From the IMG/VR virus record IMGVR_UViG_3300031555_003626, positions 128,001 through 192,000 of that record: a stretch of 64,000 nucleotides of DNA. One strand, given 5' to 3'. The position numbers were made by a program, and so were the translations under genes. The stretch is from a virus. Taxonomy: Duplodnaviria > Caudoviricetes. This document shows, piece after piece, positions 1 to 64,000 of the stretch (within the stretch, counting starts at the first letter, position 1; the number at the start of each line of letters is the position of its first letter). The notes beneath the pieces were generated by a model. That model made no database searches, was not told the DNA's origin, and saw only the letters and a list, made by a program, of their open reading frames with translations.

Positions 1-1
1 T

Positions 2-130
2 TTGATGGGTGCTTATAAAGCAGTCCAAGATGCCCAAGACGCTGAGAAACTTGCTCGTGCTGAAAGTGCTTATGATATTATCAGGAGACTTGCTACGCAG
101 CTTAAAGTAGAAAATCCTTGTGAAAAGTAA
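2..130 (+). CDS. 3' end of hypothetical protein (runs off window start)
   Basis: Open frame LMGAYKAVQDAQDAEKLARAE...PCEK* followed by a terminator-like hairpin. Confidence 0.6.
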   Translation: MMGAYKAVQDAQDAEKLARAESAYDIIRRLATQLKVENPCEK

Positions 131-141
131 ATTATAAATCT

Positions 142-173
142 TAAGAGATAGCTTAATTTTAAGCTATCTCTTA
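142..173 (+). terminator. Inverted-repeat terminator-like hairpin
   Basis: taagagatagctt / aagctatctctta perfect stem after a stop codon. Confidence 0.6.
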
Positions 174-186
174 TTGTATTATATTA
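173..186 (+). promoter_or_regulatory. Recurrent promoter motif AT(T/C)GTAT(A/T)AT (first copy)
   Basis: Same motif in about 18 intergenic gaps upstream of accessory gene blocks. Confidence 0.6.
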
Positions 187-215
187 TAAAGAAGATTTAT
201 TGGAGGATACTTTAA

Positions 216-395
216 ATGAACATGTATGAAGAACTTAAAGCCTGGGCAGATAAGTGGGGAGTTAAGTATACCGAGTATCCTGCAAATGAGAAATGGGTAT
301 TTAATATGCTCTATTTTGATAGTATGGATTATCAAGAACCTGCTTTTGAATATGACCCTAAAACTGGCGAATACAGATGGCGTGGAGGAGATTGA
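216..395 (+). CDS. Hypothetical protein (59 aa, below ORF-track cutoff)
   Basis: GGAGG RBS, ATG, MNMYEELKAWADKW... Confidence 0.7.
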   Translation: MNMYEELKAWADKWGVKYTEYPANEKWVFNMLYFDSMDYQEPAFEYDPKTGEYRWRGGD

Positions 396-398
396 TTA

Positions 399-614
399 GT
401 GAAAGCTAACGTTTGGAGAATTACTGGATACCGAGGTAGAAATGACTACGATGGCCCGGCAGATGATAATACTAAGTTAGATATTATATTTGATAGCCGG
501 CTCAAGAAAGAAGATGTTGAGGATATATTGTTTTACTACTGGGGTAAGAAATATCGCAGTGTTGCTATTAAAGCAGAGTTGCTTGAGGAGATAGAGTATG
601 GAAAAGTACTATAG
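399..614 (+). CDS. Hypothetical protein
   Basis: GGAGGAG RBS, GTG start, packed gene array. Confidence 0.7.
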   Translation: MKANVWRITGYRGRNDYDGPADDNTKLDIIFDSRLKKEDVEDILFYYWGKKYRSVAIKAELLEEIEYGKVL

Positions 615-1056
615 AGTAAATGACGTTAATGAGATACTTAATAAGCTCGCCAAAGAGCCTGCTTATCAGCATGACGGAGAAGATTTTTATGCTGGAGTTT
701 ATACTGTCGAGGACGTGCTTGCAGACCTAGAGGAAATAGAAGCAGATATAGATGAGCTTAAGAAAGAAGTCGCTGACCTGAATAACCGTCGTCACTTGAT
801 CTGGGCTATCGGAGTAGACTATGACGGATGTAATACAGTAGAGAGTTTAAAGGAACTTATTGATGAACTTGTTTCTTATACTCAGCTGCCGCGGGAGCAG
901 GTTCCTGATATTACTTCCAGAACTGGTAAGTGGATCAGAGTGGATAATCATCGTTGGAAGTGCACAGCATGTGGCAAGGAAACAGATCTTCCGCATTATG
1001 ACGGAGCTTACTATTGTTTTAATTGTGGTGCAAAGATGAAGGAGGAGAATAGCTAA
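598..1056 (+). CDS. Hypothetical protein with C-terminal Zn-ribbon
   Basis: W..CTAC...YCFNCGAKM motif. Confidence 0.75.
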   Translation: MEKYYRVNDVNEILNKLAKEPAYQHDGEDFYAGVYTVEDVLADLEEIEADIDELKKEVADLNNRRHLIWAIGVDYDGCNTVESLKELIDELVSYTQLPREQVPDITSRTGKWIRVDNHRWKCTACGKETDLPHYDGAYYCFNCGAKMKEENS

Positions 1057-1247
1057 TGAAAGTATATGTAGTTATGGAAGAGGTTACGATCGCCGGGCAA
1101 GAGTGTGAAAGAGTGATGGGAGTTTTTTCTTCTAATGAAAAGGCTAGCAGGGCTGCTAAAGAATACGAGCAGTGCGTTAATGATTCTTGTTGGGCTTATA
1201 AATATTACTGGATTGAGCGTGAGGTAGATAAAGTATGGGAGGAATAA
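1056..1247 (+). CDS. Hypothetical protein
   Basis: AGGAG RBS, TAATG overlap, MKVYVV...GVFSS phage-type motif. Confidence 0.7.
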   Translation: MKVYVVMEEVTIAGQECERVMGVFSSNEKASRAAKEYEQCVNDSCWAYKYYWIEREVDKVWEE

Positions 1248-1627
1248 CTGTTATTAATACTGAGCCTTATAAGTTTCAGCCAGTTCCGGAAGTAGGAAAG
1301 GAATATCATATCTTTGACGACGGTAAGTTGAGTATGAGCAGACATTATACTGCAACAATACAGAAGCTTATTTACCCAGAGGAAGCTTACGAGATTACTG
1401 ATTTGTATAAAGCTTGGGAAGAGCAAGTAAGAGAGTGTTATTGGTTATTTGCTCAGGACACTGATTATTTTATTATGGCAAAATCTAATTTTGATTCAGA
1501 ACCTTTGTACTTTGTAAGAACAGTAGACGGTGGTTGGTTCTCGATAGATTATCCTAATGTTTGGATGGGAGCCCGACTTGATATAGACGGAAGCTTATAT
1601 AATAAGATGATGAAAGATTATGCTTAA
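1235..1627 (+). CDS. Hypothetical protein (start uncertain)
   Basis: Co-oriented ORF in array. Confidence 0.7.
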   Translation: MGGITVINTEPYKFQPVPEVGKEYHIFDDGKLSMSRHYTATIQKLIYPEEAYEITDLYKAWEEQVRECYWLFAQDTDYFIMAKSNFDSEPLYFVRTVDGGWFSIDYPNVWMGARLDIDGSLYNKMMKDYA

Positions 1628-1639
1628 GGAGAATAACCA

Positions 1640-2035
1640 ATGAGAAAGTATGATTACGACCAGTTGATTAAAGAAGGTTATAAAATTGAAAATGCCGTTA
1701 TTAAAGATGTAGATTTGAGTATGGCAGACCACGGATGCCTTACTCTTGCTATGACTCTCGACGGTGGCGGATGGAGCGTTGTTTATGGTGGCTATTGTCT
1801 CGGCAAAGGTTATCTTGGAGCCGATGATGATTTCTTTAGTGGTAGTGCTGCGGGTATGGAATACTTGACAAGAATCATGGATATCGTTGGTGTAGAAAGA
1901 TTTCAGAACCTAAAGGGCAAGTATGTTCGTGTTGCTACCAAAGGCTGGGGAGGCTCTGTTAAGATTATTGGTAACATTATTAAAGACCAGTGGTTTGACG
2001 CAGAAACCTTTTTCTCTGATAAAAAGGAGCATTGA
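1640..2035 (+). CDS. Hypothetical phage protein
   Basis: AAGGAG RBS, co-oriented ORF. Confidence 0.75.
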   Translation: MRKYDYDQLIKEGYKIENAVIKDVDLSMADHGCLTLAMTLDGGGWSVVYGGYCLGKGYLGADDDFFSGSAAGMEYLTRIMDIVGVERFQNLKGKYVRVATKGWGGSVKIIGNIIKDQWFDAETFFSDKKEH

Positions 2036-2316
2036 TGTTGAAGAATAAAATACCTTTTGAAGAGCTTCCTGTAGAAGAACAGTTCAAAAAAGTATTCGGG
2101 AACTACGAAAGAACTATTCAGGAAAGAGTTCTTTACGATGTACTGACTGAATTCTATTTTGCTGACTGGACCAGGAAGTGTGACTATGAGAAAATGACTT
2201 CAGAAGAAGTTGTTGAGGCAGCTATGACTGTTTGTAAGAAACTAGAAGAGAAATATAATTATTCTTTAGATGATGACTTCTTTAGCAGAGGCGTATCTAA
2301 TGATATAGATTGGTGA
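2035..2316 (+). CDS. Hypothetical protein
   Basis: TGATG overlap, AGGAG RBS. Confidence 0.7.
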   Translation: MLKNKIPFEELPVEEQFKKVFGNYERTIQERVLYDVLTEFYFADWTRKCDYEKMTSEEVVEAAMTVCKKLEEKYNYSLDDDFFSRGVSNDIDW

Positions 2317-2326
2317 GGACAAAATA

Positions 2327-2527
2327 ATGGATGATATTATTATGCCAGATGGCGATTATACTATTAGAATTCCTAAGAGAGTGGCAACAATAAAACTCTG
2401 TGGTGGCGCTATGACATTTTATATAGATGACACTATGCAGTGGCAGAGGCCAACAGACGAGCAAATATATAACCTTAAAAATTTGTTTTGCATTGAGGTT
2501 ATTCCGGAGGACGATAATGAAATTTAA
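2327..2527 (+). CDS. Hypothetical protein
   Basis: GAGG RBS. Confidence 0.65.
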   Translation: MDDIIMPDGDYTIRIPKRVATIKLCGGAMTFYIDDTMQWQRPTDEQIYNLKNLFCIEVIPEDDNEI

Positions 2528-2813
2528 AGATATTGAGACAACACCGGAAGAAGTTGCGCAATTTCTTAAAGATGTTGGTTTTGAAGGTTTTGATCCCAAC
2601 GAGATTGAGGTTAGTGATTGTCCAACTCTAGAAGATCAAATGAAAGCCATTGAGGAGAGATTTGTAATGCTAGACGATCTTTATGAAATTGCTATTGAGC
2701 TTGATTCACGTGAAACATCTAATAATTGCGTAGTAGACCGTCTTCAGTCTTTTGGTTGGGACGAGCTCTGCGATAAAGGCATAGAGATACTAGAAAAACT
2801 TAAGAAGATATAA
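2517..2813 (+). CDS. Hypothetical protein
   Basis: GGAGG RBS before ATG at 2517. Confidence 0.7.
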   Translation: MKFKDIETTPEEVAQFLKDVGFEGFDPNEIEVSDCPTLEDQMKAIEERFVMLDDLYEIAIELDSRETSNNCVVDRLQSFGWDELCDKGIEILEKLKKI

Positions 2814-2826
2814 AGGAAGGTAATTT

Positions 2827-3369
2827 ATGAATAAACCTATTGTTGTTAATTTGACCGGAGCACCGGGAGCTGGTAAGAGCACTGGTGCAGCAAAAATTTT
2901 TAGTGAGCTTAAGCTACTTGGTATTAACTGTGAGCTTGTCGGCGAGTTTGCAAAGGATAAGACTTGGGAGCATAATATTACTGCCCTAAATTGTCAGGAG
3001 TATATCTTTGGTAAGCAGTCCTACAGACTTGCTAGATGTAGAAATGAAGTAGATGTTATTGTTACAGACAGTCCGCTTCCGCTTACTATTATTTATACTA
3101 AAGATGAAAAGATTAAAGAACCACTTACTGCGTTGGCTATGGCTGTATATAATTCTTATGATAATATTAACTTCTTTATAAATAGAGTTAAGCCTTATAA
3201 TCCTAAGGGTCGTAATCAGACGGCCGAAGAAAGTGATGCTCTGAGCACAGAAATTAAGGAACTGTATCAGAGATTAAATATTCCGTATACTGAAATCACT
3301 GGCGATGAGGAAGGCTATCAGAAAGCTATTGCTAAAGTAGTGACTAAACTTAATACTATAAATAATTAA
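2827..3369 (+). CDS. P-loop NTPase/kinase, NadR/AAA_28-like
   Basis: Walker A GAPGAGKST, V.EFA, VIVTDSP, GR.Q motifs. Confidence 0.75.
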   Translation: MNKPIVVNLTGAPGAGKSTGAAKIFSELKLLGINCELVGEFAKDKTWEHNITALNCQEYIFGKQSYRLARCRNEVDVIVTDSPLPLTIIYTKDEKIKEPLTALAMAVYNSYDNINFFINRVKPYNPKGRNQTAEESDALSTEIKELYQRLNIPYTEITGDEEGYQKAIAKVVTKLNTINN

Positions 3370-3378
3370 AAATAAATT

Positions 3379-3412
3379 AACAGCTATTTCTTTTACAGAA
3401 GTAGCTGTTTTT
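3379..3412 (+). terminator. Rho-independent terminator
   Basis: aacagctatttc / gaagtagctgtt stem plus T tract. Confidence 0.65.
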
Positions 3413-3466
3413 CTATATCTGATATTGTATTATATAATAAGAAAACTTATTTTGAGGTGCTAAGAT

Positions 3467-3832
3467 ATGTCAAAGCTTAAGATTAAAACTCATACTACTT
3501 ATACTTATGAAACTACTGACGGCAGAGAATTCGAAGACCAGTCTGAGGCTCAGGAGTGGCAGGACCATTTAGAAAATATTACTGGCACCGTAATGCTTGA
3601 TCATAATTTTTGTAATACTACCAGAGTAGACGAAGCTATGTATGTACATGTTAAAACTGAGGCTCAGCTCAAAGCTTTTGAAGCTATCAATTCTTATGAA
3701 GGCATGTGTGCGAAGATTGATGCTCTCGGCTACTGGTACTATGATGAGCGCACAGATAATTATGTAAGCGTAAATAAGGAAATGTATAGGCTTCAGAGCA
3801 TTATTGAAACTCTTGATGTTCTTGGAAAGTGA
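3467..3832 (+). CDS. Hypothetical protein
   Basis: GAGGTG RBS; Y.T.DG..F motif shared with 26489 and 56293 ORFs. Confidence 0.75.
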   Translation: MSKLKIKTHTTYTYETTDGREFEDQSEAQEWQDHLENITGTVMLDHNFCNTTRVDEAMYVHVKTEAQLKAFEAINSYEGMCAKIDALGYWYYDERTDNYVSVNKEMYRLQSIIETLDVLGK

Positions 3833-3839
3833 GGATACG

Positions 3840-4994
3840 ATGTTTAATACTGAACTTGGCTTGTTTTGCTATATGCACGATAACTGGGAAGAGCTTTTGA
3901 CTCAAGAGCCTTATTATCTTAAGATAAAGGAAGACGGCCCTTATGTAATTTTTAACTATGACCAGCTCAGATCAGATTTTTCTAATCATATTGTTCAGGA
4001 AGCTAGAGGCATTATCTTTAAAAGAGATGATTGGACTCATCCTGTTTGTTGGCCGTTTATGAAGTTTTTTAATGCAGGAGAGCCAAACGCAGCAGAGATT
4101 GATTGGTCTACCGCTTTCGTATCTGAGAAGGTCGACGGCTCTCTAATTAAGGTATGGTGGGATGGTTCTTGGAAGATCTCTACTAATGGAACTATTGATG
4201 CTTATAAGGCAGAGATTGGTGACGCTAGAATGCCTGACTTCGGAACTTACTTTACTGAAACTATTCATACATACTATACTACCTGCAGTAGTTTTCTTTG
4301 TGAGCTTGACTCGGACCTTACCTATATGTTTGAGTTGGTAGGCCCTTATAACAGAGTAGTTATTCCTTACGAAGAGCCTGATATCTATTTCCTTGGAGCT
4401 CGTAATAAGTATACCGGAGAAGAGCTTAACTGTTCTCCTTTGGCTGCTGGTGCTCTTGGTATGGGAAGATTTAAGTTGCCTAAGCAGTACCCTTTTAATA
4501 CTTTGGAGCATTGTATTAAGGTTACTGAGAATTTCCCTTGGGACGCAGAAGGCGTTGTAGCCTGTGATGCTAATTTTAACCGTGTTAAGATAAAGTCGCC
4601 TGCTTATGTTATGGCGCACTTCGCCCGGAATAATAATGTGATCAATAGAAAGCATCTTATCAACGTAATCCTTACTAATGAGGTAGAAGAGTTTCTTTGT
4701 TATGCCGCCGACTACAAGGAAGAGCTCGAGAAGGTACAGAATCTTATGAAGGCTTACTATAAGGTAGGCGATCAGATTGCTAAGTCCTGTCAGCGACTCT
4801 ATGATATTCCTAAAAAGACTTATGCTTACTGGGTACAGACTCTTCCTAAGATTTATCAGGACCTTGCTTTCAGAAATTATAATAACATTATGTCTACTAA
4901 GGATTATACCGCCGGCTGGAATGAGAATAAGTGGGACCAGTATCTTGATGAGTTTGAAAAGCTTAAGGAGGTTTTGTTTGATGGCAAAAATTGA
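3840..4994 (+). CDS. RNA ligase, T4 Rnl1 (RnlA)-like
   Basis: EARGIIF, KFFN, motif I EKVDGSLI, FEL, EGVV, KIKS. Confidence 0.85.
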   Translation: MFNTELGLFCYMHDNWEELLTQEPYYLKIKEDGPYVIFNYDQLRSDFSNHIVQEARGIIFKRDDWTHPVCWPFMKFFNAGEPNAAEIDWSTAFVSEKVDGSLIKVWWDGSWKISTNGTIDAYKAEIGDARMPDFGTYFTETIHTYYTTCSSFLCELDSDLTYMFELVGPYNRVVIPYEEPDIYFLGARNKYTGEELNCSPLAAGALGMGRFKLPKQYPFNTLEHCIKVTENFPWDAEGVVACDANFNRVKIKSPAYVMAHFARNNNVINRKHLINVILTNEVEEFLCYAADYKEELEKVQNLMKAYYKVGDQIAKSCQRLYDIPKKTYAYWVQTLPKIYQDLAFRNYNNIMSTKDYTAGWNENKWDQYLDEFEKLKEVLFDGKN

Positions 4995-5232
4995 ATATTA
5001 TAAAGAAAGTAAGGAAACGGTAGACCTGCCTAATTGTTTCTGCGGTGAAGAGCCTGAGCTTATAGAGGATTATGATGACGTTGGCGACTACAGATACCAT
5101 CACGTTAGAATACAGTGTCCTTATTGCGGAGCCCATACAGACAGTCGAGGCTGGAATACTTTTAATCCTTATCATGTAGCTGTTGAGAAAGCTATTGAAG
5201 ATTGGATTAAGATGATTAGGAGAGAAAAGTAA
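4981..5232 (+). CDS. Lar-like zinc-finger protein
   Basis: CFCG...CPYCG...AIEDW pattern. Confidence 0.55.
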   Translation: MAKIEYYKESKETVDLPNCFCGEEPELIEDYDDVGDYRYHHVRIQCPYCGAHTDSRGWNTFNPYHVAVEKAIEDWIKMIRREK

Positions 5233-5585
5233 TGACTGGTGTAGAAATTTTAAATGAAATTCAAGTAGTAACAGAATCCAGTTTTGGTTGGACTGCTTTC
5301 TGGATTACATTTAGCATAATCTTTGGTATTTTTATAATTATTGGTATAATTCTATCAATAACTGAAGGCCCCGATTTAATAGGCTGGATAGCTCTAGTAG
5401 GTTTCGGAATATTTATAAGTCTACTTTTTGGATTTCTATTTGGAGTATATTGTGAAACGCCTGCTAAATATGAAACACATTATCAAGTTATTATAGATGA
5501 CTCAGTATCAATGAATGATTTTCTAAATAAATATGAAATTATTAATACTGAAGGAAAAATTCTTACTGTAAGGGAGCGAGATTAA
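5232..5585 (+). CDS. Hypothetical membrane protein
   Basis: Two hydrophobic segments. Confidence 0.75.
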   Translation: MTGVEILNEIQVVTESSFGWTAFWITFSIIFGIFIIIGIILSITEGPDLIGWIALVGFGIFISLLFGFLFGVYCETPAKYETHYQVIIDDSVSMNDFLNKYEIINTEGKILTVRERD

Positions 5586-5807
5586 ATGAGAGGATCTATT
5601 GGAGTACACGCTGCACATTGTTGTAAGTGGCATGGTTGTAAGTACGGCGACCCGGATTGTCCTGTAGCTAACGGAGAAGTTGAACAGGAATATCTTTGTG
5701 AGGATTGCAGTACTGTTTTAGAGGAAGAAGAGTACTATAAGAGAATGGCTCGTGAGATAGACGATATTAAAGAATGGTGGGAGGTGAAAAAGAAAAATGG
5801 CAAATAA
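5586..5807 (+). CDS. Hypothetical Cys/His-rich protein
   Basis: HCCKWHGCKYGD.DCPV motif. Confidence 0.7.
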   Translation: MRGSIGVHAAHCCKWHGCKYGDPDCPVANGEVEQEYLCEDCSTVLEEEEYYKRMAREIDDIKEWWEVKKKNGK

Positions 5808-6033
5808 GAGATTTACTATTGATTGTGAGATGCCTGAAAGATGGGTAAATGATTTCTGTTCTTTCTTGAGACAACTTGAACGTAATGGTAATATAGGTCA
5901 TTCTTCGCTTATTGGTTTTTATGCTGATGGCGATGGAGACTTTAGACCTAAGTTCAGTATTAATGTAGATTATACAGAGACCGAGGGTAGAGAGACTTCT
6001 TGGTTTCCTGAAGTAATGTTTGATGCGGGGTAA
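5797..6033 (+). CDS. Hypothetical phage protein
   Basis: GGAGG RBS; DGDGDFRPKF motif. Confidence 0.7.
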   Translation: MANKRFTIDCEMPERWVNDFCSFLRQLERNGNIGHSSLIGFYADGDGDFRPKFSINVDYTETEGRETSWFPEVMFDAG

Positions 6034-6037
6034 ACTT

Positions 6038-6334
6038 ATGAGTAAAAATTATATGTATGTTTCACCAAATCCAGTAGAAAATTTGTTTCATAACATCCTT
6101 TATCACGCCGAAAATTTTGAGATGAGAACAGGTTATAAGCCGACTATCTTTATCACACCGGATTTGTTTAATTCTTTGGCAGTTAATTATAAATATGATC
6201 TAAGATTTACTGTCGCAAAAGATGAGCCCGATACTTTTTGCGGTTATCCTATTGAACAAATAAGAAGTAATAAGAGCAGTGTTTCTATTGGGTATAAAAT
6301 TTTAGATGAAGAGCCAGCTGAAAGGGAAAGATAA
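6038..6334 (+). CDS. Hypothetical protein
   Basis: Co-oriented ORF in array. Confidence 0.65.
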   Translation: MSKNYMYVSPNPVENLFHNILYHAENFEMRTGYKPTIFITPDLFNSLAVNYKYDLRFTVAKDEPDTFCGYPIEQIRSNKSSVSIGYKILDEEPAERER

Positions 6335-6634
6335 GTGGATAAGTATATAAAAGCTAATGAACTAGTCGATAGAGTTATCGAGAGCATGAATTATAATCCG
6401 CATAATAATCCTCTGCAGAGTCAGAATCACATAGCTGAACACAGACATTTCATACATATGATTGATTCTATAAAGGCAGAAGATGTTATTCTTGCGAGGT
6501 ACGGAACTTGGAGTCCTGAACCAGATGAAGAAATGCCAGACCCTATGTTTAAGCACGTAGTCTGTTCAGCGTGTAAAGGAAAAGCAAATACTACATATAA
6601 GTTTTGTCCTTGTTGTGGGGCAAAGATGAATTAA
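6335..6634 (+). CDS. Hypothetical protein with C-terminal Zn-ribbon
   Basis: CSAC...FCPCCGAKM. Confidence 0.7.
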   Translation: MDKYIKANELVDRVIESMNYNPHNNPLQSQNHIAEHRHFIHMIDSIKAEDVILARYGTWSPEPDEEMPDPMFKHVVCSACKGKANTTYKFCPCCGAKMN

Positions 6635-6739
6635 AAAATAAATGTGAATGATTTATTAACAAATTATTCACATTTTTTATTTATACGGTCGATCCTAATA
6701 TTGTATTATATAATAATGAAATTTATTTTGGAGGACTTT

Positions 6740-6913
6740 ATGAGCGAGCGCAAAAGATATAAGAAGACCTGCCCGTTTTGTGGAGCAGAATGTGAGAACT
6801 TTGAGGGCTCAAACTTATTCTGTAATTGCAATGCCAAATACTACTACTTTGATAAGGTCTGGCTTGATAGAAATACCGGTAAAGAAGTATGGGATAAGGA
6901 GACCGAGAAATGA
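6740..6913 (+). CDS. Small Zn-finger protein
   Basis: GGAGG RBS before ATG 6740; CPFC...CNC. Confidence 0.65.
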   Translation: MSERKRYKKTCPFCGAECENFEGSNLFCNCNAKYYYFDKVWLDRNTGKEVWDKETEK

Positions 6914-7095
6914 AATGGAATGTAAGTGTAAGCATAATGCTTACTATGGATTATGATGACATTGAGGCCGACACTGAAGAGGAAGCTAAGGATATTGCTA
7001 AAGAAAAAGCCGATGAGGATCTTTGGTTTGACAATGCTACCTTTGACGGCTTTACCAGTTGCATTGCCTGGTCGGACGAGGAGGCAGATGAATGA
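6910..7095 (+). CDS. Hypothetical acidic protein
   Basis: ATGA overlap; IEADTEEEA motif. Confidence 0.7.
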   Translation: MKWNVSVSIMLTMDYDDIEADTEEEAKDIAKEKADEDLWFDNATFDGFTSCIAWSDEEADE

Positions 7096-7268
7096 GCTGT
7101 AAGTGGTGTAAGTTTTGTAAATATGGATATCCTCACTTTGAAAAAGGAAAATGTGTAGTTTACTGTAATTTATCAGTTCTTAGCTACCCGGTGCAGAAAG
7201 ACCCGTTTGATACCTGTAAAGACTTTGAAAGTGAGGAAGAGAATAATGAAGATACTGAACTTACTTAA
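7092..7268 (+). CDS. Small Cys-rich hypothetical protein (58 aa, not in track)
   Basis: GGAGG RBS, ATGA overlap, MSCKWCKFC...C.DF. Confidence 0.65.
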   Translation: MSCKWCKFCKYGYPHFEKGKCVVYCNLSVLSYPVQKDPFDTCKDFESEEENNEDTELT

Positions 7269-7521
7269 GAAACGAGCTAATTTTTCTATGATAAAAAAGT
7301 GCCCTTTTTGCGGCGGCATACCTAAGTTATCACGATGTGGTGACCAAAGAGACCTTTGGTATGTTCGATGTACGGAATGCTGTGAAACACCTATTGACTG
7401 GGGTGAAGCAAAAGTAAACCCTGATAGTGCTGTAAAGATTTATAATAAAAGAGCAGAATACGCTGAGCACCTTATAAGAATATATAATCGAGTTAAGGAG
7501 AAGAAAAATGAAATACAGTAA
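7246..7521 (+). CDS. Lar family (restriction alleviation-like) Zn-finger protein
   Basis: KKCPFCGG...VRCTEC...AVKIYNKR. Confidence 0.65.
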   Translation: MKILNLLKKRANFSMIKKCPFCGGIPKLSRCGDQRDLWYVRCTECCETPIDWGEAKVNPDSAVKIYNKRAEYAEHLIRIYNRVKEKKNEIQ

Positions 7522-8104
7522 AGATGATATTATTGAGGCACTTAGGTGCTGCAGTCTTAACGGACGTAATTCCTGTGAAACTTGTCCGCTTAAAGAGGAG
7601 TGCGAAGAAAGCCCGCTCGAAAGTGTTATTGCTAAATATACTCTTGATGTAGTTAACGACATCGTACATAAAAATAAAAAGCTTACTGAAGAGCGAGATA
7701 CTTTTAAAGAAGCTTTTTATAATTATCAGAACTGGATAAACAGTATTGGTGCTTATGAGTCTGAGGGTTATGAAAGGTCCGCTGCTAAAGCTGCTGCCGA
7801 AATGGATATGTGGCGATGTGTCGCTGCTGAGAAGCAGACCTTACAGGACCAAAATAAAAGACTAATAGCCGACACTGAAGAGCTCTATAAAGAAATGGTT
7901 GAACGAATAGCAGAGGAGCGTAAAATTGAGAGAAAGCTTACTCTAAGACGCGTACATGCAAATTTATTAAGATATACTGAAAGTGTTGGTGAGTGCACTA
8001 CAGATAACCCGTTGGCAGAAACTTACTCAGTAGTCAGAGAAGAAGATATAGACCAAGTAATAAATGAAATGCTGGAGGACTGCGATGGCAAGAAAGGTGC
8101 TTAA
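7508..8104 (+). CDS. Hypothetical protein, N-terminal Cys cluster plus coiled coil
   Basis: ALRCC...C..CPL...C. Confidence 0.75.
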   Translation: MKYSKDDIIEALRCCSLNGRNSCETCPLKEECEESPLESVIAKYTLDVVNDIVHKNKKLTEERDTFKEAFYNYQNWINSIGAYESEGYERSAAKAAAEMDMWRCVAAEKQTLQDQNKRLIADTEELYKEMVERIAEERKIERKLTLRRVHANLLRYTESVGECTTDNPLAETYSVVREEDIDQVINEMLEDCDGKKGA

Positions 8105-8423
8105 GAATACGCCTAAGACAAAGAAATATTTAGACAGTCTGCCTAAGGTCTACGGGCTTTTTCTCTGGGCTAAGTGGGGCATGCTTGAGCTACCTTGGTC
8201 TGGCAAATATACTAAAGGTGATATTGCAGTTCCTTTAGTTTATCATTACTACGACGCCAATGGAATGTGCGATGAATATCATTTAGTGCCAATTAATAGT
8301 TGCTCAAGTGGCGCTTTCTGGGATTGGTATGAGTTTAAAAATAATGCTGAAGAAGTACAGGAAATACTTAACGAAGCCTTAAGCAGAGGAGAAATTGGTT
8401 ATAGTGAAGGAGAAGATATTTAA
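8085..8423 (+). CDS. Hypothetical protein
   Basis: GGAGG RBS before ATG 8085. Confidence 0.7.
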   Translation: MARKVLKNTPKTKKYLDSLPKVYGLFLWAKWGMLELPWSGKYTKGDIAVPLVYHYYDANGMCDEYHLVPINSCSSGAFWDWYEFKNNAEEVQEILNEALSRGEIGYSEGEDI

Positions 8424-8632
8424 TGAGATGGCCTTATAAATCTAAAACAGTATACGATCGAATTAAAAGACGATTTGCTCTTTTTCCAGTTGCAATAAAG
8501 GATACTTGGGTCTGGCTTGAACACTACTACAGCTTTTCTTGGGAAGATTATGGTGGTCCTAACATAGTACGTTTCTATACCTATGAGTCGGCAAAGGAGT
8601 GGGTGAGATCTTGGGAGGAAGATGGTGAATAA
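8423..8632 (+). CDS. Hypothetical protein
   Basis: TAATG overlap; RFALFPV...WVWLE. Confidence 0.7.
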   Translation: MRWPYKSKTVYDRIKRRFALFPVAIKDTWVWLEHYYSFSWEDYGGPNIVRFYTYESAKEWVRSWEEDGE

Positions 8633-8948
8633 TTTTGAAAACTTAAAAAAGATGTCTTTAGAGGACTTTGCGGCTTGGCTTGACGAGAATGGTATGTTTG
8701 ATAACTCGTCTTGGACAAACTGGTTCGCTAAGAAGTATTGTGATAATTGTGAGTCTATTGAATGCCGTTATGTAGAGGCAAAAGAAAAGCTCGGTATTAC
8801 ACCTTTTTATGATGATACTATCGAATGTGCCTATTGTGAGTTAGCCGACGAGTCTGGCATAAAGAGATGCAGATTTTTCCCGGATTTGGATGATATACCA
8901 AACAATAGAGAAGTTATTAAAATGTGGCTTGAGGAGGAGGCAGAATAA
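8622..8948 (+). CDS. Hypothetical Cys-containing protein
   Basis: GGAGG RBS; NFE.LK.MS.E...WL motif. Confidence 0.7.
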   Translation: MVNNFENLKKMSLEDFAAWLDENGMFDNSSWTNWFAKKYCDNCESIECRYVEAKEKLGITPFYDDTIECAYCELADESGIKRCRFFPDLDDIPNNREVIKMWLEEEAE

Positions 8949-9203
8949 ATGAGTTATTATAGTGAAACTTTTGAGCGACCGGAGATCGGAGAAACTATTT
9001 ATTTCATCGGCTATGGTATTGTAGAAGCTCTTAAGATTGTAAAGATTACTACAGAAGAAACCGAAGAGCAATTTATTGGATACGTGGATGCTTGCAGATC
9101 TGATGGTACTACTGAGAGTATCGGTTTTAATGTTTTCGGCGAGCTTGCTTTTGTATACAAAGAAGAGGCTGAAGTGGCTTTGAGCCAGGTGGAGGTAGAA
9201 TGA
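8949..9203 (+). CDS. Hypothetical protein
   Basis: P.IGETIY...F..KEEAE module. Confidence 0.7.
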   Translation: MSYYSETFERPEIGETIYFIGYGIVEALKIVKITTEETEEQFIGYVDACRSDGTTESIGFNVFGELAFVYKEEAEVALSQVEVE

Positions 9204-9409
9204 AAAGAAAACAATACTTATATGCCATTTCTTATTGGTGTACGGACAAAGAGGGACGAAGTGGTCAGAGCTGTAGTTTAATTACCCGCCCTACTAAAAT
9301 TAACACTGTAAATAGCTTCTATGATATGTCTGACTATCTTAGAGAACGTAATCAATTTAAGACTATTGCAATTTGTAATATTATGCTGCTTGGTAAGGTG
9401 AAAGTATGA
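9200..9409 (+). CDS. Hypothetical protein
   Basis: ATGA overlap, GGAGG RBS. Confidence 0.65.
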   Translation: MKRKQYLYAISYWCTDKEGRSGQSCSLITRPTKINTVNSFYDMSDYLRERNQFKTIAICNIMLLGKVKV

Positions 9410-9726
9410 AGATTGACGATTATGTTTCAGGTACAGCTTTTATAAGATTGTATAGAAGTCATTTTAAGTATGAGGAAGACTTTGAAAATATTTTAAGATT
9501 TCTTAAGATGTCTGAGAGGAATACTTTTATTGACCTGCCTGTTTATGAGAATGAAGTAAAAGGATCTTTTAGAGATTTTCCCGGAACTCGTCATGCTAAG
9601 TGGTCTAGGTATTCTTCTACAATGATGGAATGTAGCGCTTGTAAGAAGCATGTTCCGTATCACAGATATTACTATTATTGTCCGCAGTGCGGTTCAAAGA
9701 TGGAGTTTGCCGATGAAAACATGTAA
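9406..9726 (+). CDS. Hypothetical protein with C-terminal Zn-ribbon
   Basis: CSAC...YCPQCGSKM. Confidence 0.7.
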   Translation: MKIDDYVSGTAFIRLYRSHFKYEEDFENILRFLKMSERNTFIDLPVYENEVKGSFRDFPGTRHAKWSRYSSTMMECSACKKHVPYHRYYYYCPQCGSKMEFADENM

Positions 9727-9958
9727 AGACTGCAAATATTTTATGGGCATGGGAGACTGGAACCTTTGTTGCTCAAATCCGCCCGCGAGAGCAAAAGATA
9801 GCTGGTGTGGCTTCTTGTGCTATGAAGATACGGAAGCTTGTGAAAACTTTAAGGAAAAAGGTCAAGCAGAAAAGTTTACTGAACAGGTACTGGTAGGGAA
9901 GCTTCCGTCTATCGATGAAGTTAAAGATTTTGGAATTCAATATGTGGAGCGAGGATAA
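9713..9958 (+). CDS. Small Cys-rich hypothetical protein
   Basis: GGAG RBS; MKTCKDCKYF. Confidence 0.65.
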   Translation: MKTCKDCKYFMGMGDWNLCCSNPPARAKDSWCGFLCYEDTEACENFKEKGQAEKFTEQVLVGKLPSIDEVKDFGIQYVERG

Positions 9959-9961
9959 ATA

Positions 9962-10363
9962 ATGACTGAAAATTTTTCACCTGAATTAATAAATGAATGT
10001 GCTAAGGACCTTTGCTTTTATGGTGATAAATGCGAATGCAGATGCACGGAAAGAAATTGTGAAACATCGTGGCTGGCTGAGAATCTTCTTAGAGCTGGTT
10101 GGGTAAAACCGCCGGCTTATATCGGAATGAAGGTTTGGGTGCCGCATGTCTGGATGTTTAAAGAGGTTATGACCGACCTTAGAGAAGGCCACGTTTCCGG
10201 CTTACAGCAGAAGGCAGATAAGTCTTGGAAAATTAGAGTGACTCGGAACGGCTCTGTGGCTGACTATACGGTCGAGGAATTTAACAAATACTGTTTCTTT
10301 AATAAAGAGGATGCTGAGAATTATATTGAAGAAAAAGTAAAGGAGTACGCTAATGGCAATTAA
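9962..10363 (+). CDS. Hypothetical protein
   Basis: GAGG RBS; PP.IG.KVW module. Confidence 0.7.
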   Translation: MTENFSPELINECAKDLCFYGDKCECRCTERNCETSWLAENLLRAGWVKPPAYIGMKVWVPHVWMFKEVMTDLREGHVSGLQQKADKSWKIRVTRNGSVADYTVEEFNKYCFFNKEDAENYIEEKVKEYANGN

Positions 10364-10565
10364 TGACGGATTTGAAAAGCTTGTAAAGCTTCCTGAGGTT
10401 TGTAATGGTACTGACTATGAACTTAGCGAGCTTGCCGCGATTGCTTGGGAAAAGGTAAGTGAGGAGTCTGCTCTCGGAGTTAGTGCTATCACTTATATTG
10501 ACCCTGATGACACTATCGTCAAGAAGGTCTGGCACGACGGCATGACCGAATATTATTATACTTAA
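10353..10565 (+). CDS. Hypothetical protein
   Basis: AAGGAG RBS. Confidence 0.7.
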   Translation: MAINDGFEKLVKLPEVCNGTDYELSELAAIAWEKVSEESALGVSAITYIDPDDTIVKKVWHDGMTEYYYT

Positions 10566-10575
10566 GGAGGTTTAT

Positions 10576-10911
10576 ATGACTTTTAAAGAACGAATGACTG
10601 AGAAAGCAAATAAGTATGATACTAATGATAAAATAAAAGAACATATCGATAATATAAAAAATAAGATCGAGACGTTTTATCACAAAAGAAGCCTTACAGT
10701 AACTTTAATTGATGCTCATACGACTGTGGCTATCGGCGGAGGTAATTCGAATCGTTATGACCTGTTTGTTCCGGGTTGGATTAAGCCTCTGGAATATCAG
10801 CAGCTGTTTGTAGATGCCTTTAATGAGATTGGCTTTACAGATAAGGACATGGAGTTTGTCTTTGTGCCGGGTAAATCGTTCGATGAATATAATATTATTT
10901 TAAAGTGGTGA
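10576..10911 (+). CDS. Hypothetical protein
   Basis: AAGGAGG RBS. Confidence 0.75.
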   Translation: MTFKERMTEKANKYDTNDKIKEHIDNIKNKIETFYHKRSLTVTLIDAHTTVAIGGGNSNRYDLFVPGWIKPLEYQQLFVDAFNEIGFTDKDMEFVFVPGKSFDEYNIILKW

Positions 10912-10915
10912 AGAT

Positions 10916-11272
10916 ATGACTAATAAAAAAAGACTTACTCAGTTAATTTGTGAAAGCTATCAGACAGACGAGTGTATAGCTCATTGTAATTATGGTCCGT
11001 GCTGTACTTGCGAGCGTATTACCAATTATTTAGAGGCGAACGGTTGTATAGTATCGCCTTGGAAAATTGGCGATACCGTCTACTATATTACAAAGGACTA
11101 CAAAATCGATACAGATACCGTAATTAGACTTACTATTACTTCAACAGGGATTAATCCTATATTAAAGCGTCACAATCGAGGTTTTTGGAAACATTATAAA
11201 GGACGTTGGTTTAAGACTTTGTTTGAAGCAGAAGATTACTTGGAAGAATTAAAGGAGTGGATAGAAGGCTAA
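10916..11272 (+). CDS. Hypothetical protein
   Basis: PWKIGDTVYY module. Confidence 0.7.
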   Translation: MTNKKRLTQLICESYQTDECIAHCNYGPCCTCERITNYLEANGCIVSPWKIGDTVYYITKDYKIDTDTVIRLTITSTGINPILKRHNRGFWKHYKGRWFKTLFEAEDYLEELKEWIEG

Positions 11273-11670
11273 TGAGACTCGTTGATGCGGACATGCTTTT
11301 AAAACATAAACAATCTTATGAACTTCCAGACCCTAACGGTGGAGATTATCATATAGATGCAATTAATGCCTACTATGTTATTAATGCACCTACAGTAGAA
11401 ACAGCTGTAGTTCCACCTGTAGACGTGGGCGATAAAGTTTGGTATATCCATGGTGGCTATTATAATTCAGCTCGTCAGGAACCCCGCGAGATAGAGGTTA
11501 CCGAGATTAATAAAAAGAAGAGTGGTAAAACTATTGACTGGGCGTTTGTTGCTAATAGTACGAGATATAAGTTTTCCAGTATTGGTAAGACAGTATTTCT
11601 CACAAAAGAAGATTGTTTGGCAGCGATTAATAACAAAAAAGCTAAAAATTACAAACAGCATATCGTATAA
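11272..11670 (+). CDS. Hypothetical protein
   Basis: MRLVDAD...NAPTV plus VGDKVW...VFLTKE modules. Confidence 0.7.
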   Translation: MRLVDADMLLKHKQSYELPDPNGGDYHIDAINAYYVINAPTVETAVVPPVDVGDKVWYIHGGYYNSARQEPREIEVTEINKKKSGKTIDWAFVANSTRYKFSSIGKTVFLTKEDCLAAINNKKAKNYKQHIV

Positions 11671-11706
11671 TAAAATATAAACAAAATTTTACTAAGGAGA
11701 AAACAA

Positions 11707-12063
11707 ATGAATATTTTTGGACTTACTATTACTACTAAGAAAAAGCAGCTTGCACGTATCGCAAAGCACGATGAGGAGGTTCAGGAGCTTAAGAATATGA
11801 TTATTGAGCTTAATGAAGAGCTTTATGATATGGTAGATGCTTTCCCTTTTTATATGGGTCAGGTCGTTTACGACGTAGCTCTTAAGAACGCGCAGGGTAG
11901 ATATACTAAGACTAAGCCTTCTCGTGAGCACTGCACCATCACTGAAGTAGAGGTAAACGAGAAGAACTACTTCGGCCTTAAGAAGCGTCTTGAGAACAAT
12001 GACGTCTTTTATGAGCATGAGGAAGCAGTAGAGTATCTTGATTCGGTTTGCAAAAATGTATAA
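11707..12063 (+). CDS. Hypothetical protein
   Basis: Promoter motif and AAGGAG RBS. Confidence 0.75.
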   Translation: MNIFGLTITTKKKQLARIAKHDEEVQELKNMIIELNEELYDMVDAFPFYMGQVVYDVALKNAQGRYTKTKPSREHCTITEVEVNEKNYFGLKKRLENNDVFYEHEEAVEYLDSVCKNV

Positions 12064-13111
12064 GCTTTTAGATAATATAATGCTCGTCTGCAGAGATGAA
12101 TGTCACCGTAAAAGTACAGATGCTCTGCAGGCGTATCTTGTAGACCCTTCTAATAAGAGTCAGCTTAAGTCAGCGAGAACTTGGGCTACTTGGACTGAGT
12201 ACGGCAATTATGTTAAAACTGAATCAGGTAAGTGGGAGTATGAGTGGACTGAGAAACATGAGCCGCTTGAATATACTTTCGGCAATCAGCATTTTAGACT
12301 AGAGCTTCTTGATTGTGCTGGCGGAAGCTCTCAGGGTGGCAAACTCAGTTTCTGGAATTGCATTGTATCAAAAGATGACCAGAGATTTAAGATTGGTATT
12401 AATTCTGAGATGCTTCTTGAACTTTTGAAGAATGCGACTTTTGTTAAGGGAGTTTGTCAGGACGACCTGCTTTTCGTGACTGATAACGGAAGAGTCGGTA
12501 TGTGTGCCGAGGGCTCTCAGGTTCATAGAGACGCTATTAAAGATATGGAAATTAAGGCAGAGTCCAAAAAGAATGCTGTTTCTAAGTTTTCTTTTGGAGA
12601 CATTATTACAACGCCGACATTAAGAGAAGTATATCTTGGTACAGTTACTCAGTATTATACTTTTGACCCAGGCAATAATGATCAGTATAATTATTCACAT
12701 ATGCATTATCGTGATTGTACAATTACTAAGTTAGCTAAGCCTATTACTTGTCATGTCTTTGATAGTATCTATGGAGCAAAAACTAAGGTATCAGACTTTC
12801 TTAATGATTACGGAACTTCCCGCTGGTATTCATATCCTGATTTTAAGAAAACCTGTCCTAAGCGAGCTATTGATGGGAAGCTTGAGTTAGATTGCTCAGA
12901 GGAGTATTTTAAAGAAGAGCTAATAAAGAAAATTTATGATTATTCAGCTTTCGAAAAGTATGTTAATACATCATATTTGCGACCAGATGATAGAGTACTA
13001 TATTACTTCTTAGACAAAGAGACGTTTGGCTTTGGTTTTGAGCCTTTCGAAATTCCTGAGGACATTATGGCTAAGATTAAGGCAGCCGGTATTAGATATA
13101 TAGAAGAATAA
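12056..13111 (+). CDS. Hypothetical phage protein (351 aa)
   Basis: Long co-oriented ORF; SSQGGK motif. Confidence 0.8.
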   Translation: MYKLLDNIMLVCRDECHRKSTDALQAYLVDPSNKSQLKSARTWATWTEYGNYVKTESGKWEYEWTEKHEPLEYTFGNQHFRLELLDCAGGSSQGGKLSFWNCIVSKDDQRFKIGINSEMLLELLKNATFVKGVCQDDLLFVTDNGRVGMCAEGSQVHRDAIKDMEIKAESKKNAVSKFSFGDIITTPTLREVYLGTVTQYYTFDPGNNDQYNYSHMHYRDCTITKLAKPITCHVFDSIYGAKTKVSDFLNDYGTSRWYSYPDFKKTCPKRAIDGKLELDCSEEYFKEELIKKIYDYSAFEKYVNTSYLRPDDRVLYYFLDKETFGFGFEPFEIPEDIMAKIKAAGIRYIEE

Positions 13112-13133
13112 ATAATATAAAGGAGATTTAATT

Positions 13134-13256
13134 ATGAACATTAATGAACTTAAGATTGTAAATCGTATTGAACTTCTCAAGTCACGTAAGGCCGAGAATG
13201 GAAGAATCATTAAGAAGCAAGAAAGAAAACTTGCAAAAGTTAGAGGCGAGAGATAA
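13134..13256 (+). CDS. Small basic protein (40 aa, not in track)
   Basis: AAGGAG RBS; NRIELLKSR...N..IIKK.ERKL. Confidence 0.65.
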   Translation: MNINELKIVNRIELLKSRKAENGRIIKKQERKLAKVRGER

Positions 13257-13906
13257 TGATTAGTACACAACGTTTACGTAAAATACTTGGGTGGCTTGGA
13301 GCCTTACTTCCTTTAATAGTACTTTGTTTAGCCCTTATTTTTGGTTATGGCTTCCCGGATTCAATTTCGGCTACTTATTACCTTGACCCTTGTATTACAC
13401 CGTTTATGATTATCCTTGGCGCTGCTGGCATACTGTTAATTAGCTATATGGGTTATGATAGACAGGATGATATTATTTGTACTATTGCAGGTAGCCTTGC
13501 TCTTGGTATTTGTTTATTTCCATGCGCTCTAAATGGTTTAGTCTTGAGATGGCCTGAATTAGCAGAATTAACTCGAGTAGGTACTTTTCAGATTATTCCA
13601 GCTGTTAGTGGTATTATACATAATATTTGTGCTATCGGCTTCTTTGCGTTGCTTGCGTATAATTCGATATTTTTATTTACAAAAACCAGCGGTAATATGA
13701 CTGAGAATAAGAAGAAAAGAAATATTATTTTCTGTATATGCGGAATTGGAATGATTGCTTCCTTTCTTGCTATTATACCGATAAGTATTTTTGAAATTTG
13801 GGGTGGCGTTTGGATAGTTGAGGCTATTGCTCTCGCTTTCTTTGGTGTTTCTTGGCTCACTAAAGCAGGTTGTTATCCCTGGTTGTTTGCCGATAAGAAA
13901 AATTAA
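13256..13906 (+). CDS. Multi-pass membrane protein (DUF998-like)
   Basis: About 6 TM segments; SISATYY, IHNICA..FF, VEAIAL. Confidence 0.65.
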   Translation: MISTQRLRKILGWLGALLPLIVLCLALIFGYGFPDSISATYYLDPCITPFMIILGAAGILLISYMGYDRQDDIICTIAGSLALGICLFPCALNGLVLRWPELAELTRVGTFQIIPAVSGIIHNICAIGFFALLAYNSIFLFTKTSGNMTENKKKRNIIFCICGIGMIASFLAIIPISIFEIWGGVWIVEAIALAFFGVSWLTKAGCYPWLFADKKN

Positions 13907-13983
13907 ATAAAATAATAAAATAGCTTCCACTGGTATCGTATAATATATCAGTGGAATTTTTATTTATACAAAGGAGAAAAGCT

Positions 13984-14379
13984 ATGGCACTTGATATTGA
14001 TGAGATCAGAGTTAATTATAATAAGGGAGTATATACTTATAAAGCAGATATTCCTAAAAAAGTAAAGCCTGATCATGTATTTGATGAGGAACTCTCTGTT
14101 AAGCGCAATCGTGAGCTCGCACAGGAACATAACGACAATGTTGACAGGCTGTGGCGAGATAAGAATAGAATTCAGAGAGAACTCGATGAACGACTTACTT
14201 ACGATGTAGTTGTTTATATGATGTCATATTATGATCTCACTGAGCGACAGGCAAAAATTGTTGAGAATTTTGTTTATCAGCACTATCATTCTTCTATGAG
14301 TGACTATTTCGGCTATATTGATACTTTTGCTGATTTTGCTTTTATGCTTGTTGAACCAAAGGAGGAAACAAATGACTGA
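13984..14379 (+). CDS. Hypothetical protein
   Basis: AAGGAG RBS before ATG 13984. Confidence 0.75.
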   Translation: MALDIDEIRVNYNKGVYTYKADIPKKVKPDHVFDEELSVKRNRELAQEHNDNVDRLWRDKNRIQRELDERLTYDVVVYMMSYYDLTERQAKIVENFVYQHYHSSMSDYFGYIDTFADFAFMLVEPKEETND

Positions 14380-15397
14380 CTTTAAAGAGATCCTTAAAAC
14401 ACCTGAGTATGAGTTTTTAAAGACAAATCCTCATCTCGGCAAGAATATTATTCTTCTTGGTCTTGGTGGTTCGCACGCTTATGGAACTAACGTAGAAGGC
14501 TCTGATGTTGATATTAGAGGTGTTGCGCTTAATTCTAAGGCTGAAATTCTTGGCGCAGCTAACTTTGAGCAAGTAGTTAACGAAGCTACAGATACTACTG
14601 TTTATTCAATTAGAAAGATTGTTAGTTTGCTTTCTTCTTGTAATCCTAATACTATTGAGCTGTTAGGTTTGAAGCCCGAGCATTATCTTTATTTATCGTC
14701 GGGCGGTCAGGAGCTACTTGATAATAAGAAACTTTTCCTTTCAAAGAGAGCTAAGTATTCTTTCGGTGGTTATGCTTTCGCACAGCTGAGAAGACTTGAT
14801 AATAAGGCAGCGCGGACAATCGCGCAGGCAGAAAGAGAGCAGCATATTCTTAATAGTATCACGACAGCTACCTATACTTGGCCTGAGAAATATGGCTGCT
14901 TTAAAGACGGTGAAGGAATAAAGCTTTATCTTGATAACTCTGCACAGGATGATATGGATAAAGAAATTTATATGGATATTAACTTGACTCACTATCCACT
15001 TCGAGACTATAAGGCAATGTGGTCAGATATGAAGAATATCGTTTCTGACTATGATAAAATTGGACACCGAAATCAGAATGCTATCGAGCGAGGAAAGCTT
15101 GGAAAACACATGATGCATCTCGTAAGACTTTACTTGATGTGCATTGATATTCTTGAGAAAGAAGAAATTAACACTTACCGTGAGAAAGACATTCCTTTTC
15201 TTATGGATATTCGTAACGGTAAATTCCTAGATGCAGAGTCGCAGCCACTCCCCGAATTCTATGAAATGGTAAGTGACTATGAGAAGCGTCTTGATTATGC
15301 TGCTGAAAATACGAGTCTGCCCGAGAAGCCGGACTATAATGCAATTAATGAATTTCTTATGAGTGTTAACGAAAGAGTTGTTAAAGATTTAATTTAA
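14372..15397 (+). CDS. Pol-beta superfamily nucleotidyltransferase (RlaP/YcgL-like)
   Basis: GSHAYG...SDVDIRGV, NPN.IELL, KHMMHLVRL; directly upstream of an RNA ligase. Confidence 0.8.
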   Translation: MTDFKEILKTPEYEFLKTNPHLGKNIILLGLGGSHAYGTNVEGSDVDIRGVALNSKAEILGAANFEQVVNEATDTTVYSIRKIVSLLSSCNPNTIELLGLKPEHYLYLSSGGQELLDNKKLFLSKRAKYSFGGYAFAQLRRLDNKAARTIAQAEREQHILNSITTATYTWPEKYGCFKDGEGIKLYLDNSAQDDMDKEIYMDINLTHYPLRDYKAMWSDMKNIVSDYDKIGHRNQNAIERGKLGKHMMHLVRLYLMCIDILEKEEINTYREKDIPFLMDIRNGKFLDAESQPLPEFYEMVSDYEKRLDYAAENTSLPEKPDYNAINEFLMSVNERVVKDLI

Positions 15398-15411
15398 AGG
15401 AGAAAAATAAA

Positions 15412-16041
15412 ATGATTGAATACAATAAGATTGATACTCTTTACAAGAGAGATATGGAAGGAACTAAGAAGCTTCTCGAGGGTGAGTTTAGAAATCCTAC
15501 AGTAGAGTTTCTTAAGGATAATATTTGGACTTTTACCGAGAAGATTGACGGAACCAATATATCCGTTTGTTGGGATGGACATACTATTACATTTAACGGC
15601 AGAACAGAAAGAGCTGAGATTCCTACACATCTTCTTAACTACCTTATGGCTACTTTTAAGACAAATGAGGCTGAACAGATTTTTGAGGAGAAGTTTGGTG
15701 AGACGCCGGTAATTCTTTTTGGTGAGGGCTATGGTCCTAAGATTCAGAACGGTGGAAACTACAGAGCTGACGTAAGCTTTATTATGTTTGACGTTCTTAT
15801 TGCAGGCAACTACCAGCCTAGAGAATCCGTAGAAGATATCGCAAAGGCATTTGGTATTGATATCGTGCCTATTATCTTCGAGGGAACTATTCAGGAAGGC
15901 GTAAACTTTGTAAAGGGTCATCCTGATTCTACTATGGGTACCGCAAAAATGGAGGGTCTCGTTGGTCGTCCTAAGATAGAGATGCGCGACCGTTGTGGTA
16001 AGCGAGTTATTGTTAAGATTAAGTGGGAAGACTTTAAGTAA
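15412..16041 (+). CDS. RNA ligase, Rnl2-like adenylation domain
   Basis: TEKIDGTN, FGEGYG..IQ, FDV, VP, EGLV, KIK. Confidence 0.8.
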   Translation: MIEYNKIDTLYKRDMEGTKKLLEGEFRNPTVEFLKDNIWTFTEKIDGTNISVCWDGHTITFNGRTERAEIPTHLLNYLMATFKTNEAEQIFEEKFGETPVILFGEGYGPKIQNGGNYRADVSFIMFDVLIAGNYQPRESVEDIAKAFGIDIVPIIFEGTIQEGVNFVKGHPDSTMGTAKMEGLVGRPKIEMRDRCGKRVIVKIKWEDFK

Positions 16042-16055
16042 AATTGTACATAATT

Positions 16056-16090
16056 GAGCGCGGTATATATTGCTGCGCTCTTTTCTTTTT
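16056..16090 (+). terminator. Rho-independent terminator
   Basis: gagcgcggta / tgctgcgctc stem plus T tract. Confidence 0.65.
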
Positions 16091-16147
16091 AATTTTACTT
16101 ATCAATATTGTATAATATTATTTACACTTAAAATACGGAGGTAGTTA

Positions 16148-16852
16148 ATGTTAAAACGACATATTAATTTATTTATTAAATTATTTTTAATTATGGTATT
16201 GATTTTACTCTTTTGGTTTATTTTAAGCCAAGGTGAAGCAGAGTCAGTTGACACTTATGTAGAGAAACCGATTAAGACTGAGATAACTTTAATAGAACCT
16301 ACTTCTACGCCAAAGCCTACCCCTACACCAAAACCGACTCCCGTGCTCACACCCACTCCGAAGCCTACTGAGTTGGAGAATAACTACTTAGATAAAATTA
16401 AACAGTGGGAAGAAGAGCATTATTATGCAACAAAAGTCTGGGAGTTTCTCAGACAAGAGGGTTTTAGTCAAGAAATTACCTGTGCGATTATTGGTAATAT
16501 GATGATTGAGACTTCAGGCGGCTCTTTAGATCTTAAACCAAATATTTATAGCTCAGATGGAGAGTACTATGGCCTATGTCAGTGGGCTAAAGAATTTTAT
16601 CCTGAAGCACATGGGCTTTCTTTTGAACAACAATTAGACTTTTTACTTGAGACTATTGTTTGGGAAATTAATACTTTTGGTAAAGACTATAGAGCAGGAT
16701 TTAGCTATGAGGATTTCTTAGCTATGAGAGATCCTGCTGAAGCTGCACTTGCTTTTGCTAAATCTTATGAAAGATGTAGGCCAGCTAGCTATGAGCTGCG
16801 TCAAGAAGCCGCGTTAAAAGCATATGAATACTTTAATTTAGAGCGTCCTTAA
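16148..16852 (+). CDS. Membrane-anchored phage tail-type lysozyme (Phage_lysozyme2-like) cell-wall hydrolase
   Basis: N-terminal TM, PT-repeat linker, AIIGNMMIETS, GLCQW, QLDFL, FAKSYER. Confidence 0.7.
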   Translation: MLKRHINLFIKLFLIMVLILLFWFILSQGEAESVDTYVEKPIKTEITLIEPTSTPKPTPTPKPTPVLTPTPKPTELENNYLDKIKQWEEEHYYATKVWEFLRQEGFSQEITCAIIGNMMIETSGGSLDLKPNIYSSDGEYYGLCQWAKEFYPEAHGLSFEQQLDFLLETIVWEINTFGKDYRAGFSYEDFLAMRDPAEAALAFAKSYERCRPASYELRQEAALKAYEYFNLERP

Positions 16853-16907
16853 ATTGGGCGCTTTTATCGTATAATATTATATATAAATTTATTTGGAGGA
16901 TTATATT

Positions 16908-17255
16908 TTGATACATACTTCTTATTTTTCATCTCGTAAATATAAGCCTGAAGATGGGGTATCAGTAGCAAGATATTGCAAATTTTGGCGTGGCTCTACT
17001 TTTGAGGCCCTAGTACCAATTGAAGGGCTTCTATGGTGGTGGAAGCATCTTTCATTTGAAGAGCAAAACGAATCTCAACAATACTATGAGTATCTTTATC
17101 GAGAGCAGACCTTGAGTAAGTTAAATCCAGCAGAAGTTGCAATGATTCTTGAAGGCAAAACACTTTTGTGTTATGAGAAATCAGAAGATTTTTGTCATAG
17201 ACATATTATAGCTAAGTGGCTTAGAGAAGCCGGTTTTGAATGTGAGGAGCTCTAA
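16908..17255 (+). CDS. DUF488-like protein
   Basis: IHTSYF, LLCYEK..FCHRHI...WL; TTG start after GGAGG. Confidence 0.7.
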   Translation: MIHTSYFSSRKYKPEDGVSVARYCKFWRGSTFEALVPIEGLLWWWKHLSFEEQNESQQYYEYLYREQTLSKLNPAEVAMILEGKTLLCYEKSEDFCHRHIIAKWLREAGFECEEL

Positions 17256-17653
17256 TGAAACGGAAAGCAATACCTAAGAAAGTACGCGAGGCAGTTTATA
17301 ATAAATATGATGGACACTGCGCTTACTGCGGAAAAGAGCTTGGCCCAAAAGACTGGCAGTTAGATCATCTTATTCCTGTTCAGCGAGAACGCTTTAAGCG
17401 ATACTCTGAGGAAGAAATTGAGTGCTTTGAAAACTATGTTCCAGCTTGCCGGCGCTGTAATCACTATAAACGAGCGCATTCTTTAGAAGTATTTAGAAGG
17501 TATATTGAAGAGATTCCGGCAAAGCTTTATAGAGATAATTACATATATAAAGTTGGGCTAGACTACGGCTTAGTTGAGGCTCACGAACGTAAGATTAAGT
17601 TTTATTTTGAGGAGTATGAAGAACGTGAAAAACAAAAAGAAAATATCACTTAA
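17255..17653 (+). CDS. HNH endonuclease
   Basis: CAYCG...DHLIP...N..PACRRCN..K. Confidence 0.85.
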   Translation: MKRKAIPKKVREAVYNKYDGHCAYCGKELGPKDWQLDHLIPVQRERFKRYSEEEIECFENYVPACRRCNHYKRAHSLEVFRRYIEEIPAKLYRDNYIYKVGLDYGLVEAHERKIKFYFEEYEEREKQKENIT

Positions 17654-17963
17654 AGAGTGGACTTACATAGGAAAGCTTAACCATGCAGCAAAGTGGTGTA
17701 GACCCTTATGTTCCTATACCTTAATTAAGCAGGATGAGAAAACTTTTATACGTGAACAAAAAATAAATTTATTTGCTTATCTTCTTATTTTTATTCCGAT
17801 ACACTTATTGCAAGCATTCGTCTGTATGTGGGACGGAGGTTTAAGAGAGTTCATAATTCTTAAACGTGGCCTTGGCAAAGATTTTTTAAATAAAGGAACT
17901 GCTTCTTTTGAGCGTGCAGAGCAGGTTTGGACTAAAGAAAAGGTAAATATTATCAAAGATTAA
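17616..17963 (+). CDS. Hypothetical protein
   Basis: GAGGAG RBS; one hydrophobic segment. Confidence 0.65.
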   Translation: MKNVKNKKKISLKEWTYIGKLNHAAKWCRPLCSYTLIKQDEKTFIREQKINLFAYLLIFIPIHLLQAFVCMWDGGLREFIILKRGLGKDFLNKGTASFERAEQVWTKEKVNIIKD

Positions 17964-17982
17964 AAATTGTTTGTAAAATAAC

Positions 17983-17995
17983 TGCTAAATTATTT
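17983..17995 (+). promoter_or_regulatory. Putative late promoter motif TGCTAAATTA
   Basis: Same motif at 34702, 40988, 48726, 52538, 60997 and 63073, mostly upstream of structural-type genes. Confidence 0.5.
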
Positions 17996-18028
17996 AGTAA
18001 AAACTCTTATTGAAAGGAGTTGCTAAGT

Positions 18029-18646
18029 ATGAATATGTTTCGTATTTTTATGGAACTTGATGAAGCTTATAATGACCGACAATTTCATATAGATGAGCTC
18101 AAAAAGGCCGGTAAAAATTATAACTTTAGTAAATATACTGATGCTCAACTTTACCGTATGTGGCAAAGACTTCAGCAGCCAAGAGTAGCAGTCAAAGAGC
18201 CTAAACATGATCTTGACCTTGATTTTGAGCCTGAGCAAGAGCATGATTGTTGTAATTTCTGTGGTATGAGACTAACTGATTTTGGTCAGTGTCCGGTATG
18301 CGACCTTGGGGAAGAAGACATTAATGAAGGCATCTTTGATAAGCCAACTATGAGTAGTTGGGTTTCTATGTCTAGTAAGCCCACTAATACTGTGCCTAAT
18401 AGTGTACAGTCTACCGCGGCAACGCAAACAGCTAATAATAACATACCAACAAATGGTAAATATGTAGTAAGAATTGTATCTCAAGGCGGTCGCCTAAGAG
18501 CTCTTGCTACAGATGGTACAAATCCTGCTGCTTGGGTAGCTTTTCCGAATGACTTAAGACAATATGAAGGTCAGATGTATGAAGTTGATCAGCTTATTTG
18601 GAATGGTAAGAATTATAGAGTTGCTGGAAATATAGTAGAAATATAA
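18029..18646 (+). CDS. Hypothetical protein, possible virion/internal head protein
   Basis: AAGGAG RBS; N-terminus F.ELD..Y shared with next gene; CxxC...CxxC. Confidence 0.75.
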   Translation: MNMFRIFMELDEAYNDRQFHIDELKKAGKNYNFSKYTDAQLYRMWQRLQQPRVAVKEPKHDLDLDFEPEQEHDCCNFCGMRLTDFGQCPVCDLGEEDINEGIFDKPTMSSWVSMSSKPTNTVPNSVQSTAATQTANNNIPTNGKYVVRIVSQGGRLRALATDGTNPAAWVAFPNDLRQYEGQMYEVDQLIWNGKNYRVAGNIVEI

Positions 18647-18698
18647 ATAATAATTAAAATAATAAAATAAATTTAAAATTACTAAGGAGATTTATAAA

Positions 18699-19472
18699 AT
18701 GTATAATTTTATTAGTACGTTTGAAGAGCTTGATAAACTTTATGAAGAGCTCGAGATTACTGAAAACTTTGACAATGACAACGGTGTCACTGCTTGGAGT
18801 AAGAATGTAATTGACTTATACACACAGGCTGCAGAGCAGCTAGGTCTATCTGATTACACAATGACGATGACTAGAGACGATAACGGCAAAGACATTGCAG
18901 TTATCACTGCGACAAAGAATGGTAAGAAGCTTTTTGCTGAAGAGCCTTCTATCGATGAGACTCACAACGTTAAGAACATAGAGGATGCCAAAGAGGTAAT
19001 TAAGTTCCTTTTCCCCGACCTTACTGAGTCTTGTAAGGAAGCACTCACTGAGGCCGCTGAAGATGAAGTTGTAGAGGAAGAGATTCCTGTTGATGAGGAA
19101 CCCGTGGAGGAGCCTGCTGCAGGGGATGAGCCCAGACAGCTTATCTGTGAGTGCGATAAGTGTGGTGCTCTTGTAATTAAGGCTGAGTCTGATATTATTG
19201 TTGATGAAGAGTCTAACCTTGTTAATGTTGAAGATGAGTGTCAGTTCTGTGAAGAAGCAAATGGTTACAAGATTATAGGCGTGATGATGCCTTACGAGGT
19301 AGCTGAAGAAGCACCTGTTGAAGAAACTCTAGCAGAAGATGAATTCGTTGAAGAGTCGATTAAGACAGAGTCTAAGGATGACGAGCTTGAGGAGATTTTT
19401 GACATTAAGCCTTCCGTAAATCTTAGCTTAGATGGTGGACAGGGCAATGACGTTTCTGTATTGGGTCACTAA
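18699..19472 (+). CDS. Very acidic hypothetical protein, possible internal head protein
   Basis: AAGGAG RBS; repeated (L/I)xE motifs; CxCxxC...CxxC. Confidence 0.75.
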   Translation: MYNFISTFEELDKLYEELEITENFDNDNGVTAWSKNVIDLYTQAAEQLGLSDYTMTMTRDDNGKDIAVITATKNGKKLFAEEPSIDETHNVKNIEDAKEVIKFLFPDLTESCKEALTEAAEDEVVEEEIPVDEEPVEEPAAGDEPRQLICECDKCGALVIKAESDIIVDEESNLVNVEDECQFCEEANGYKIIGVMMPYEVAEEAPVEETLAEDEFVEESIKTESKDDELEEIFDIKPSVNLSLDGGQGNDVSVLGH

Positions 19473-19570
19473 TATTAATTTTAAAAATAAAGGTTAGTAT
19501 AAAAGCTAGCCTTTATTTTTATACTTTTTATTGTATAATATATTATAACTATATAAAAAGGAGAATTATT

Positions 19571-20131
19571 TTGGCTACATCTGTTCCAGAAATCAAAGCA
19601 GCCTATGAGCATACTAAGGCTGGAACATTTTTATTTAACTTGTGTGCCGCGTGGACTAAGTTTCTCGTGAAACACCGTCGGCTTTATTATCTTCTTGCGT
19701 GTACTTGGGGTCTACTTTGGACTTTGGCCGGTCTTGTTGTCTCAGGCGTGCTTGCGGTAGTAAAGCTTTTTGCAAAAGATAAGATTAAAATTACTTTTAA
19801 GCCTTATCATTGGATTTATAGTATCTCAGTCGGACATAACTTCTGGGGTGGACTTGAATTCGGACTTTGCTTCCTTCGTGATCAAAAGTCTCGTGGAAAT
19901 CTTAACGCACATGAATTCGGACATTCTTTCCAGAACTGCTTGTTTGGTCCGCTGTTCCCCCTTCTTGTAGCGATTCCTTCTATGACTTGGTATCATTCCA
20001 GGAAGAAGAATAAGGAGAAGGCAAAGAAACCTTACGATTCTATGTGGTTCGAGGACGCAGCAACTCAATGTGGCTTGTACGCAGTTAGAATTTTAAATGC
20101 TAAAGAACTTGTTAAGATAACGGAGGTTTAA
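19571..20131 (+). CDS. Membrane protein with HExxH motif
   Basis: TM segments; AHEFGHS.Q and WFE..A. Confidence 0.65.
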   Translation: MATSVPEIKAAYEHTKAGTFLFNLCAAWTKFLVKHRRLYYLLACTWGLLWTLAGLVVSGVLAVVKLFAKDKIKITFKPYHWIYSISVGHNFWGGLEFGLCFLRDQKSRGNLNAHEFGHSFQNCLFGPLFPLLVAIPSMTWYHSRKKNKEKAKKPYDSMWFEDAATQCGLYAVRILNAKELVKITEV

Positions 20132-20133
20132 AA

Positions 20134-20355
20134 ATGAAAAATTGGACCGCTTGTATTATAGCCTCAATAGTTTGTAGATTTCTTGGCCTTGTAGCTATTC
20201 TTGCTTTTGTATATTTTATGGTAGTACTTACTGGAAGTCTTCACTGTTTGTGGCTTCTATTCTTGATACTCATATTAGATTGTATACCTACATATGAATT
20301 TAAACGCGAAATTCCTAAAAATGAAAATAATAAGGAGATAAATAATGGCAATTAA
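20134..20355 (+). CDS. Small membrane protein
   Basis: GGAGG RBS, two TM segments. Confidence 0.65.
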   Translation: MKNWTACIIASIVCRFLGLVAILAFVYFMVVLTGSLHCLWLLFLILILDCIPTYEFKREIPKNENNKEINNGN

Positions 20356-20977
20356 AATTACTAAACCTGGACAGACCATTTTTCATGGTTTTTGTGACCG
20401 CTGCGGTTGTGAATTTACCTATGAACTTATAGACCTTAAGCTCAGCGCTGTTGGAAACAAGGTAAGTTGTCCTACTTGCGGAAAAGACTATCTACATCCC
20501 ACTATGGTACAGAATCCGACACTTCAGACAGGCATTGGTTATCAGTGGCCCTCAGACAGTACTGATCCTTGTGCTGGCTGTGTTTGGAGAAGCAATTTAG
20601 AACAGGGTGGCGTTTACATTGGAGATACTCCTTGTACCTGGTGTAATAAGAATCAGTTTAATAAGATTACTTGTGTTCAACCAAGTATTGAAGATTATAG
20701 AACACCTTGTGTAAATCAGTTAGATACTCATTTAACCACTTCTGCTTCAAGTGAACTTAGTGGCACAAAGTATACTACTGCTTATAATAGTTCTGACAAT
20801 GTAGTAAATGGCGAAGTTATGAATACTATCTTAGATTGTTGTCGTAATAACGCTAAGATTCATAAGGAATCTGCTTGTGAATGTAATAGCGACCGTTGTG
20901 GCGATACAGAAGGCTGTAATTCTTGCTCTGGCGAGCATAACTGCGGTAGTAAGAAAAACTGCAAAGGCAAACATTAA
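20345..20977 (+). CDS. Cys-rich hypothetical protein
   Basis: C..CGCEF.Y...CP.CG plus further Cys clusters. Confidence 0.75.
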   Translation: MAIKITKPGQTIFHGFCDRCGCEFTYELIDLKLSAVGNKVSCPTCGKDYLHPTMVQNPTLQTGIGYQWPSDSTDPCAGCVWRSNLEQGGVYIGDTPCTWCNKNQFNKITCVQPSIEDYRTPCVNQLDTHLTTSASSELSGTKYTTAYNSSDNVVNGEVMNTILDCCRNNAKIHKESACECNSDRCGDTEGCNSCSGEHNCGSKKNCKGKH

Positions 20978-21008
20978 AGCTCAATATAAGCGAAATTTAG
21001 GCTATCTG

Positions 21009-21038
21009 AGAAGGCATTGAAATATATGCCTTCTTTTT
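21009..21038 (+). terminator. Rho-independent terminator
   Basis: agaaggcat / atgccttct stem plus T tract. Confidence 0.6.
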
Positions 21039-21110
21039 ATTAAAAATATTGAAATCGGCAATATTTGTATTGTATAATATAATATAACAATTATGGAGGA
21101 AGAATGTATT

Positions 21111-21344
21111 ATGTATGATTCTATGGTTCGCGACGTTCTAAGAGAGTGGAAAGACGATGCTAAAGTAACACATCTTATGCTCTACAGTCTAAGAAAGAAT
21201 GTGCTTACTGTTTATACTGACCGTCCTGGCCCGCTTATTGGCTGTCGAGGTGAGAGAATTGCTCGCTATCAGGAAAAGCTTAAGGCGCTTCCGATTTATC
21301 ACATTGAAGAAGTAAGACTTGAAGAAACTCATGGAATTTTTTAA
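21111..21344 (+). CDS. Stand-alone type II KH-domain protein (ribosomal uS3 N-domain-like)
   Basis: VYTDRPGPLIGCRGERI matches the uS3 KH motif RPG..IG..G..I. Confidence 0.6.
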   Translation: MYDSMVRDVLREWKDDAKVTHLMLYSLRKNVLTVYTDRPGPLIGCRGERIARYQEKLKALPIYHIEEVRLEETHGIF

Positions 21345-21356
21345 GGAGAATTAATT

Positions 21357-21671
21357 ATGAAATCAACCGGAATTGTAAGAAGAATTGATGACCTTGGAAG
21401 AGTAGTTATTCCTAAGGAAGTAAGACGTACTATGCGGCTTAAAGAAAATGATCCTCTTGAGCTTTTTATGGAAGGAGAATACGTTTGTTTTAGAAAGTAT
21501 TCCACTGAACCAGAGCTTAAGGGTGCAATTGAAGGCCTGCATGAAGTTATCTATGACGAAAATAGCCCTGTAGCAGACCTTCCCGCCGAGCAAGTAGCTT
21601 CTATTAAAGCCCTGCTTCACGTTCTTGAGCGAGACCTTAAGGAATATATCTTTGATAAGGAGCCCAACTAA
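21357..21671 (+). CDS. AbrB/SpoVT family transcription regulator
   Basis: MKSTGIVRRIDDLGRVVIPKEVRR. Confidence 0.9.
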   Translation: MKSTGIVRRIDDLGRVVIPKEVRRTMRLKENDPLELFMEGEYVCFRKYSTEPELKGAIEGLHEVIYDENSPVADLPAEQVASIKALLHVLERDLKEYIFDKEPN

Positions 21672-21991
21672 TGATTAAGGTGGATAAAGATATGCTTGAC
21701 GCTGCGGAAGCTGCACTTGAAAAGGCTAAGAACGAGCTCAGATACGCTATTCATCTTGAAGAGTGTGGTAAAAATGCCGGTATCAGAAAGATGAATGCTA
21801 ATAAGGCTGACTGGCTTAAGTGGGTTGTTTATCTCGCGGAGCTCGGACTTGAGGCTGAAAAAATGTTTGCTGAGCAAGATAAAAAACAAAAAGAAGAAGC
21901 TGTAGATGAGCCCACGAAAGCATATGAACTTAAGTCTAATTTTCAGCGAGTAATAGATCTTTTCCAGGCAATTAATTCAGTAAAATTGTAA
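21671..21991 (+). CDS. Hypothetical protein
   Basis: TAATG overlap, AAGGAG RBS. Confidence 0.7.
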   Translation: MIKVDKDMLDAAEAALEKAKNELRYAIHLEECGKNAGIRKMNANKADWLKWVVYLAELGLEAEKMFAEQDKKQKEEAVDEPTKAYELKSNFQRVIDLFQAINSVKL

Positions 21992-22065
21992 AATATTGCA
22001 AAAATATAACTTCCTATATTGTATTATAATATAGGAAGTTTTTACTATTTATGGAGGATTTTATC

Positions 22066-22617
22066 ATGGTTACTATGGAGATGTATTTTGACAAAGAGAC
22101 TTTTGAGCCTGGAAAGAATTATTTTTCTATTGAAAAGGTAAAATGTAGTAGACCGCGAACTGAGCCCGAAACACACCTTCGTGAACAATCCTACAAGTGG
22201 AGTTGTATTGGATTTCACTGCATCGGCTGGGGCTGTCTGGTTGGCTTAGTCTTTATGATTACTTTCAGTGTTCTTGCCGCTTGTTTTAGTAACTGGCTTT
22301 ATGCTGGAACAGCTACCGGTGCTATTCTTTTTGTGGGTGGCATTATTTTTGCTAATGCTGTCTGCTGGCCCATGGAACAGGAGTATTCAGAAGAGCTTAT
22401 GGACTATCGACGAGAACATGAAGAAGAGCTTTGGGCAGAGGCTACTAAAGAACTGAAAGCATATAACGAAGAACAGCAGCGTATTGCTGAAGCTTGGAGA
22501 GCAGAGCATCCTTTTGAGGAGCATATCAGAACTTGTATTAAGGATCCTAATAGCTCTGTGGCTATTGCTATAGCAGCAAAATATTATGCAGAAAATTATT
22601 TAAATAAGGAGAACTAA
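22066..22617 (+). CDS. Hypothetical membrane protein
   Basis: GGAGG RBS, two TM segments. Confidence 0.7.
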   Translation: MVTMEMYFDKETFEPGKNYFSIEKVKCSRPRTEPETHLREQSYKWSCIGFHCIGWGCLVGLVFMITFSVLAACFSNWLYAGTATGAILFVGGIIFANAVCWPMEQEYSEELMDYRREHEEELWAEATKELKAYNEEQQRIAEAWRAEHPFEEHIRTCIKDPNSSVAIAIAAKYYAENYLNKEN

Positions 22618-22624
22618 TTAAGTT

Positions 22625-23323
22625 GTGGATTTAACTAAATACATAGGACATAAATACGGTCATTGGACTGTTATTGACGTTGGAAAGCCAAAAAAGTATA
22701 AATCCTGTTCTCGCAGCACTTTAGTTTGTCAATGTCTTTGCGGAAATATTAGGGTTCTTGATAAATCTGCTCTGATAAACGGACGGAGTAGAAGTTGTTA
22801 TTGTATGGGTGTTATTTTAAAGGAAGGTGAACAGTATAATGAGTGGACCGTAGTCGGTAAATCGGAAACTACGAATAAACATAATGATCAATTTTATGCT
22901 TGTAGGTGTTCTTGTGGTATTATTAGAGCTGTTCGTATGGCTGATTTACTTAATGGCGCATCTAAAAATTGCGGACATAGCAGAACGACGCTATCTCTTG
23001 GCGCTAGTGCAGTAAAAAATATTTTAGATCTTAATAAAATTGACTATTATATGGAATATATTTTTGAGGATTTACCTCGCAGAAAATTTGACTTTGCCAT
23101 TCATAATAATGGGATTATTACCCGTTTAGTTGAGTTCGATGGAGAGCAACATGCGACTAATAGCAAGTCTAGCTGGCATACCGAGGCCTTGATGATGCGT
23201 GATTTCGAAAAAAACCAGTATGCTATTCGTAATAAAATACCATTAGTACGGATACCGTTTTGGAAAGATAAAACCATAGAGTATGAGGATATTTTTGGAG
23301 AAGAATTTTTAGTAAGGGAGTGA
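22625..23323 (+). CDS. Putative homing endonuclease (Zn-binding repeats plus PD-(D/E)xK/Vsr-like domain)
   Basis: Two G.W.V...C.C.CG...L..G.S.SC repeats; FDF...LVEFDGEQH...K..YA...IPLVRIP. Confidence 0.7.
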   Translation: MDLTKYIGHKYGHWTVIDVGKPKKYKSCSRSTLVCQCLCGNIRVLDKSALINGRSRSCYCMGVILKEGEQYNEWTVVGKSETTNKHNDQFYACRCSCGIIRAVRMADLLNGASKNCGHSRTTLSLGASAVKNILDLNKIDYYMEYIFEDLPRRKFDFAIHNNGIITRLVEFDGEQHATNSKSSWHTEALMMRDFEKNQYAIRNKIPLVRIPFWKDKTIEYEDIFGEEFLVRE

Positions 23324-23329
23324 TAACTT

Positions 23330-23647
23330 ATCAAGTTATGGATTGATGACGTAAGGTCTGCTCCGCCTGGAGATTATCTTTGGTTTAAGGATATAAATGA
23401 GGCTTTACGATTTATTAGAGCAAATGTTGCGGAGATCGATTTAATTGACTTTGATCATGATGCTGGTGATTTCCGTAGAGGCGGCAAAGAAGATTATATT
23501 GTTATATTGAAAGAGCTGGAACGTCTTCATCGTCGTGGGATAGTTAATTGCAGTCATATTAATTTTAGATTACATTCTGCAAATCCAGTCGGCGTACAAA
23601 ATATGAGAGCTATTATTGAAGCTAATGGTTGGAAGGAGATTCGCTGA
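23330..23647 (+). CDS. Cyclic-phosphate-processing receiver-domain protein (ATC start; missed by ORF track)
   Basis: (M)KLWIDDVR...DFDHDAG...LHSANPVG..NM; GGAG RBS; TGATG overlap with next gene. Confidence 0.75.
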   Translation: MKLWIDDVRSAPPGDYLWFKDINEALRFIRANVAEIDLIDFDHDAGDFRRGGKEDYIVILKELERLHRRGIVNCSHINFRLHSANPVGVQNMRAIIEANGWKEIR

Positions 23648-23817
23648 TGTATAAAATTATGGATACAGAAAAGCTTTTTATTCCTGTAAAGTCAGGCTTT
23701 CCTACTGCTGCCAAAGCTTATGACTGGGCTAAAAAACACTTAGGCAAAGATTCCTGTCATCCTTGGGGAATGGGTAAGGTCGGTAAGCTCTATAGATACT
23801 TTATACAGTCATATTAA
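23647..23817 (+). CDS. Hypothetical protein
   Basis: AAGGAG RBS, TGATG overlap. Confidence 0.6.
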   Translation: MYKIMDTEKLFIPVKSGFPTAAKAYDWAKKHLGKDSCHPWGMGKVGKLYRYFIQSY

Positions 23818-23829
23818 GGAGATAAGATA

Positions 23830-24303
23830 ATGAAAACAGCTAGGCCACCCTTTGTTTGGAATGTGCTTCTACATGATTGGAATGCTCATGATGTGAGAGT
23901 ATATAACGTTTTGTCGACCAGAAGAGAAGATTACATAAAGAAGCTTAAGAAAAAGTGTACTACTAAGGAAGAGTTTGTTGAGCTGCTTGATAGAGACCTA
24001 ATGCACCAATTTTGGTCGCGTTCTGAGTACGAAATGATTCTGTATATTGAAAATGACCGAGTTTATCTTGAGCCTTGGTGTGGTGATTTTAAAGACGGTA
24101 GAATTGATATTACTGACGGTGATACTCTTAATTGGCCGGTCTTCGCTAGGGAGATGCTTAAGCAGGCTTGGACAGATAAAGAGACTGGTCGTAAGTATGT
24201 AAAATTTGATGTGTATGATCAGCTTAAGTTTAAATTTGATGAACTAATAGATTTTGTTTGGAATTATAGACATAAATATCAGAGAATAAAGAAGGAGATT
24301 TAA
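23830..24303 (+). CDS. Hypothetical phage protein
   Basis: AAGGAG RBS; FWSRSEYE, K.DVYDQ. Confidence 0.75.
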   Translation: MKTARPPFVWNVLLHDWNAHDVRVYNVLSTRREDYIKKLKKKCTTKEEFVELLDRDLMHQFWSRSEYEMILYIENDRVYLEPWCGDFKDGRIDITDGDTLNWPVFAREMLKQAWTDKETGRKYVKFDVYDQLKFKFDELIDFVWNYRHKYQRIKKEI

Positions 24304-24304
24304 A

Positions 24305-24532
24305 ATGAGAGTAAAAATTCAGCTTGATACTATTACCGATATTGGTAATTTTGTAGTTGCAGTTTCCCACGCAACCAGTAAAAATGATAAGGTATATGTA
24401 ACTGACGGTGATCGTTGTTGCATTAATGCAAAGTCTTTCCTTGGCCTTGTTGCTGCTAGAGACTTTGACGAGCTTTGGTGTGAGTCTGACAAGGACATCT
24501 ATTCCAGTATTAAAACATTTACTATTGATTAA
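24305..24532 (+). CDS. HPr-like protein
   Basis: F...V...INAKSFLGL motif (regulatory Ser region of HPr); no obvious His15 motif. Confidence 0.65.
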   Translation: MRVKIQLDTITDIGNFVVAVSHATSKNDKVYVTDGDRCCINAKSFLGLVAARDFDELWCESDKDIYSSIKTFTID

Positions 24533-24594
24533 CGTTTATATTTATAAACAAAACTGAGCTTTTCGTTTAAAATAATAAACATTAGGAGATAATT

Positions 24595-24996
24595 ATGAAA
24601 GAACTTTTGGAACTTGTTGCAGAAAATCCTGATTTGCCGATTGTTGCAATGGTTGATGGTGAAATTGTAGAAGACCCCAGTATGATGTGGTTAGGCTCGA
24701 TTACTCGTGTGCTAATTTCTGAGGTTGGTCTTATTGGCGAGCGTTATTATGATGATCGAGAGGATTTTAAAGAGGCTTACTACAGTAAGCATGATGAAGA
24801 ATTAGATCAGCGATTTAATTATAAGCCTTGCATTGGTACTTGGGGTGTATTTACTGACGAAGTTATTAAAGCAAATAATGAAGCTGGAGAGATGCTTGAA
24901 GCTTTTCTTGATGCTAAAGCAGATGAGTACATGAGAAAGGCTATTGTTATTTATGTTCGAGAACCTGATAGTAAGATTTTTAAGGAGGCAGACTGA
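24595..24996 (+). CDS. Hypothetical phage protein
   Basis: L.LV.ENPDLPIV.MV...AIVIYV. Confidence 0.75.
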   Translation: MKELLELVAENPDLPIVAMVDGEIVEDPSMMWLGSITRVLISEVGLIGERYYDDREDFKEAYYSKHDEELDQRFNYKPCIGTWGVFTDEVIKANNEAGEMLEAFLDAKADEYMRKAIVIYVREPDSKIFKEAD

Positions 24997-25271
24997 TGGA
25001 ATTTACTTATGGAGAGCTTAAGCAGGGCTTGCTTTGCTGTACAGTTTATAGAGATTGTACTGATTGCCCTTTGTATACAAATGATGACCTTGGGCCTAAG
25101 CAGGATTGCACTTATCATCTTATGTCTGCAGCTATGAATTGTATTAACGTTATGGAAAAAGATCTCGCCGATGCAAATAAAAGAGCAGAAAAGTGGGAAG
25201 AGGCCGCTACTAAGCATGAGCAGGATATTATTAAGCTCTATGAGAGCCTTGATAGACGAGGTAAGGTATAA
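24996..25271 (+). CDS. Hypothetical Cys-containing protein
   Basis: TGATG overlap; CC...C..CPL. Confidence 0.7.
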   Translation: MEFTYGELKQGLLCCTVYRDCTDCPLYTNDDLGPKQDCTYHLMSAAMNCINVMEKDLADANKRAEKWEEAATKHEQDIIKLYESLDRRGKV

Positions 25272-25465
25272 TGACAGATTTACGAGGAGCTTTACTTGCA
25301 GCAGCAGAAGAAGCCGATAAAATGCAGAAAGAGACTAACTGCAGGCTGAACAATATTGAATCATATATTCAGTATATTGAAGGCGAGAACGAAAGATTAA
25401 AAAAGAAACTTAAGGATGCTGCAGAAGTTATAAAACAGTTTGTAGATATTTTATCAGAAGATTAA
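25271..25465 (+). CDS. Hypothetical coiled-coil protein
   Basis: TAATG overlap. Confidence 0.65.
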   Translation: MTDLRGALLAAAEEADKMQKETNCRLNNIESYIQYIEGENERLKKKLKDAAEVIKQFVDILSED

Positions 25466-25482
25466 AAATAGGAGTTATTAAG

Positions 25483-25869
25483 ATGAGTATTTGGTTTATA
25501 TTTACAGCTATGATATTTTTACATATTATAGATGACTACGTGCTTCAGGCGCCTTGTCTGTGTGACCTTAAGCAAAAGAGCTTTTGGGAAAAGAATGCCC
25601 CACAGACTATGTATAAGAATGATTATATTATTGCTTTAATTATGCATGCCTTTTCTTGGTCATTTATGATTATGCTTCCTATTGCAGTGGCAAAAGGTTT
25701 TAATATAGATATTAATTTCTTTTTAATGCTTATTATTAACACAGCTTTTCATGCAGGTGTTGATGATTTAAAGGCAAATAAATACTGTATTAATCTTTGG
25801 ACTGATCAGCTTGCACACATTGGACAGATTATAGTCACTTTGACTTTATACATTTTGGAGGTATTTTAA
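25483..25869 (+). CDS. DUF3307-like membrane protein
   Basis: H..DDYVLQ, H...D..K, DQLAH. Confidence 0.75.
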   Translation: MSIWFIFTAMIFLHIIDDYVLQAPCLCDLKQKSFWEKNAPQTMYKNDYIIALIMHAFSWSFMIMLPIAVAKGFNIDINFFLMLIINTAFHAGVDDLKANKYCINLWTDQLAHIGQIIVTLTLYILEVF

Positions 25870-26126
25870 TGCTACAGCGAATTGATATTAAGCTAGAAGA
25901 CTATTGGTTTGGCTACAATGAATATTACGTTTTTTATGACGATGAGCACATGACTCAGGAGCAGGCTGAAAAGGCTCTTGAATTTATTGATTGGGGCAGT
26001 TGGGAACCGGAACTTACACCTTATTATCTCATTGTTCCCGCAGTAAAGAAACCGCTTTTAAACAGTATTAAAGAATATTTTGAAAGCGGTCGTCATGAGG
26101 AGGTAGAAGATGACCCCGAAGATTGA
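25869..26126 (+). CDS. Hypothetical protein
   Basis: GGAGG RBS, TAATG overlap. Confidence 0.65.
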   Translation: MLQRIDIKLEDYWFGYNEYYVFYDDEHMTQEQAEKALEFIDWGSWEPELTPYYLIVPAVKKPLLNSIKEYFESGRHEEVEDDPED

Positions 26127-26421
26127 ACCACAAAAAATTGAAAAGTGTGCTGCTTGCGGTACAAAACATACGGAAGGCTTTGTAGTATGCTCAGGTTTTG
26201 GTGCGTTTTCTGATGCAATTTGTTTGAGTTGTATTTCAGAAGGTAGAGAAGTTTATTCACACATAGTAAATGATATCGCTTTTGCAGGGCCATGGCCAGA
26301 TGGCATAAATGAAGACTATCAAGCAGAAGTAAGACGACAGCTTAGGCTTCATAACAAGACAGAAGAAGAATTTATTGAAGATGTTGCAGCTGTCCACGAT
26401 TTTTTAGATCAGGCATTTTAA
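26110..26421 (+). CDS. Hypothetical Zn-finger protein
   Basis: CAACG...CLSC. Confidence 0.7.
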   Translation: MTPKIEPQKIEKCAACGTKHTEGFVVCSGFGAFSDAICLSCISEGREVYSHIVNDIAFAGPWPDGINEDYQAEVRRQLRLHNKTEEEFIEDVAAVHDFLDQAF

Positions 26422-26488
26422 AAGAATGTCTGATTTTTCTTTACCTTATATTGTATTATATAATAGTAAAAATTAAGGAGTACATAAA

Positions 26489-27127
26489 ATGAATAATCGT
26501 ATTTATTGTCCTGTAGCGAATGGTTGGGCTGAAAGAGTAAGCAAGTCTAAGAAAATCCATGTTTGTAGGCAGTGTAAGCATTCAATCGATAAGGGTTCTT
26601 CTTACGTAAGTTTGCATGTAAACCTTGGCGGCCCTAGCTGGGTATCTGAATCTATGTGTGATGATTGCTATGCTATTGCTTTTGAGAAGGCTTTTAGTTT
26701 TACCCCGCCTGTAAAAGCTCTTCCTGACGGTATTGAAGCGGTTTATAGAACTTCCGACGGAGAAGTCTTTGAAACAGTTAGTGAGGCTGAAAAGCATATG
26801 GCTGATGCAGCAAAGTATTGCCTTATGTATAACGATAGGGGTGAGCGCACTTATGAAGTAGACAATGCTATGGTACTTAAGATTCTTAACGGCGCGGGAA
26901 TGACTTATTTTGTAAATGCTTGTAAAAAGTGCATGAAAGAAAATCCCAGCTTTGGTGATGTTTCTGGTGGACTTATTAAAGACTATGAGGAATGTCAAAA
27001 GGACCTTGACCTGTATGAGCGTCTTAAGCCCGTATATCTTTGGAATGATGATAGGTATATGTTAATTGACCTTGATCAGTACAGAGCGCTTCTTGGCTAT
27101 ATAGTTGATACTTACGGAGTAAAGTGA
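26489..27127 (+). CDS. Hypothetical protein
   Basis: AAGGAG RBS; C..C..I.KG..Y...CxxC. Confidence 0.75.
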   Translation: MNNRIYCPVANGWAERVSKSKKIHVCRQCKHSIDKGSSYVSLHVNLGGPSWVSESMCDDCYAIAFEKAFSFTPPVKALPDGIEAVYRTSDGEVFETVSEAEKHMADAAKYCLMYNDRGERTYEVDNAMVLKILNGAGMTYFVNACKKCMKENPSFGDVSGGLIKDYEECQKDLDLYERLKPVYLWNDDRYMLIDLDQYRALLGYIVDTYGVK

Positions 27128-27453
27128 TGACAAAAGAAATAAAAGAATACTTGGAAAGAGAGTCTTACGACCACGCCACTCTTGCTGACTGGTATATTTC
27201 TTCGGTCGGTAATGAGGCACCGGTCTGGACGGAAGAGCATATAGACGAGCTTTTGAATGACTTCTATGTTATTCCGCGAGAGATTTACTTAGAGCCAGTG
27301 AATTATTTATCTGCGAAGCTTTCAGACAAAGAAATTGCGGAATGTCATAGGTTTATGGACGAAATTTCTAAGCTAAGCTTAATCAATCTTGGAATCCCGA
27401 GAAAGCTAATTGACGAACTTTATTTTCCTAAGGAAGAAGGTGATGCTGAATGA
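27124..27453 (+). CDS. Hypothetical protein
   Basis: GGAG RBS, overlap with previous gene. Confidence 0.7.
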   Translation: MMTKEIKEYLERESYDHATLADWYISSVGNEAPVWTEEHIDELLNDFYVIPREIYLEPVNYLSAKLSDKEIAECHRFMDEISKLSLINLGIPRKLIDELYFPKEEGDAE

Positions 27454-27994
27454 AGTCGAGAGTTATTTTTCTTGACTATGATTAGATGGGGTTGTCAATA
27501 CTCCCATGTGGAATGAGAAAGGCACCAGCTGTAGATACAACTGGCCGAGCGACGGAAAAGTAAATAACTTCCAGGCCGTTCAGTGGGTTTCAGAGGCCTG
27601 CAAGAAGTTTCATTATGATATCGTAGTTACTTCTACTTGGCGCCGTCATGATAACTACAAGGAATGCCTTATTAATGGTGGTCTTAGAGAAGGTATTGAA
27701 ATTCTTGGTAAAACGGAGCACCTCGAGGTTCCTGAGGGATGGTCTCGTGGTCATGAGATCCAGAAGTATCTTGATGAACATCCCGAAATTAATTACTTTA
27801 TGATTCTTGACGACGAAAATGTTCCTATTAATGAAGTACAGAGAGAGCATTTTATTCAGGCTGTAGATGCTCATGGAGGCTTCAATGAGGCAGATTTCTT
27901 TACTTTTGAAAAGAAATACATGAAAGACCTTGGTCACGGCGGATCTTTCTGGGACCGTAAACATAAAGATTATAGGAAGGAAATTATAGAATGA
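27450..27994 (+). pseudogene. HAD phosphatase of the Swiss-Army-knife RNA-repair type, frameshifted by a 5-nt insertion
   Basis: ATG 27450 MKSRVIFLDYD* and downstream frame GVVNT...IVVTSTWR...RGHEI..YL...ILDD join if 5 nt (tagat) are removed. Confidence 0.7.
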
Positions 27995-28350
27995 GAACGA
28001 TAGATACTCTATTGACAGATTTTAATGATATTTGTACCTTGTATAGATACCTTTACATGTCTGAAGATCATTTTATTGACGTTGAAACACCGGCTACTAC
28101 TTTGAGAATTACTATGACCGAGCAGCTTAATTTTAAATGTCAAAATCTTAACTTTCCTGACCTTCCGCCAATGGGATATAATGATATGATGACTCTTAAC
28201 CAGTCATTGGGAATTATTGACCAGCTTAAGCATAAGCCCGGTATTATGAATTTCCGTGAGGGTGCTTCTCGCTGGGACGAAATTTTTGATATTACTAACG
28301 CTAATTTGGCTCTAAATAGAGATCATAAGAAGAGGTATGCTACTGTATGA
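27991..28350 (+). CDS. Hypothetical protein
   Basis: ATGA overlap. Confidence 0.7.
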   Translation: MRTIDTLLTDFNDICTLYRYLYMSEDHFIDVETPATTLRITMTEQLNFKCQNLNFPDLPPMGYNDMMTLNQSLGIIDQLKHKPGIMNFREGASRWDEIFDITNANLALNRDHKKRYATV

Positions 28351-28532
28351 TTACAAAAGAACAGGCGATTGATATTATAGCTAAGTTTGATTTTTTCTAC
28401 GGCCAGCGGGCAGGAAGAGAGCTTTGGTTCGATAAGTCGAGAGAAGTACAGGATGCGGATGTAAAAAATTTCAGCGATGATTGTGTAAGACTGCTTGAGT
28501 ATATTATGAAGACGGAGGCGCCTAATGTATAA
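28347..28532 (+). CDS. Hypothetical phage protein
   Basis: FF.GQRAGRELW..K..VQ motif. Confidence 0.7.
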   Translation: MITKEQAIDIIAKFDFFYGQRAGRELWFDKSREVQDADVKNFSDDCVRLLEYIMKTEAPNV

Positions 28533-28908
28533 TCCTTTTGATCATTGGAAAGAACTAAAGTGTACAAAGTGTATACATGCAGAGCTTTGTATGCAAAATA
28601 GAGGCGGAGCCGACCTTGATATTGCTGCTGATAACTGCAGACATTTTAAAGATGCTTCTACTATTATTGAGCTACCTAAGAAATTTTGGCTTGTTTTCAA
28701 TGTTCCAGGTTTTTATAATATTACAGAGTATGATGTAGAACGAATCAGCATTGCCAACGGAGTAATTGATAAAATGTGGGGCTCAAACAAAACTTCGAAA
28801 GAAGTAGTATATAAAGAGCATTTTGGTAGCCTAGTTTTCTTTTCAGAGGAGGCTGCTAAGCTTGGTTTAGAAAAACTTATTGAGGAGTATCGTAATGAAG
28901 AAGCTTAA
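28525..28908 (+). CDS. Hypothetical protein
   Basis: GGAGG RBS; C..CIH..C. Confidence 0.7.
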   Translation: MYNPFDHWKELKCTKCIHAELCMQNRGGADLDIAADNCRHFKDASTIIELPKKFWLVFNVPGFYNITEYDVERISIANGVIDKMWGSNKTSKEVVYKEHFGSLVFFSEEAAKLGLEKLIEEYRNEEA

Positions 28909-29266
28909 TATTAAAAATTTGACTATTAATCTTGCAGATAATGTGCAAAGGGAAGACTGGGAAAATGCTGTTTATCACGCCTTTGAATCAGTATCTTCTG
29001 ACGCAGAATTTATTAACTTGGTTAAAGTCAAGTTGCCAAATGTTCCAATGGATAAAGCTCATTTTATTTTTCGACAACTAAAAGAAGCCTTCACTGAGCA
29101 GGGATTGACTAATTGTGTATTTGTGCCTATTCACCCACAGGGCATTCGTGATATTTCAATAGAAAGAATTGAATTAGATAATAAAGAGGAATGTAAAGTT
29201 ATAACCCAAGACATTTTTACTGATACTCCAGCCATGACTAAAACTACTGTTTCTGGAGGTTGGTAA
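28895..29266 (+). CDS. Hypothetical protein
   Basis: GAGGAG RBS. Confidence 0.7.
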   Translation: MKKLNIKNLTINLADNVQREDWENAVYHAFESVSSDAEFINLVKVKLPNVPMDKAHFIFRQLKEAFTEQGLTNCVFVPIHPQGIRDISIERIELDNKEECKVITQDIFTDTPAMTKTTVSGGW

Positions 29267-29541
29267 TGAAACATAAATGTTATATTTATAATAAAGGTTT
29301 TGAAGCAATGAAGAATAATGTCTGTGACACTTCTTGCGGCCTTTGTCCTGCACCAATGAATGCTCAGGAAGCTCTAGATATACTTACTAGTTATCTTCTG
29401 GGCGATGATTGGTATATTGCCATATCAGTAAATACTGAGCAGTGTAATGCGATTATTACAGAGCAAATTTTAGATAAATTTTCTAAAAAGTGGAAAAAAG
29501 ATTGGAACCACTTTGAAAAATACGATCAAGATACTGTATAA
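29266..29541 (+). CDS. Hypothetical protein
   Basis: GGAGG RBS, TAATG overlap. Confidence 0.7.
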   Translation: MKHKCYIYNKGFEAMKNNVCDTSCGLCPAPMNAQEALDILTSYLLGDDWYIAISVNTEQCNAIITEQILDKFSKKWKKDWNHFEKYDQDTV

Positions 29542-29545
29542 TATA

Positions 29546-29659
29546 ATATCAGGTGCCACGAAGCCCGGGAAACGGATAGCATATAGTTGAAAAAAGTACC
29601 TTGACGTTAATGGGAGCTAAAGCAGCTGTGGTTATGGAGTTAGATGAACAGCCTGATAT
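29546..29659 (+). ncRNA. Structured RNA module, copy 1 (AGGTGC...GGAGTTAGA.GAAC.GCCT)
   Basis: Starts just after promoter motif at 29533; closing stem atatcagg/cctgatat. Confidence 0.6.
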
Positions 29660-29661
29660 GT

Positions 29662-29749
29662 TTAGAGGTGCCCGTTCGCAGACGTGTGTAGCAGCTGACC
29701 GCGAATTAGCTTAGCTACTTTGTAATGGAATTTGAGAAACAGCCTCTAA
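29662..29749 (+). ncRNA. Structured RNA module, copy 2 (diverged)
   Basis: ttagagg/cctctaa closing stem; aggtgcc...tggaatttgagaaacagcct. Confidence 0.5.
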
Positions 29750-30004
29750 TAGCTGAGTCGAATGACGTTGGGATGTTCCCCGTTCACCTTCGCTTGGGTG
29801 CTCAGCAACAAGCAATTTATGAATTATCCGGACCTCCGGCGGTTATGCGGCAGAAGCTGCCACCGCACTGGGCAATAGGCCCTGGCTTGATATACCCGAG
29901 CTTCCGGAAGGGGTTATTAAAGCAAGTACGCCAATAGCAGAGAGCGATTCGAGTAAAAATCGATGTGGTGTAGGTAAGAGTCCTACCTTGCTGTAAATTT
30001 AATA

Positions 30005-30187
30005 GTAGGTGCTACGAAGAGCCCTTAAGCCGTTAGCCGTAAAGCAGTGGAGTATACGTTTACTGTGAAATTGCTTTTACGTGAATCGGGGTGCTTAACA
30101 GGCCAGTAATTCGTTTGTTAATCGTGTGGTTACTGTGGCGGGGTTGTGCCGAGAGCTGTAGTAAACGGAGTTAGAAGAACGGCCTAC
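30005..30187 (+). ncRNA. Structured RNA module, copy 3
   Basis: gtagg/cctac closing stem; aggtgctacgaag...agctgtagt...ggagttagaagaacggcct. Confidence 0.6.
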
Positions 30188-30200
30188 AAAATATTTTAAA

Positions 30201-30357
30201 TGTCTGAAAAGTTATAAGCTTCTTATCGATTGCAGTCCTAAAGACTTAATAAAGAAGTAGGCGTGCTTAATGGAGTTAACTAAAATCGTCGCACTCTTGC
30301 CGAGTAATTAACGGTGCTAGGTGGGTAGCTGAAATGTCCACAAACGCAATCCAGACA
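30201..30357 (+). ncRNA. Candidate structured RNA
   Basis: tgtctg/cagaca closing stem, gattgc/gcaatc long-range pair, internal hairpins; no ORF. Confidence 0.35.
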
Positions 30358-30429
30358 ATAATGCAAAACGCTGACTAAGACGTTAGTTCAGCGCTAGGGG
30401 CGCTGAGATAAAGGCGCCCTTTCTTATAT

Positions 30430-30573
30430 CCACAATTGGCGGAACAGGCAACACAAATGTAAGTCCTGACTGTAGGCAGCCGGTGTAAGTCCTACTGGTG
30501 TAGACGCACCGCGGAGTAGCGGCGATACACTGACGAGTGTATCATCTGGGTTCGAATCCCGGGTTGTGGACCA
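30430..30573 (+). tRNA. tRNA-Leu-like RNA with 51-nt D-loop insertion and non-canonical anticodon loop
   Basis: ccacaat/gttgtgg acceptor plus ACCA, T arm ctggg-ttcgaat-cccgg, long variable arm, TGGCGGAA..AGACGC D arm; 6-nt loop ggagta. Confidence 0.6.
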
Positions 30574-30597
30574 TATTTTATTTATAGGAGATTTGTT

Positions 30598-31152
30598 ATG
30601 GTTATCGGAATTGATTTTGATGGCGTAATGAACCGTATGTTAGAGACTTGGCTAGAGTGGCTTAATATGCGACACGGCTTAACAGTAAAGTTTAAAGACG
30701 TAAAAAATTGGGAACTTGAAAAATGTTATCCGACACTTACAAAAGATGAACTGTATGCTCCATTACACTTCACAGATTTTTGGTCTGAAGTAAAGATTCA
30801 GGAAAATGCACCCGAGGTAATTGAAAGACTTATTCAAGAGGGCCATCAAGTTTATGTAATTACAAGTACTCACTACGATATAATTTCAGCTAAGTTTAAG
30901 AATTGTCTTCTTAAGCATTTTCCTTTTATAAAGAAAGAAAATATAATTATTACATATAATAAATCGCTTATCAGATGTGACCTTTTACTTGACGACGCAG
31001 AGCATAATTTAATAAATTTTAAAGGTATTAAAGTAGTTTTTGATGCACCTTATAATAAAAATACTTCCGTAGCAGATTTTAGAGTATGTTCTTGGGAAGA
31101 CTTTTATGAACTAATTTCTGAGCTAAAAACTGCTATTACTAATATTGTATAA
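30598..31152 (+). CDS. 5'(3')-deoxyribonucleotidase (NT5C-type HAD)
   Basis: IGIDFDGV, ITS, K, LLDD..HN, FDAPYN. Confidence 0.85.
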   Translation: MVIGIDFDGVMNRMLETWLEWLNMRHGLTVKFKDVKNWELEKCYPTLTKDELYAPLHFTDFWSEVKIQENAPEVIERLIQEGHQVYVITSTHYDIISAKFKNCLLKHFPFIKKENIIITYNKSLIRCDLLLDDAEHNLINFKGIKVVFDAPYNKNTSVADFRVCSWEDFYELISELKTAITNIV

Positions 31153-31187
31153 TATATTAAATAAAATAAAGGAGTTATGACTAAAGT

Positions 31188-31631
31188 ATGAGAACTAAGA
31201 AGTACTGGCAGAATCTTAGTGAACAACACTATAAAAGCCTGCAAGAATCGCGTAATCTAAATGACCTTAAAGATCAGGCTCTTAAATTTTTGCTTGAGAG
31301 TCCGGAGACCTATAGGGTTAAACTTACAGGGGATGTTCAAGCTATCTATACTGCCCCATACTCAAAGCAGATTACAAAATTTGAGTACGTAGACGGCAAA
31401 GGTAAGTATCATAGACACTTTAGACCTATAGCTATTGACAAGCTAGAAATTATCAGTACAAATGCCGATACAGCTGTCATGAGATTTGAAACTCTTACAG
31501 ATAAATATACTTATTGGATTCTAAACAAAGCTGACGAGACCATTGCAGAAATTCCTGAGGATTACTTCTGTACTAATCATAGAGGCAATTTTAAAACTTG
31601 TGAAATCAAAGGAGGAGAAGATAATGGGTAA
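31188..31631 (+). CDS. Hypothetical protein
   Basis: Promoter motif and AAGGAG RBS. Confidence 0.7.
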   Translation: MRTKKYWQNLSEQHYKSLQESRNLNDLKDQALKFLLESPETYRVKLTGDVQAIYTAPYSKQITKFEYVDGKGKYHRHFRPIAIDKLEIISTNADTAVMRFETLTDKYTYWILNKADETIAEIPEDYFCTNHRGNFKTCEIKGGEDNG

Positions 31632-32418
31632 TAATAAAAAAGATTCACTTGGCGACCGTATGAAAGCTAATTATGAAAATAGATCTAAGACTTTCTTGAC
31701 TCGTCGCACACCTTGTATTATTCGTCTTGACGGAAAAGCTTTTCATAGCTTCACAAGGAATTTCCAAAAGCCATATGATGAGGTTTTTCATAAGGCAATG
31801 AACTCTACCTTGCAGTATCTTTGTAAAAATATTCAAGGGTGTAAGTTTGGATACACACAGAGCGACGAAATTTCGCTTCTGTTGACCGATTACGATACTC
31901 TGACTACTGATGCTTTCTTTGATTACAACGTGCAAAAGGTATGCTCTATTGCAGCTTCTATGGCTACCTTGCAGTTCAATAAAGCTTTCAGAACATATGT
32001 TAATGAATATACCGCCGGCAAAACTCTCGATAACTATTCTATTGAGCTTTTGAAGGCTAAAGATAAAGGCGCAATGTTTGACGCTCGCTGCTTCAGCATT
32101 CCTGTATCGGAAACGTGTAATGTATTTATTTGGAGACAGCAAGATGCGACTCGAAATGCTGTTCAGATGCTCGGGCAGACGTACTTTAGTCATAGTGAAC
32201 TACATAAGAAGTCTACTTCAGATATTCAAGAAATGCTTTGGCAAAAGGGCATAAATTTTAATGACATGCCTATTGAATTTAAGCGTGGTGTTTGTTGTTA
32301 TAAGAGAGCTATTGAGGTAAACGGTGCTGCAAGAACTGAGTGGTTTATTGACAAAGAAGGACCTATCTTCACTCAGGATAGAGACTATATTGAAAGACAC
32401 CTTCCTAAGGAGAATTAA
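31624..32418 (+). CDS. thg1: tRNA(His) guanylyltransferase Thg1-like (3'-5' polymerase)
   Basis: LGDRMK.YE, IIRLDGKAFH, GYTQSDEISL, FDAR, WRQQDATRN. Confidence 0.9.
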   Translation: MGNNKKDSLGDRMKANYENRSKTFLTRRTPCIIRLDGKAFHSFTRNFQKPYDEVFHKAMNSTLQYLCKNIQGCKFGYTQSDEISLLLTDYDTLTTDAFFDYNVQKVCSIAASMATLQFNKAFRTYVNEYTAGKTLDNYSIELLKAKDKGAMFDARCFSIPVSETCNVFIWRQQDATRNAVQMLGQTYFSHSELHKKSTSDIQEMLWQKGINFNDMPIEFKRGVCCYKRAIEVNGAARTEWFIDKEGPIFTQDRDYIERHLPKEN

Positions 32419-32973
32419 ATGACAAATAGAGAGAGATTTATTTCACTTTGTACGTTTAACCGTACAGGAAAAACAGAACTTTTTGAGTGGCTCGAGAGTA
32501 GCGATTTCTTTACTGCGCCAGCAAGTGCAAAGTATCACGGTGCTTATGAAGGTGGCCTTGTAGAACATTCCTTGAATGTTTATGACGCTCTTGTAAAACT
32601 ACTTACTATATATCCCGAGATTCAGGTATCTGAAGAAAGTATTGCTATCGTCGCTCTTTTCCACGACCTTTGCAAAGTAAATATGTATGAGAAAGAGACT
32701 CGCTATCGTAAAGATGAAAACGGAAAGTGGGAGCCTTATGAAGCGTACACTCACAACGAGAAACTTCATTATGGTGGACACGGAAGTAAGTCAGTATTTA
32801 TTCTTCAGAACTTTATTAAGCTCACACCTGAAGAGGCAGTGGCTATTAATTGCCATATGGGCTCTTGGGAAGATAATCCTAACATTGGACCTGCCTTCGA
32901 GCATTGCCCTTTGGCTTGGCTTCTTCATGTTGCCGACGAGAGCGCTACTTTTATTACGGAGGCAAAGAGATGA
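32419..32973 (+). CDS. HD-domain phosphohydrolase
   Basis: APAS.KYH...GGLVEHS, FHDLCK, GHG.KS, HM, AD. Confidence 0.85.
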   Translation: MTNRERFISLCTFNRTGKTELFEWLESSDFFTAPASAKYHGAYEGGLVEHSLNVYDALVKLLTIYPEIQVSEESIAIVALFHDLCKVNMYEKETRYRKDENGKWEPYEAYTHNEKLHYGGHGSKSVFILQNFIKLTPEEAVAINCHMGSWEDNPNIGPAFEHCPLAWLLHVADESATFITEAKR

Positions 32974-33752
32974 AATTTTTTATAGTGAGTGATATACATT
33001 CATATTACTCTGCTCTAAAGAAAGCTTTAGATGAGGCTGGCTTTGATAGAAATAATCCTGAACATTGGCTAATTTCGTGCGGAGATGCTCTTGATAGAGG
33101 TTATGAAAGCGAGGAAGTACTTCATTTCCTTATGTCGCTTGAAAGAAAGATTCTTGTAAAGGGTAATCATGACCTTCTTCTTGATGACCTTTGTGTGAGA
33201 GAATTTCCATATAGTCACGATTTTTCCAATGGAACATTTCGTACAGTGAACGATATTGGAGGCGCTGGAGAAGGCTATCCTTTTGAGGACTGCTGTAGAA
33301 ATACTTGGAATAGAACTGCCGCTTATCGTGCTTCACTTGTAAACTATTTTGAAACTGAGAATTATATCTTTGTGCACAGCTGGATTCCTACAATTACTTC
33401 AGGCGCTTCTAAGCCTTGGCATACTCTTAATAAGTATTACGAGTATAAGGAAGACTGGCGTGATGCCACAAAAGCTGAGTGGGAAGAAGCAATGTGGGGT
33501 AATCCCTTCTTTAAGGCTCAGGACGGTATGAATAAGACCGGCAAGATTATTGTTTTTGGTCACTGGCATTGCTCTTTGGGGCACCTGATGAGTAGTGATG
33601 GAGAGCTTAGCGAGTTCGGCGAAAATGCTTGTTGGGACATTTATAGAAATGAAGATTGGAAGATAATCGGAATTGATAAGTGTACAGCTCATACTGGAAA
33701 AGTTAACGTTTTAGTTATTGAAGATAATTTTTTAAATAAGGAAGGTATATAA
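32970..33752 (+). CDS. Calcineurin-like metallophosphoesterase
   Basis: SDIH, GDALDRG, GNHD, FVH, GHWH. Confidence 0.85.
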   Translation: MKFFIVSDIHSYYSALKKALDEAGFDRNNPEHWLISCGDALDRGYESEEVLHFLMSLERKILVKGNHDLLLDDLCVREFPYSHDFSNGTFRTVNDIGGAGEGYPFEDCCRNTWNRTAAYRASLVNYFETENYIFVHSWIPTITSGASKPWHTLNKYYEYKEDWRDATKAEWEEAMWGNPFFKAQDGMNKTGKIIVFGHWHCSLGHLMSSDGELSEFGENACWDIYRNEDWKIIGIDKCTAHTGKVNVLVIEDNFLNKEGI

Positions 33753-33754
33753 TT

Positions 33755-34015
33755 ATGTTTATTATTAGCGGTGAAAAAGGTACGGGTAAGACAAGAGCTC
33801 TTCTTGAGAAGGCTTTTGCTGAAAACGGTATTGTTGTCTGTGAGAATCCTGATAAGATGAGAGAGCGTGCTTATAAGTATGGTATCGTAGGACTTGATAT
33901 TGTAGGCTATGATGACATCTACCTTGCAGGTAAGCCTGTTTATATTCACGATATCAATAAGTTTATAGAGCATAATATGCCGGAGGCGAAGGGCTATACC
34001 CTGTGTATTGACTAA
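33755..34015 (+). CDS. Small P-loop protein
   Basis: GEKGTGKT. Confidence 0.65.
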   Translation: MFIISGEKGTGKTRALLEKAFAENGIVVCENPDKMRERAYKYGIVGLDIVGYDDIYLAGKPVYIHDINKFIEHNMPEAKGYTLCID

Positions 34016-34230
34016 TGGATAAGAAATTTCTTTATGGCGCTCGTGATACTTTGACTGGGAAGCTTGTTAATGATATAACAAACCCCGGTCGTAAGTTTTG
34101 GGAGATACGTGGCAACTGCATGAATGCTATTAATGCATATAATAATAGGACTTCTTTTTATGGTCGCCGTCAGCACCATGGCCCACTTGAGCTCGTTACT
34201 TTCGAGCTTGTTGAAGTTAAGGAAAACTAG
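34015..34230 (+). CDS. Hypothetical protein
   Basis: TAATG overlap. Confidence 0.65.
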   Translation: MDKKFLYGARDTLTGKLVNDITNPGRKFWEIRGNCMNAINAYNNRTSFYGRRQHHGPLELVTFELVEVKEN

Positions 34231-34458
34231 CAGTAGTTGAAACACCTGAAGAAATTTATGATAGGCTTTATCCGCCTAAGATTGGTACATTCAGTTACTG
34301 CTCCGGCGTGGCAGATATAACAGCAGATAATATATGTGTTCAAGCAGTAGAACCTATACCAGAAGCTGCGTCTATCAAAAAGTCTGCGACAAAGAAAACA
34401 TCTACCAAAACAGTAGAAGAACACTAAAAATTTTTAAAGCAGGGTTGGTGAAATAGTT

Positions 34459-34629
34459 ATGTTAGAAATAAATGATTTTTGTATTAAAGAATGCCCACGT
34501 GGCAAGGAAAAAAGTGAAGAATTACTTGATAAAAATAATTCTGCTTTAGATGCGGCTATGGATATGTATTTCTTTATAGAAAAATGTCTAGAGACCTGTC
34601 CATACAGAGATAAAATTAAAAATACATAA
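34459..34629 (+). CDS. Small hypothetical protein (56 aa, not in track)
   Basis: GGTGA RBS; MLEINDFCIKECP...C..TCPY. Confidence 0.55.
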   Translation: MLEINDFCIKECPRGKEKSEELLDKNNSALDAAMDMYFFIEKCLETCPYRDKIKNT

Positions 34630-34739
34630 GAAATAGGCTAAATTAGATATATTAGAGAAGTAAATTCTTTTTGGGTTTGCTTCTCTTTTTATTTTAATAT
34701 TTGCTAAATTATTTGATTAAAAAAATTAGGAGGCCTCGG

Positions 34740-35258
34740 ATGTTTAGTAGTTGGACTGACTATACTACAGCGATACCATGCATTACAATATATATTAATT
34801 GTGACACATGTCTTGCTATAAATTTACGCGCGCTGAATCTGACTGATAGCGATGAGTTTATTTTTACTTTAAAAAACTATGATTATACAGAGTCAGATTT
34901 TATTTATATTTTTAAAGCCCGTAATGCTGATATGAATGAAAATGGTGAAGTACTATTTAAAATTCCTGCTAAGACTTCTAAGGCGCTAAAGCCTGGTGCC
35001 TTTTACACTTTTGCTGTCTTAGCTGATGCTTATAATAAAAAATCTTCTACGATATATAAGAGATTAGCTGAGAGTGGTAAAGTTTTACTCGAGTATGGTA
35101 CACAAGACATGCTGGTAAAAACTGGTGAAAATCAAGAATACCTTGAAAATGTCATGGCCGCTAAACTTGTTGCTCCTGAAGTTGTTCCAAGTCAGATTGA
35201 GAGCTCTAAGCCAGGTACCTTATTAAGTGGCCGTCTTGAGATTATTGAGGAGGCCTAA
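34740..35258 (+). CDS. Putative structural protein (BppU-like Ig fold)
   Basis: Late motif at 34702, AGGAGG RBS; FTLK...T..LKPG..Y pattern similar to 53999 ORF. Confidence 0.55.
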   Translation: MFSSWTDYTTAIPCITIYINCDTCLAINLRALNLTDSDEFIFTLKNYDYTESDFIYIFKARNADMNENGEVLFKIPAKTSKALKPGAFYTFAVLADAYNKKSSTIYKRLAESGKVLLEYGTQDMLVKTGENQEYLENVMAAKLVAPEVVPSQIESSKPGTLLSGRLEIIEEA

Positions 35259-35260
35259 GG

Positions 35261-35404
35261 ATGTTTGAAATTAGAAATTATGAACAAGAGCCTATAGTTC
35301 TAATAAGGCCTGCTACGGTACAAGAACTAGCTGCTTATGAAACCTGGAAAAAAGAAAAGACTAAAGAAGAAAATAAGGAGAACTTAAACTATGCCAAAAT
35401 ATAA
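35261..35404 (+). CDS. Small hypothetical protein (47 aa)
   Basis: GAGGAGG RBS. Confidence 0.45.
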   Translation: MFEIRNYEQEPIVLIRPATVQELAAYETWKKEKTKEENKENLNYAKI

Positions 35405-36287
35405 AGTAGTATTAACAGTGCAGGATAGCTTTGGAATGCCCAAAGAAGTTGATGGTGGCACTATTGATATAGATTTAGCTGAGGCCTTAACTGCTACGGA
35501 TGTTAAACAAATTGAAGAAGCGCTTCCGCTTGAAGATTACATTAAAAAAGCCGAGTTGTCGGAAGAGCTTAATACATATGCAACAGATGGTGAAGTAGAA
35601 GATGCAGTTACATTTACAACAGATAAATTCGTTACAAATGCTTTTGGTGATTATGCTGTTGGTGACTCTGTAAAGGGTCATACAATAACTGCTGTATTAG
35701 CTAAATTATTAGGGTTAGTTGATAATATGCCTCAGCGTCCTAGCGGTGGTGAGCTTCCAGATGATCCTCAGCCTGATGAGCCCGAGCGCCCTGAAGAGCC
35801 TGAGCAGCCAGATGACTTTGATAGCATTACAGATGCAATTATTGCGAATAAGACACCTATGTATTCTGTTGACAACACTGGTAATATCATAGCAGTGTCT
35901 TATGAAAATGTTATTATCTATGCCGCAGACGAGCCTATTGCACAACCAACAGAATTTGGTTTTTATCAGATAGTAGGCGAGTCTGGCGACGTAACTGAGG
36001 CCGGTTATCAAGAGCTTACTGCTGAGAATCCTGATGTACCCTATATTATTGCATTGCCTTCAGGTATTGATTTTAATACCATGGTCACAGTACAAACCTA
36101 TGATTCATTAGAAAATAAATGGAAAAATGATTCTTTTGAGATGTCTAATGACCTTGAAGTAATAACTGGTATTTGTGATGAGCTTGGTATAGATATTTCG
36201 CACATAGATGCTGATGCATATACCATTTGGGCAGACCTTGAGGCTGGGCCTACTGGTAAAATTCATAGATTTATTATAACAGAATAA
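35391..36287 (+). CDS. Putative tail/virion structural protein
   Basis: AAGGAG RBS; in late module; Pro/Glu linker. Confidence 0.6.
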   Translation: MPKYKVVLTVQDSFGMPKEVDGGTIDIDLAEALTATDVKQIEEALPLEDYIKKAELSEELNTYATDGEVEDAVTFTTDKFVTNAFGDYAVGDSVKGHTITAVLAKLLGLVDNMPQRPSGGELPDDPQPDEPERPEEPEQPDDFDSITDAIIANKTPMYSVDNTGNIIAVSYENVIIYAADEPIAQPTEFGFYQIVGESGDVTEAGYQELTAENPDVPYIIALPSGIDFNTMVTVQTYDSLENKWKNDSFEMSNDLEVITGICDELGIDISHIDADAYTIWADLEAGPTGKIHRFIITE

Positions 36288-36297
36288 GGAGAACCCT

Positions 36298-36822
36298 ATG
36301 GCTTTAGAAATTTCTAATCAATATTCATACGTCGGTAGAGGTCCATTTGATGCAAAATCTCTTGTAAAGACTTATGCAGATTTATTAGCAGAAGAATCTT
36401 GGCTATCAGATGCTGGCAAAAATATCGCGTATAACGGTATGATTGTAGCTGTCTGGCTCAATAAAGATGACCCAGCTAGAAACGGTATTTACTACTTACA
36501 CGACAGTACAGTTACAAACACATTTAAAGCACCTGACGTTACAAATGAAGCTAACTGGCACAAATTAGTAGAAATATCTGATATCACTGAGAGACTAGCA
36601 GCTATTGACGAAAGACTTGCTGCGTTAGAAAACGATGAACCAGACGTTATTACTTATGGTTATCGTAAAAACTTTCCCATTGAAGGTGAGTTAAATAAGC
36701 TTTACGTTGCTGCAGATGAAGGAAAAACTTATGTTTGGTTTGGTGAGGAATATTTAGCCGTCGGAGGGTCAGGCGGCGACTATGAAGAGCCTAAAGTAAT
36801 TTATGGTGGCTCTGCAGATTAA
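36298..36822 (+). CDS. Putative tail fibre adaptor protein
   Basis: N-terminal GPFDAK domain paralogous to 37997 and 53586; FP..GE..KLY.A.D....Y.W module. Confidence 0.6.
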   Translation: MALEISNQYSYVGRGPFDAKSLVKTYADLLAEESWLSDAGKNIAYNGMIVAVWLNKDDPARNGIYYLHDSTVTNTFKAPDVTNEANWHKLVEISDITERLAAIDERLAALENDEPDVITYGYRKNFPIEGELNKLYVAADEGKTYVWFGEEYLAVGGSGGDYEEPKVIYGGSAD

Positions 36823-36879
36823 CTATGATATAATTTAATTTTAAAATTATATAAATATTTTATAGAGAGGTAAAAACAA

Positions 36880-37977
36880 ATGGCAGAAAAACAATTAAGT
36901 ACCATTATCGTTCTAAGAAACGACAAGTCTACTGACTGGGCTACTTCTGAAGTTATTCTTCGTGAAGGTGAACTCGGTGTTTCTTACTTAGATAATGGCA
37001 ATGTAATGGTTAAGGCCGGTAATGGTGTCGACAAGTTTGCAGATCTTCCTCAGGTTGAGTCTGTTCTCGAGTCTGACATGATGCTAACCTATAGCTTTGG
37101 TAAGCATACCGTTCCCACTGGTGGTTCCTTAAACGCTGGAGGCACCGGAATGACCATGTCTCAGTGGCTTGCAGACTCCCTTAAGAAAACTGTTGAGCCT
37201 ACTATCAAGCGTTATCCTAATGCAGGACTTTCCGCAAGTTGCTCTAATTCTGGAGCATCTCTTGAAATTGGCTCTTACATTACTTCTGTTTCTTACACCG
37301 GATCTCTTAGTGAAGATGGTGACTACGAAACAAACGGTAAGGAGACCGCTTCAGGCATTAAGTCAAGTGACCTTAGCTGGGAAGTAACTCTTGGAGATGA
37401 TGCAGCTACTAAGAAGACATCTAGTACTGGTAGCTATACAACTAATATTCAGATTAATAGCACGACAGCAAACACTGTTTATGCAACAGTTAAAGCTAAG
37501 GCTACTTTAAGTCTAGATAATGTAGTAACTCCTACTAATAACCTTGGTGAGGCAAGTTCTACTGTTAAAATTAAGGGTTATGACGCAGCTGGTACCACTG
37601 TAAAGAACCTTACTGCTGATGTTAAAGCAAGCGGTTATCGTAATACCTGGTCTTATGTTGGCACAGACGACACCTTTGAGCTCACATCGGCAAATATCAG
37701 ATCAAAGTTTACTGCGAAGAATGCTTCTACAACTTCTTTTGGTACTGTAACAATCCCTGGTGGTACAAAGAGAGTTGCCTTTGCTGTTCTTGGTGATAAG
37801 ACTCTTAAATCTGTTATTGACGTTGATGGCCAAAACCTTGACGTTAAGGCAAACTTTACAAAAGAAACAATCGCTATTGAAGGCGCTAACGGTTTTGAGG
37901 CAGCTAACTACTCTGTATTCCACTTTGAGAATCCTAATGGTGTTGCTGCTACTAAGTATACTGTAACAATCGGTTAA
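36880..37977 (+). CDS. Tail fibre-associated protein with Mtd/hyaluronidase-type N-terminal domain
   Basis: LRND...W...L..GELG...KAGNGV..F.DLP. Confidence 0.7.
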   Translation: MAEKQLSTIIVLRNDKSTDWATSEVILREGELGVSYLDNGNVMVKAGNGVDKFADLPQVESVLESDMMLTYSFGKHTVPTGGSLNAGGTGMTMSQWLADSLKKTVEPTIKRYPNAGLSASCSNSGASLEIGSYITSVSYTGSLSEDGDYETNGKETASGIKSSDLSWEVTLGDDAATKKTSSTGSYTTNIQINSTTANTVYATVKAKATLSLDNVVTPTNNLGEASSTVKIKGYDAAGTTVKNLTADVKASGYRNTWSYVGTDDTFELTSANIRSKFTAKNASTTSFGTVTIPGGTKRVAFAVLGDKTLKSVIDVDGQNLDVKANFTKETIAIEGANGFEAANYSVFHFENPNGVAATKYTVTIG

Positions 37978-37996
37978 TAAGGAGGACGAATAAATT

Positions 37997-40981
37997 ATGG
38001 CAATGAATTATCAAAATTTCGCCTCTCTTGGCGTTAACTTAAATAGACAGAAATATGGTCCTCTGGATATTTCTAATGTATTTACTTCCGCTGCGGATTT
38101 AAAATACTACTTAACTAAGGGTACATTTACAGAGGGTGTATCCGAATATTGGTACAAGAACGCGAACGAAAAGATTGTTCCTTATCCTTATGAAGGTCAA
38201 GTTCTTGCTACCGTTATTGACGGTGTTGTTGAAGTATTCGTTCTTGCTCTTGATGCAGAAGGTAACTTCGAAACTCGTGAGATCGCAGGTAAGATTGAAG
38301 TAGACGGTACTACAATTGTTAAGGATGCCAATGGTAAGCTTTCTATCGTTGCTCCTGTTAATCCTGACTCTACTAAAACTTATAACTTCTCTTATGCAAA
38401 TGGAGTATACTCTTGGGTAGAAGTTGATACTGCTACTGCTGCTGGACAGGCACAGGCTATTGCAGGTCTTACTGATCGTACTGTAGCTCTTGAAACAACT
38501 GTTAATGGTAAAGCAGCTGTTGGTGAAGAGGGTGCTGAAGGTTATCAGCCCGCTGTTGTAGGTCTTGTAGACAAGGTTGCTGCTCTTGAAGCTGTTGACA
38601 ATGCTACTCAGGCTGAACTTGATGCTTACAAAGAAGTAGTTACTGCTGCTATTGCTGCTGGCGTTAAGGAAGCAAAAGACTATGCAGATGCTCAGGATGC
38701 TGACACTGTTTATGATGATACCGAACTTGCTGGTCGTGTATCTGCTATCGAGGCAGATTATCTAAAGACTGCTGATAAGTATGATGACACTGAACTTGCT
38801 GGTCGTGTAACTACTATCGAAAATGACTACCTAAAGAAGTCTGACGAGACTATCTATGATGATACTGCTCTTGCTGGTCGTGTAACAACCGTTGAAGGTA
38901 AGGTAGCAGACCTTGAAGATGCTGTTGCTGCTATTGATTATATCGATGCCGATGAGCTTGCTGATGCACTTGCTCCTATTAATGAGGCTCTTGGTACTAA
39001 GGCGGCACAGGCGGACTTAGAAACTCTTAAGGGCAGAGTTGATACTTTCTTTGAGGGTACCGGTGTTGAAAACGTAATTGATACTCTTGAAGACCTAATT
39101 AACTTCATTAATACTCATGATGACGTTGAAGTTTCTGGCATTCTTGCTAGTATTGAAGCTATCGAAGGTAAGCTTGCTGGTATTGATAGCACTGTTGCTG
39201 CTTATGTAACTGCTGCTATTGAGGCTCTTAAGATTGGTGATTATGCTAAGGCTGCAGATCTTACTGCTCTTGTAGATAGAGTTGCAGTTCTCGAGGCTAA
39301 GCCTTTCGATACTTATGCTACTAAGACAGAAGTTCAGGGCGTAGACGCTAAGTTTGCTGACTATACTACAACTTCTGACCTTAACACTCTTCTTGCTGAC
39401 AAGGCAGATGTAGATAGCGTAGTTGCTAATACTGCTTTTGAGACATTCAAGGGTGAAAATACTACTGCTATTGCTACCGCTAAGCAGGAAGCAATCGACG
39501 CTGCTAAGGCTGCTGAGGAAGCCAAGGGCTACGCTGTTGATGCAGATGTAAAAGCAACTTATGCAACTAAAGCAGAGCTTACAACTCATGAAGAGAGTAT
39601 TGCTAATGACCTTCTCGCTTATGCTAAGACAGCAGATGTAAATAAAGAACTTGCTAAGAAAGTTGAATCTGCTACAATTGTTCATGCTATTGCGGCTGAC
39701 CCTGATAATGGTATTGAGGCTATTCCTGAGGGTGTAACCAAAGACGGTGCTACTCTTAAGATTGTTGTTGATGCTCCTACAAGAGCTGAAACAACTCAAA
39801 TGATTGCTGATAAGGTTGCTGCTGTTACTGGTGGTGAATCTGCAGCAGCAGTTAAACTTCTTGTTGAGGCTGAAACTGAAAGATCTATTGCTAAAGACGA
39901 AGCTCATGATGCTGCTCTTGCAACTCTTCAGGGCGACGCGTCTAAAGCAGGCTCTGTAGCTGAAGCTAAGGCTCTTGCTCAGAAGGGTGTTGATGATGCT
40001 GCTGCTGTTGCTGCAAATCTCGTAACAGCTAATGCCGCTATTGCAGATAATGCTCGTGAAATCGGTGTTGCTAAAGATTCTATCAATACAGTTAATAATA
40101 CATTAACTGAGAAGATTACTGCTCTTGAAAATGCTGATACAAAGTTTACCGGTGATATTGCTTCTCTTCAAGGTATTGTAAGCGGTGAAGGTGGTCACGC
40201 TTCTCGTATTACAGCTCTTGAAGGTCGTGCAACAAATCTTGAAGCTAAGGATACTGAGCTTGCAGCTCTTATTCAGAGCAACACTGATAAATTTGCTGGC
40301 TATTACACTAAGGGCGAAGTTGACGCTGCTGTTATCACTTCCGGTGAAGTTGTTCGTGGTGCTGCCGATTCTATCACAATTGCTAATAATAAGATCACTG
40401 TAACTCTTAATAGCTATACTAAGGGTGAAGTTGATGATCTTCTTGCTAACCTTGACCAGACCGCTCTTGAGACAGGCATTGCTAATAATGCTTCTGATAT
40501 CGCAATTCTTGTTGGTGACGACAAAGATGCAGAGACGGGTAGAGCAGCTAAGTCTGTTAGAGCAATTGCTGCTGAGGAAGCAAAAGCTGAGGTTGCTGCT
40601 CTTGTAGGTGAGGCTCCCGATGCTCTCGACACTATCCATGAAATTGCTTCTTGGATTGAGAATGATACAACTGGCGCTGCAGCTATGAGCGCTGAAATTG
40701 CTGAGCACTCTGCAATTTTAAGTGGTTTCGGTGGTGAAGGCCAACCTGCTACGGTAGCTACTGCTATTGCTACTGCCAAGGCTGAGGCTATTGAAGCTGC
40801 TACATTTACTCTTGGAGTTGCTACTGCTGAAAAGCTTGGTGGTGTTAAATCCGCAAGTGGTGATAATAAAGTCGCTGTTGCTGAAGATGGCGTAATGAGC
40901 GTTGCTACTGTTAATGTAAGCACTCTCGCTCAGACTGCTGGCGATGTGCTTGTTCTCAATGGTGGCTCTGCAGCTGTCTAA
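37997..40981 (+). CDS. Long coiled-coil tail fibre protein
   Basis: 994 aa Ala-rich coiled coil, 3x YDDT(E/A)LAGRV, APDALDTI.EIA, AT..KLGGVK. Confidence 0.75.
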   Translation: MAMNYQNFASLGVNLNRQKYGPLDISNVFTSAADLKYYLTKGTFTEGVSEYWYKNANEKIVPYPYEGQVLATVIDGVVEVFVLALDAEGNFETREIAGKIEVDGTTIVKDANGKLSIVAPVNPDSTKTYNFSYANGVYSWVEVDTATAAGQAQAIAGLTDRTVALETTVNGKAAVGEEGAEGYQPAVVGLVDKVAALEAVDNATQAELDAYKEVVTAAIAAGVKEAKDYADAQDADTVYDDTELAGRVSAIEADYLKTADKYDDTELAGRVTTIENDYLKKSDETIYDDTALAGRVTTVEGKVADLEDAVAAIDYIDADELADALAPINEALGTKAAQADLETLKGRVDTFFEGTGVENVIDTLEDLINFINTHDDVEVSGILASIEAIEGKLAGIDSTVAAYVTAAIEALKIGDYAKAADLTALVDRVAVLEAKPFDTYATKTEVQGVDAKFADYTTTSDLNTLLADKADVDSVVANTAFETFKGENTTAIATAKQEAIDAAKAAEEAKGYAVDADVKATYATKAELTTHEESIANDLLAYAKTADVNKELAKKVESATIVHAIAADPDNGIEAIPEGVTKDGATLKIVVDAPTRAETTQMIADKVAAVTGGESAAAVKLLVEAETERSIAKDEAHDAALATLQGDASKAGSVAEAKALAQKGVDDAAAVAANLVTANAAIADNAREIGVAKDSINTVNNTLTEKITALENADTKFTGDIASLQGIVSGEGGHASRITALEGRATNLEAKDTELAALIQSNTDKFAGYYTKGEVDAAVITSGEVVRGAADSITIANNKITVTLNSYTKGEVDDLLANLDQTALETGIANNASDIAILVGDDKDAETGRAAKSVRAIAAEEAKAEVAALVGEAPDALDTIHEIASWIENDTTGAAAMSAEIAEHSAILSGFGGEGQPATVATAIATAKAEAIEAATFTLGVATAEKLGGVKSASGDNKVAVAEDGVMSVATVNVSTLAQTAGDVLVLNGGSAAV

Positions 40982-41089
40982 ATTATGTGCTAAATTAAAT
41001 AAGTGAGGTATGAAAAATTACCTCACTTATTGATGAAAATAAAATAATATTTGAAATTAAAATAAATTTTTATAAGGAGATTTTAAATT

Positions 41090-42865
41090 ATAGCTAATAC
41101 TACATTAAACATGCAACTTCTTCTTCGTAGAGATCAAGTGTTTACCTCCACTTATGTGCTCGCAGCAGGTGAACCTGGTTTTGAGATCAGCACTAATACT
41201 TTCAAAGTAGGTGATGGTACTAAGACCTGGGCTGAACTTCCTTTTGCTAATAAAGAGCAGATTGAGGTAATTCTTGAGAATTACTACACTAAATCAGAAG
41301 TAGATGCACTCGTTAAAGCAGTTGATGATAAGGTAGCTGCTCTTAATGATACTTATGCAACTGATACAGAGGTAGAAGGAATTAGAGCTGCTCTTCAAGG
41401 TGCTATTGATACTAAGCTCGCTGCTGAAACTTTCAATACTTATTCAGCATCTAGACAACTTACTGATACTGAAATTAATACTGCTATCGGTAACGTTGAT
41501 GCAAAGTTTGCTAGCTACAGAACTTCCGCTGATCAGGATGTAATCGATAATGGTATTAAAGGTAGATTGGATACTCTTGAAGCTAAGCCTTTCGATACCT
41601 ATGCTACTAAGACTGAAGTTCAAGAAGTTGCTGGAGACCTTAGTGACTATGAGACTTCTAATAACACCAGAGTAAAAGCAATTGAAGATGAAATCGATAC
41701 ATTTGGTGATATTGTAACTCATGATGCTACAGAGTTTGAGACTGCTGGAGCAGCTGCTGAAGCTGAAGGTAGAATCAATGAGACTCTCAAGAGCTATTAC
41801 ACTAAAACTGAAGCTGATGCAGCATTCACTACTCCTGCTGAAGTAATTGCAGAGGTTAATAAGGCACTCTCTGAAGTTTCTAGCGCTGATACTATTGAGA
41901 GTATAACAACCTTAGTTAATTATGTAAATGAAAATGCGGCTGACCTTACTGGTCTTATCACCGAAGTTTATGGTTCTGCTGAAATGACTGGTGACAGCAG
42001 ACTTGATACTATCGAAGCTAAAGCTGCTATGAGTATTACTGCCGATGATATCACTGCATGGAACGCTGAGAAGGGTGTTAAAGCAATTGTAGATGCTAAT
42101 AAAACTACATGGGATAAAGCAGGCACTGCACTTCAGGCTGCTGACCTTGCTGATTATGCTAAGACTGCAGATGTAGTTACTAATGATGAGTTCACTGCTT
42201 TTGAGGCTGCTAATACAGAAGTTATTGGTAAGAAGCTTGATAAGACTGCTTTTGATGCATTTAACAATGGTACCTCTAAAGATGTAGCTGCTATTGAGGC
42301 TGATATTGTAACTAAAGCGAATGCAGCTCAGAGTGCAGCTGAAGCTAAAGCTGCCGAGCTTGATACTGCTCTTCATAACACAATTTCTGGTGAAGTAGCT
42401 ACTGCTAAGCAGGAAGCGATTGATGCAGCTAAGGCTTACGCTGCTACTAAAGAGCAGGGAGATAAGATCGATAATTTAAGTAACGGTATTGCATATGATT
42501 CTGGATTCCTTAACTTAACTGCAAATGAAGTAACGGTAAATACTACTGCCTTTAGCTATAACGGCAAAGAAGTTGCTACTGTAGATGATGTAGCTGCTGT
42601 TGATGTTGGTGTAACTAAGATAACTGCTGGTACTGATATCGTTGTTACTCCTGCAGAAGGAACTGGTGAAGTTACTGTAAGTCATAAGGAATACAACACT
42701 GGTCTTCTTACTAAGGATCCTGATCAGCTTGATGAGGGCGATGCTTATGTATTCACTGGATTAACTCTTAACAATGGTCACGTTGAGAGTGGCTCCATGA
42801 AGAGCATTAAGGATATCCTTGAGGCAATGTCCTTCACTATTGATGGCGGTACATCTGCTAACTAA
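41090..42865 (+). CDS. Tail fibre protein with Mtd/hyaluronidase-type N-terminus (probable ATA start)
   Basis: AAGGAG RBS then ATA GCT AAT; GEPGFE...FKVGDG...W..LP; shares LEAKPFDTYATKTEVQ with 37997. Confidence 0.7.
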   Translation: MANTTLNMQLLLRRDQVFTSTYVLAAGEPGFEISTNTFKVGDGTKTWAELPFANKEQIEVILENYYTKSEVDALVKAVDDKVAALNDTYATDTEVEGIRAALQGAIDTKLAAETFNTYSASRQLTDTEINTAIGNVDAKFASYRTSADQDVIDNGIKGRLDTLEAKPFDTYATKTEVQEVAGDLSDYETSNNTRVKAIEDEIDTFGDIVTHDATEFETAGAAAEAEGRINETLKSYYTKTEADAAFTTPAEVIAEVNKALSEVSSADTIESITTLVNYVNENAADLTGLITEVYGSAEMTGDSRLDTIEAKAAMSITADDITAWNAEKGVKAIVDANKTTWDKAGTALQAADLADYAKTADVVTNDEFTAFEAANTEVIGKKLDKTAFDAFNNGTSKDVAAIEADIVTKANAAQSAAEAKAAELDTALHNTISGEVATAKQEAIDAAKAYAATKEQGDKIDNLSNGIAYDSGFLNLTANEVTVNTTAFSYNGKEVATVDDVAAVDVGVTKITAGTDIVVTPAEGTGEVTVSHKEYNTGLLTKDPDQLDEGDAYVFTGLTLNNGHVESGSMKSIKDILEAMSFTIDGGTSAN

Positions 42866-43006
42866 TATTGTATAATTAAATAGAAACAGGTAAGGTTGGA
42901 ATTGATACTTTACCTATTCTCCAAAAATTTGGAACTGATAATTTTAAAGGAGAAAAGCATTAAAGGTTATTTAAAGCTAATTTCCTGAAAAATTAACTAA
43001 TAAGCG

Positions 43007-43044
43007 GATAAGCTGGTTCCAAAAAGGGCCAGCTTATCTTTTTT
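43007..43044 (+). terminator. Rho-independent terminator
   Basis: gataagctggttc / gggccagcttatc stem plus T tract. Confidence 0.65.
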
Positions 43045-43071
43045 AATAACTATATAAGGAGGACTATAAAA

Positions 43072-44373
43072 TTGGCTAATAATAATGTCAATAATAAAGT
43101 CGATTTAAAGGTTAGTTCAATAGTTCAAAAGCATGATATTGAAGTTAACTGGAATAAAGCAACTACATTTATTCCTAATAAAGGTCAAATAATTGTTTAT
43201 GACATTGAAGTTGATGAAAATAATAATACTCTAGCACTTCCAGAAGGTCGCACTAATCCTTACACATATGAACGGTTTAAGATAGGTGATGGGATACATG
43301 ATGTAACGAATCTACCCTTCGTTAGTAATGTTGAGCGCGGTGAAGGAAAAGGTACTATTCAGCAAGTAGCAGATAAGGTTTCTGATGGGTTTGATTTCAC
43401 AGGAAAAAATCCTCATGCAACAGAACTTGACGGCACTTTAACAGGTAGTATTACATATGGAGCTACAGGTGACTATGCTACTGCATTTGGTGGTAAATCT
43501 TCCGCTCAAGGAAAACGTTCAATGGCAGTAGGTACAACTACTATTGCAAAAGGAAATTACTCATTTGCAGCAGGTGATAATTCAGTAGCATTAGGAAATG
43601 ATTCAGCAGTATTCGGCTATCAAAACACTGCAGCAGGTCAAGCATCTTTGGCAGCAGGTTCTGGAACTCAATCAAAAGGTAACGCGTCTACTTCGTTAGG
43701 TAGAGATACAGTCGCTGAAGGTGATTATTCTTTAGCTGCTGGTTTTGAGAGTAAGGCAAAACATTTTGGCTCTACTGCTTTAGGTAAAGGGCTAGAAACA
43801 GCGGCCGATGATCAGGTGGTTATTGGTAGATATAATGATACTGGTTTTACTTATCATGATACTCATGGAACACCAATATTTACTGTAGGCTGCGGACGAT
43901 CTGATGAATGGGGTAGTTATCGTAGAAATGCTTTTACAATCGCCAGTGATGGCACTATGTTTGTAGGAGATTATCCATATACAGATAAAAGTAATCATAT
44001 TGGCTCGCTCTATGAAAATAAGGAATATGTTTGGCCTGAAGCTGAAGTACGAGATGAAAACAATGGTTGGGTAAGGCATTTAGGCACTCATGTACCGATT
44101 CAAAGCGTTACTGATAATGATGTAAATTATAGCTCTCTCACCGTTGCAAAATCATGGGCAGGTGCTGATACTATTGTTCAGCGTAATGATAAGGGTCAAA
44201 TCATAGTTACAGATCCTACTGAAGATACGCATGCAGCCACTAAGGCATATGTTGATAATGAAATAGCTAATATTGATATTCCAAAAATAGATTTATCTAA
44301 TTATGCTACTGTAGAATATGTTAACAGTAAAGTTAGCGGATTGGATTCTGATTTCTTTAATTCTTTATATTAA
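43072..44373 (+). CDS. Tail fibre/receptor-binding protein with YadA-head-like repeats
   Basis: KIGDG N-terminal domain; 14-aa A.G..S.A.G repeats; HAATKAYVD. Confidence 0.7.
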   Translation: MANNNVNNKVDLKVSSIVQKHDIEVNWNKATTFIPNKGQIIVYDIEVDENNNTLALPEGRTNPYTYERFKIGDGIHDVTNLPFVSNVERGEGKGTIQQVADKVSDGFDFTGKNPHATELDGTLTGSITYGATGDYATAFGGKSSAQGKRSMAVGTTTIAKGNYSFAAGDNSVALGNDSAVFGYQNTAAGQASLAAGSGTQSKGNASTSLGRDTVAEGDYSLAAGFESKAKHFGSTALGKGLETAADDQVVIGRYNDTGFTYHDTHGTPIFTVGCGRSDEWGSYRRNAFTIASDGTMFVGDYPYTDKSNHIGSLYENKEYVWPEAEVRDENNGWVRHLGTHVPIQSVTDNDVNYSSLTVAKSWAGADTIVQRNDKGQIIVTDPTEDTHAATKAYVDNEIANIDIPKIDLSNYATVEYVNSKVSGLDSDFFNSLY

Positions 44374-44384
44374 TAGGAGGAAAT

Positions 44385-44603
44385 ATGGAAAATAAAATTA
44401 TAACAGCCGAGGAAGGCAAAGTTTTTAGAAGAATTGCCGATGGTCAAATTTACGGAAAAGAGATTTCTTTAGGTTACTCTTATTATATTAATGGAATTAG
44501 ACTTGCTGAACCACATTTAGACATTCCAGAAGATTTTGAACAAATTGATGAGCCTATTATAGAATATCAAGAAGAAATATCAGATGAAGGAGATACTGAA
44601 TAA
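44385..44603 (+). CDS. Small tail fibre-associated protein
   Basis: ITAEEGKVFRR...I.LG...PEDFEQID. Confidence 0.6.
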   Translation: MENKIITAEEGKVFRRIADGQIYGKEISLGYSYYINGIRLAEPHLDIPEDFEQIDEPIIEYQEEISDEGDTE

Positions 44604-47600
44604 TGGCTTATGAATTAACTTATTCATTAATAAATAATAAAACAGAATATGAAATATCTGGATATACGGGCACTCCTGATGTTGTTGATATTCCTAGTAC
44701 ATATAATGGAAAATCTGTAACCTCAATCGGCTCTGATGCGTTCTATGAATGCACAAGCCTTACGAGCGTTGTTATCCCTGACAGCGTAACCTCAATCAAG
44801 CAGGCTGCGTTCATGCATTGCACGAGTCTTACAAGCATTACAATCCCTGATAGTGTAACCTCAATCGGCGGTTTTGTATTCTCTGGATGCACGAGCCTTA
44901 AATATAATGAATATGACAATGCTTATTATCTCGGTAATAAAAATAACCTGTACAGATGGTTGATAGAAGCGAAAAATACAAGTATAACTTCTGTTAATAT
45001 TCATGAGAATACTAAATTTATCGGCTATGATGCGTTCGAATACTGCAGGAGCCTTACGAGTGTGACTATTCCTGACAGTGTAACTAGCATCGGTTCTGAT
45101 GCGTTCTATTATTGCGACAGCCTTACGAGTGTTACAATCCCTGACAGTGTAACCACAATCGGCTCTAATGTGTTCGCTTATTGCACTAGCCTTACGAGCG
45201 TGACTATCAGTAATAGTCTAACCTCAATCGGTAGTTCTATGTTCAAACATTGTGACAAGCTTACGAGCGTAACTATCCCCGATAGTGTAACCACAATCAG
45301 CTCTTCTGCGTTCTTGGATTGCACGAGCCTTACAAGCGTAACTATCCCCAATAATGTAACCTCAATCGGCAATTATGTGTTCGATAATTGCACGAGCCTA
45401 AAATACAATGAATATGACAATGCTTATTATCTCGGTAACAAAAATAACCCTTACGTATTGTTAATAAAAGCGAAGAATAAAAGTATAACTTCTGTTAACA
45501 TTCATGATAATACTAAAATTATCTATGCTTCTGCATTCTCAGGTTGCATAAGCCTTAAGAGCATTACAATCCCTGATAATGTAAACTCAATCTGTGATTA
45601 TGCGTTCGAATTTTGCACAAAACTTAAGAGCGTAAATATTCCTGATAGTGTAACCACCATTGGCAATCGCGCGTTCTCTGATTGCGATAGCCTTAACGCA
45701 GTATATATCACCGACCTTGTCGCTTGGTATAATATAAGCTTTGGTAGTTATCTTGCAAATCCTCTTAATTGCGCAAATAATCTTTATCTCAACGGACAGC
45801 TTGTAACTGAGGTTGTAATTCCCGAAGGTATAACATCTATCAACTCTTCTGTGTTCTATAATTGCACAAGCCTTATGAAAGTGACTATCCCCAACAGTGT
45901 CACTATCATTAACACTTATGCCTTCTCAGGTTGCACGAACCTTATGAGTGTGACTTTACTAAGTACAACTCCGCCTTCATTAAGTTCCAATAGTTTTAAT
46001 AATATATCTGAAGATGTTAAATTCTATTGTGTTTCTTCAGTATTAGATACATATAAAACATCTACTAACTGGAATACTTATGCAGATAATTTTGTAACAG
46101 ATGACTTAAGATTATATTTCATTATGAATGCAAACTCTCAGAAGAATTATGTTAGAAATTATGTTGATTTAAAAGCATCTAAGTATGATGGTAGCGGAGA
46201 AAATTCTATTGTTGTTGGTGAAGGTTCAAATGCTATTGGAGGATCTTCTACTGCATTAGGATATTATGTTACTAGTGGCGCTAAAGCTTATGATTTTGAT
46301 ATTACAAAATCTTTAGATTATGCTGAAAACCAACCAGAAGAAGATATTACAAATAATGTAGGACGTTATTACTTAACAAGTAATGAAGGATTAACAGATC
46401 TTGCAGCAGGAGATGTATATTCAGTAATCCTTAGCGGTAACTGGGATTTCCAAGGAACTATTGCAGGTTATAACGATGATATTAATGACTGCTATATTAT
46501 AGTAGATAATTATATAAAGCCAACAGCTACTGATTATTATCTAAAAGATGAGAATGGTAATGATATCAAATATCGTAATACAAAAGTTACTACAAGCTCT
46601 TATATATTAATTGTAGACAAACCCTTAATTGGAAACAAAGTAATTGGAACAGGTACAGTTGCTTTAGGTTATTCAAACAAGGCAGAAGGTGTTTGTTCTG
46701 CTAGTATGGGTTATAATAACACTAGCGCAGGTAAATATAGCTTCAGTGCTGGACGAGACAATAAAGCTGGATACTGTGCTGCAGTATTTGGGCAACAATC
46801 AGAAGCATTAGGACACAATAGCTTTGCAAGTGGTGTACGTGCAAAAGCTCATGCTCATTACAGCTCAGCAATTGGTTATAATAATACTATTCAAAGTGGT
46901 GCTACTTATGGTGTTTGTCTTGGTACAGGACTTGTTGTGACAGACGAAGCACAAACAGTTGTTGGTAGATATAATAAAGAAGCCGACTCTAAAGGTTGTG
47001 TATTTGTAGTAGGCGGTGGCGAAGGTACTGGAGGCAGATCTAAAACTGCTTTATCTGTAACGCCTGCTGGAGATCTCAAAATAGCTGGTAGCTTTACAAA
47101 CAATGGAGATGCCCAAATTAAAGGTACTTTCAACGCTATGGATCAATTAGTGGTTGAACAGGGCATCACTACTTTAACAGATGCAGGACAGTTAAATGTG
47201 AATGGAGCTACTATTTTAAATGGCACTTTAACTGCAAATAATATAGTAACGATTGAAGGTAATACAACTTTAAATGGTACTATAACTGCTAATGGCTATT
47301 TAAATGCTGAAAGTGGTGCAACTCTAAAAGGTACAACTAATATAAATGGTACTCTTGTAGTATCTGGAGAGATAACGACAGGTGGTAAAAAAGTATATCG
47401 TATTCCAACTACTGGTGATTTAAAAAATACAGCTGCTTCAATGATTTTAGGAACAAGGCCTTTAAAAGATAGTGAAGGCAATGTTACTGGTTATGCAGAA
47501 AGTTACTTCAGTGTAGCCGCTAGTGGTACTAGTTCAAATTCTATTGCACAACGTGATAGCACAGGCTGTATACGAGTTGCTGAGCCTACTTTATCTAATC

Positions 47601-47662
47601 ATACTGCGACAAAGAAGTATGTTGATGATTTAATTAAATCAGCACTAAGTAAGAGTTATTAA
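44603..47662 (+). CDS. BspA-type leucine-rich repeat (LRR_5) protein fused to YadA-like fibre region
   Basis: Many LTSVTIPDSVTSIG..AF..C repeats, then A.G..S.A.G repeats, ATKKYVD. Confidence 0.8.
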   Translation: MAYELTYSLINNKTEYEISGYTGTPDVVDIPSTYNGKSVTSIGSDAFYECTSLTSVVIPDSVTSIKQAAFMHCTSLTSITIPDSVTSIGGFVFSGCTSLKYNEYDNAYYLGNKNNLYRWLIEAKNTSITSVNIHENTKFIGYDAFEYCRSLTSVTIPDSVTSIGSDAFYYCDSLTSVTIPDSVTTIGSNVFAYCTSLTSVTISNSLTSIGSSMFKHCDKLTSVTIPDSVTTISSSAFLDCTSLTSVTIPNNVTSIGNYVFDNCTSLKYNEYDNAYYLGNKNNPYVLLIKAKNKSITSVNIHDNTKIIYASAFSGCISLKSITIPDNVNSICDYAFEFCTKLKSVNIPDSVTTIGNRAFSDCDSLNAVYITDLVAWYNISFGSYLANPLNCANNLYLNGQLVTEVVIPEGITSINSSVFYNCTSLMKVTIPNSVTIINTYAFSGCTNLMSVTLLSTTPPSLSSNSFNNISEDVKFYCVSSVLDTYKTSTNWNTYADNFVTDDLRLYFIMNANSQKNYVRNYVDLKASKYDGSGENSIVVGEGSNAIGGSSTALGYYVTSGAKAYDFDITKSLDYAENQPEEDITNNVGRYYLTSNEGLTDLAAGDVYSVILSGNWDFQGTIAGYNDDINDCYIIVDNYIKPTATDYYLKDENGNDIKYRNTKVTTSSYILIVDKPLIGNKVIGTGTVALGYSNKAEGVCSASMGYNNTSAGKYSFSAGRDNKAGYCAAVFGQQSEALGHNSFASGVRAKAHAHYSSAIGYNNTIQSGATYGVCLGTGLVVTDEAQTVVGRYNKEADSKGCVFVVGGGEGTGGRSKTALSVTPAGDLKIAGSFTNNGDAQIKGTFNAMDQLVVEQGITTLTDAGQLNVNGATILNGTLTANNIVTIEGNTTLNGTITANGYLNAESGATLKGTTNINGTLVVSGEITTGGKKVYRIPTTGDLKNTAASMILGTRPLKDSEGNVTGYAESYFSVAASGTSSNSIAQRDSTGCIRVAEPTLSNHTATKKYVDDLIKSALSKSY

Positions 47663-47680
47663 GATGAAAGGAAACAACAT

Positions 47681-48646
47681 ATGGCTAAAAATGATAACTT
47701 ATCAGATTTCTTTACAGAAATAATTGAAGTTATTCATAATAAAGGGGTAACTCAAAAGATTTATCCATATCAGATTCCTGATGCAATTCGTAAATGTAAA
47801 GATTCAAGTTATGAAATATTGGAGGATGACAGTAAAATGTTTCCTCCAATAGAGGATTTATTACAGGATATTGCAAACATTTTAAAGAATATCTTAGGTA
47901 TTTCTGGAGAAATAAATGCACAAGATTATGCTAGTGTAATATCAGGCATTGCATCTTCTTACACACTTACTTTTACGAATGCATGTGAAGGTATGTATTT
48001 ATCTGTTAATGGTACTCGTTATACTGATAATGCTGTGATAGATGTATCAGCAGACGACTATATTGCAGTAGGAGCTATAGATACTAGTAATGCTTACAAT
48101 GCATCATTGTTCCAAGCTTGTAATATAGATGTGGATGGGGGCTTATTAGCTAATGGTGGAGAGTATACCGAGTATGAACTAGGTGAATATAGAGAAAGCG
48201 GTGGAGCTCTACAAGTAGAAACAACTTATGTTCAAACATATACTAGTTTTTATGTTGAAGGCGACTGCTCAATTACACTTACACCTAAAGAAAAAAATAC
48301 TGTTACTATAAATTATCCTACAGGTTGTCCAGACAGCTTACGTATTTATGCTCATACTGCAGCTGATCCAAAATATTCTGATTGGCATATCTTTGTAGAT
48401 ACTGTAAATAATAATTCTTATGGTTCAGGTAGCTCTAGTTATGCTTTCAATAGTGATGATAATTTTATAACTATTTTAAGTAATGCTTACTGGCAACCAG
48501 TAGATAGTATTATCGATTCAATATATGGGTTGGATTTAGTTTATATAAGAGCTCATGTTGATTCTGGTAATGGAGAGATACAAGATATAATGGAACGCAC
48601 ATACAGAATAACACAGACTGATGTAGTAATTAATCTAACTAATTAA
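47681..48646 (+). CDS. Putative structural protein
   Basis: Duplicated N-terminal helical motif (I...I...I.PYQIPDAI / IA..L...INAQDYA..I), beta-rich C-terminus. Confidence 0.6.
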   Translation: MAKNDNLSDFFTEIIEVIHNKGVTQKIYPYQIPDAIRKCKDSSYEILEDDSKMFPPIEDLLQDIANILKNILGISGEINAQDYASVISGIASSYTLTFTNACEGMYLSVNGTRYTDNAVIDVSADDYIAVGAIDTSNAYNASLFQACNIDVDGGLLANGGEYTEYELGEYRESGGALQVETTYVQTYTSFYVEGDCSITLTPKEKNTVTINYPTGCPDSLRIYAHTAADPKYSDWHIFVDTVNNNSYGSGSSSYAFNSDDNFITILSNAYWQPVDSIIDSIYGLDLVYIRAHVDSGNGEIQDIMERTYRITQTDVVINLTN

Positions 48647-48830
48647 ATAAAATAAAGCTCAGGCTAGATTTATTAAAAATATCTCCAGTCTGAGTTTTAT
48701 TTTTATGCATGTTAAATTCTTTATTTGCTAAATTAATTAGAGATCAAAAGCTAATCAAAATTTAAATATGAGATAGATAGCTAATTTTCATATTTATAAC
48801 TAAAAGATATTTTATTGAAAGGAATTTATT

Positions 48831-49538
48831 ATGGCAAAATTAGATATAACAGCTGAACAGATACAATCTACGACTAATATGATAACTTCTAGCGCAGCCG
48901 TTTCTGAATGGAATACTGATTTAAAGTATCCAAGTACTAAAGCTACTTTAAATAAAGCACATCCTGTTGGAAGCATTTTGATTACCAGTGTTAACTACTC
49001 TACAACCGACACAAGGCATCCAGATAATAGTATTGGTGGTACTTGGGAATTAGTTGACAAAGAATACCGAGTTGCAGCTACTGAATCAATTACTTGGACA
49101 CCTTACGATTCTAAGGCTACATTATCCAGAGGAATTGTTACGTGTTCAAATCATATGGTCTATTTAACAATGGAACTTACTGCCAACTCTACTATTTCGC
49201 CCAGCCCAGACGGCCAAATAACAGGTAAGCTAGGTCAAATTAACCCTAACAGTATTGGGGCTATTTATGATGTATCACATCCAAATCCTTTAGCATTCAA
49301 TACTACTACTGATTTTACCCTTGCTTATGCTGTTACAGGGGCAGGGGCTACTGCTGAAAGCTGTATTATTGTAGCTAATTTGAGTACAACTGGCGAGGTT
49401 AATATCCGGGCCATACTTAATGCGAATAAACAGCTAGTCTCAGGTACAAAAATATATTTAAGTATATCGGTACCAATGAAATCTACTAATATGGCTGATA
49501 GCTTTTGTGATAAATTTTATTGGAAGCGCACTGCTTAA
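48831..49538 (+). CDS. Putative baseplate/tail fibre protein
   Basis: HPVGSI.I.....P....GGTWE...YWKRTA. Confidence 0.7.
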   Translation: MAKLDITAEQIQSTTNMITSSAAVSEWNTDLKYPSTKATLNKAHPVGSILITSVNYSTTDTRHPDNSIGGTWELVDKEYRVAATESITWTPYDSKATLSRGIVTCSNHMVYLTMELTANSTISPSPDGQITGKLGQINPNSIGAIYDVSHPNPLAFNTTTDFTLAYAVTGAGATAESCIIVANLSTTGEVNIRAILNANKQLVSGTKIYLSISVPMKSTNMADSFCDKFYWKRTA

Positions 49539-49558
49539 CCTAATTATTAGGAAAGAAG

Positions 49559-50416
49559 GTGATTTTTATCGCTAGCTTAACGTTAGAAGTTTTAGATGGA
49601 AGCACCATTGCTTCGACTGAAATTTATGGAGCTAATAAAAAAACTTATATTAATATCGGCTCCGGAAATGTATTTAAACTACAGTGGGTGACCAGTGATA
49701 TTATTGTTGACCACTATGATTTAGTAATTAAACGACATAAACCAGAAGTGAATGTCTATGACGTTATTTTTGATAAGAACATTGGGTTAGTTAATGAGTT
49801 TTATGTAGATTCTGCTATATTGCCTGACTTCACAATGCCATATGAGACTTCTATTTATTTAGTCGCTTATGGAAAACAGGGAAGTGTACTTACTTCTAAT
49901 GTAGTAAATCCATATGTTTGTAAAGGCTGTGGTACATACGTAAAAGTACAGCCAGATGGCTATGAACAGCCAATCATGAAACGCGCAGTGGCTTTAGTCA
50001 AAACTAAACCAGATCGTATTACTTTAACTACTGTAGAAGAAGGAGAAGCTTCTGTTACTTCGAGTGCTGTGTCTGCTAATTATGCTGAAGCGGTACTACG
50101 AGATAGTGAAGGTTATATTTTACGAGATATAACTAAAAAAGTTCTTTTTTCTGTGCCTGCAACAACTGTTGAAATGGAATTAGCAGACATTACTGGTCAA
50201 CTTTTGGTAGACGATACTGGACGAACTTTATTTGCAGAGGTTTCTAATTTACTTGAAAATCCAGATGGCTGGACTATTATGCAGGAAATTTATACAAAAG
50301 ATGACGCCAATAACTGGCGTATTAATGATATTGAATACGAAGTACTTGTAGATAAAACCGGTGAAATTATTTATACTCTTAACGATGGTAAATATGAGCC
50401 TGTTTATGTACTATAA
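49559..50416 (+). CDS. Putative structural protein
   Basis: In late module; L.D..G..L.D repeats. Confidence 0.6.
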   Translation: MIFIASLTLEVLDGSTIASTEIYGANKKTYINIGSGNVFKLQWVTSDIIVDHYDLVIKRHKPEVNVYDVIFDKNIGLVNEFYVDSAILPDFTMPYETSIYLVAYGKQGSVLTSNVVNPYVCKGCGTYVKVQPDGYEQPIMKRAVALVKTKPDRITLTTVEEGEASVTSSAVSANYAEAVLRDSEGYILRDITKKVLFSVPATTVEMELADITGQLLVDDTGRTLFAEVSNLLENPDGWTIMQEIYTKDDANNWRINDIEYEVLVDKTGEIIYTLNDGKYEPVYVL

Positions 50417-50443
50417 GCTAGTTTATTTAAGGAGAGATATAAC

Positions 50444-52486
50444 ATGTCTTATAAATTAAAACACACAGCAGAGGCTATTGACGATAAGCTAAGCTTAATT
50501 AATAAAAATAAAAATCTTTTGCCTTATCCTTACGAAGAAGAGCCTGGTGGGGTTGGCCTTATTGATGTAGGTGATGGCTCGTTTCTAACAAATACAGATT
50601 TTCCGGAAGCAGGCTATGAATTTTTACTTCATACTGTTGTACTACCTGGAGGTAGAAAATATAAAATTAGCCTCGATATTGCAGATTTTATAGACGAATA
50701 TGCTATGACAGTGAATCCAGGTTTCTCACTAATAGTTAGAAATAAGTCAGGTGCAGACCTTGACTTAAATAATGAGGTACTTGACCTTAGTGCTGAAACA
50801 GAAGAGACATCTATTAGTGTATTTCTATATGTCCCAGCGGGCGCTAGAGCTAATTTAATAGTTAAACCTCAAATAGAAGAGGGCGAAGAGCAGACGGCTT
50901 GGGTACCCTACATGAAAGATATAGCTAATTATGTGGATGAGCGTTTTAATAGCACCAATGTTAAAATTAAAGCTATTGCTGAAGCTGTTGCTAATAATGC
51001 CGGCAGTAGCGAGTATACCGGCCCTGAAAACATAGAAGACGGTACTACTACTGGAATTCAGCAAATTCAAGATCAAGAATCTGGAGTTACTGCAGGTTAC
51101 TTTAACTTTACTAATAAAAACCAACAAGCAACTAAGCATGATAATAGCTTGACTGGCGAAATTGAATATGGTGCCACAGGTGAGTTCGCAGTAGCATTTG
51201 GAGGTAAATCTGCGGCAATTGGAAAACGTTCTATGGCTGTAGGAACAACCACTATAGCTAAAGGAAAATATTCATTTGCTTGTGGTGATAATAGCGTTAC
51301 TTTAGGTAATGACTCTTTTGCAGCTAACTATCAAACAACTGCCAAGGGTCAAGCTTCAGCTGCTTTTGGTTCTGGTACAATTTCTGAAGGAAGTGCTTCC
51401 GTTGCTATGGGTAAGGAAACTCATGCTAAAGGAGAATATTCGTTCGCTACAGGATATCAGTCTAAGTCTAACAGTCAGTCTTCAGCGGCTATAGGCGCTG
51501 GAGCTGTTACTTCGTCTGAAATCAACGGTCAGGTCGTTGTGGGTAGATACAACAGATACGATACACCTGCAAGCTCTCAATCTGTGTTTATTGTTGGTTC
51601 TGGTGGGAGCGATACTGCACGTGAAACTGCAATGTCAATCGATATTTACGGAGATATGTGGAAGGGCTCAAACCCAAGTGCGCTAGATCGCTACATAACT
51701 GCAGGAGAAGCATTTAGACTTCCTGAATCGGTTAGTGATAAAGCAGACGGTACTTATATTCCTTGTTATGGGGTCACTAGCGGTAAGATGACTTCGGGCA
51801 AAGAATCACCAAATTCTTTACAGTTAGCGACGAGTTGGGCTAAAGGAAACACCCTAGTAGGTAGAGATGAAAACGGTGCGATTAATATAGGAACACCTAC
51901 AGCCCCCGGTCATGCAGCTACTAAGCAGTATGTTGATAACTCTCATATAGCTAAGATAAAAGAAACGCTGACTCAGTTATTTGACCGTGATGAATTTTAT
52001 GAAGTGCAGTCTACCGGTACTATAACAGTTAGATTAACTTGTAACTCACAGGAGTCTTTCGGCAGTGATACGTGGCTTGATTGCAATCATGACCTAGAGG
52101 TGTTTTTTGATGGAGATGCAAATAAAACAACGCTTCCACTACCTAAAGGTACTTTGATAAGCATAACAGGAAAATCGGAGACGGGTGATGCACACTATCT
52201 TTTAAATAATAGTACAGTAACTGTTTATTTAGAAGACTCTGATTATTCCGGAGATGGTGGGCCAGGCCATCTAATTGGGTTTGATGCTTTTACACCAAAT
52301 AGCTCTGAGACTATAAATAAAACTTACCGTGACGCGACAAGTGACCACGTTTTATATGCGGATACAGGCGAGTCCTCAATGGTTTGGGACAGCACATGTT
52401 TTGAAACCACTGAGGAAAGTCAAGAAGTTACTTTAACCTACACGCTTGCGAAAAATAAATATCTTGAGGCATTAGAAACTTTATAA
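50444..52486 (+). CDS. Tail fibre/receptor-binding protein with YadA-head-like repeats
   Basis: KPQIEEG....W.PY domain; repeat block closely similar to 43072 protein; HAATKQYVD. Confidence 0.7.
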   Translation: MSYKLKHTAEAIDDKLSLINKNKNLLPYPYEEEPGGVGLIDVGDGSFLTNTDFPEAGYEFLLHTVVLPGGRKYKISLDIADFIDEYAMTVNPGFSLIVRNKSGADLDLNNEVLDLSAETEETSISVFLYVPAGARANLIVKPQIEEGEEQTAWVPYMKDIANYVDERFNSTNVKIKAIAEAVANNAGSSEYTGPENIEDGTTTGIQQIQDQESGVTAGYFNFTNKNQQATKHDNSLTGEIEYGATGEFAVAFGGKSAAIGKRSMAVGTTTIAKGKYSFACGDNSVTLGNDSFAANYQTTAKGQASAAFGSGTISEGSASVAMGKETHAKGEYSFATGYQSKSNSQSSAAIGAGAVTSSEINGQVVVGRYNRYDTPASSQSVFIVGSGGSDTARETAMSIDIYGDMWKGSNPSALDRYITAGEAFRLPESVSDKADGTYIPCYGVTSGKMTSGKESPNSLQLATSWAKGNTLVGRDENGAINIGTPTAPGHAATKQYVDNSHIAKIKETLTQLFDRDEFYEVQSTGTITVRLTCNSQESFGSDTWLDCNHDLEVFFDGDANKTTLPLPKGTLISITGKSETGDAHYLLNNSTVTVYLEDSDYSGDGGPGHLIGFDAFTPNSSETINKTYRDATSDHVLYADTGESSMVWDSTCFETTEESQEVTLTYTLAKNKYLEALETL

Positions 52487-52622
52487 TTAAATAAACTAAA
52501 GCTTAGATTTATTTCCAGTCTAAGCTTTATTTTTATCTGCTAAATTATTAGAGATAAATGCAGTTAAATTCAGAAAAAGAGTTTAACTTAGAAAAAATAT
52601 AAAGAAGGGAATTTTATATAAT

Positions 52623-53573
52623 ATGTCAATTAAACTAGATAAAAGTATTAGCATAGATGGTACGCTCTATGATGTAACAGCTGTAGAGGCTGATAAAGCA
52701 GTAGAGGCTGATAAAGTTGTTAATAAATTAACTATAAATGCACCTGGAAAAGATCCCGAGTACTTTGATGGTAGTGCAAACAAAGAGATAACAATACCTG
52801 CTGTTACTTATAGTAATAGTGCAAAAACAATTAATGCTTTAGGCGGAATTGGCCCGAATACCTCATTTGACAATGAGCCTATTACAAAGGTACTTGATAT
52901 GCTTTTGTACCCTTATGTTGCCCCTGTTATTGGAGATACGAGTTCTTCGCCACACAATGGTGGTGTATTCGAAAATGGAAGCGTTCAAAAAATTGCGTCT
53001 GTTACTACTTCTATTGTAAAGAAATCAGAAAGTATTTCTAAAATAGAGCTATTTCACGGAAATACACTGCTAGGAACGCGTGAGGATCTTCCAGATGGTG
53101 GCAATATTAAGTTCGAAGTCCTAGATCTAGGTGTAGAAATCGATAACGATAAAGATACTCCAAAATATCTTACAATTAAAGTAACAGACAGTAAGGGTAA
53201 CTCTGTTACAGAAAACACTGGCACTTTTAGTTTTGTTTATCCTTATTATTATGGCGCAGTTGAGGCTAACACTACAATTTCTGAAATTTCTGAAGATGTT
53301 GTAAAAGGTCTTTATTGTAGCATTCATGATAGAGTTAATAGAACTGTGCCATTTACGCTTAATAATCAAAAAGTAGTTTTTGCCTATCCAAAAATTTATG
53401 GTACATTACACTCTATTATAAATCAAAATAACTATGAGGTTATTACTACTTTTACACGTAAAGAGCTTTACATAACAGGCTTGGATAAAACAGCACATCC
53501 TTATTATGTATATGTTTCAAATGGAGCTTCAACAGTCTCTAATTTTAAGTATACTTTTAACTATTTAAAGTAA
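52623..53573 (+). CDS. Putative tail fibre-associated protein
   Basis: FDGSANKEITI; C-terminus homologous to 36880 protein. Confidence 0.65.
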   Translation: MSIKLDKSISIDGTLYDVTAVEADKAVEADKVVNKLTINAPGKDPEYFDGSANKEITIPAVTYSNSAKTINALGGIGPNTSFDNEPITKVLDMLLYPYVAPVIGDTSSSPHNGGVFENGSVQKIASVTTSIVKKSESISKIELFHGNTLLGTREDLPDGGNIKFEVLDLGVEIDNDKDTPKYLTIKVTDSKGNSVTENTGTFSFVYPYYYGAVEANTTISEISEDVVKGLYCSIHDRVNRTVPFTLNNQKVVFAYPKIYGTLHSIINQNNYEVITTFTRKELYITGLDKTAHPYYVYVSNGASTVSNFKYTFNYLK

Positions 53574-53585
53574 AGGAGTTAAATA

Positions 53586-53969
53586 ATGGCAATATTTGAT
53601 AAAATTTCTGGTATTCCTGCTGATAATGGTTTTAAGTATCAGGCAGAAGCTCCGCTTGATGCTCGTTTAGTAGTAGACTACTACAGCGAATTAGCTGAAC
53701 TTGCTGAGGGACACGGTGCTTACATCGGTATGTTAGTTTATGTAAAAAGTGAGACGACTACGGCAGGTGGTATCACTTTTCCTAAAGGTTATTATTTTTA
53801 TGATGGTGTCATTTGGGCTGAATTTAAAGGAGCTGGCACTTCTAATGCAGAGGGTGCTGATAAAGTGCGAGTAACTTTGGATGATGGTAGTAAACCATAT
53901 GCTACTATCACAATTAGTGCAGAGGAGCCTGATGGCGGCAACATTGGAGATATTTGGTTTAAATACTAA
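53586..53969 (+). CDS. Putative tail fibre adaptor protein
   Basis: F.Y....PLDAR domain; C-terminal P....GDIWF. Confidence 0.6.
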   Translation: MAIFDKISGIPADNGFKYQAEAPLDARLVVDYYSELAELAEGHGAYIGMLVYVKSETTTAGGITFPKGYYFYDGVIWAEFKGAGTSNAEGADKVRVTLDDGSKPYATITISAEEPDGGNIGDIWFKY

Positions 53970-53998
53970 TTAGCCAAATAACACTAAAGGAGTTTAAA

Positions 53999-54373
53999 AT
54001 GGCTAAAAATATTATTAAACTTAACAGAGGTGACTCATTTGAATTTAAAGTGAGTATTCCAGATAAAGAAAATACTAATAAAAATTATATTTTAACTAAT
54101 TTTGATGTTGTTTATTTTGCCTTGTTATATCCATATCAGCCATTTGCCGACGCATTTATGGTTAAAGGCTACACTATAGAAGACCAAAATAAAGAAACCG
54201 GCGAAATAGTTATAAAGTTAGTACCAAATGATACTAGATGTCTTGCTCCAGGTATTTATTATTACACTGTTAAACTGCAAAGAGGCGGCACCTTGGAAGT
54301 TATAAATGACTTTGATGAGCCTGACGAAGTTAGAACAATAATTGATAGAACAAAATTTATTGTAAACGATTAA
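53999..54373 (+). CDS. BppU-like baseplate protein
   Basis: IKLNRGDS...IKL.P.DT..L.PG.YYY.VKL. Confidence 0.6.
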   Translation: MAKNIIKLNRGDSFEFKVSIPDKENTNKNYILTNFDVVYFALLYPYQPFADAFMVKGYTIEDQNKETGEIVIKLVPNDTRCLAPGIYYYTVKLQRGGTLEVINDFDEPDEVRTIIDRTKFIVND

Positions 54374-54464
54374 ATTTCAAAACTTTTTATCGTATATATT
54401 AATATATTAATTAATAATGTATATAATATTATAATAATATATTAAGTATATTATATATTTATTT

Positions 54465-54496
54465 AAGAACGTAAGTTAATTTCTTACGTTCTTTTT
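54465..54496 (+). terminator. Rho-independent terminator ending the structural module
   Basis: aagaacgtaag / cttacgttctt plus T tract. Confidence 0.65.
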
Positions 54497-54574
54497 ATTT
54501 TATAGTAAAATATTACAAATCATGCTGTATTATATATGTAGTAAATAAAAAAAATTATTTTAGGAGAATTTAAA

Positions 54575-54946
54575 ATGAGAAACTACGAGACAAAGATTTA
54601 TGATTACATTGATAAGAAGACAGGAGCACATGTAGTAAAAGCTACTACGATTTATGCAGGCCAAATGGTAAGTGCTTGCTCAAAGTGTGACCCTAATGAT
54701 ACTTTTAATCTCGATTTTGGTACCGCAGTAGCTCTTAAGCGTCTCGACCTTAAGATAGCTAATAAGCGAGCAGCAAGCATGAGAAATTACGCAAAATTCT
54801 GTAAAATGAACCTTGACTTCATTGAAATTGAAAAGCGTCGTGTTAAGAAGTCTATGGAGAGGGCCGAAATTGCTGTTCTTGATCGCAGAGTTGAGATTAA
54901 GGCTTTTGAAAAAGAGCTCGCAGAACTTATTGCAACTACAAAATAA
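54575..54946 (+). CDS. Hypothetical phage protein
   Basis: SKCDPNDTF....G..VALKR motif. Confidence 0.75.
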   Translation: MRNYETKIYDYIDKKTGAHVVKATTIYAGQMVSACSKCDPNDTFNLDFGTAVALKRLDLKIANKRAASMRNYAKFCKMNLDFIEIEKRRVKKSMERAEIAVLDRRVEIKAFEKELAELIATTK

Positions 54947-54985
54947 GAAATTTCCTACATATTTATTATATAAGGAGCTATACAG

Positions 54986-55414
54986 ATGATTTTACGAATT
55001 ACTGTCGGCGACAATGACTTTACAGAAGAGCTTGAACAATTTGCTGAAGACCCCGAAGGTAGTGCTTATCTTTTAAAGGTAGCTAAGCTTGAAAATACTT
55101 CTTTAACTCAAGATGAAAAGCTTGCACTTTTTAAACGCAAGGAACGCTTTAGAGAACTATTTTATAATACAGAAAAATATACTCCTGAGCTTTCTGCTGA
55201 ACTTTGTGAAATGGTTAAACAGAATTGGGAGGATTTTGTAAATCATATTATGCGCGACCACGACTACTGGAATGAAGATGATAAAATAAGACTTAGAGAA
55301 TATCTTATCAGAGACTTTAAAGTAAAGTTTCAAAAGAGCCTTACACCTAAGTGGGAAAATGGTGAAGTAGTTTACATTTGTTGCGGCTATTATAATAAAC
55401 ACTGGACATTTTAA
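54986..55414 (+). CDS. Hypothetical protein
   Basis: AAGGAG RBS. Confidence 0.75.
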   Translation: MILRITVGDNDFTEELEQFAEDPEGSAYLLKVAKLENTSLTQDEKLALFKRKERFRELFYNTEKYTPELSAELCEMVKQNWEDFVNHIMRDHDYWNEDDKIRLREYLIRDFKVKFQKSLTPKWENGEVVYICCGYYNKHWTF

Positions 55415-55436
55415 AATTACATAGGAGGAACTTAAT

Positions 55437-55694
55437 ATGACTTTTTTGGCAATTATTCAAATTATTTATTTAGCAATTAACCTTTTTGGCTTAGGAGTAA
55501 GCATTTACTTTATTTGTGGTACGACCGATGATTTTCCTATTGTATCTAAATTGTTTAGTTTTATTGCAAGGCACTTTGGAAAAGTAGCCTTTATTATTAC
55601 AGGTATTTTACTCACTATCTTGTTTTTGCCTACTATTGCTCTTACAGCTGCCTTTATTACTTTCATGTGGCTTTGGGGCACATATTGGGATTAA
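55437..55694 (+). CDS. Small membrane protein
   Basis: AGGAGG RBS, two TM segments. Confidence 0.7.
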   Translation: MTFLAIIQIIYLAINLFGLGVSIYFICGTTDDFPIVSKLFSFIARHFGKVAFIITGILLTILFLPTIALTAAFITFMWLWGTYWD

Positions 55695-55706
55695 GGAGTA
55701 CTTATT

Positions 55707-56003
55707 ATGTTAGATACATTATTAGTATTTTGGATATTCTTTAACGTAATATCTACAGTAGCAATAGAAGTTGTGTGCTTTTCAAGTGCTGAACATTTTG
55801 ACAAGATTGATATTCTTTTATACCCCCTATTAATAAGGACTCTACGAGCAAAGCTAAATATTGTTGGAACCGTTATAGTTACAATATTAGTTTCCATTCT
55901 TTGTTGTCTGGCGATTATTGCTTATTTTGTACTTTTAGCCCTCTTTGCTTTAAGCGGCTTACTAGTAAAATGTTTTCTTTGTATTTTTAAGAGAAAAGAT
56001 TAA
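55707..56003 (+). CDS. Small membrane protein
   Basis: AAGGAG RBS, TM segments. Confidence 0.7.
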   Translation: MLDTLLVFWIFFNVISTVAIEVVCFSSAEHFDKIDILLYPLLIRTLRAKLNIVGTVIVTILVSILCCLAIIAYFVLLALFALSGLLVKCFLCIFKRKD

Positions 56004-56029
56004 ATAATGTTAAATATAAGGAGTAAATT

Positions 56030-56293
56030 ATGAATAACGATACAACACTTAGTAGCTTTCTTGAAGATAGACTTTCTTATGAGCTGCCTGAAGACGATGA
56101 TTTCAATATTGCAGGCCTGGCTGAAGACCTTGCTTATAGTCTTAAAATTAATGGTTATTGTTCTGACCCTTATTTTGAATATGCTAAGGCTCTTATATGT
56201 CCTATCAATAAGAAACGCAAAAAATATTGTGGTTGTACCACTTGTGAAAGTCATGAGTTTTGTTTAATGCTACGTAAGGAAGGTTACGTATAA
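56030..56293 (+). CDS. Hypothetical protein
   Basis: AAGGAG RBS; C-terminal Cys cluster. Confidence 0.7.
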   Translation: MNNDTTLSSFLEDRLSYELPEDDDFNIAGLAEDLAYSLKINGYCSDPYFEYAKALICPINKKRKKYCGCTTCESHEFCLMLRKEGYV

Positions 56294-56733
56294 TGGAAAG
56301 AATTGAGATTCCTGCAGAAGTTTATTTTAAAGCCTTTGACGGTAAGAAATTTTATAGTGAGACAGAGTGCCACAGATATGAGTTTCTTTCTGACAAATAT
56401 ATGAATAAGGAACGTCACGCTGTCTGTGAAGATGGTGAAGGCCATTTGCATAATTTTTTCTTTGCTTGTGATAAGTATGATATTATAGAAATTTGCGAGC
56501 TTAGTAAATATGTACTTGGTTATCGTCCACAATATGTTGAAGCTGCTCCAAAGTGGGAAAATTTTGAATATGGTTGGCTTTGGGTAGCTTACGATTTTGA
56601 CGAGTACGGACCTGCACCTGCTCTTGGCACTGTTTCTGACTTTATTGAGATTCAGGAAGACTGTGCTAGGTCATATAATGATGCGGTTCAAATAGCAAAA
56701 CAAATTGAAATTCTACCAGGGCCGAGGAGCTAA
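56293..56733 (+). CDS. Hypothetical protein
   Basis: F.AFDGK.F..E.EC..YE motif. Confidence 0.7.
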   Translation: MERIEIPAEVYFKAFDGKKFYSETECHRYEFLSDKYMNKERHAVCEDGEGHLHNFFFACDKYDIIEICELSKYVLGYRPQYVEAAPKWENFEYGWLWVAYDFDEYGPAPALGTVSDFIEIQEDCARSYNDAVQIAKQIEILPGPRS

Positions 56734-56735
56734 TT

Positions 56736-57245
56736 ATGCTTAGATTTTTTAAAGACTTAAAAGTTTATTTTACTGATAGACCTAGATACGAGCAGTGGAA
56801 ACGATATAAAAAGCTTCAGAAAGAGTATCGTAAAAAGCTGATAAAGCAGGCAAAAGAATTTTGTCCGTGGTCTGGTTGGTACATGAATGAAATGGTAAAA
56901 ACGATGCTTGAGTTTTATAATAAGACTTATACTGCTGGTGATTGTTGCTGGAGTGAGAAGTGTCGAGTACAGAAAATTGCTAACCAAACTAAGAAAGCTT
57001 TGCAGGCAGCAACTAACCTTGATACTTATGAAGATTTAGGTACTGACGAGCTTATAGCACTCGCGGAAAAGGAACCTGGTTTTACAAAGTATCTTGAGAA
57101 GTGGGAAAAGAAATCAGGCCTTAAAGTCAATAAAGATGAGAGAAAGTATCTTTTATATGGAGTAGCTTGTGCTTATTACGAGAAAAAATACACAACTGCA
57201 TTGTATGATATTATAGGAAAACATATTTGGGAGTGGTGTGACTAA
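56736..57245 (+). CDS. Hypothetical protein
   Basis: GAGGAG RBS; C-terminal WxD. Confidence 0.75.
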   Translation: MLRFFKDLKVYFTDRPRYEQWKRYKKLQKEYRKKLIKQAKEFCPWSGWYMNEMVKTMLEFYNKTYTAGDCCWSEKCRVQKIANQTKKALQAATNLDTYEDLGTDELIALAEKEPGFTKYLEKWEKKSGLKVNKDERKYLLYGVACAYYEKKYTTALYDIIGKHIWEWCD

Positions 57246-57580
57246 TGAATTTTAAACCTGAAAAAATACCCGTTACTTTCTCGCAGCTTTTAGAGATATG
57301 TAATTATCAGCAGCATATTATGGAAAAATATAAAGAGTTTATTGAGCAGAATATTGTTAATAAAATTTTAGAGACGGATTTTGACGACTCTTGGACTCCC
57401 ATCGGGCGCGCTAGTTTTAAGCGTATAACAATTCCACAGTCAACTTTTATGTTACAGTGCGATCCTTCTACTCTTAAAGCTTGGAAGTGGCTGCAATATG
57501 AGAGACCTGCCTTTGACTCCGACTATTATGTTAGAGCTGCTTTTGTTGAAGAAGGAGAAAATGATGCTAAAGCCAATTAA
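57245..57580 (+). CDS. Hypothetical protein
   Basis: TAATG overlap. Confidence 0.7.
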   Translation: MNFKPEKIPVTFSQLLEICNYQQHIMEKYKEFIEQNIVNKILETDFDDSWTPIGRASFKRITIPQSTFMLQCDPSTLKAWKWLQYERPAFDSDYYVRAAFVEEGENDAKAN

Positions 57581-57773
57581 AACTTTTTATGTTGTAGGTG
57601 CACCGAATTATAATGAGTATGCAGAAGCTCGTGATATTGCGAGAGACGAAAATTGTGTAGTAGAGCTTCGTTGGTGTCCTAATATTTGGACTGGCTGGTA
57701 TCATGAATATGTATTTGAGGATAGTGACCCTGCAGAGCTTGATGCAAAAACACCTAGAGTTTACGGAGTTTAA
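57561..57773 (+). CDS. Hypothetical protein
   Basis: AAGGAG RBS before ATG 57561. Confidence 0.65.
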   Translation: MMLKPIKTFYVVGAPNYNEYAEARDIARDENCVVELRWCPNIWTGWYHEYVFEDSDPAELDAKTPRVYGV

Positions 57774-57785
57774 GGAGATTTAAAA

Positions 57786-58712
57786 ATGGCTAAGTTGATT
57801 ATTTTATGTGGGCTTCCTGGAAGTGGAAAGAGCTATTATGCTGCCCAGCTATGGCGAAGAGAAAACACCTTTGATGAGCCTACTGCAGTAGTACACTCTT
57901 CAGATGCTATAAGAAAAGAACTTTTCGGCGATGCAGGCTCGCAGGAAAATAATGCTCTTGTATTTGAGACTATGCATAAGAGAGTAAAGGACGACCTTAG
58001 AGCAGGTAAGACTGTAATTTATGATGCAACTAATATTACTCGAAAGTCTCGTCGTGGAATAATCAATATGACTACTAAAGACGATATTGTTGAGTGCCAT
58101 ATTGTTTGGGCGCCTGTTGATACTTGTATTAAGCGAGATGCCAAGCGCGAGCGCCACGTAGGTAGAGAAGTAATTGATAAGATGATTCGTCGTTGGCAGA
58201 GCCCACATAAGTCTGAAGGTTTTACTTGTATCGATGTTATCTGCTCAGACCCTAACTTTGATCAGACTAAGTACGTAGCAATGCAGGCTGACCAAATGCA
58301 TATACCCCATGACAACCCCCATCACACTCTTGGTGTTTGGGATCATTGTATGCAGGCTTATTACTATCTTTGCCAGCAGCCTAATATCAATGATGACCTG
58401 AAGACTGCTACAATGTGGCATGATATCGGAAAGCCTTATACTAAATCGTGGCATATCGATAAAGTAAACGGAGCAGTAGATTATTCACACGCTCATTATT
58501 ATGATCATCATTGTGTTGGCGGCTATCTTGCTTACGGACTTTTCTTACATAAGGATTTTGATGAGGAAGATGTAGACTTTATGTGTTGGGTGAGCTGGCT
58601 TATCTGCAATCACATGGAGCCTTTCTTTAACTCTCATTGGTATAGAGAACTTCCTGAGCACTTGAAGCAGCCTATTGATATATTGCATGCCGCTGACGTT
58701 TCTGCACATTAA
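57786..58712 (+). CDS. Polynucleotide kinase (AAA_33) fused to HD phosphohydrolase (Pnk-HD)
   Basis: GLPGSGKS, SSD.IR, YDATN..R..R, then HH...H...HDIGK...H...HM...AD. Confidence 0.85.
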   Translation: MAKLIILCGLPGSGKSYYAAQLWRRENTFDEPTAVVHSSDAIRKELFGDAGSQENNALVFETMHKRVKDDLRAGKTVIYDATNITRKSRRGIINMTTKDDIVECHIVWAPVDTCIKRDAKRERHVGREVIDKMIRRWQSPHKSEGFTCIDVICSDPNFDQTKYVAMQADQMHIPHDNPHHTLGVWDHCMQAYYYLCQQPNINDDLKTATMWHDIGKPYTKSWHIDKVNGAVDYSHAHYYDHHCVGGYLAYGLFLHKDFDEEDVDFMCWVSWLICNHMEPFFNSHWYRELPEHLKQPIDILHAADVSAH

Positions 58713-58804
58713 CATAAATTTTAATAAAATAACATTATAATGTTAAAATTACAAAAATAATATTGTATAATATAATGTGAGTGCAGAGCGCAGCATTCAC
58801 AAAT

Positions 58805-58862
58805 AGAGCCTATACTTATTTCTAACATAAATTTTGGGAATTTAAAAGTTGACAGTTAGGCC
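58805..58862 (+). ncRNA. Y-RNA-like bulged stem cassette without tRNA domain (leader of the Ro-like/TerD gene)
   Basis: agagcctatacttatttct...agttaggcc; same motif as 61045, 61211 and 61338 with compensatory changes. Confidence 0.6.
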
Positions 58863-58963
58863 AAAATTGAGATACTACTTTATTATAAGGCGGTGGCTTA
58901 TTTTGGTTTAGATCAAAAAGCTACCGTTATTTTATTTTGATTTTATTTAAAAGGAGATACATT

Positions 58964-60943
58964 ATGACTACTATTCAGAAGATTCTTATTTCTCGTCGTA
59001 TGCTTGTAGCAGATACTATTCCTACTAAGTCTGCTTTTAGACTTGAGGGCGCATATCTTAATGCGTTTCTTCTCGCTAACTTTGGTATTGTTGTAGATAA
59101 GCCTGAACTTCTTACTAAGGAAATGGTAAAGGACATCTCTGATGTTTATAAGCTTAACGTACCTAAGTCTTATTTCGCAAATCCTCAGGATACTAAGTTC
59201 TATACTGCTGAAGAGCTTCTTATAGAGCAGTGTATCTCTTATTTCCTTGCTTATGGTGCGGAGGATTCTCATGTTCACATTTTTGATAAGGAGCTTCCTG
59301 AGTACCCTGTAGGTGAGGAGATCAAGATTCGTGAGTTCCGTATTCTTGACGCCGACGAAGCAGAAGCCGAGCTTATGGAGATTACTAAGGCTTATGCTGC
59401 TTATAAGCGCCCTTGGGGCCTTGATGAGGCAGCAGAGTTCCTTGAGCTCTACAAGAATGGCTATTACAGATTTACCGAGATGCCTGTAAACTGTGGCGAC
59501 AACGCTGTTCTTATGCTCGGTGAGAACACTGATTTCGCACAGTTTCTCTTTAAGAAGGACGTTGTAAAGCTTTCTGTAGCTCGTTGTGGCGAGAAGAAGG
59601 AACTTTCTCTTGATGGCGCTACTCGTGGCCTTATCAAGGCAATTATTCCTCTCGTTAAGGACTGTCCTATGTCTAAGAAGCAGGCAAAGTATTTCAATAC
59701 TCTTGTCAAGCTTACCGGTTCTAAGGTAAAGAAGGCTTCTAATGAGGCATCTCCTAATAGACTTGCTCTTGAAAAGTTGAATGCTGGTGACGTTGTTGGT
59801 GCTGCAAAGATTTTTGCAAAGAGTGGTTCTCTTCTTGAGAGAAATCTTAAGTTCCTTCTTTCTCGTGCAAATCCTAGGGAGGCAATACAGATTCTCGACA
59901 TGCTTTCTAATGAGAACCCTGCTGTTCTTTATCAGATAATGTCTACTGTTCTTGCTGACAACGAGGAGGCTCGTACCTTCTCCTTCTACGCAAAAAATAG
60001 AATTAAGACTCATATTGAGACTGAGTACGAGGCTCGTTGGAGAAAGTCCAGACTTAATGACGCAACTAAGAAGCTTGTACACGATATGTGCTTTGAGAAG
60101 ATTGCTGAGCATTATGTAAACACTGAGTCTCTCCGTAAGGTTTACATCGCTCCTAATTTCTATAAGGTAGCAATGCCTGTTAATACTTCTGCCTCTGGTA
60201 AGGGTATCGACGTTCCTGCTACCGGAACTAGACTTCCTATCAACGGCACTAAGATCAGATCTTTCGTACATTGGGAGAATGCTTTCGATATTGACTCCTC
60301 TACTATCTACGAGTTTGGCGATGGCTCTCTCAAGATGATTAATTTTTGCAGTTATAATTACGAGAACTTCGATGGCGCTGCTCGCTTCTCAGGTGATATT
60401 ACTGGTCCTAAGGGTACTGAGTATTTCGACCTTGACCTTGAGTCTCTTAAGGAACAGGGTGTAAAAAGAGTAGTATTTACCTTCCATGGTTATTGTTCTA
60501 CTCTTGACTCCGGCGAGATTTATTGCGGTTACCAGAACAAGAATAACTTCAATACTAAGGCCTGGGATCCTAAGAACATTGAGCTTAAGATTCACGTTAA
60601 GGGTGAGAAGCGTGCCTATGTGGCATTTGCTATCGATCTTGAGACTATGGAGATTATAGTACTCAACCTGATGCGCGATGATGACTCTCGAGTTGTTTCG
60701 CCTAAGGACTTTGAGGCTATTAAGGCTTTCATGGATCCTGCAAAGCTTGAACTCAATATGGGTCTTATTGCTGAGTGGCGTGCAGCTGAGGTTGTTGAGA
60801 CCCCTGAAGAGGCCACTGTTATCTTCTCGGATGACTATGTTGTAAAGGAAGTGGAATTGGCAGAGAATGAGGTACCTGTACCTGCTCCTGTAGTAATCCG
60901 TTCCTTCGATATTGAGAAGCTTAACATGATTGCAAACGTTTAA
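58964..60943 (+). CDS. Helical-repeat (putative Ro/TROVE-like) protein with C-terminal TerD-like domain
   Basis: C-terminus FVHW....DIDSS...FSGDIT....EYFDLDL..L...GV..VVF...Y is TerD-like; the Ro-like call for the helical N-terminus is inferred from architecture and flanking RNAs. Confidence 0.6.
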   Translation: MTTIQKILISRRMLVADTIPTKSAFRLEGAYLNAFLLANFGIVVDKPELLTKEMVKDISDVYKLNVPKSYFANPQDTKFYTAEELLIEQCISYFLAYGAEDSHVHIFDKELPEYPVGEEIKIREFRILDADEAEAELMEITKAYAAYKRPWGLDEAAEFLELYKNGYYRFTEMPVNCGDNAVLMLGENTDFAQFLFKKDVVKLSVARCGEKKELSLDGATRGLIKAIIPLVKDCPMSKKQAKYFNTLVKLTGSKVKKASNEASPNRLALEKLNAGDVVGAAKIFAKSGSLLERNLKFLLSRANPREAIQILDMLSNENPAVLYQIMSTVLADNEEARTFSFYAKNRIKTHIETEYEARWRKSRLNDATKKLVHDMCFEKIAEHYVNTESLRKVYIAPNFYKVAMPVNTSASGKGIDVPATGTRLPINGTKIRSFVHWENAFDIDSSTIYEFGDGSLKMINFCSYNYENFDGAARFSGDITGPKGTEYFDLDLESLKEQGVKRVVFTFHGYCSTLDSGEIYCGYQNKNNFNTKAWDPKNIELKIHVKGEKRAYVAFAIDLETMEIIVLNLMRDDDSRVVSPKDFEAIKAFMDPAKLELNMGLIAEWRAAEVVETPEEATVIFSDDYVVKEVELAENEVPVPAPVVIRSFDIEKLNMIANV

Positions 60944-61044
60944 TTAAAATAACTGGGCGTTAATTAATTTTAGCGCCCATAATAAAAAAAATATTTTGCT
61001 AAATTAATTAAAAATTACGTTTATTATATCGTATAATATAATAC

Positions 61045-61157
61045 AGAGCCAATGCTTATTTCTTTGCCTGTTAAGCCGTGTGTCGCAGGTTCGAATCCTG
61101 CCATCCCGCTGCAGTGGGATGTAGCTCAGTGGTAGAGCAACGATTATTAGCTTGGCC
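61045..61157 (+). ncRNA. Circularly permuted tRNA-Asn(GTT)-derived, YrlA-like RNA
   Basis: Conserved stem, then gc-ctgttaa-gccgt, T arm gcagg-ttcgaat-cctgc, closed acceptor catcccg/tgggatg, D arm tagctcagtggtagagc, acg, then stem 3' strand. Confidence 0.8.
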
Positions 61158-61210
61158 AAAAATTAATATTAAAGCAAAATTTGCTATTAATCTATCGTAT
61201 AATATAACAT

Positions 61211-61328
61211 AGAGCCAATACTTATTTCTTTAATGCTGGGGACTGCGATCGTAGGTTCGACTCCTGCCCCGCCGACCAATCGGTGGGTAGCCAAGCGGTA
61301 AGGCAGCGGTTAAATTAATAGTTTGGCC
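61211..61328 (+). ncRNA. Circularly permuted tRNA-Pro-derived, YrlA-like RNA
   Basis: tgggg-actgc, T arm gtagg-ttcgact-cctgc, acceptor cccgccg-ACCA-at-cggtggg (C1-G72, A73), D arm, gcggt. Confidence 0.8.
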
Positions 61329-61337
61329 AAAAAGTTT

Positions 61338-61451
61338 AGAACCAATGCTTATTTCTTATGATTTTCCAGCTGGCCGTGCGGGTTCGATTCCCGTCGCTCG
61401 CAGAGCGGGTGTAGCTCAATGGTAGAGTTCCAGCTTTCATTTAGCTTGGTC
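61338..61451 (+). ncRNA. Circularly permuted tRNA-Gly(TCC)-derived, YrlA-like RNA
   Basis: ttcca-gctgg, T arm gcggg-ttcgatt-cccgt, acceptor cgctcgc-aga-gcgggtg, D arm, ccagc. Confidence 0.8.
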
Positions 61452-61467
61452 ATATTTTGTTTAATAT

Positions 61468-61577
61468 GGGCTGATTAGCTTAGTGGTAAACCTTGGGTAG
61501 TTTCACATACCAAGTTAAGAGGCAGAGCCCCTCCCTTCAAAGGAGGAGACTCCGGTTCGACTCCGGAATCTGGCCCA
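61468..61577 (+). tRNA. tRNA with UCA anticodon (UGA-reading) and D-loop insertion
   Basis: cctcc-cttcaaa-ggagg anticodon arm, T arm tccgg-ttcgact-ccgga, bulged 8-bp acceptor; about 35-nt hairpin in the D loop. Confidence 0.6.
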
Positions 61578-61585
61578 CTTAATAT

Positions 61586-61740
61586 GCTCCTGTGGCGGAA
61601 TAGGCAGACGCTGTGGACTTGTTTGAGTAGTTTAATGTAAAACAAGTCCGCAAGACTGATGTGAGTTCAAGTCTCATTTCAAGCACCAAAAATCCACTGC
61701 CCGTAAGGGCGTACCGGTTCGAGTCCGGTCAGGAGCACCA
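61586..61740 (+). tRNA. tRNA-Leu(TAA) interrupted in the anticodon by a nested tRNA-like element (61621-61688)
   Basis: Removing the insert gives an 87-nt class II tRNA with gtgga-cttaaaa-tccac and ACCA end. Confidence 0.85.
61621..61688 (+). other. Nested tRNA-like insert 1 (68 nt, ends ACCA)
   Basis: gtttgag/ttcaagc acceptor, gttt/aaac D stem, agtc-cgcaa-gact, gtgag-ttcaagt-ctcat. Confidence 0.8.
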
Positions 61741-61744
61741 TAAA

Positions 61745-62248
61745 TCTGAGAACTCCTATATGATGAAATGATATACTCTATAGCAAGCTCAGCGTTAGCC
61801 CACCTCGAGTGCGTTAATCTCGAGTATTTATCGTGAGGGGCATGAATGATTTCTGTACATATATTGTGAATTTCGAATACTTGGTAGAGCAAGAAGGACG
61901 ATAACTACTTCTTTGGATCGTACAGCATTAATGATTTACTGAGTATCTCGACGTTAGGACTGATAAATAATTTAATAACCTTGAGGCGATTGCTACCTTG
62001 AAAGATAGGAGCAGACTTGAAAGAGCACTCGCGGACCAAAAGAAGTTAATTGTCGAGAAAACCGCGGACTTCGGTCTCATAATCGACGGATTGTGGGATT
62101 TAGTGACTAGGATGAGGTGTGGCTACGCAGACCAACTTATATAAATGACGGACGGGTAAATAGATCTGAAAAGTGAAATAACCGAGAAGTTTATATGCAT
62201 AGTGTCTAGGCGTAGAGTAGAGGCGATGTAAATTATTTATCAGACACC
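61745..62248 (+). ncRNA. Candidate large pseudoknotted ncRNA (~500 nt) inside tRNA cluster
   Basis: No credible ORF; perfect 15-bp pair 61960-61974/62229-62243 crossing pair 61899-61916/62036-62055. Confidence 0.55.
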
Positions 62249-62267
62249 AATGTTTTTTAATTTTTAT

Positions 62268-62342
62268 AGGTCTCTGGTGTAACGGTAGCACGGCAGTCTC
62301 CAAAACTGTAAGGTCAGGGTTCGAATCCTTGGGGGCCTGCCA
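62268..62342 (+). tRNA. tRNA-Trp(CCA)
   Basis: Canonical cloverleaf, gcagt-ctccaaa-actgt, G73 plus CCA. Confidence 0.9.
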
Positions 62343-62365
62343 AAAATCAATTTAATTAATAATAT

Positions 62366-62465
62366 GGGCATGTAAACTAAAATGGTAGAGTGGGATAATT
62401 GCCCGTGAGGTTCGATTCCTCCTTGGTCTTTGGTAGATATGCCGGTTCAAGTCCGGTCGTGCACT
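62366..62465 (+). pseudogene. Degenerate tRNA-like sequence with two T arms
   Basis: gggcatg/cgtgcac ends, D-arm-like start, gagg-ttcgatt-cctc and gccgg-ttcaagt-ccggt; no anticodon arm or CCA. Confidence 0.4.
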
Positions 62466-62472
62466 TTAATAC

Positions 62473-62549
62473 GCAAGTGTTGTACAGCTGGTCAGTGCGT
62501 CCGTCTGATACGCGGAATGTCAGTGGTTCGAATCCACTCACTTGCACCA
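62473..62549 (+). tRNA. tRNA-Ile(GAT)
   Basis: gcaagtg/cacttgc, tccgt-ctgatac-gcgga, ACCA. Confidence 0.85.
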
Positions 62550-62647
62550 ACCCGGAGAGCCCGAAAAGCCACGGTATCTGATATGGTCGCCCCCAACGAC
62601 TTGACGAGACAAGGTGATTATTTGGGGATAGTCACCTAGTTTAAATT

Positions 62648-62806
62648 ATGTCACCTGAATTAGAAGAATTATTACATAGTACTTTTACATTAAAACAGAC
62701 TTTATCACAAGTTTTGCCAAAAGAAGCAGTTGATTATATTCTAGAGCTTATTGCAAAAGACGGAGCTCATAGAAAGTATCTTAAGCTTATAGAAGAAGAA
62801 AATTAA
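62648..62806 (+). CDS. Small hypothetical protein (52 aa) in tRNA cluster
   Basis: ATG...TAA ORF with phage-like composition, weak RBS. Confidence 0.45.
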   Translation: MSPELEELLHSTFTLKQTLSQVLPKEAVDYILELIAKDGAHRKYLKLIEEEN

Positions 62807-62810
62807 ATAT

Positions 62811-62947
62811 TGAGCTATGGTGTAAAGGTAGCACAACAGACTTTCGTGGATTAGCATAAGTAATGCACTACATGGTTATAATAGTTCAAGTCTATTATTC
62901 ACGGCCAGACTCTGTTGGTTTTGGTTCGAATCCAGATAGCTCAGCCA
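62811..62947 (+). tRNA. tRNA-Gln(TTG) interrupted by a nested tRNA-like element (62845-62907)
   Basis: Removing the insert gives a 74-nt tRNA with acaga-ctttgac-tctgt, T1-A72, GCCA end. Confidence 0.85.
62845..62907 (+). other. Nested tRNA-like insert 2 (63 nt, ends GCCA)
   Basis: cgtggat/attcacg acceptor, gcat/atgc D stem, aatag-ttcaagt-ctatt T arm, vestigial anticodon arm. Confidence 0.8.
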
Positions 62948-63111
62948 GATCCGGAGTATGACTATCCTTCAACAGAAAACCGACCACGATAATCTCTTAA
63001 AGCGCTTTAGGAGGTCGAGTAAAACAAAGAAGGAACTTTTATTAAATTATTAATTTATCAAAAAAAATATTCGCTAAATTATTTAGAAATCAATTAAAGG
63101 AGATTATTGCC

Positions 63112-63213
63112 ATGAGTAAATCATTTTTGTTTAAATCGTCAAAATGCTATCATGGTGTAGTTATACCCTTTTCCAATCGCAAGGCGGAAGGGCCAGGAAT
63201 TTCTCAGCGTTGA
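63112..63213 (+). CDS. 33-aa peptide
   Basis: Late motif at 63073, AAGGAG RBS, MSKSFLFKSSKCYHGVVIPFSNRKAEGPGISQR. Confidence 0.4.
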   Translation: MSKSFLFKSSKCYHGVVIPFSNRKAEGPGISQR

Positions 63214-63446
63214 TCTGAACTTTATAAAGATAATCGACGTCTGAGATTAAGTTATTGAAAAATAAACTTAATTTTAGGCGTTATTTTTATCTAAAACTGT
63301 TTAAAATTTGCATTATGTTATTGTATAATATAATGTTAACGGTTATAATATCGGTTTGATATAAGCGGCATATATCATTTAATTGCGCCCTGCACCGAGG
63401 CGCACCCGATACAGTTGTTCACCTTAAGCAACTTCTGTCTATACAT

Positions 63447-63645
63447 GCTTCCGTAGCTCAGCTGGTAGAGCAACAGACTTTGATTGAATCGTTTAAATGG
63501 GTTATTAGATTAGTGAATGGTATAAACCTAATTTAATAAGTTCTGTTCGTAGGACATCGGCCTGATAGCCGAAGATGTGAGTTCAAGTCTCGTTTCAGTC
63601 ACCATAATCTGTGGGTCGCGGGTTCGATTCCCGCCGGAGGCACCA
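63447..63645 (+). tRNA. tRNA-Lys(TTT) interrupted by a nested tRNA-like element (63482-63604)
   Basis: Removing the insert gives a 76-nt tRNA with acaga-cttttaa-tctgt and ACCA end. Confidence 0.85.
63482..63604 (+). other. Nested tRNA-like insert 3 (123 nt, Ile-like, own D-loop hairpin, ends ACCA)
   Basis: gattgaa/ttcagtc acceptor, tcggc-ctgata-gccga (6-nt loop), gtgag-ttcaagt-ctcgt. Confidence 0.8.
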
Positions 63646-63665
63646 AAAAATTTTAGGAGTTAATA

Positions 63666-63851
63666 ATGAAAGTAAGATATACTTGTAAACATTGTAATGA
63701 GACAAACGAAATCACAAATTTTTGGAAGTGGTTTTGGACCCCGCATTTTGGAACCAGAAAGCGCCTTCATTGTAAGGCTTGTAACAAGGTTAGCTATATG
63801 AAACGTCAGGATGGTCGAAAGATCCTTGACTGGTATACAGAAAAGAAATAA
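63666..63851 (+). CDS. Small Zn-ribbon protein
   Basis: AGGAG RBS; CKHC...PH....L.CKAC. Confidence 0.7.
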   Translation: MKVRYTCKHCNETNEITNFWKWFWTPHFGTRKRLHCKACNKVSYMKRQDGRKILDWYTEKK

Positions 63852-63860
63852 TTTAATATG

Positions 63861-64000
63861 GGGTAGGTAGTGAAGTGGCCAAACACGCGGACTGTAACTC
63901 CGTGCTTCATTGTATTGAGCTTATCCGAAGGAACTCGCGACTCTGTAAGATATGATTCAATCAAGTTTAGGCGCGCATGTGACTTGTGAAGCTTCGCTGG
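63861..64000 (+). tRNA. tRNA-Tyr(GTA) with ~90-nt expanded variable arm, truncated by window end
   Basis: gtgaagtggccaaacac D arm, gcgga-ctgtaac-tccgt, gcttca...tgaagc stem, then ttc gctgg (start of T arm). Confidence 0.65.

What the first reader, a model, noticed from the sequence alone, without database searches (positions are those of the whole stretch)
58805..61451. Ro-like/TerD gene flanked by four copies of a covarying bulged stem, three carrying circularly permuted tRNAs of different isotypes
Seen: the cassette AGA(G/A)CC(A/T)AT(G/A)CTTATTTCT ... AG(C/T)T(T/A)GG(C/T)C occurs at 58805, 61045, 61211 and 61338. It forms an 8-bp helix with an invariant bulged U, and differences between copies are compensatory (G-C to A-T, A-T to T-A). 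In three copies the interior runs T arm, loop-closed acceptor stem, D arm, which is a tRNA opened at the anticodon. They trace to tRNA-Asn, tRNA-Pro (C1-G72, A73, even internal CCA) and tRNA-Gly. Copies at 61045 and 61211 begin 7-8 nt after their own TATAAT. Established: bacterial YrlA Y RNAs have this permuted tRNA module on a Ro60-binding bulged stem and lie beside Ro (TROVE) genes. Inference: 58964-60943 is a divergent Ro-type ring with TerD in place of vWA, and these are its Y RNAs with a distinct binding motif. Independent capture of three isotypes with anticodon remnants suggests a decoy or adaptor array, for example against tRNA-targeting defence nucleases.
Basis: partly seen in the sequence, partly recalled or inferred. 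Interest (0 to 1): 0.9.

Follow-up and report, generated by a model that had tools for sequence, protein, structure and literature searches.

The report
Phage Y-like RNAs displaying anticodon loops
A 233-kb gut phage encodes seven small RNAs that share one conserved bulged stem "handle" and display tRNA bodies or bare anticodon loops, and this handle always travels with a helical-plus-TerD protein gene, pointing to an undescribed RNA-protein particle built on the plan of Ro60 with its Y RNAs.

Summary
All four cassettes sit at the stated coordinates, and three more lie just past the window end. The stem has 9 pairs with two bulges, is 100% paired across 23 copies, and six pairs show double (compensatory) changes. 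A covariance model trained only on short copies finds the three tRNA-bearing copies exactly.

The interiors of three copies are inside-out tRNAs of YrlA topology. They give sub-threshold Rfam YrlA hits, and ARAGORN calls them tRNAs after un-permutation.

New here: nearly half of the "empty" copies carry a short stem capped by a canonical 7-nt anticodon loop (27 of 58, against 3.2 in shuffles). The copy in the gene's leader keeps its handle but changes anticodon between relatives.

The handle lies upstream of the protein gene in 14 of 14 related loci. A distant protein subfamily (27-31% identity) carries a second, related handle class.

Best reading: a Ro60/Y-RNA-like particle with a new handle and a non-TROVE partner, possibly a decoy set for anticodon-directed host enzymes. 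Binding and expression are untested. This scan has noted the same pair on other DNA (at least 28 genomes).

The parts
57786..58712 (+). Polynucleotide kinase with a C-terminal HD-like region (RNA end-healing enzyme), directly upstream
   Evidence: Pfam AAA_33 at 2e-25 and PHROG 505 polynucleotide kinase. The HD-like C-terminus was read from the sequence only. Adjacency is kept only in the closest relatives.
58766..58776 (+). Promoter-like -10 (TGTATAATATAAT) for the leader RNA and the protein gene
   Evidence: Consensus scan. The same TATYGTATAATATAA motif recurs before other RNAs of the island.
58805..58862 (+). Handle RNA 1, in the leader of the protein gene. Its cargo is a 5-bp stem capped by UUUGGGA, a tRNA-Pro(UGG)-type anticodon loop.
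   Evidence: CM R1 65.3 bits, E 5e-14. Covariation. Loop call.
58890..58950 (+). Leader hairpin followed by a U-rich tract that can also pair with the RBS. It looks like a terminator or attenuator.
   Evidence: MFE -22.5 kcal/mol, z -3.45. The simple terminator scan does not call it because its loop is too long.
58964..60943 (+). 659-aa protein: helical solenoid (about residues 1-400), TerD beta-sandwich (about 425-586) and a C-terminal helical tail
61032..61037 (+). TATAAT placed 7 nt before handle RNA 2
61045..61157 (+). Handle RNA 2. Its cargo is a permuted tRNA body (T arm, acceptor closed by a 4-nt loop, D arm) with an intact CUGUUAA (Asn GUU) loop beside the handle.
   Evidence: Rfam YrlA 43 bits. 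R1 36.3 bits, E 1e-6. Fold. ARAGORN after un-permutation.
61198..61203 (+). TATAAT placed 7 nt before handle RNA 3
   Evidence: Read from the sequence.
61211..61328 (+). Handle RNA 3. Its cargo is a permuted tRNA-Pro(UGG) body with C1-G72, A73 and an internal CCA.
   Evidence: R1 38 bits, E 4e-7. ARAGORN tRNA-Pro(tgg) after un-permutation. YrlA 24 bits.
61338..61451 (+). Handle RNA 4 (handle variant AGAACC...GGUC, with A4-U compensating G4-C). Its cargo is a permuted tRNA body that is Gly-like, with a UUUUCCA loop relic.
   Evidence: R1 36.4 bits. YrlA full-length hit at 31.9 bits. The MFE fold shows the anticodon stem, T arm, closed acceptor and D arm. ARAGORN calls it Glu(ttc).

Best explanation
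These are the RNA subunits of a phage ribonucleoprotein built on the plan of Ro60 with its Y RNAs, but with a different handle and a partner protein that is not a recognisable TROVE protein.

RNA. Each RNA closes its 5' and 3' ends into a 9-pair stem with a bulged A and a bulged pyrimidine, next to an invariant UAUUUCU strand. This is shown by covariation. This handle carries a swappable cargo. The cargo is an inside-out tRNA body that keeps its anticodon loop beside the handle, a T-arm/acceptor minihelix, or a bare anticodon stem-loop mimic. This is shown by sequence and statistics.

Protein. The 659-aa helical-plus-TerD protein most likely binds the handle. This is inferred from strict co-occurrence over deep divergence, and from the handle class changing with the protein subfamily.

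Leader. The copy in the gene's own leader, followed by a terminator-like hairpin, most likely lets the protein or the free-RNA pool feed back on the gene's expression (inferred).

Function. The displayed anticodon loops most likely act as decoys or sponges for host enzymes that recognise tRNA anticodon loops, such as anticodon nucleases. Alternatively they tether tRNA-handling enzymes to the particle, as Y RNAs tether PNPase to Ro60. This step is speculative.

Confidence by step: about 0.7 that the protein binds the handle, about 0.5 that the protein is Ro60-shaped, and about 0.3 for the decoy role.
For: Handle is a real structure:
- 100% pairing, 6 of 9 pairs with compensatory changes, 0 of 500 shuffles reach the score.
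- CM R1, trained on short copies, finds all 7 genome copies with exact ends and nothing else in the 64-kb window below E 0.7.

Cargo mimics tRNA:
- Sub-threshold YrlA hits, cloverleaf-like MFE folds and ARAGORN calls after un-permutation.
- 27 of 58 distinct short cargos are a stem of 4 bp or more with a Y-U-NNN-R-N loop, against 3.2 +/- 1.5 (maximum 8) in dinucleotide-preserving shuffles.
- The leader copy keeps the handle GCCUA/UAGGC while its loop reads Pro UGG, Ser GGA, Cys GCA, Ser UGA or Lys UUU in different relatives.
- Copy 2 reads Asn GUU here and Lys UUU in L010.

Linkage to the protein gene:
- A handle lies upstream of the gene in 14 of 14 loci, including L115, which has no tRNA island downstream.
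- The P0170 subfamily (27-31% identity) has 2-4 copies of a related handle, GCUA-N5-RCU-UACUU[CU]...AGU-N5'-AAUA. All 24 copies with the gcta/gctg prefix lie within 420 nt upstream on the gene's strand. They again carry Lys, Asn and Pro loops and one permuted tRNA.

Protein:
- Confident model and a TerD domain.
- Ro60 (1yvp) and Rsr (2nvo) are the only matches of 250 or more aligned residues among the top 11 of 48,161 chains.
- A phage TROVE protein matches in BFVD at probability 0.96.

Context:
- Pnk-HD lies next door, and the genome holds Rnl1- and Rnl2-type ligases.

Precedent:
- Phage phiRo60 binds two Y-like RNAs encoded upstream of its gene (PMC12135203).
Against: - There is no direct evidence that the RNAs are made or that the protein binds them.
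- Many cargos (31 of 58 short ones) show no anticodon-like loop.
- The cassette copies counted are partly orthologues, so the enrichment statistic overstates independence.
- The Pnk-HD neighbour is kept only in the closest relatives, so the tie to RNA repair is facultative.
- One 230-kb relative shows a handle but no protein hit. The handle sits 700 nt from the contig end there, so that case is uninformative.
Confidence: 0.6

Rival explanations
1. RNA-only processing or stability elements. The bulged stem is a signal for a host or phage ribonuclease, or a protective end structure. It punctuates and stabilises pieces of the tRNA-island transcripts, and the TerD protein is merely a neighbour.
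For: Copies occur in tandem arrays spaced 70-150 nt apart among tRNAs. Some arrays lie about 8-15 kb from the protein gene. Several copies lack their own promoter and must be cut out of longer transcripts.
Against: A handle stays in the leader of the protein gene in 14 of 14 loci, even where no tRNA island follows (L115). A diverged handle class tracks a protein subfamily that is only 27-31% identical. The cargo is selected for anticodon-loop shape, which a cleavage signal would not need.
Confidence: 0.15
2. True permuted tRNA genes. The three tRNA-bearing copies are circularised or end-joined at the handle by the phage ligases, then opened at the acceptor by RNase P and 3' trimming to give working tRNAs, as in the red alga Cyanidioschyzon.
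For: The Pro copy has C1-G72, A73 and CCA inside the closing loop. The phage encodes Rnl1-like and Rnl2-like ligases and Pnk. Neighbouring tRNAs carry unusual tRNA-shaped inserts that also call for a ligase.
Against: Two of the three acceptor stems are closed by 3-4 nt without CCA. Removing the handle exactly leaves 13-21 extra nt in the anticodon loop; ARAGORN needs a 13-14-nt 'intron'. The handle has two 1-nt bulges on one strand and is not a bulge-helix-bulge. Most family members carry only an anticodon hairpin, a minihelix or unrelated cargo. The phage already has ordinary tRNA-Pro(UGG), Asn(GUU) and Glu(UUC) genes.
Confidence: 0.07
3. Canonical Ro60/YrlA system. The protein is a very divergent TROVE protein and the RNAs are ordinary YrlA family members, so nothing new is present.
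For: YrlA topology and sub-threshold RF02553 hits. Ro60 and Rsr appear in the structural top 10. RNAs lie upstream of the gene, as for phage phiRo60 (PMC12135203).
Against: No TROVE hit in the protein, in 71 relatives or in the genome. hhalign probability is 0.15%. TerD replaces the vWA/MIDAS domain. The RNAs lack the GNCGAA Rsr-binding motif and fall below the Rfam gathering score. The anticodon loop is retained, unlike in YrlA.
Confidence: 0.1
4. Purely cis-acting leader. The handle is an operator or attenuator of the protein gene, and the other copies are decayed duplicates.
For: There is always a copy in the leader, followed here by a strong hairpin plus U-run that can also mask the RBS.
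Against: Copies 2 and 3 have their own TATAAT 7 nt upstream. Distant arrays keep perfect pairing and invariant loop strands. The cargos are structured and under selection.
Confidence: 0.05

Closest known systems
Ro60 (Rsr; TROVE + vWA) with YrlA/YrlB Y RNAs of bacteria and phages (Rfam RF02553; Chen et al. 2014, PMC4201824; YrlA structure, bioRxiv 10.1101/312249)
   Different: No TROVE signal by HMM or profile-profile comparison. TerD replaces vWA/MIDAS. The handle sequence (AGA-N5-Y-RCU-UAUUUCU / AGY-N5'-C) is unrelated to GNCGAA or GGUCCGA, and its lower helix varies freely. The anticodon loop is kept and displayed, and many members are bare anticodon stem-loops. There are up to 7-10 RNAs per genome, in arrays.
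Thermus phage phiLo phiRo60 with Yrl1 and Yrl2 (PMC12135203; PDB 9KOP, 9L5Y)
   Same: A phage-encoded ring protein with Y-like RNAs encoded just upstream of its gene. It is proposed to hijack a host RNA enzyme as counter-defence.
   Different: phiRo60 is a recognisable Ro60 (HEAT repeats plus vWA), and its Yrls carry the CGAA motif. No anticodon display is reported.
tRNA anticodon-arm mimicry in the E. coli thrS mRNA operator (textbook knowledge, not checked here)
   Same: An anticodon stem-loop look-alike sits in the leader of a gene.
   Different: In thrS the binding protein recognises the anticodon mimic itself. Here the conserved, and presumably recognised, part is the handle, while the anticodon changes between relatives.
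Circularly permuted tRNA genes of Cyanidioschyzon merolae (general knowledge; reviewed in PMC3400036)
   Same: The 3' half of a tRNA is encoded before the 5' half.
   Different: Those genes have a bulge-helix-bulge junction, a longer leader/trailer linker and yield working tRNAs. Here the junction is a conserved bulged handle shared with non-tRNA cargos.

Membership tests
YrlA (Rfam RF02553) | Scores at or above the Rfam gathering threshold (69 bits) | tested here: not met
   43, 31.9 and 24 bits for the three tRNA-bearing copies; no hit for copy 1.
YrlA (Rfam RF02553) | tRNA-like module: T arm, acceptor stem closed by a loop, D arm, mounted on a stem formed by the RNA's two ends | tested here: met
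   cmscan alignment to model positions 23-86, MFE folds and ARAGORN after un-permutation.
YrlA (Rfam RF02553) | Rsr-binding motif GNCGAAN0-1G near the 5' end (PMC4201824) | tested here: not met
   The 5' strand is AGAGCCWAURCUUAUUUCU in every copy; no GNCGAA is present there.
YrlA (Rfam RF02553) | Encoded next to a TROVE-domain (Ro60/Rsr) gene | tested here: not met
   PF05731 was not found anywhere in the 233-kb genome, while the controls rang.
Ro60 / TROVE proteins | Sequence match to the TROVE domain (PF05731) | tested here: not met
   No hit for the protein or for 71 family members at E up to 5. hhalign of the family against 46 genuine TROVE proteins gives probability 0.15%.
Ro60 / TROVE proteins | Closed ring of HEAT-like helical repeats | tested here: inconclusive
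Ro60 / TROVE proteins | C-terminal vWA domain with MIDAS | tested here: not met
TerD domain family | TerD beta-sandwich fold | tested here: met
TerD domain family | Sequence match to the Pfam TerD model | tested here: not met
   No TerD hit at E up to 1 for the protein, or up to 5 for 71 relatives. A conserved S-G-D at 476-478 resembles the TerD calcium-site motif, but that resemblance is from memory only.
Permuted tRNA genes (functional) | Bulge-helix-bulge at the junction, and exact restoration of a 7-nt anticodon loop on joining | tested here: not met
   The junction is the bulged handle. Joining the cargo ends leaves 13-14 or more extra nt.

The most novel reading that the evidence does not exclude
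Large phages carry a modular 'anticodon display' kit: a ring-like helical-TerD protein holds a universal RNA handle. The cargo on that handle (whole tRNA bodies or bare anticodon loops) is swapped rapidly between relatives to bait, block or sense whichever host anticodon nucleases or tRNA-modifying enzymes the phage currently faces. That would be an RNA-based, programmable counter-defence, and an analogue of Ro60/Y RNA that arose independently or diverged beyond sequence recognition.
Probability: 0.3. Interest if true: 0.9.

Novelty: new variant of a known kind. Interest (0 to 1): 0.8.

Why it matters
Ro60/Y-RNA particles are known from animals, bacteria and a few phages, and what their tRNA-like modules do is still open. 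This finding offers a second, sequence-unrelated version of the same design. The protein family has 945 clusters at 50% identity.

The RNA cargo is explicit here. It consists of real anticodon loops that change between close relatives while the handle stays fixed. That pattern is what an arms race with anticodon-directed host enzymes would produce.

This gives a directly testable hypothesis for the function of tRNA mimicry in Y-like RNAs. It also yields a compact RNA handle and protein pair that could be studied structurally.

No paper describing a TerD-fused partner or this handle turned up in the library searches.

Tried and rejected
- Single-sequence AlphaFold2 of the protein was useless (pLDDT 34). 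This cost one of the two folding jobs, so the helical domain could not be folded alone.
- PDB sequence searches with the protein and with the family profile found nothing.
- Megablast of the region and tblastn of the protein against 50,697 cultured-phage records gave no match, or only partial TerD-region matches in Rhodococcus and Rhodobacter phages.
- The protein-atlas search gave only unnamed or 'TerD family' viral clusters below 0.9.
P0178 as query found no locus.
There is therefore no expression evidence and no neighbourhoods for more distant family members.
- The genome-contig scan for the handle returned mostly single chance matches. Only L190, a 19.8-kb contig binned with a Bacteroidales MAG, holds a true tandem array. 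That is a weak hint to the host.
- 54 of 95 viral contigs pattern hits lacked a 3' partner and were discarded as chance.
- CM R1 did not detect the second handle class; that class was found by reading the upstream regions.
- RtcB is absent from the genome.
- Burroughs and Aravind 2016 could not be read because it is not held.
- Complex prediction was not used. It takes no RNA, and I make no claim that the protein binds Pnk-HD.
Full report
SETTING. The window is bases 128001-192000 of a 233,329-bp IMG/VR virus record that CheckV rates as complete. Upstream genes encode tail-fibre-like proteins with BspA-type LRR and YadA-head repeats. The finding sits at the head of a roughly 10-kb island of tRNAs and structured RNAs.

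THE OBSERVATION. A genome-wide pattern search finds them plus three more just beyond the window end, at genome 196445, 196525 and 196639. All are on the + strand, and the reverse strand and the backwards control give none.

The structure has 9 pairs:
- G2 pairs with the last C, and A3 bulges.
- Five pairs follow whose sequence varies freely.
- A pyrimidine bulges at position 9.
- RCU pairs with AGY.
- An invariant 5'-UAUUUCU follows.

I aligned 23 short copies from this phage and its relatives. Every cell pairs, and six of the nine pairs show changes on both sides. No change is one-sided, and 0 of 500 shuffles reach the covariation score. Sliding the partner strand drops pairing to 3-58%.

The copies were collected by their 5' motif and by requiring a 3' partner, so some selection is built in. 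Two checks are independent of that. Unconstrained MFE folding recovers the handle in all four window copies. A covariance model built only from short copies finds the three tRNA-bearing copies, which were not in its training set. It places their ends exactly at 61045-61157, 61211-61328 and 61338-61451, at E about 1e-6. Nothing else in 64 kb scores below E 0.7.

The bulged base is not strictly invariant. It is C in one genome copy and G in L115.

THE tRNA CORES. Rfam's YrlA model matches the three cores below threshold: 43, 31.9 and 24 bits against a gathering score of 69. MFE folds show the T arm, an acceptor stem closed by 3-4 nt and the D arm. I cut the cores at the acceptor loop and rejoined them in tRNA order, then ran ARAGORN, which called all three tRNAs:
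Its loop relic UUUUCCA is ambiguous.
- Lys for the third, through a junction artefact. Its intact loop CUGUUAA reads Asn.

The break in each case lies just 5' of the anticodon loop. The whole loop therefore survives as the strand that joins handle and anticodon stem.

Copies 2 and 3 start 7 nt after a TATAAT. That fits transcription starting at the first base of the handle.

WHAT THE 'EMPTY' COPIES CARRY. The short cargos are not filler. Among 58 distinct short cargos from this clade, 27 contain a stem of at least 4 bp capped by a 7-nt loop with the anticodon-loop signature Y-U-NNN-R-N. Dinucleotide-preserving shuffles give 3.2 +/- 1.5, with a maximum of 8.
- The window's leader copy shows UUUGGGA (Pro UGG).
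- Genome copy 196639 shows UUUAGGA (Leu UAG).
- Relatives show CUUUUAA (Lys UUU, seven distinct copies), CUGCAAA (Cys) and CUGGAAA (Ser), among others.

The copy in the leader of the protein gene keeps an almost invariant handle (GCCUA/UAGGC). Its loop, however, reads Pro, Ser(GGA), Cys, Ser(UGA) or Lys in different relatives. Copy 2 reads Asn here and Lys in L010.

The copies are partly orthologous, so the statistic overstates independence. The diversity of loops on a fixed handle is nevertheless plain. I tested it here on this clade.

In this genome the displayed anticodons are UGG, GUU, UAG, GAU and UUC or UCC. They mostly coincide with anticodons of the phage's own tRNA genes. The sample is small and I treat this only as a lead.

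LINKAGE TO THE PROTEIN. The 659-aa protein has 508 relatives in one search and 945 clusters at 50% identity in the other. In 13 viral loci with proteins 48-79% identical, a handle always lies 100-350 nt upstream of the start codon. A fourteenth locus (L115, 50% identity) has a bulged-G variant upstream and no tRNA island downstream.

I then fetched loci of a distant subfamily (query P0170; 27-31% identity to the window's protein). Model R1 finds nothing there. Reading the upstream regions reveals 2-4 tandem copies of a second, related handle: GCUA-N5-RCU-UACUU[CU]...AGU-N5'-AAUA. N5 and N5' covary. All 24 copies with the gcta/gctg prefix lie within 420 nt upstream on the gene's strand. They again enclose Lys, Asn and Pro anticodon hairpins and one permuted tRNA.

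So the RNA-protein pair persists across deep divergence, and the handle changes with the protein. That is the pattern expected of binding partners.

One 230-kb relative has a handle but no protein hit. The handle there lies 700 nt from the contig end, so the case says nothing.

Sequence gives nothing:
- No TROVE hit in the protein, in 71 relatives or in the genome.
- I fetched genuine TROVE proteins from Bacteroidales genomes. hhalign between their alignment and the phage family gives probability 0.15%.

I therefore call the protein 'possibly Ro60-shaped, not a recognisable TROVE protein'.

CONTEXT. The gene directly upstream is a polynucleotide kinase with an HD-like C-terminus. The genome also encodes Rnl1-like and Rnl2-like RNA ligases but no RtcB. 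The Pnk adjacency is kept only in the closest relatives. RNA repair is thus an associated theme and not a core theme.

The leader between handle 1 and the RBS folds into a strong hairpin with a U-run. The U-run can alternatively pair with the RBS (z -3.45). That fits attenuation or translational feedback.

INTERPRETATION. The best-supported reading is an RNP analogous to Ro60/Y RNA. The handle is the protein-binding site, the cargo is a tRNA or anticodon mimic, and the leader copy is a feedback operator.

The closest published systems are Ro60 with YrlA/YrlB (PMC4201824) and phage phiRo60 with Yrl1 and Yrl2 encoded upstream of its gene (PMC12135203). Jumbo phages with TROVE proteins and tRNA-like partners are also on record (PMC7824862).

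The differences from those systems are:
- the unrelated handle;
- the TerD domain in place of vWA;
- the lack of TROVE sequence signal;
- the retained, swappable anticodon loops;
- the large number of RNAs per genome.

The decoy idea fits the anticodon swapping and the prominence of Lys(UUU) loops. tRNA-Lys is a known target of anticodon nucleases, but that is general knowledge I did not test here. The idea remains speculative.

Rivals are listed with their evidence: RNA-only processing signals, real permuted tRNA genes, canonical Ro60/YrlA, and a purely cis-acting leader. None accounts for the co-variation of handle class with protein subfamily together with the selected anticodon-shaped cargos.

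LIMITS. There is no expression data and no binding data. The helical domain was not searched alone. Host assignment rests on one Bacteroidales-binned contig (L190).

EARLIER NOTES. This scan has already noted the same handle-plus-TerD-protein pair in at least 28 other genomes. Those are unchecked AI notes and were used only as leads.

Noticed in passing
window 61586-61737, 62811-62944, 63447-63642: Three tRNA genes (Leu UAA, Gln UUG and Lys UUU by my reading) are each split inside the anticodon loop. The inserts are 68, 63 and 123 nt long (earlier notes; cmscan gaps of 71, 66 and 125 nt overlap retained loop bases), and each is itself tRNA-shaped: a 7-bp acceptor, a GAGUUCAAGUCUC T arm, a discriminator and CCA. 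Removing the insert exactly restores a 7-nt loop. Earlier reports of this scan cover this (e1-5657788 and others) and name the Lak-megaphage 'enigmatic' tRNA introns as the closest known case.
   Followed up: partly
window 3804-4994 and 15412-16041: A T4 Rnl1-like RNA ligase (PF09511, E 1.6e-13) and an Rnl2-type RNA ligase (PF09414, E 1.2e-18). Together with the Pnk-HD gene at 57786-58712 they form a T4-style tRNA-repair toolkit. No RtcB is present.
   Followed up: partly
window 61470-61580: A tRNA-like gene with a very long variable arm and a possible UCA anticodon (GUUUCAC loop). Rfam tRNA matches only in part (61513-61567, 31.9 bits) and ARAGORN does not call it. It could be an opal suppressor or a Sec-like tRNA.
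   Followed up: no
window 62350-62470: A composite tRNA-like stretch with two T-arm-like hairpins (GGUUCGAUUCC and GGUUCAAGUCC) that no tRNA finder calls.
   Followed up: no
genome 195630-196170 (beyond the window end; locus L006): A tRNA 5' half (GGUAGCUCAGUGCUAGAGC...) and a tRNA 3' end (ARAGORN tRNA-Glu CUC at 196094-196169) are separated by about 450 nt of structured RNA. This may be a tRNA with a large (group I-like?) intron.
   Followed up: no
L013 13091, L016 8105, L114 6883 (related phages): Some handle RNAs carry only a T arm plus a loop-closed acceptor minihelix (no D arm), one of them with an internal ACCA. This is a third cargo class beside whole tRNA bodies and anticodon hairpins.
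   Followed up: partly
L190 (contig CALCHR010000198.1, Bacteroidales MAG): A 19.8-kb contig binned with an uncultured Bacteroidales genome carries four tandem handle RNAs nearly identical to the window's. This is a weak hint that the host is in the Bacteroidales, which fits the BspA-type LRR tail-fibre proteins at window 44603-47662.
   Followed up: no
window 58764, 61024, 61193, 63330 and genome 193448, 195113, 196190: A recurrent phage promoter-like motif, TAT(C/T)GTATAATATAA, precedes many RNAs of the island. It probably marks one temporal class of transcription units.
   Followed up: no

Follow-up and report, generated by a model that had tools for sequence, protein, structure and literature searches.

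tRNA-shaped inserts ending in CCA split the anticodons of tRNA genes in large phages

Three tRNA genes of an uncultured phage, whose genome is complete at 233 kb, are each interrupted within the anticodon by an insert that is itself shaped like a tRNA. The two exons of each gene are under selection as one tRNA, and because they keep compensatory base changes across the insert, we take the genes to be functional and spliced, not pseudogenes or chimeras. With related inserts in other phages, these elements probably form a family of small mobile introns that are degenerate tRNAs. In the bacterial world, tRNA introns are held to be self-splicing group I introns, rarely group II, and protein-dependent tRNA splicing is regarded as an archaeal and eukaryal trait. 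The design found here is already partly known from the introns of Lak phages; the sequences point to a splicing route by ordinary tRNA-trimming enzymes and an RNA ligase, which is barely described.

Results

Interrupted tRNA genes and their inserts

The window is the whole stretch of DNA that was analysed (64,000 nucleotides). The exons and inserts lie in it as follows.

61586–61620, + strand: 5′ exon of tRNA-Leu(UAA), nucleotides 1–34, ending in GGACTT (Rfam tRNA match at 61586–61737; ARAGORN Leu(taa) once the insert is removed)
61621–61688, + strand: tRNA-shaped Leu insert, 68 nt, between nucleotides 34 and 35 of Leu; acceptor GTTTGAG/TTCAAGC, D arm, 4-bp/5-nt anticodon-arm remnant, T arm GTGAG-TTCAAGT-CTCAT, end ACCA
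61689–61740, + strand: 3′ exon of tRNA-Leu(UAA), starting AAAATCC and ending ACCA (Rfam tRNA and ARAGORN; stems covary across the insert)
62811–62844, + strand: 5′ exon of tRNA-Gln(UUG), with U1, ending in GACTTT (Rfam tRNA and ARAGORN)
62845–62907, + strand: tRNA-shaped Gln insert, 63 nt, between nucleotides 35 and 36 of Gln; acceptor CGTGGAT/ATTCACG, D arm GCAT-AAGTA-ATGC, anticodon arm absent, T arm AATAG-TTCAAGT-CTATT, end GCCA
62908–62947, + strand: 3′ exon of tRNA-Gln(UUG), with A72, G73 and CCA (Rfam tRNA and ARAGORN)
63447–63481, + strand: 5′ exon of tRNA-Lys(UUU) (Rfam tRNA and ARAGORN; alignment with intact orthologues)
63482–63604, + strand: tRNA-shaped Lys insert, 123 nt, between nucleotides 35 and 36 of Lys; acceptor GATTGAA/TTCAGTC, extra hairpin of ~48 nt, then a 72-nt tRNA-like core with a 6-nt 'anticodon' loop, T arm GTGAG-TTCAAGT-CTCGT, end ACCA
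63605–63645, + strand: 3′ exon of tRNA-Lys(UUU) (Rfam tRNA and ARAGORN; alignment with intact orthologues)

At default settings, ARAGORN reported only Trp and Ile in the window; a call of its intron mode at 30430–30573 was spurious, without Rfam support. The Rfam tRNA model (gathering score 29) covered the Leu, Gln and Lys genes whole, with one large anticodon-loop insertion each, at 39.4, 50.3 and 53.1 bits. All coordinates and sequence claims of the initial annotation, which had placed inserts in these three anticodons, were reproduced. Its claim that exact deletion restores 7-nt loops with fitting anticodons also held: ARAGORN named the joined sequences Leu(taa) (87 nt, class II), Gln(ttg) (74 nt, U1-A72/G73) and Lys(ttt) (76 nt), all canonical tRNAs with the loops CTTAAAA, CTTTGAC and CTTTTAA, and gave no tRNA call for the inserts alone. 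The exon-exon junctions expected after splicing are GTGGACTTAAAATCCAC, ACAGACTTTGACTCTGT and ACAGACTTTTAATCTGT. The complete genome contains no other Leu-UAA, Gln-UUG or Lys-UUU genes, the interrupted copies being the sole ones. Usage of the codons AAA, CAA and TTA is unremarkable (45%, 37% and 21% of their families).

Each of the three inserts runs from its own acceptor +1 to N-CCA, as the initial annotation described. In each, the 7/7 acceptor helix and the 5/5 T stem abut in one 12-bp stack, the T loop reads TTCAAGT, and the last four bases are NCCA. Their inner anticodon arms are degenerate: the Leu insert has a 4-bp stem and a 5-nt loop, the Gln insert has no arm, and the Lys insert has a 5-bp stem and a 6-nt loop. 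Thus none of the three has the 5-bp stem and 7-nt loop of a functional tRNA, whereas the acceptor stem, T arm and encoded NCCA of a functional tRNA are intact in them and in all 14 inserts of the family described below. Selection on the inserts falls on this 'top half', the part read by RNase P and the tRNA 3′-end enzymes, and the anticodon arm decays. The inserts are AT-rich, with a GC content of 0.37–0.38 versus 0.45–0.60 in the exons.

The Leu insert alone matched the Rfam tRNA model at 35.9 bits, with the anticodon arm deleted, and its MFE fold is a cloverleaf. The Lys insert scored 29.9 bits at 63530–63601, with a fold z-score of −2.07. MFE folds gave a cloverleaf for some inserts only, with modest z-scores of −1.0 to −2.5, and in the Leu precursor a rival 12-bp helix pairs the 5′ splice site with the middle of the insert. 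The Gln insert scored 34.3 bits with the model CM R1. When all inserts were aligned with MAFFT (A1, A2, A3), short and long members did not match up correctly at their 5′ ends, and R1 was therefore built from four well-aligned members (A4). R1 also matches ordinary tRNAs at 17–40 bits; this demonstrates tRNA likeness, but makes the model too unspecific as a family detector.

A family of 14 inserts

The family screen took the inner structure alone as its criterion, allowing 6/7 acceptor and 4/5 T-stem pairs, and ARAGORN was then run on the joined flanks. It yielded 14 distinct inserts in ~0.3 Mb of this phage group and three other large phage contigs. None was found, relaxed settings included, in 1.0 Mb of unrelated viral loci (8096 candidates) or in 0.8 Mb of bacterial loci (6070 candidates). 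With 14 inserts in ~0.3 Mb against none in 1.8 Mb of control sequence, the insert design is beyond chance. The viral control loci came from an IMG/VR pattern search with GACTTGTTTGARTAG, which gave mostly chance matches. In bacterial genomes, the pattern of T loop, 11N and CCAAAAATCC returned, among the matches listed, only ordinary tRNAs followed by terminators beginning AAAAATCC, and no insert case.

Six isoacceptors are interrupted: Leu UAA (six genes), Lys UUU (three), Gln UUG (two), Thr UGU, Glu UUC and Asp GUC. The Asp(GUC) gene, from a relative with the same kind of insert, shows that U34, common to the three anticodons first described, fails as a general rule. Borders set by the inner structure alone (+1 to NCCA) give back a 7-nt anticodon loop and a canonical tRNA in 14/14 cases. 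Despite the looser screen, acceptor (7/7) and T-stem (5/5) pairing is complete in every one of the 14, and many positions have several pair types; for example, the acceptors GTTTGAA/TTTAAGC and GTTGGCT/AGTCAGC occur in inserts that are 81% identical. The D arm is usually present. In the region of the anticodon arm, members have a substitute sequence or a shortened remnant, or nothing at all. Interiors show no conservation from one member to another, and lengths run from 52 nt, the smallest, to 123 nt. A U stands at −1 in 13/14 and a G at +1 in 11/14, and the NCCA end is universal; U−1, G+1 and NCCA are substrate preferences of bacterial RNase P. The encoded CCA fits the local gene style, since 193/210 ordinary tRNA genes of these phages encode it. 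A discriminator match between insert and outer tRNA (12/14) was set aside, as A dominates.

Homologues of the Leu insert occupy the same site in L004, L002, L142, L138 and L009. These orthologous inserts persist in six lineages, and the marker protein is only ~50% identical between the phages. In the 102-nt Leu insert, the central 50 nt are more conserved than the stems. Insert presence is patchy among relatives: both forms of the tRNA genes, with and without inserts, were found, and the stems covary. In six cases, identical inserts were assembled independently from at least two metagenomes; the inserts are therefore not assembly chimeras, a concern raised in the initial annotation.

Free-standing, CCA-ended tRNA-like genes without an anticodon also occur in the same clusters (L001 4265–4337, L004 16211–16299, L002 5979–6053 and L005 11517–11578).

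Exons

Aligned with intact orthologues (Lys, Leu, Thr), the interrupted genes show a single gap, exactly at the predicted insert borders; the Lys exons, for instance, differ in this way from the intact Lys genes of L004 and L002. In the six interrupted Leu genes, 101/102 stem pairs are canonical. Pair 27:43 of the anticodon stem, which spans the insert, occurs as G-C, C-G, U-A and A-U, and acceptor positions 3–7 have 3–4 pair types each. Pseudogene-like decay of the outer halves, which would have spoken against an intron, was not seen in relatives; they have perfect cloverleaves with compensatory changes.

RNA-repair genes and genome context

No close match to this phage was found among cultured phages, either by DNA or by the 668-aa marker. 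Its window contains the following further features.

3804–4994, + strand: Rnl1-like RNA ligase, 396 aa, candidate sealing enzyme (PF09511, E=8.6e-13; 79%-identical orthologue in the insert-bearing relative G001)
14300–15397, + strand: RlaP-family nucleotidyltransferase (RNA-repair pathway), adjoining the Rnl2-like gene (PF10127, E=2.5e-17)
15412–16041, + strand: Rnl2-like RNA ligase adenylyltransferase domain, 209 aa, candidate sealing enzyme (PF09414, E=1.4e-17)
57786–58712, + strand: polynucleotide-kinase-like P-loop kinase, 308 aa (PF13671 AAA_33, E=2.2e-25)
63321–63332, + strand: promoter-like phage motif TTGTATAATATA, ~115 nt upstream of the Lys gene

The Rnl1-like and Rnl2-like ligases of the initial annotation are thus both encoded. 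RNA ligases are common in large phages, and their presence is therefore unspecific evidence for splicing. The insert-bearing complete genome G004 has a weak, sub-threshold ligase-like protein (PF09414, E=2e-4). Ligase absences from the Pfam-family look-up are unreliable; it missed the clear Rnl1 orthologue of G001. The PNK-like kinase could heal 5′-OH ends if the cuts are non-hydrolytic. RtcB, reverse transcriptase, RNase Z, CCA-adding enzyme and archaeal splicing endonuclease (PF01974) were not found in the complete phage genome. Two further copies of motif TTGTATAATATA, at 61029 and 61195, precede the RNA cluster; the window has nine copies, on the + strand only, versus 0.12 expected.

Discussion

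We see about an even chance that the inserts are removed by RNase P and a tRNA 3′ endonuclease and that the exons are then sealed by a phage RNA ligase. The outer cloverleaf and the inner tRNA-like domain would both fold within one precursor transcript. Host RNase P would cut at the insert +1, setting the 5′ splice site and leaving a 3′-OH on the 5′ exon. A cut directly after the insert CCA, by RNase E or by an RNase Z of the type that accepts encoded CCA, would leave a 5′-phosphate on the 3′ exon. The outer acceptor, D and anticodon stems would keep the halves together around a nicked anticodon loop, and the Rnl1-like or Rnl2-like ATP-dependent ligase of the phage would seal the nick. Sealing of a nicked anticodon loop is the reaction of T4 Rnl1 in tRNA repair. 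The initial annotation had proposed an intron that is cut out by tRNA-maturation nucleases and then ligated. Exact presence/absence borders and covariation support the intron behaviour; the cleavage and ligation steps, and the enzymes acting in them, are what we infer from sequence. We also infer a benefit, which may be that precursors are shielded from anticodon nucleases or that tRNA supply is tied to phage enzymes.

The endonuclease acting after CCA, left without a name in the initial annotation, need not be a new one. In E. coli, RNase E cleaves the proline tRNAs proK/L/M immediately after their encoded CCA (in proL, between GACCA and AAAAUC), and its cut is usually 1–3 nt downstream (PMC5291269). 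RNase Z enzymes that cut just past an encoded CCA are also known; they require a 5′-matured substrate and still act when the D, T or anticodon arm is missing (PMC7479834). The B. subtilis RNase Z is inhibited ~1500-fold by CCA with Mg2+ (PMC7479834). In the host of this phage, RNase Z or RNase E may or may not cut precisely after CCA.

Parts of this route resemble known systems. In MALAT1/mascRNA and mitochondrial tRNA punctuation, an embedded tRNA-shaped element is likewise excised by RNase P and RNase Z, which sets the flank ends; the flanks are not rejoined there, whereas here ligation would have to remake the anticodon loop. In T4 tRNA repair (PrrC, Pnkp, Rnl1), a phage ligase seals an anticodon-loop break, tRNA-Lys(UUU) is the classic substrate, and the enzymes are of the same kinds as here; however, that break is host-inflicted damage to a mature tRNA, and the one here is proposed to be a programmed maturation step. 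Archaeal and eukaryal BHB introns (EndA/TSEN, RtcB or Trl1) also involve protein cuts at both borders and a ligase that joins the halves, and non-canonical anticodon-loop positions occur in archaea too. Unlike their cyclic phosphate/5′-OH ends, those expected here are 3′-OH/5′-P. On inspection, the folds contain no bulge-helix-bulge (3-nt bulge, 4-bp helix, 3-nt bulge); the 5′ site sits right at the base of the acceptor helix (7 bp), and unpaired NCCA comes immediately before the 3′ site.

The initial annotation knew of no described equivalent, but the 'enigmatic' tRNA introns of Lak megaphages, one of which 'may encode a tRNA', are a partial precedent, for which no mechanism, family definition or covariation analysis was given (Devoto et al. 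2019, Nat Microbiol, PMC6784885; Fig. 4, Table S6). Like the inserts here, they lie in the anticodon loop, measure ~80–115 nt, are present or absent among variants, are highly conserved and have no Rfam intron match (PMC6784885). In Table S6, read by eye and not recomputed, all four end in a T arm and acceptor strand, and the 3′ splice site falls at or one base after the discriminator, which is again a tRNA 3′-processing site (PMC6784885). Our inserts share this tRNA-like 3′ part with the 3′ splice site at its 3′ end. They lack the 26–31 nt hairpin leader of the Lak introns, which have no CCA, and consist of the tRNA-like element alone, from +1 to CCA. Since the leader precedes the tRNA-like part, RNase P alone cannot set the 5′ splice site of Lak introns, and a different, dedicated endonuclease could therefore serve both families.

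It is unlikely, on the whole, that the inserts are true introns cut by such a dedicated, unrecognised phage or host endonuclease with the tRNA-like fold as its handle. The Lak-type leader, which RNase P cannot remove precisely, argues for it, as do the PNK-like kinase 3 kb upstream of the cluster and the Rnl1-like, Rnl2-like and RlaP repair genes. The interrupted Lys, Glu, Gln, Leu-UAA, Thr-UGU and Asp tRNAs also carry modified wobble bases, and those of such isoacceptors are the targets of known anticodon nucleases. However, no candidate nuclease was identified, hydrolytic ends require no kinase, borders at exactly +1 and after CCA are the products of RNase P and tRNA 3′-end enzymes, and the conservation of U−1, G+1 and NCCA suits RNase P.

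Less likely still, the precursors may be processed and never religated. The product would then be the released tRNA-like RNA with its CCA end, a decoy or sponge for toxins or enzymes that target tRNAs, possibly accompanied by tRNA halves, and the outer tRNA would serve only as a scaffold for folding and processing. The conserved centre of the 102-nt Leu insert suggests a function of its own, and the free-standing anticodon-less genes are consistent with this reading. Yet a scaffold needs no 7-nt loop with a cognate anticodon, U33 and purine 37, which 14/14 have, and neither identity elements (Gln U1-A72/G73) nor the status of sole isoacceptor. That selfish insertions inactivated the tRNA genes, leaving decaying pseudogenes, is very improbable: AT-rich inserts with a patchy distribution would suit mobile DNA, but not perfect cloverleaves with compensatory changes across such divergent phages, nor same-site inserts kept in six lineages with all borders exact.

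Group I introns of bacterial, plastid and phage tRNAs share with the inserts the same tRNA genes, the Leu(UAA) 34/35 site, a U before the 5′ splice site and a patchy spread. Leu(UAA) 34/35 is the classic cyanobacterial and plastid group I site. Unlike these introns, the inserts have no catalytic core or terminal G, are 52–123 nt long and fold as tRNAs; they cannot self-splice by the group I route. A search for the group I core (P3–P9, RF00028), with cut-offs of E≤1 and E≤10, gave no Intron_gpI match in or near the three inserts; it was positive in the relative L011, which has a genuine group-I-like intron in Lys UUU (RF00028, 40.7 bits). Covariance models of hammerhead, twister, pistol and hatchet had no match in the Leu and Lys inserts at E≤10 or in 56000–64000 at E≤1, and searches of the inserts revealed neither a group I/II core nor a small ribozyme. 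By the group I end rule, U is last in the 5′ exon and G last in the intron; here all inserts end in A. Two candidate pairings were rejected as chance: the 12-bp Leu helix as a group-I-like internal guide, absent in L004, and the complementarity of T loop AAGTC with exon GACTT, which members carrying AAATC or GAATC lack. The least credible reading is that the inserts splice or cleave themselves, as a miniature group I-like intron or a pair of small nucleolytic ribozymes. The U at −1, the 34/35 split of Leu(UAA) and the L011 intron favour it, but the Leu and Lys inserts match no Rfam ribozyme or intron family even at E≤10, end in A, belong to a family with sizes down to 52 nt and unconserved interiors, and show a guide-like pairing that L004 does not conserve.

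Returning to removal by RNase P and a 3′ endonuclease with ligation, we tentatively propose, at somewhat less than an even chance, a further intron class of large phages beside group I/II, spliceosomal and BHB introns. Its members would be mobile degenerate tRNAs, spliced by RNase P, an RNase Z/E-type endonuclease and a phage repair ligase. Once released, the intron would be a stable tRNA mimic that ends in CCA and has its own role; free-standing copies exist. The family may go back to an event in which a repair ligase sealed a tRNA-like RNA into an anticodon loop that a nuclease had cut. The outcome would be tRNAs that reach maturity only during infection, or that evade anticodon nucleases while still precursors. 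As the insert design is simple and fully specified by sequence, the hypothesis is directly testable in vitro.

In sum, standard finders miss 3/16 standard-type tRNA genes of this genome's cluster, which are all copies of three isoacceptors; as a result, repertoires of phage tRNAs and analyses of codon supply are skewed. If the proposed route is true, the universal tRNA-trimming machinery would be usable as a splicing apparatus, Rnl1/Rnl2-type phage ligases would, in addition to repairing damage, take a routine part in the production of the phage's own tRNAs, and phage tRNA clusters would be tied to the current anticodon-nuclease arms race.

Structure of the interrupted tRNA genes

The source record comprises 233,329 bp, with 100% completeness (CheckV, IMG/VR virus record), and a 9-kb RNA island begins in the final 3 kb of the window. 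Default ARAGORN, run on the whole window, called tRNA-Trp and tRNA-Ile and no others. The Rfam tRNA model, in turn, was matched end to end at three loci, interrupted at each by a single long insertion in the anticodon loop. When the inserts were removed as bounded in the initial annotation, ARAGORN called tRNA-Leu, tRNA-Gln, and tRNA-Lys genes; none of the three inserts alone was called a tRNA.

Interrupted tRNA genes (window coordinates) and ARAGORN calls after insert deletion
61586-61737, Rfam 39.4 bits; insert 61621-61688; tRNA-Leu(taa), 87 nt, class II, loop CTTAAAA
62811-62944, Rfam 50.3 bits; insert 62845-62907; tRNA-Gln(ttg), 74 nt, U1-A72, G73, loop CTTTGAC
63447-63642, Rfam 53.1 bits; insert 63482-63604; tRNA-Lys(ttt), 76 nt, loop CTTTTAA

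The predicted exon-exon junctions are GTGGACTTAAAATCCAC, ACAGACTTTGACTCTGT, and ACAGACTTTTAATCTGT, respectively. All three inserts have a 7-bp acceptor helix with a 5-bp T stem stacked straight on it, the T loop TTCAAGT, and NCCA as the last four bases. The Leu insert scored 35.9 bits on the Rfam tRNA model with its anticodon arm deleted, and the interior of the Lys insert holds a tRNA-like core of 72 nt (29.9 bits) whose "anticodon" loop has 6 nt. The initial annotation had described tRNA-shaped inserts with intact acceptor and T arms and crippled anticodon arms; ARAGORN, Rfam, and a helix check bore out this anatomy in every particular. In the minimum free energy fold of the Leu precursor (window 61613-61651), GUGGACUUGUUU, formed by the end of the 5' exon and the start of the insert, pairs with AAACAAGUCCGC inside the insert as a 12-bp helix. 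This predicted helix could slow folding or processing; it is probably fortuitous, because the pairing is not conserved in the related locus L004.

Distribution among relatives

Relatives were retrieved through a conserved 668-aa protein encoded just upstream. Homologous Leu(UAA) inserts occupy the same site, between positions 34 and 35, in L004 (67 nt), L002 (102 nt), L009 (52 nt), L138 (77 nt), and L142 (103 nt); tRNA-Leu(UAA) has no insert in L005, L008, and L011, and the Gln and Lys genes of L004 are intact. Inserts were also found in other isoacceptors and at other sites.

Inserts in other tRNA genes of related phages
Lys(UUU), between 34 and 35: L005, L142
Gln(UUG), between 34 and 35: L275-277, 115 nt
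Thr(UGU): L005
Glu(UUC), between 36 and 37: L009/L013
Asp(GUC), between 35 and 36: L013

ARAGORN in intron mode misassigned several of the relatives' genes (Lys as Thr, Thr as Arg, Glu as SeC, and Asp as His). An insert taken to run from its own acceptor +1 through its terminal NCCA yields an isotype that agrees with the tRNA body and the gene repertoire. Pairwise alignment of insert-bearing with insert-free orthologues shows a single gap, precisely at the predicted borders. In another relative, the intron that splits tRNA-Lys(UUU) (L011 5095-5365) is 190 nt long and group-I-like (RF00028, E=5.6e-9; 40.7 bits, under the gathering score); therefore, the same gene family hosts two unrelated intron types.

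A screen blind to the outer gene was also performed. It sought CCA preceded by a discriminator, a 7-nt strand, and a 5-7-5 hairpin, then a pairing 7-mer 40-260 nt upstream; the candidate was deleted, and ARAGORN had to see the joined flanks as a tRNA with its anticodon loop across the junction. In the phage's own genome, the three known cases and nothing else were returned; screening of the related loci and three other large phage contigs gave 14 distinct inserts in total. No case was found in 1.0 Mb of unrelated viral loci, even at 6/7 plus 4/5 pairs (8096 candidates), or in 0.8 Mb of bacterial loci under the same screen (6070 candidates). Perfect 7/7 and 5/5 helices were present in all 14 true cases, though the screen permitted imperfect ones. 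The insert design is more than chance and is no artefact. Assembly chimeras, which the initial annotation had considered, are excluded because six inserts were independently assembled from at least two metagenomes (e.g., L003/L004, L002/L007, L005/L006, L009/L013, L142/L143, and L275-277).

Conservation of exons and inserts

Decay of the outer halves as in pseudogenes, the other alternative considered at the outset, does not fit the exons. The six Leu genes that carry inserts have 102 stem pairs in total, of which 101 are canonical, and the pairs vary in a compensatory manner across the insert: pair 27:43 of the anticodon stem, with its two sides on separate exons, occurs as G-C, C-G, U-A, and A-U, and three to four pair types are seen at each of acceptor positions 3-7. 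Leu-UAA, Gln-UUG, and Lys-UUU are each represented by just one gene in the genome. Unlike pseudogenes, these genes have covarying exons and are sole isoacceptor copies; therefore, the transcripts must lose the inserts. The interrupted genes are functional, and the inserts are probably RNA-level introns.

Within the inserts, the acceptor helix is kept by compensatory change, as in GTTTGAA/TTTAAGC (L002) versus GTTGGCT/AGTCAGC (L142) at 81% overall identity; homologous inserts also retain the T arm, U8-A9, and usually the D arm. The anticodon-arm region is swapped between AGTC/GACT in the phage itself (L001) and CAAC/GTTG in L004, is cut to 8 nt in the Lys insert of L005, and elsewhere gives way to other domains. 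The smallest of the 14 inserts is 52 nt; U precedes the insert at -1 in 13 and G stands at +1 in 11. These phages encode CCA in 92% of their ordinary tRNA genes. With the acceptor and T arm kept and the anticodon arm variable, the retained part is a minihelix-plus-elbow and RCCA, which is what bacterial RNase P and tRNA 3'-end enzymes read. The Leu inserts of L002 (4143-4244) and L142 (8735-8837) have in common a central domain of ~50 nt, AGGAAGCCTAGTA...AACAGCATCCA; conservation is higher there than in their covarying acceptor stems. Such sequence conservation hints that some inserts may carry functional cargo RNA.

Other RNA elements in and near the island

Additional elements in the window and just beyond its end (L001, the phage's own locus)
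Window 61040-61460: three tandem Y-RNA-like elements
Window 61468-61579: 112-nt tRNA-like RNA
Window 63861-64000 on to L001 4023: tRNA-Tyr(GUA)-like gene, variable arm ~87 nt
L001 4042-4152: RAGATH-33-like match, 43.6 bits, sub-threshold (gathering score 120.4)
L001 4265-4337 (genome 192265-192337): free-standing CCA-ended tRNA-like gene
L001 6071-6547 (genome 194071-194547): 158-aa ORF amid tRNA genes
L001 7494-8007 (genome 195494-196007): GOLLD RNA
Window 13936, 19531, 21070, 31145, 45725, 58763, 61029, 61195, and 63321, + strand: promoter-like motif TNGTATAATATA

The Y-RNA-like elements lie just downstream of the 668-aa protein (58937-60943; no Pfam match). Each has a bulged terminal stem, GAGCCAAT.CTTATTTCT ... 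TTAGCTTGGCC, that encloses a circularly permuted tRNA-like module; their Rfam YrlA scores of 43, 24, and 31.9 bits are sub-threshold (gathering score 69). A YrlA-like/tRNA-like segment (L001 7547-7692) also lies inside the GOLLD RNA, which is located within a tRNA cluster 3.5 kb beyond the window end and scored above the Rfam gathering score (156.3 bits, E=1.3e-42). The 112-nt RNA encodes no CCA. Its anticodon-like arm, CCTCC-CTTCAAA-GGAGG, bears the anticodon UCA, for which UGA would be the cognate codon, and a large hairpin occupies the place of the D arm; its match to the Rfam tRNA model (31.9 bits) is confined to model positions 9-63.

The expanded Tyr gene, miscalled Asn by ARAGORN intron mode, has a variable-arm stem GCTTCA.../...TGAAGC and is conserved in L004 (16044-16206); this is a tRNA expansion of another kind than the anticodon inserts. 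The RAGATH-33-like match sits between it and the free-standing tRNA-like gene. Similar free-standing genes occur at L004 16211-16299, L002 5979-6053, and L005 11517-11578. Genes of this kind combine degenerate anticodon arms (e.g., a 3-nt loop on a 4-bp stem) with D arms like those of the inserts, and are possibly insert donors or independent tRNA mimics. The 158-aa ORF has an HNH-like motif (weak PF01844, E=0.006) and, on this sequence match, may encode a homing endonuclease relevant to intron mobility. The nine copies of TNGTATAATATA in the window compare with 0.12 expected, and three are directly upstream of island RNA genes.

Discussion

Known splicing routes find little place in these inserts. 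No group I intron, group II intron, or small ribozyme was matched in them by the same search that detects RF00028 in L011; their last base is A, not G, and a bulge-helix-bulge is absent. Genes for a splicing endonuclease, RtcB, a reverse transcriptase, RNase Z, and a CCA-adding enzyme are all missing from the phage. We propose instead that RNase P would cleave at insert +1 and leave a 3'-OH on the 5' exon, and that a hydrolytic tRNA 3'-end endonuclease would cleave right after CCA to give a 5'-phosphate on the 3' exon. The outer cloverleaf would then hold the nicked anticodon loop while a phage ATP-dependent ligase seals the nick. We infer every enzymatic step, and give the full pathway an even chance of being correct.

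Candidate enzymes encoded in the window
3804-4994: Rnl1-like ligase
14300-16041: RlaP nucleotidyltransferase adjoining an Rnl2-like ligase (15412-16041)
57786-58712: PNK-like kinase

Clear RNA ligases are also encoded by the insert-bearing relatives G001 and G003; in the complete genome of a third, G004, only a weak ligase-like protein was found. A clean cut after an encoded CCA has precedent. In E. coli, RNase E forms the mature CCA ends of proK, proL, and proM with a single cut (PMC5291269), and the proL site, cut between GACCA and AAAAUC, resembles the 3' junction of the phage Leu insert. Methanomicrobial RNase Z likewise cleaves just 3' of the encoded CCA; it needs a 5'-matured substrate and still acts when the D, T, or anticodon arm is missing (PMC7479834).

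Full-text literature searches for such inserts found a single precedent and no published mechanism. The initial annotation knew of no described equivalent, which holds for the mechanism; the inserts themselves are partly anticipated by the "enigmatic introns" in tRNAs of Lak megaphages, where the intron of a tRNA-Thr(TGT) "itself may encode a tRNA" (Devoto et al. 2019, PMC6784885). By eye, all four Lak introns in Table S6 begin with a hairpin leader of 26-31 nt, after which comes a tRNA-like element that lacks CCA; the 3' border, as corrected, lies at the discriminator or one base past it, thus again at a tRNA 3'-processing site. The theme is therefore common but the architecture different, the inserts described here being leaderless and CCA-ended.

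In sum, the inserts are real, selected, and recurrent. They represent a type of phage tRNA intron that has barely been described, in a variant that ends in CCA and has no leader. The proposed mechanism is coherent and directly testable, and would, if true, be new to biology.

Follow-up and report, generated by a model that had tools for sequence, protein, structure and literature searches.

Nested tRNA genes in large rumen and gut phages: a mobile family of tRNA-shaped inserts within tRNA anticodons

An RNA-rich island with three interrupted tRNA genes

The DNA analyzed here is a stretch of 64,000 nucleotides (the window), which corresponds to bases 128001-192000 of IMG/VR virus record IMGVR_UViG_3300031555_003626. 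The record (labeled G000) is the 233-kb genome of an uncultured phage, rated complete in IMG/VR, and most of its genes have no assigned function. A series of ORFs of 300, 622, 339, and 284 aa occurs at both ends of G000 (approximately 2091-13920 and 227005-232413) and hints at either a long terminal repeat or, in a circularly permuted genome, an overlap in the assembly. Non-coding RNAs are concentrated in an island that starts at approximately 57.8 kb of the window and contains a polynucleotide kinase/HD (PNK-HD) gene, a gene for a 668-aa protein, YrlA-like RNAs, and many tRNAs. ARAGORN at default settings reports only two tRNAs in the whole window. Three interrupted tRNA genes were revealed by ARAGORN with introns allowed and by the Rfam tRNA model, and in each of them the interrupting segment is itself shaped like a tRNA. 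The features are given below, where R1 is the covariance model of the inserts.

58937-60943: gene for the 668-aa protein, without a Pfam family
61586-61620, plus strand: 5' exon of tRNA-Leu(UAA), ending at U34 (GTGGA-CTT); ARAGORN, fold, and Rfam
61621-61688, plus strand: tRNA-shaped insert in tRNA-Leu, 68 nt; RF00005 35.9 bits, R1 71.3 bits
61689-61740, plus strand: 3' exon of tRNA-Leu(UAA), beginning at A35 (AAAA-TCCAC), with a CCA end
62811-62844, plus strand: 5' exon of tRNA-Gln(UUG), ending at U35
62845-62907, plus strand: tRNA-shaped insert in tRNA-Gln, 63 nt; acceptor CGTGGAT/ATTCACG, T arm AATAG-TTCAAGT-CTATT, GCCA; R1 56.4 bits
62908-62947, plus strand: 3' exon of tRNA-Gln(UUG), beginning at G36
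63447-63481, plus strand: 5' exon of tRNA-Lys(UUU), ending at U35
63482-63604, plus strand: tRNA-shaped insert in tRNA-Lys, 123 nt, with extra internal hairpins; R1 34.4 bits
63605-63645, plus strand: 3' exon of tRNA-Lys(UUU), beginning at U36

The joined Leu exons form an 87-nt cloverleaf with the loop CUUAAAA and the anticodon UAA, which places the insert between U34 and A35. The first-pass annotation had read the same site from the exon ends CTT and AAAA-TCCAC, and the joined cloverleaf, ARAGORN, and Rfam agree with it. ARAGORN with introns reports Leu(taa) i(36,68), which makes U34 the last base of the 5' exon, and the Rfam tRNA model covers the whole gene at 39.4 bits with a 71-nt gap within the anticodon loop. 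The insert consists of a 7-bp acceptor stem (GTTTGAG/TTCAAGC), a D arm (GTTT/AAAC), a T arm (GTGAG-TTCAAGT-CTCAT), and an ACCA tail. By itself, it scores 35.9 bits against RF00005 (E 8e-7), with the anticodon arm handled as a deletion, and its tRNA likeness is therefore not a matter of chance. A 4-bp stem and a 5-nt loop stand in place of the anticodon arm, not the 5-bp stem and 7-nt loop by which a decoding tRNA is recognized.

In the minimum-energy fold of the full Leu precursor, GTGGACTTGTTT (61613-61624) pairs with AAACAAGTCCGC (61642-61653) over 12 bp. This pairing joins the end of the 5' exon and the start of the insert to an inner stretch of the insert and competes with both cloverleaves. 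It is kept in locus L023 via a G-U change and is absent from the other Leu inserts; it may be a product of chance or a folding switch.

The Gln (62845-62907) and Lys (63482-63604) inserts sit at 35/36, as first annotated. Over their final 31 nt, the Leu and Lys inserts agree in 28 nucleotides. Two of the mismatches fall in the 3' strand of the acceptor and are compensated in the 5' strand (GTTTGAG/TTCAAGC in Leu and GATTGAA/TTCAGTC in Lys). The near-identity of these 3' halves, from which a shared ancestor had been proposed, thus holds. The anticodon stem ACAGA/TCTGT is also identical in the Gln (62838-62844, 62911-62915) and Lys (63475-63481, 63608-63612) genes and differs from that of their intact counterparts in L006. 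Co-conversion of the flanking exon during insert transfer, or chance, could account for it.

Positions 61045-61458, directly downstream of the 668-aa gene, hold three circularly permuted tRNA shapes (T arm, loop-closed acceptor, and D arm), each within a conserved bulged stem, AGAGCCAATGCTTATTTCT ... TTAGCTTGGCC, and each with a promoter-like TATAATATAAT ahead of it. The Rfam YrlA (Y-RNA-like) matches at 61077-61143, 61249-61304, and 61356-61458 are all sub-threshold, with 43, 24, and 32 bits, respectively. A fourth Y-like copy, without cargo, lies directly upstream of the 668-aa gene (58805-58870). A GOLLD RNA is found past the end of the window (L003 6994-7507, which is G000 195494-196007), at 156.3 bits versus a gathering score of 150, and it holds a YrlA-like or tRNA-like segment (L003 7047-7192).

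Other unusual shapes lie between and beside the nested genes. A tRNA-like gene at 61461-61570 has an extra hairpin that follows the D region, and its anticodon arm, CCTCC-CTTCAAA-GGAGG, would read UGA; ARAGORN makes no call there, the Rfam tRNA model covers only a part (61513-61567, 31.9 bits), and a similar element precedes tRNA-Leu in L057. Between tRNA-Leu and tRNA-Trp, approximately 500 nt (61745-62248) hold no credible ORF and no Rfam match at E <=1. The segment 62378-62466 is a tRNA-like oddity, called by neither ARAGORN nor Rfam, with two T-arm-like hairpins (GAGG-TTCGATT-CCTC and GCCGG-TTCAAGT-CCGGT), acceptor pairing at 6 of 7 positions, and no CCA. A tRNA-Tyr(GUA) that runs from 63861 through 64000 on to L003 3523 carries an expansion of approximately 84 nt, which by eye is closed by the variable-arm stem GCTTCA/TGAAGC. 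The expansion is kept in a relative (L006 16044-16206), and ARAGORN miscalls the gene as an intron-containing Asn. A second, normal tRNA-Tyr is present elsewhere in the phage genome.

A family of nested inserts in related phages

Relatives were collected via the 668-aa protein and comprised 13 IMG/VR loci and 71 metagenome loci, mostly from rumen and gut. The loci were scanned with ARAGORN and a boundary rule (7-bp acceptor at the start, T arm, and NCCA end), followed by ARAGORN on the joined flanks. This first survey yielded 15 distinct nested inserts, and a junction-pattern scan of IMG/VR yielded five more, which gives 20 distinct inserts in rumen and gut phage contigs. The Leu 3'-junction pattern had 26 matches in IMG/VR, 16 of which proved to be ordinary tRNAs with AAAATCC after them. 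A Leu gene of L034 holds a related 68-nt insert, whose boundaries could not be fixed and which was left out of the count. The host tRNAs and sites are as follows.

Leu(UAA), site 34/35: 12 distinct inserts, 4 of the 12 found via a pattern that presupposes 34/35
Lys(UUU), site 34/35: 3 distinct inserts
Lys(UUU), site 35/36: 1 distinct insert
Gln(UUG), site 35/36: 1 distinct insert
Thr(UGU), site 34/35: 1 distinct insert
Asp(GUC), site 35/36: 1 distinct insert
Glu(UUC), site 36/37: 1 distinct insert

The variation of the site between host tRNAs, first noticed as 34/35 versus 35/36 within the window, extends to 36/37 in a relative. An assembly artefact was rejected as the source of the nested genes, since the design recurs across many independent assemblies.

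The inserts are 49-123 nt long (n = 20). In all 20, the 7-bp acceptor opens at the first base and the final four bases are NCCA. Only the top half of the tRNA is conserved (acceptor, T, and D arms), and the anticodon-arm region ranges from 8 nt in the Lys insert of L007 to approximately 70 nt in the Lys insert of G000. Conservation of this kind matches the requirements of a processing signal and not those of a decoding tRNA. A MAFFT alignment of all 15 first-survey inserts misaligned the 5' halves, and the model was built on the ten short forms. In these ten aligned inserts, the acceptor and T stems are paired in all cells, 9 of the 12 pairs have changed on both sides, and none of 500 shuffles equaled this result, a statistic that is inflated by the five of ten rows that came from a filter on acceptor/T-stem pairing. 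At -1, 19 of the 20 inserts have U and the remaining one has C, and 18 of 20 begin with G. A hand calculation puts the chance of U(-1) in at least 6 of the 7 host-site combinations at approximately 0.06, so that the bias is marginal and suggestive only.

Nested copies score above 45 bits with R1, with long forms as the only two exceptions (34-38 bits), and ordinary tRNAs reach 41 bits at most. An R1 search of 1 Mb of loci and five whole phage records found no free-standing copy of the insert. All R1 matches above 45 bits are nested, which is the reverse of the exclusively free-standing occurrence that the first-pass annotation had named as evidence against its reading. An exact 21-nt pattern of the shared T arm and acceptor had no match in IMG/VR, and blastn of the island, the Leu gene, and the nested Thr gene against cultured phages returned ordinary tRNAs only, or nothing.

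The intact tRNA-Leu(UAA) of L057 is nearly identical to the nested Leu exons of L004, L006, and L025 and reads CTT-AAAA with no duplication. These near-identical exons thus differ in content, with a 102-nt insert in L004, a 67-nt insert in L006, a 78-nt insert in L025, and none in L057. The Leu insert of L025 and the Lys insert of L063 are alike at 76 of 78 positions, and the Leu gene of L063 is intact. The Leu insert of L077 (122 nt, 34/35) is homologous over its full length to the Lys insert of G000 (123 nt, 35/36), and the changes in the hairpins of this pair are compensatory. Near-identical inserts in different host tRNAs show that the element moves. The inserts are therefore a mobile family within tRNA anticodons of large rumen and gut phages, in line with the initial proposal that one element had spread to several tRNAs.

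The origin that had been proposed, in which a tRNA is ligated into a cleaved loop and then reverse transcribed, is possible but unsupported, and no reverse transcriptase gene (RVT_1) was found in the phage genome. An origin by ligation would explain the exactly mature ends of the inserts and the sites within the anticodon, and functional constraint explains both as well. More speculatively, the phage ligase proposed below for sealing, working in reverse, could insert free mini-tRNAs at anticodon loops that a host anticodon nuclease has cut. Such a reaction would account for the exact mature ends, for the differing sites, and for the spread of the element to tRNAs for Leu, Lys, Gln, Glu, Asp, and Thr.

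Cut sites, outer tRNAs, and the proposed splicing

Excision at the ends of the mini-tRNA restores a 7-nt anticodon loop for every insert. For an identity test, the anticodon loop was masked and the joined bodies were compared with 450 intact tRNAs of the same loci. In 15 of the 15 first-survey inserts, the nearest intact tRNA body has the amino-acid identity that is predicted by excision at the mini-tRNA ends. Excision shifted by one base leaves a loop of the same length with the wrong anticodon. These results support the earlier inference that the insert itself sets the splice sites. Since the insert is proposed to carry both cutting signals, it can occupy 34/35, 35/36, or 36/37 in various tRNAs. 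ARAGORN calls Glu, Gln, Thr, Arg, and His where Gln, Lys, Lys, Thr, and Asp are read here. Standard tRNA finders thus miss nested genes or assign the wrong anticodon, and phage tRNA inventories and codon-usage inferences are in error wherever such inserts are present.

No other gene for Leu(UAA), Gln(UUG), or Lys(UUU) was found in the whole phage genome, and the other loci scanned have no intact copy of the nested isoacceptor within the same stretch. Across eight nested Leu genes, none of the seven loop positions varies, against 16 of the 37 other exon columns (Fisher p 0.04), and the anticodon and acceptor stems change by compensation. The outer tRNAs are thus still under selection. The sole isoacceptor copies, the invariant loop, and the compensated stems argue against both dead genes and an unspliced function.

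Two readings without splicing bear on these results. In one of them, the insert disables the tRNA gene and the product is the released mini-tRNA, a decoy or regulator, with the outer halves as waste or carrier. The mini-tRNA carries every release signal as well as a CCA end, and the long forms keep their internal hairpins through compensatory changes, which suggests a role of the insert RNA of its own. However, diverged nested genes retain a perfect cloverleaf with compensated stems and a split anticodon that does not vary, no second copy of the isoacceptor accompanies the nested gene, and the anticodon made by exact excision always fits the body. We consider this reading unlikely. In the other, the composite RNA acts unspliced as a two-domain tRNA mimic, either as bait for an anticodon nuclease or as a partner of the system of Y-RNA-like RNAs and the 668-aa protein. 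The same island holds other RNAs that mimic tRNAs (the permuted-tRNA Y-like RNAs and GOLLD), and the hosts include Lys(UUU), Gln(UUG), and Glu(UUC), which are the classic targets of anticodon nucleases. This reading gives no reason for a split anticodon that matches the body or for sole-isoacceptor status, and the inserts come and go among close relatives with the exons unchanged, as expected of an intron. It is therefore judged quite improbable.

The preferred reading is that host RNase P and an endonuclease for tRNA 3' ends release the mini-tRNA by cuts at its two ends and that a phage Rnl1-type ligase seals the exons, to which we assign a probability of roughly 0.55. First, the primary transcript would fold as two nested tRNA shapes. 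Second, host RNase P would recognize the inner mini-tRNA (7-bp acceptor, T arm, and NCCA) and cut at its first base, which would leave a 3'-OH on the 5' exon. Third, a 3' endonuclease that cuts just after CCA (a Thermotoga-type RNase Z or RNase E) would free the 3' exon with a 5'-phosphate, and the resulting ends would be directly sealable by an ATP-dependent ligase. Finally, the exon halves would be held together by the outer tRNA fold, and the nick in the anticodon would be sealed, most likely by the phage Rnl1-type ligase. The sequences themselves show the anatomy, the exact boundaries, a conserved split anticodon, a mobile element, and ligase genes, and every enzymatic step is what we infer from them. 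The candidate enzymes encoded in the window are the following.

3804-4994, plus strand: T4 Rnl1-type RNA ligase, 396 aa, candidate sealing enzyme (proposed role); PF09511 49 bits, phrog_562 E 2.6e-56
15412-16041, plus strand: protein with an Rnl2-type RNA ligase nucleotidyltransferase domain, 209 aa, alternative candidate for sealing
57786-58712, plus strand: polynucleotide kinase (AAA_33) with an HD-motif C-terminal part, possible end-healing enzyme

In a tRNA, RNase P and the 3' endonucleases recognize the acceptor/T-arm minihelix and the D arm, and bacterial RNase P prefers U at -1 and a 3' RCCA tail. The mini-tRNA has the features of a substrate of both kinds of enzymes: a 7+5 bp acceptor/T minihelix, a T loop, NCCA, and a pyrimidine at -1. 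The U(-1), G(+1) pattern is suggestive in that it fits the preferences of bacterial RNase P. CCA inhibits most RNase Z enzymes. Endonucleases that leave a mature CCA end are RNase Z of T. maritima and RNase E (PMC7479834). RtcB, an RNase Z-type metallo-beta-lactamase, a CCA-adding enzyme, and a tRNA-splicing endonuclease were searched for in the phage genome and none was found; empty family searches are weak evidence, as the Pfam Rnl1 search missed an orthologue in G001 that a protein search caught. Since no RNase Z-like gene was found in the phage, the 3' cut would rest wholly on host activity.

The Rnl1-type gene has orthologues in G001 and G008, two other genomes with nested tRNAs. The ligase is not specific evidence, because the Rnl1 domain is also present in relatives without nested tRNAs in the sampled regions, and RNA ligases and polynucleotide kinases are common in large phages as tools of tRNA repair. 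In G004, G005, and G006, which have no nested tRNAs in the sampled region, the Rnl1 domain lies within an ORF of 760-780 aa. In G004 (37486-38127, which is L012 approximately 7800-8450), this ORF is directly upstream of the homologue of the 668-aa gene. The Rnl1-type gene of G000 is a stand-alone ORF of 396 aa at approximately 54 kb from the 668-aa gene.

A further reading keeps precise removal and rejoining, with cuts made by a dedicated, unrecognized phage endonuclease that reads the shape of the mini-tRNA, and RNase P and RNase Z or RNase E would not be involved. The ends could then be a cyclic phosphate and a 5'-OH, which PNK-HD would heal before ligation. Healing by PNK-HD is needed only if the cuts leave such ends, and the gene at the head of the RNA island would be superfluous if RNase P and RNase Z cut, although its presence is equally explained by repair of damage from anticodon nucleases. 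A dedicated enzyme would also avoid the anti-determinant that CCA presents to RNase Z, and most genes of the phage have no assigned function. Yet no candidate nuclease and no tRNA-splicing endonuclease domain were found, and boundaries that coincide with mature tRNA ends, with U(-1)/G(+1), point most simply to the universal enzymes of tRNA end processing. A dedicated endonuclease is the likeliest of the alternatives, and we still regard it as doubtful.

Comparison with known kinds of tRNA splicing and repair

Similar introns have been seen in phages before. Those in the tRNAs of Lak megaphages were called 'enigmatic', and one of them 'itself may encode a tRNA' (Devoto et al. 2019, PMC6784885, Fig. 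4). The true position of a Lak intron was one base off the prediction (PMC6784885). A 2026 survey likewise noted that introns in jumbo-phage tRNAs 'could encode another tRNA' (PMC13037316). These two papers propose no mechanism, do not tabulate the positions, and do not demonstrate mobility, and no paper on the mechanism, position, or mobility of such phage tRNA introns was found. The Lak introns and the present inserts are alike in being tRNA-shaped elements within the anticodon loop of a large-phage tRNA that are present or absent among related phages. In both, gene finders err by one base and the 3' exon starts directly after the 3' end of the inner tRNA. Inspection of the Lak-A1 sequences shows a hairpin leader of 28-31 nt, followed by a tRNA shape without CCA, in which the discriminator lies directly against the 3' exon. 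In Lak-A1, the 3' boundary alone is thus a tRNA end, whereas the present family has no leader, has a CCA end, and has mature tRNA ends at both boundaries. The R1 model has no match in Lak-A1. By these comparisons, the present family is a variant distinct from the Lak introns, of a kind that has barely been described.

Introns that are spliced by proteins are not known in bacterial tRNAs, in which only self-splicing group I introns are known (PMC11408192). The archaeal and eukaryal introns with a bulge-helix-bulge (BHB) are also excised by protein enzymes and rejoined by a ligase (EndA/Sen, with RtcB or Trl1), and the archaeal ones are also found at non-canonical positions. They differ from the present inserts in lying at 37/38, as opposed to 34/35 to 36/37. 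The Leu junctions do not form a BHB: the inner acceptor helix starts right at the 5' junction and ends 4 nt before the 3' junction. BHB splicing was rejected, as these junctions lack the motif and neither a PF01974 domain nor RtcB was found in the genome.

tRNA-like processing signals are used in mitochondrial tRNA punctuation, MALAT1 mascRNA, and engineered tRNA-guide-RNA arrays. In these cases, as proposed here, RNase P and RNase Z are brought to a longer transcript by a tRNA shape within it and cut at the two ends of that shape; in contrast, the flanks are not rejoined there, and here ligation is required for a working anticodon. The closest parallel to the ligation step is tRNA repair by T4, in which the PrrC anticodon nuclease is countered by Pnkp and Rnl1 (PMC7824862). 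T4 repair and the present phage share an Rnl1-type ligase and a polynucleotide kinase, and the substrate is a nick in the anticodon loop. T4 repair answers a host attack at 33/34, whereas here the gene itself would program the nick.

Taken together with the preferred reading, the inserts could represent a third kind of tRNA splicing in phages that infect bacteria, although we rate this at somewhat less than even odds. It would need neither a ribozyme nor a splicing endonuclease: the mini-tRNA would borrow RNase P and a 3' endonuclease, and an Rnl1-type ligase would splice. To our knowledge, Rnl1-type ligases have so far been known only as repair enzymes, and we know of no tRNA for which splicing by tRNA end-processing enzymes and a ligase has been demonstrated. 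If the proposal is true, the enzymes of tRNA end processing also serve as a splicing machinery, phage Rnl1-type ligases have a housekeeping function in addition to repair, and the inserts are selfish RNA elements of a new kind, which depend on no enzyme of their own.

The last reading to be weighed is that the inserts are self-splicing ribozymes, miniature group I-like or other. [quoted passage not shown] The group I intron of cyanobacterial tRNA-Leu(UAA) sits at 34/35, the same site as the Leu insert, which looks like a coincidence. A group I core (P3-P9) needs approximately 200 nt or more. In contrast, the present inserts have 49-123 nt with a variable interior and no catalytic or other conserved core; their last base is A and not the terminal G that group I requires, and the conserved parts are exactly those of a tRNA, namely its top half. 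A search of the Leu insert with RF00028 gave no match even at E 10, with an intron of relative L013 as a positive control at 40.7 bits. Group I self-splicing was rejected for this 68-nt insert, which lacks a core and an RF00028 match and ends in CCA. The statement of the first-pass annotation that an insert of 68 nt leaves no room for a group I core is upheld by the same facts, and a ribozyme of any kind is scarcely credible here.

The intron of L013 is a true, compact group I intron in a tRNA-Lys(UUU). The gene (L013 5095-5365, the same as L058) is split by an intron of approximately 183 nt that matches RF00028 from end to end at 40.7 bits (E 3e-9), under the gathering score of 50. Because tRNA-Lys(UUU) is interrupted by a group I intron in this relative, both kinds of introns appear to compete for the same niche in this group of phages.
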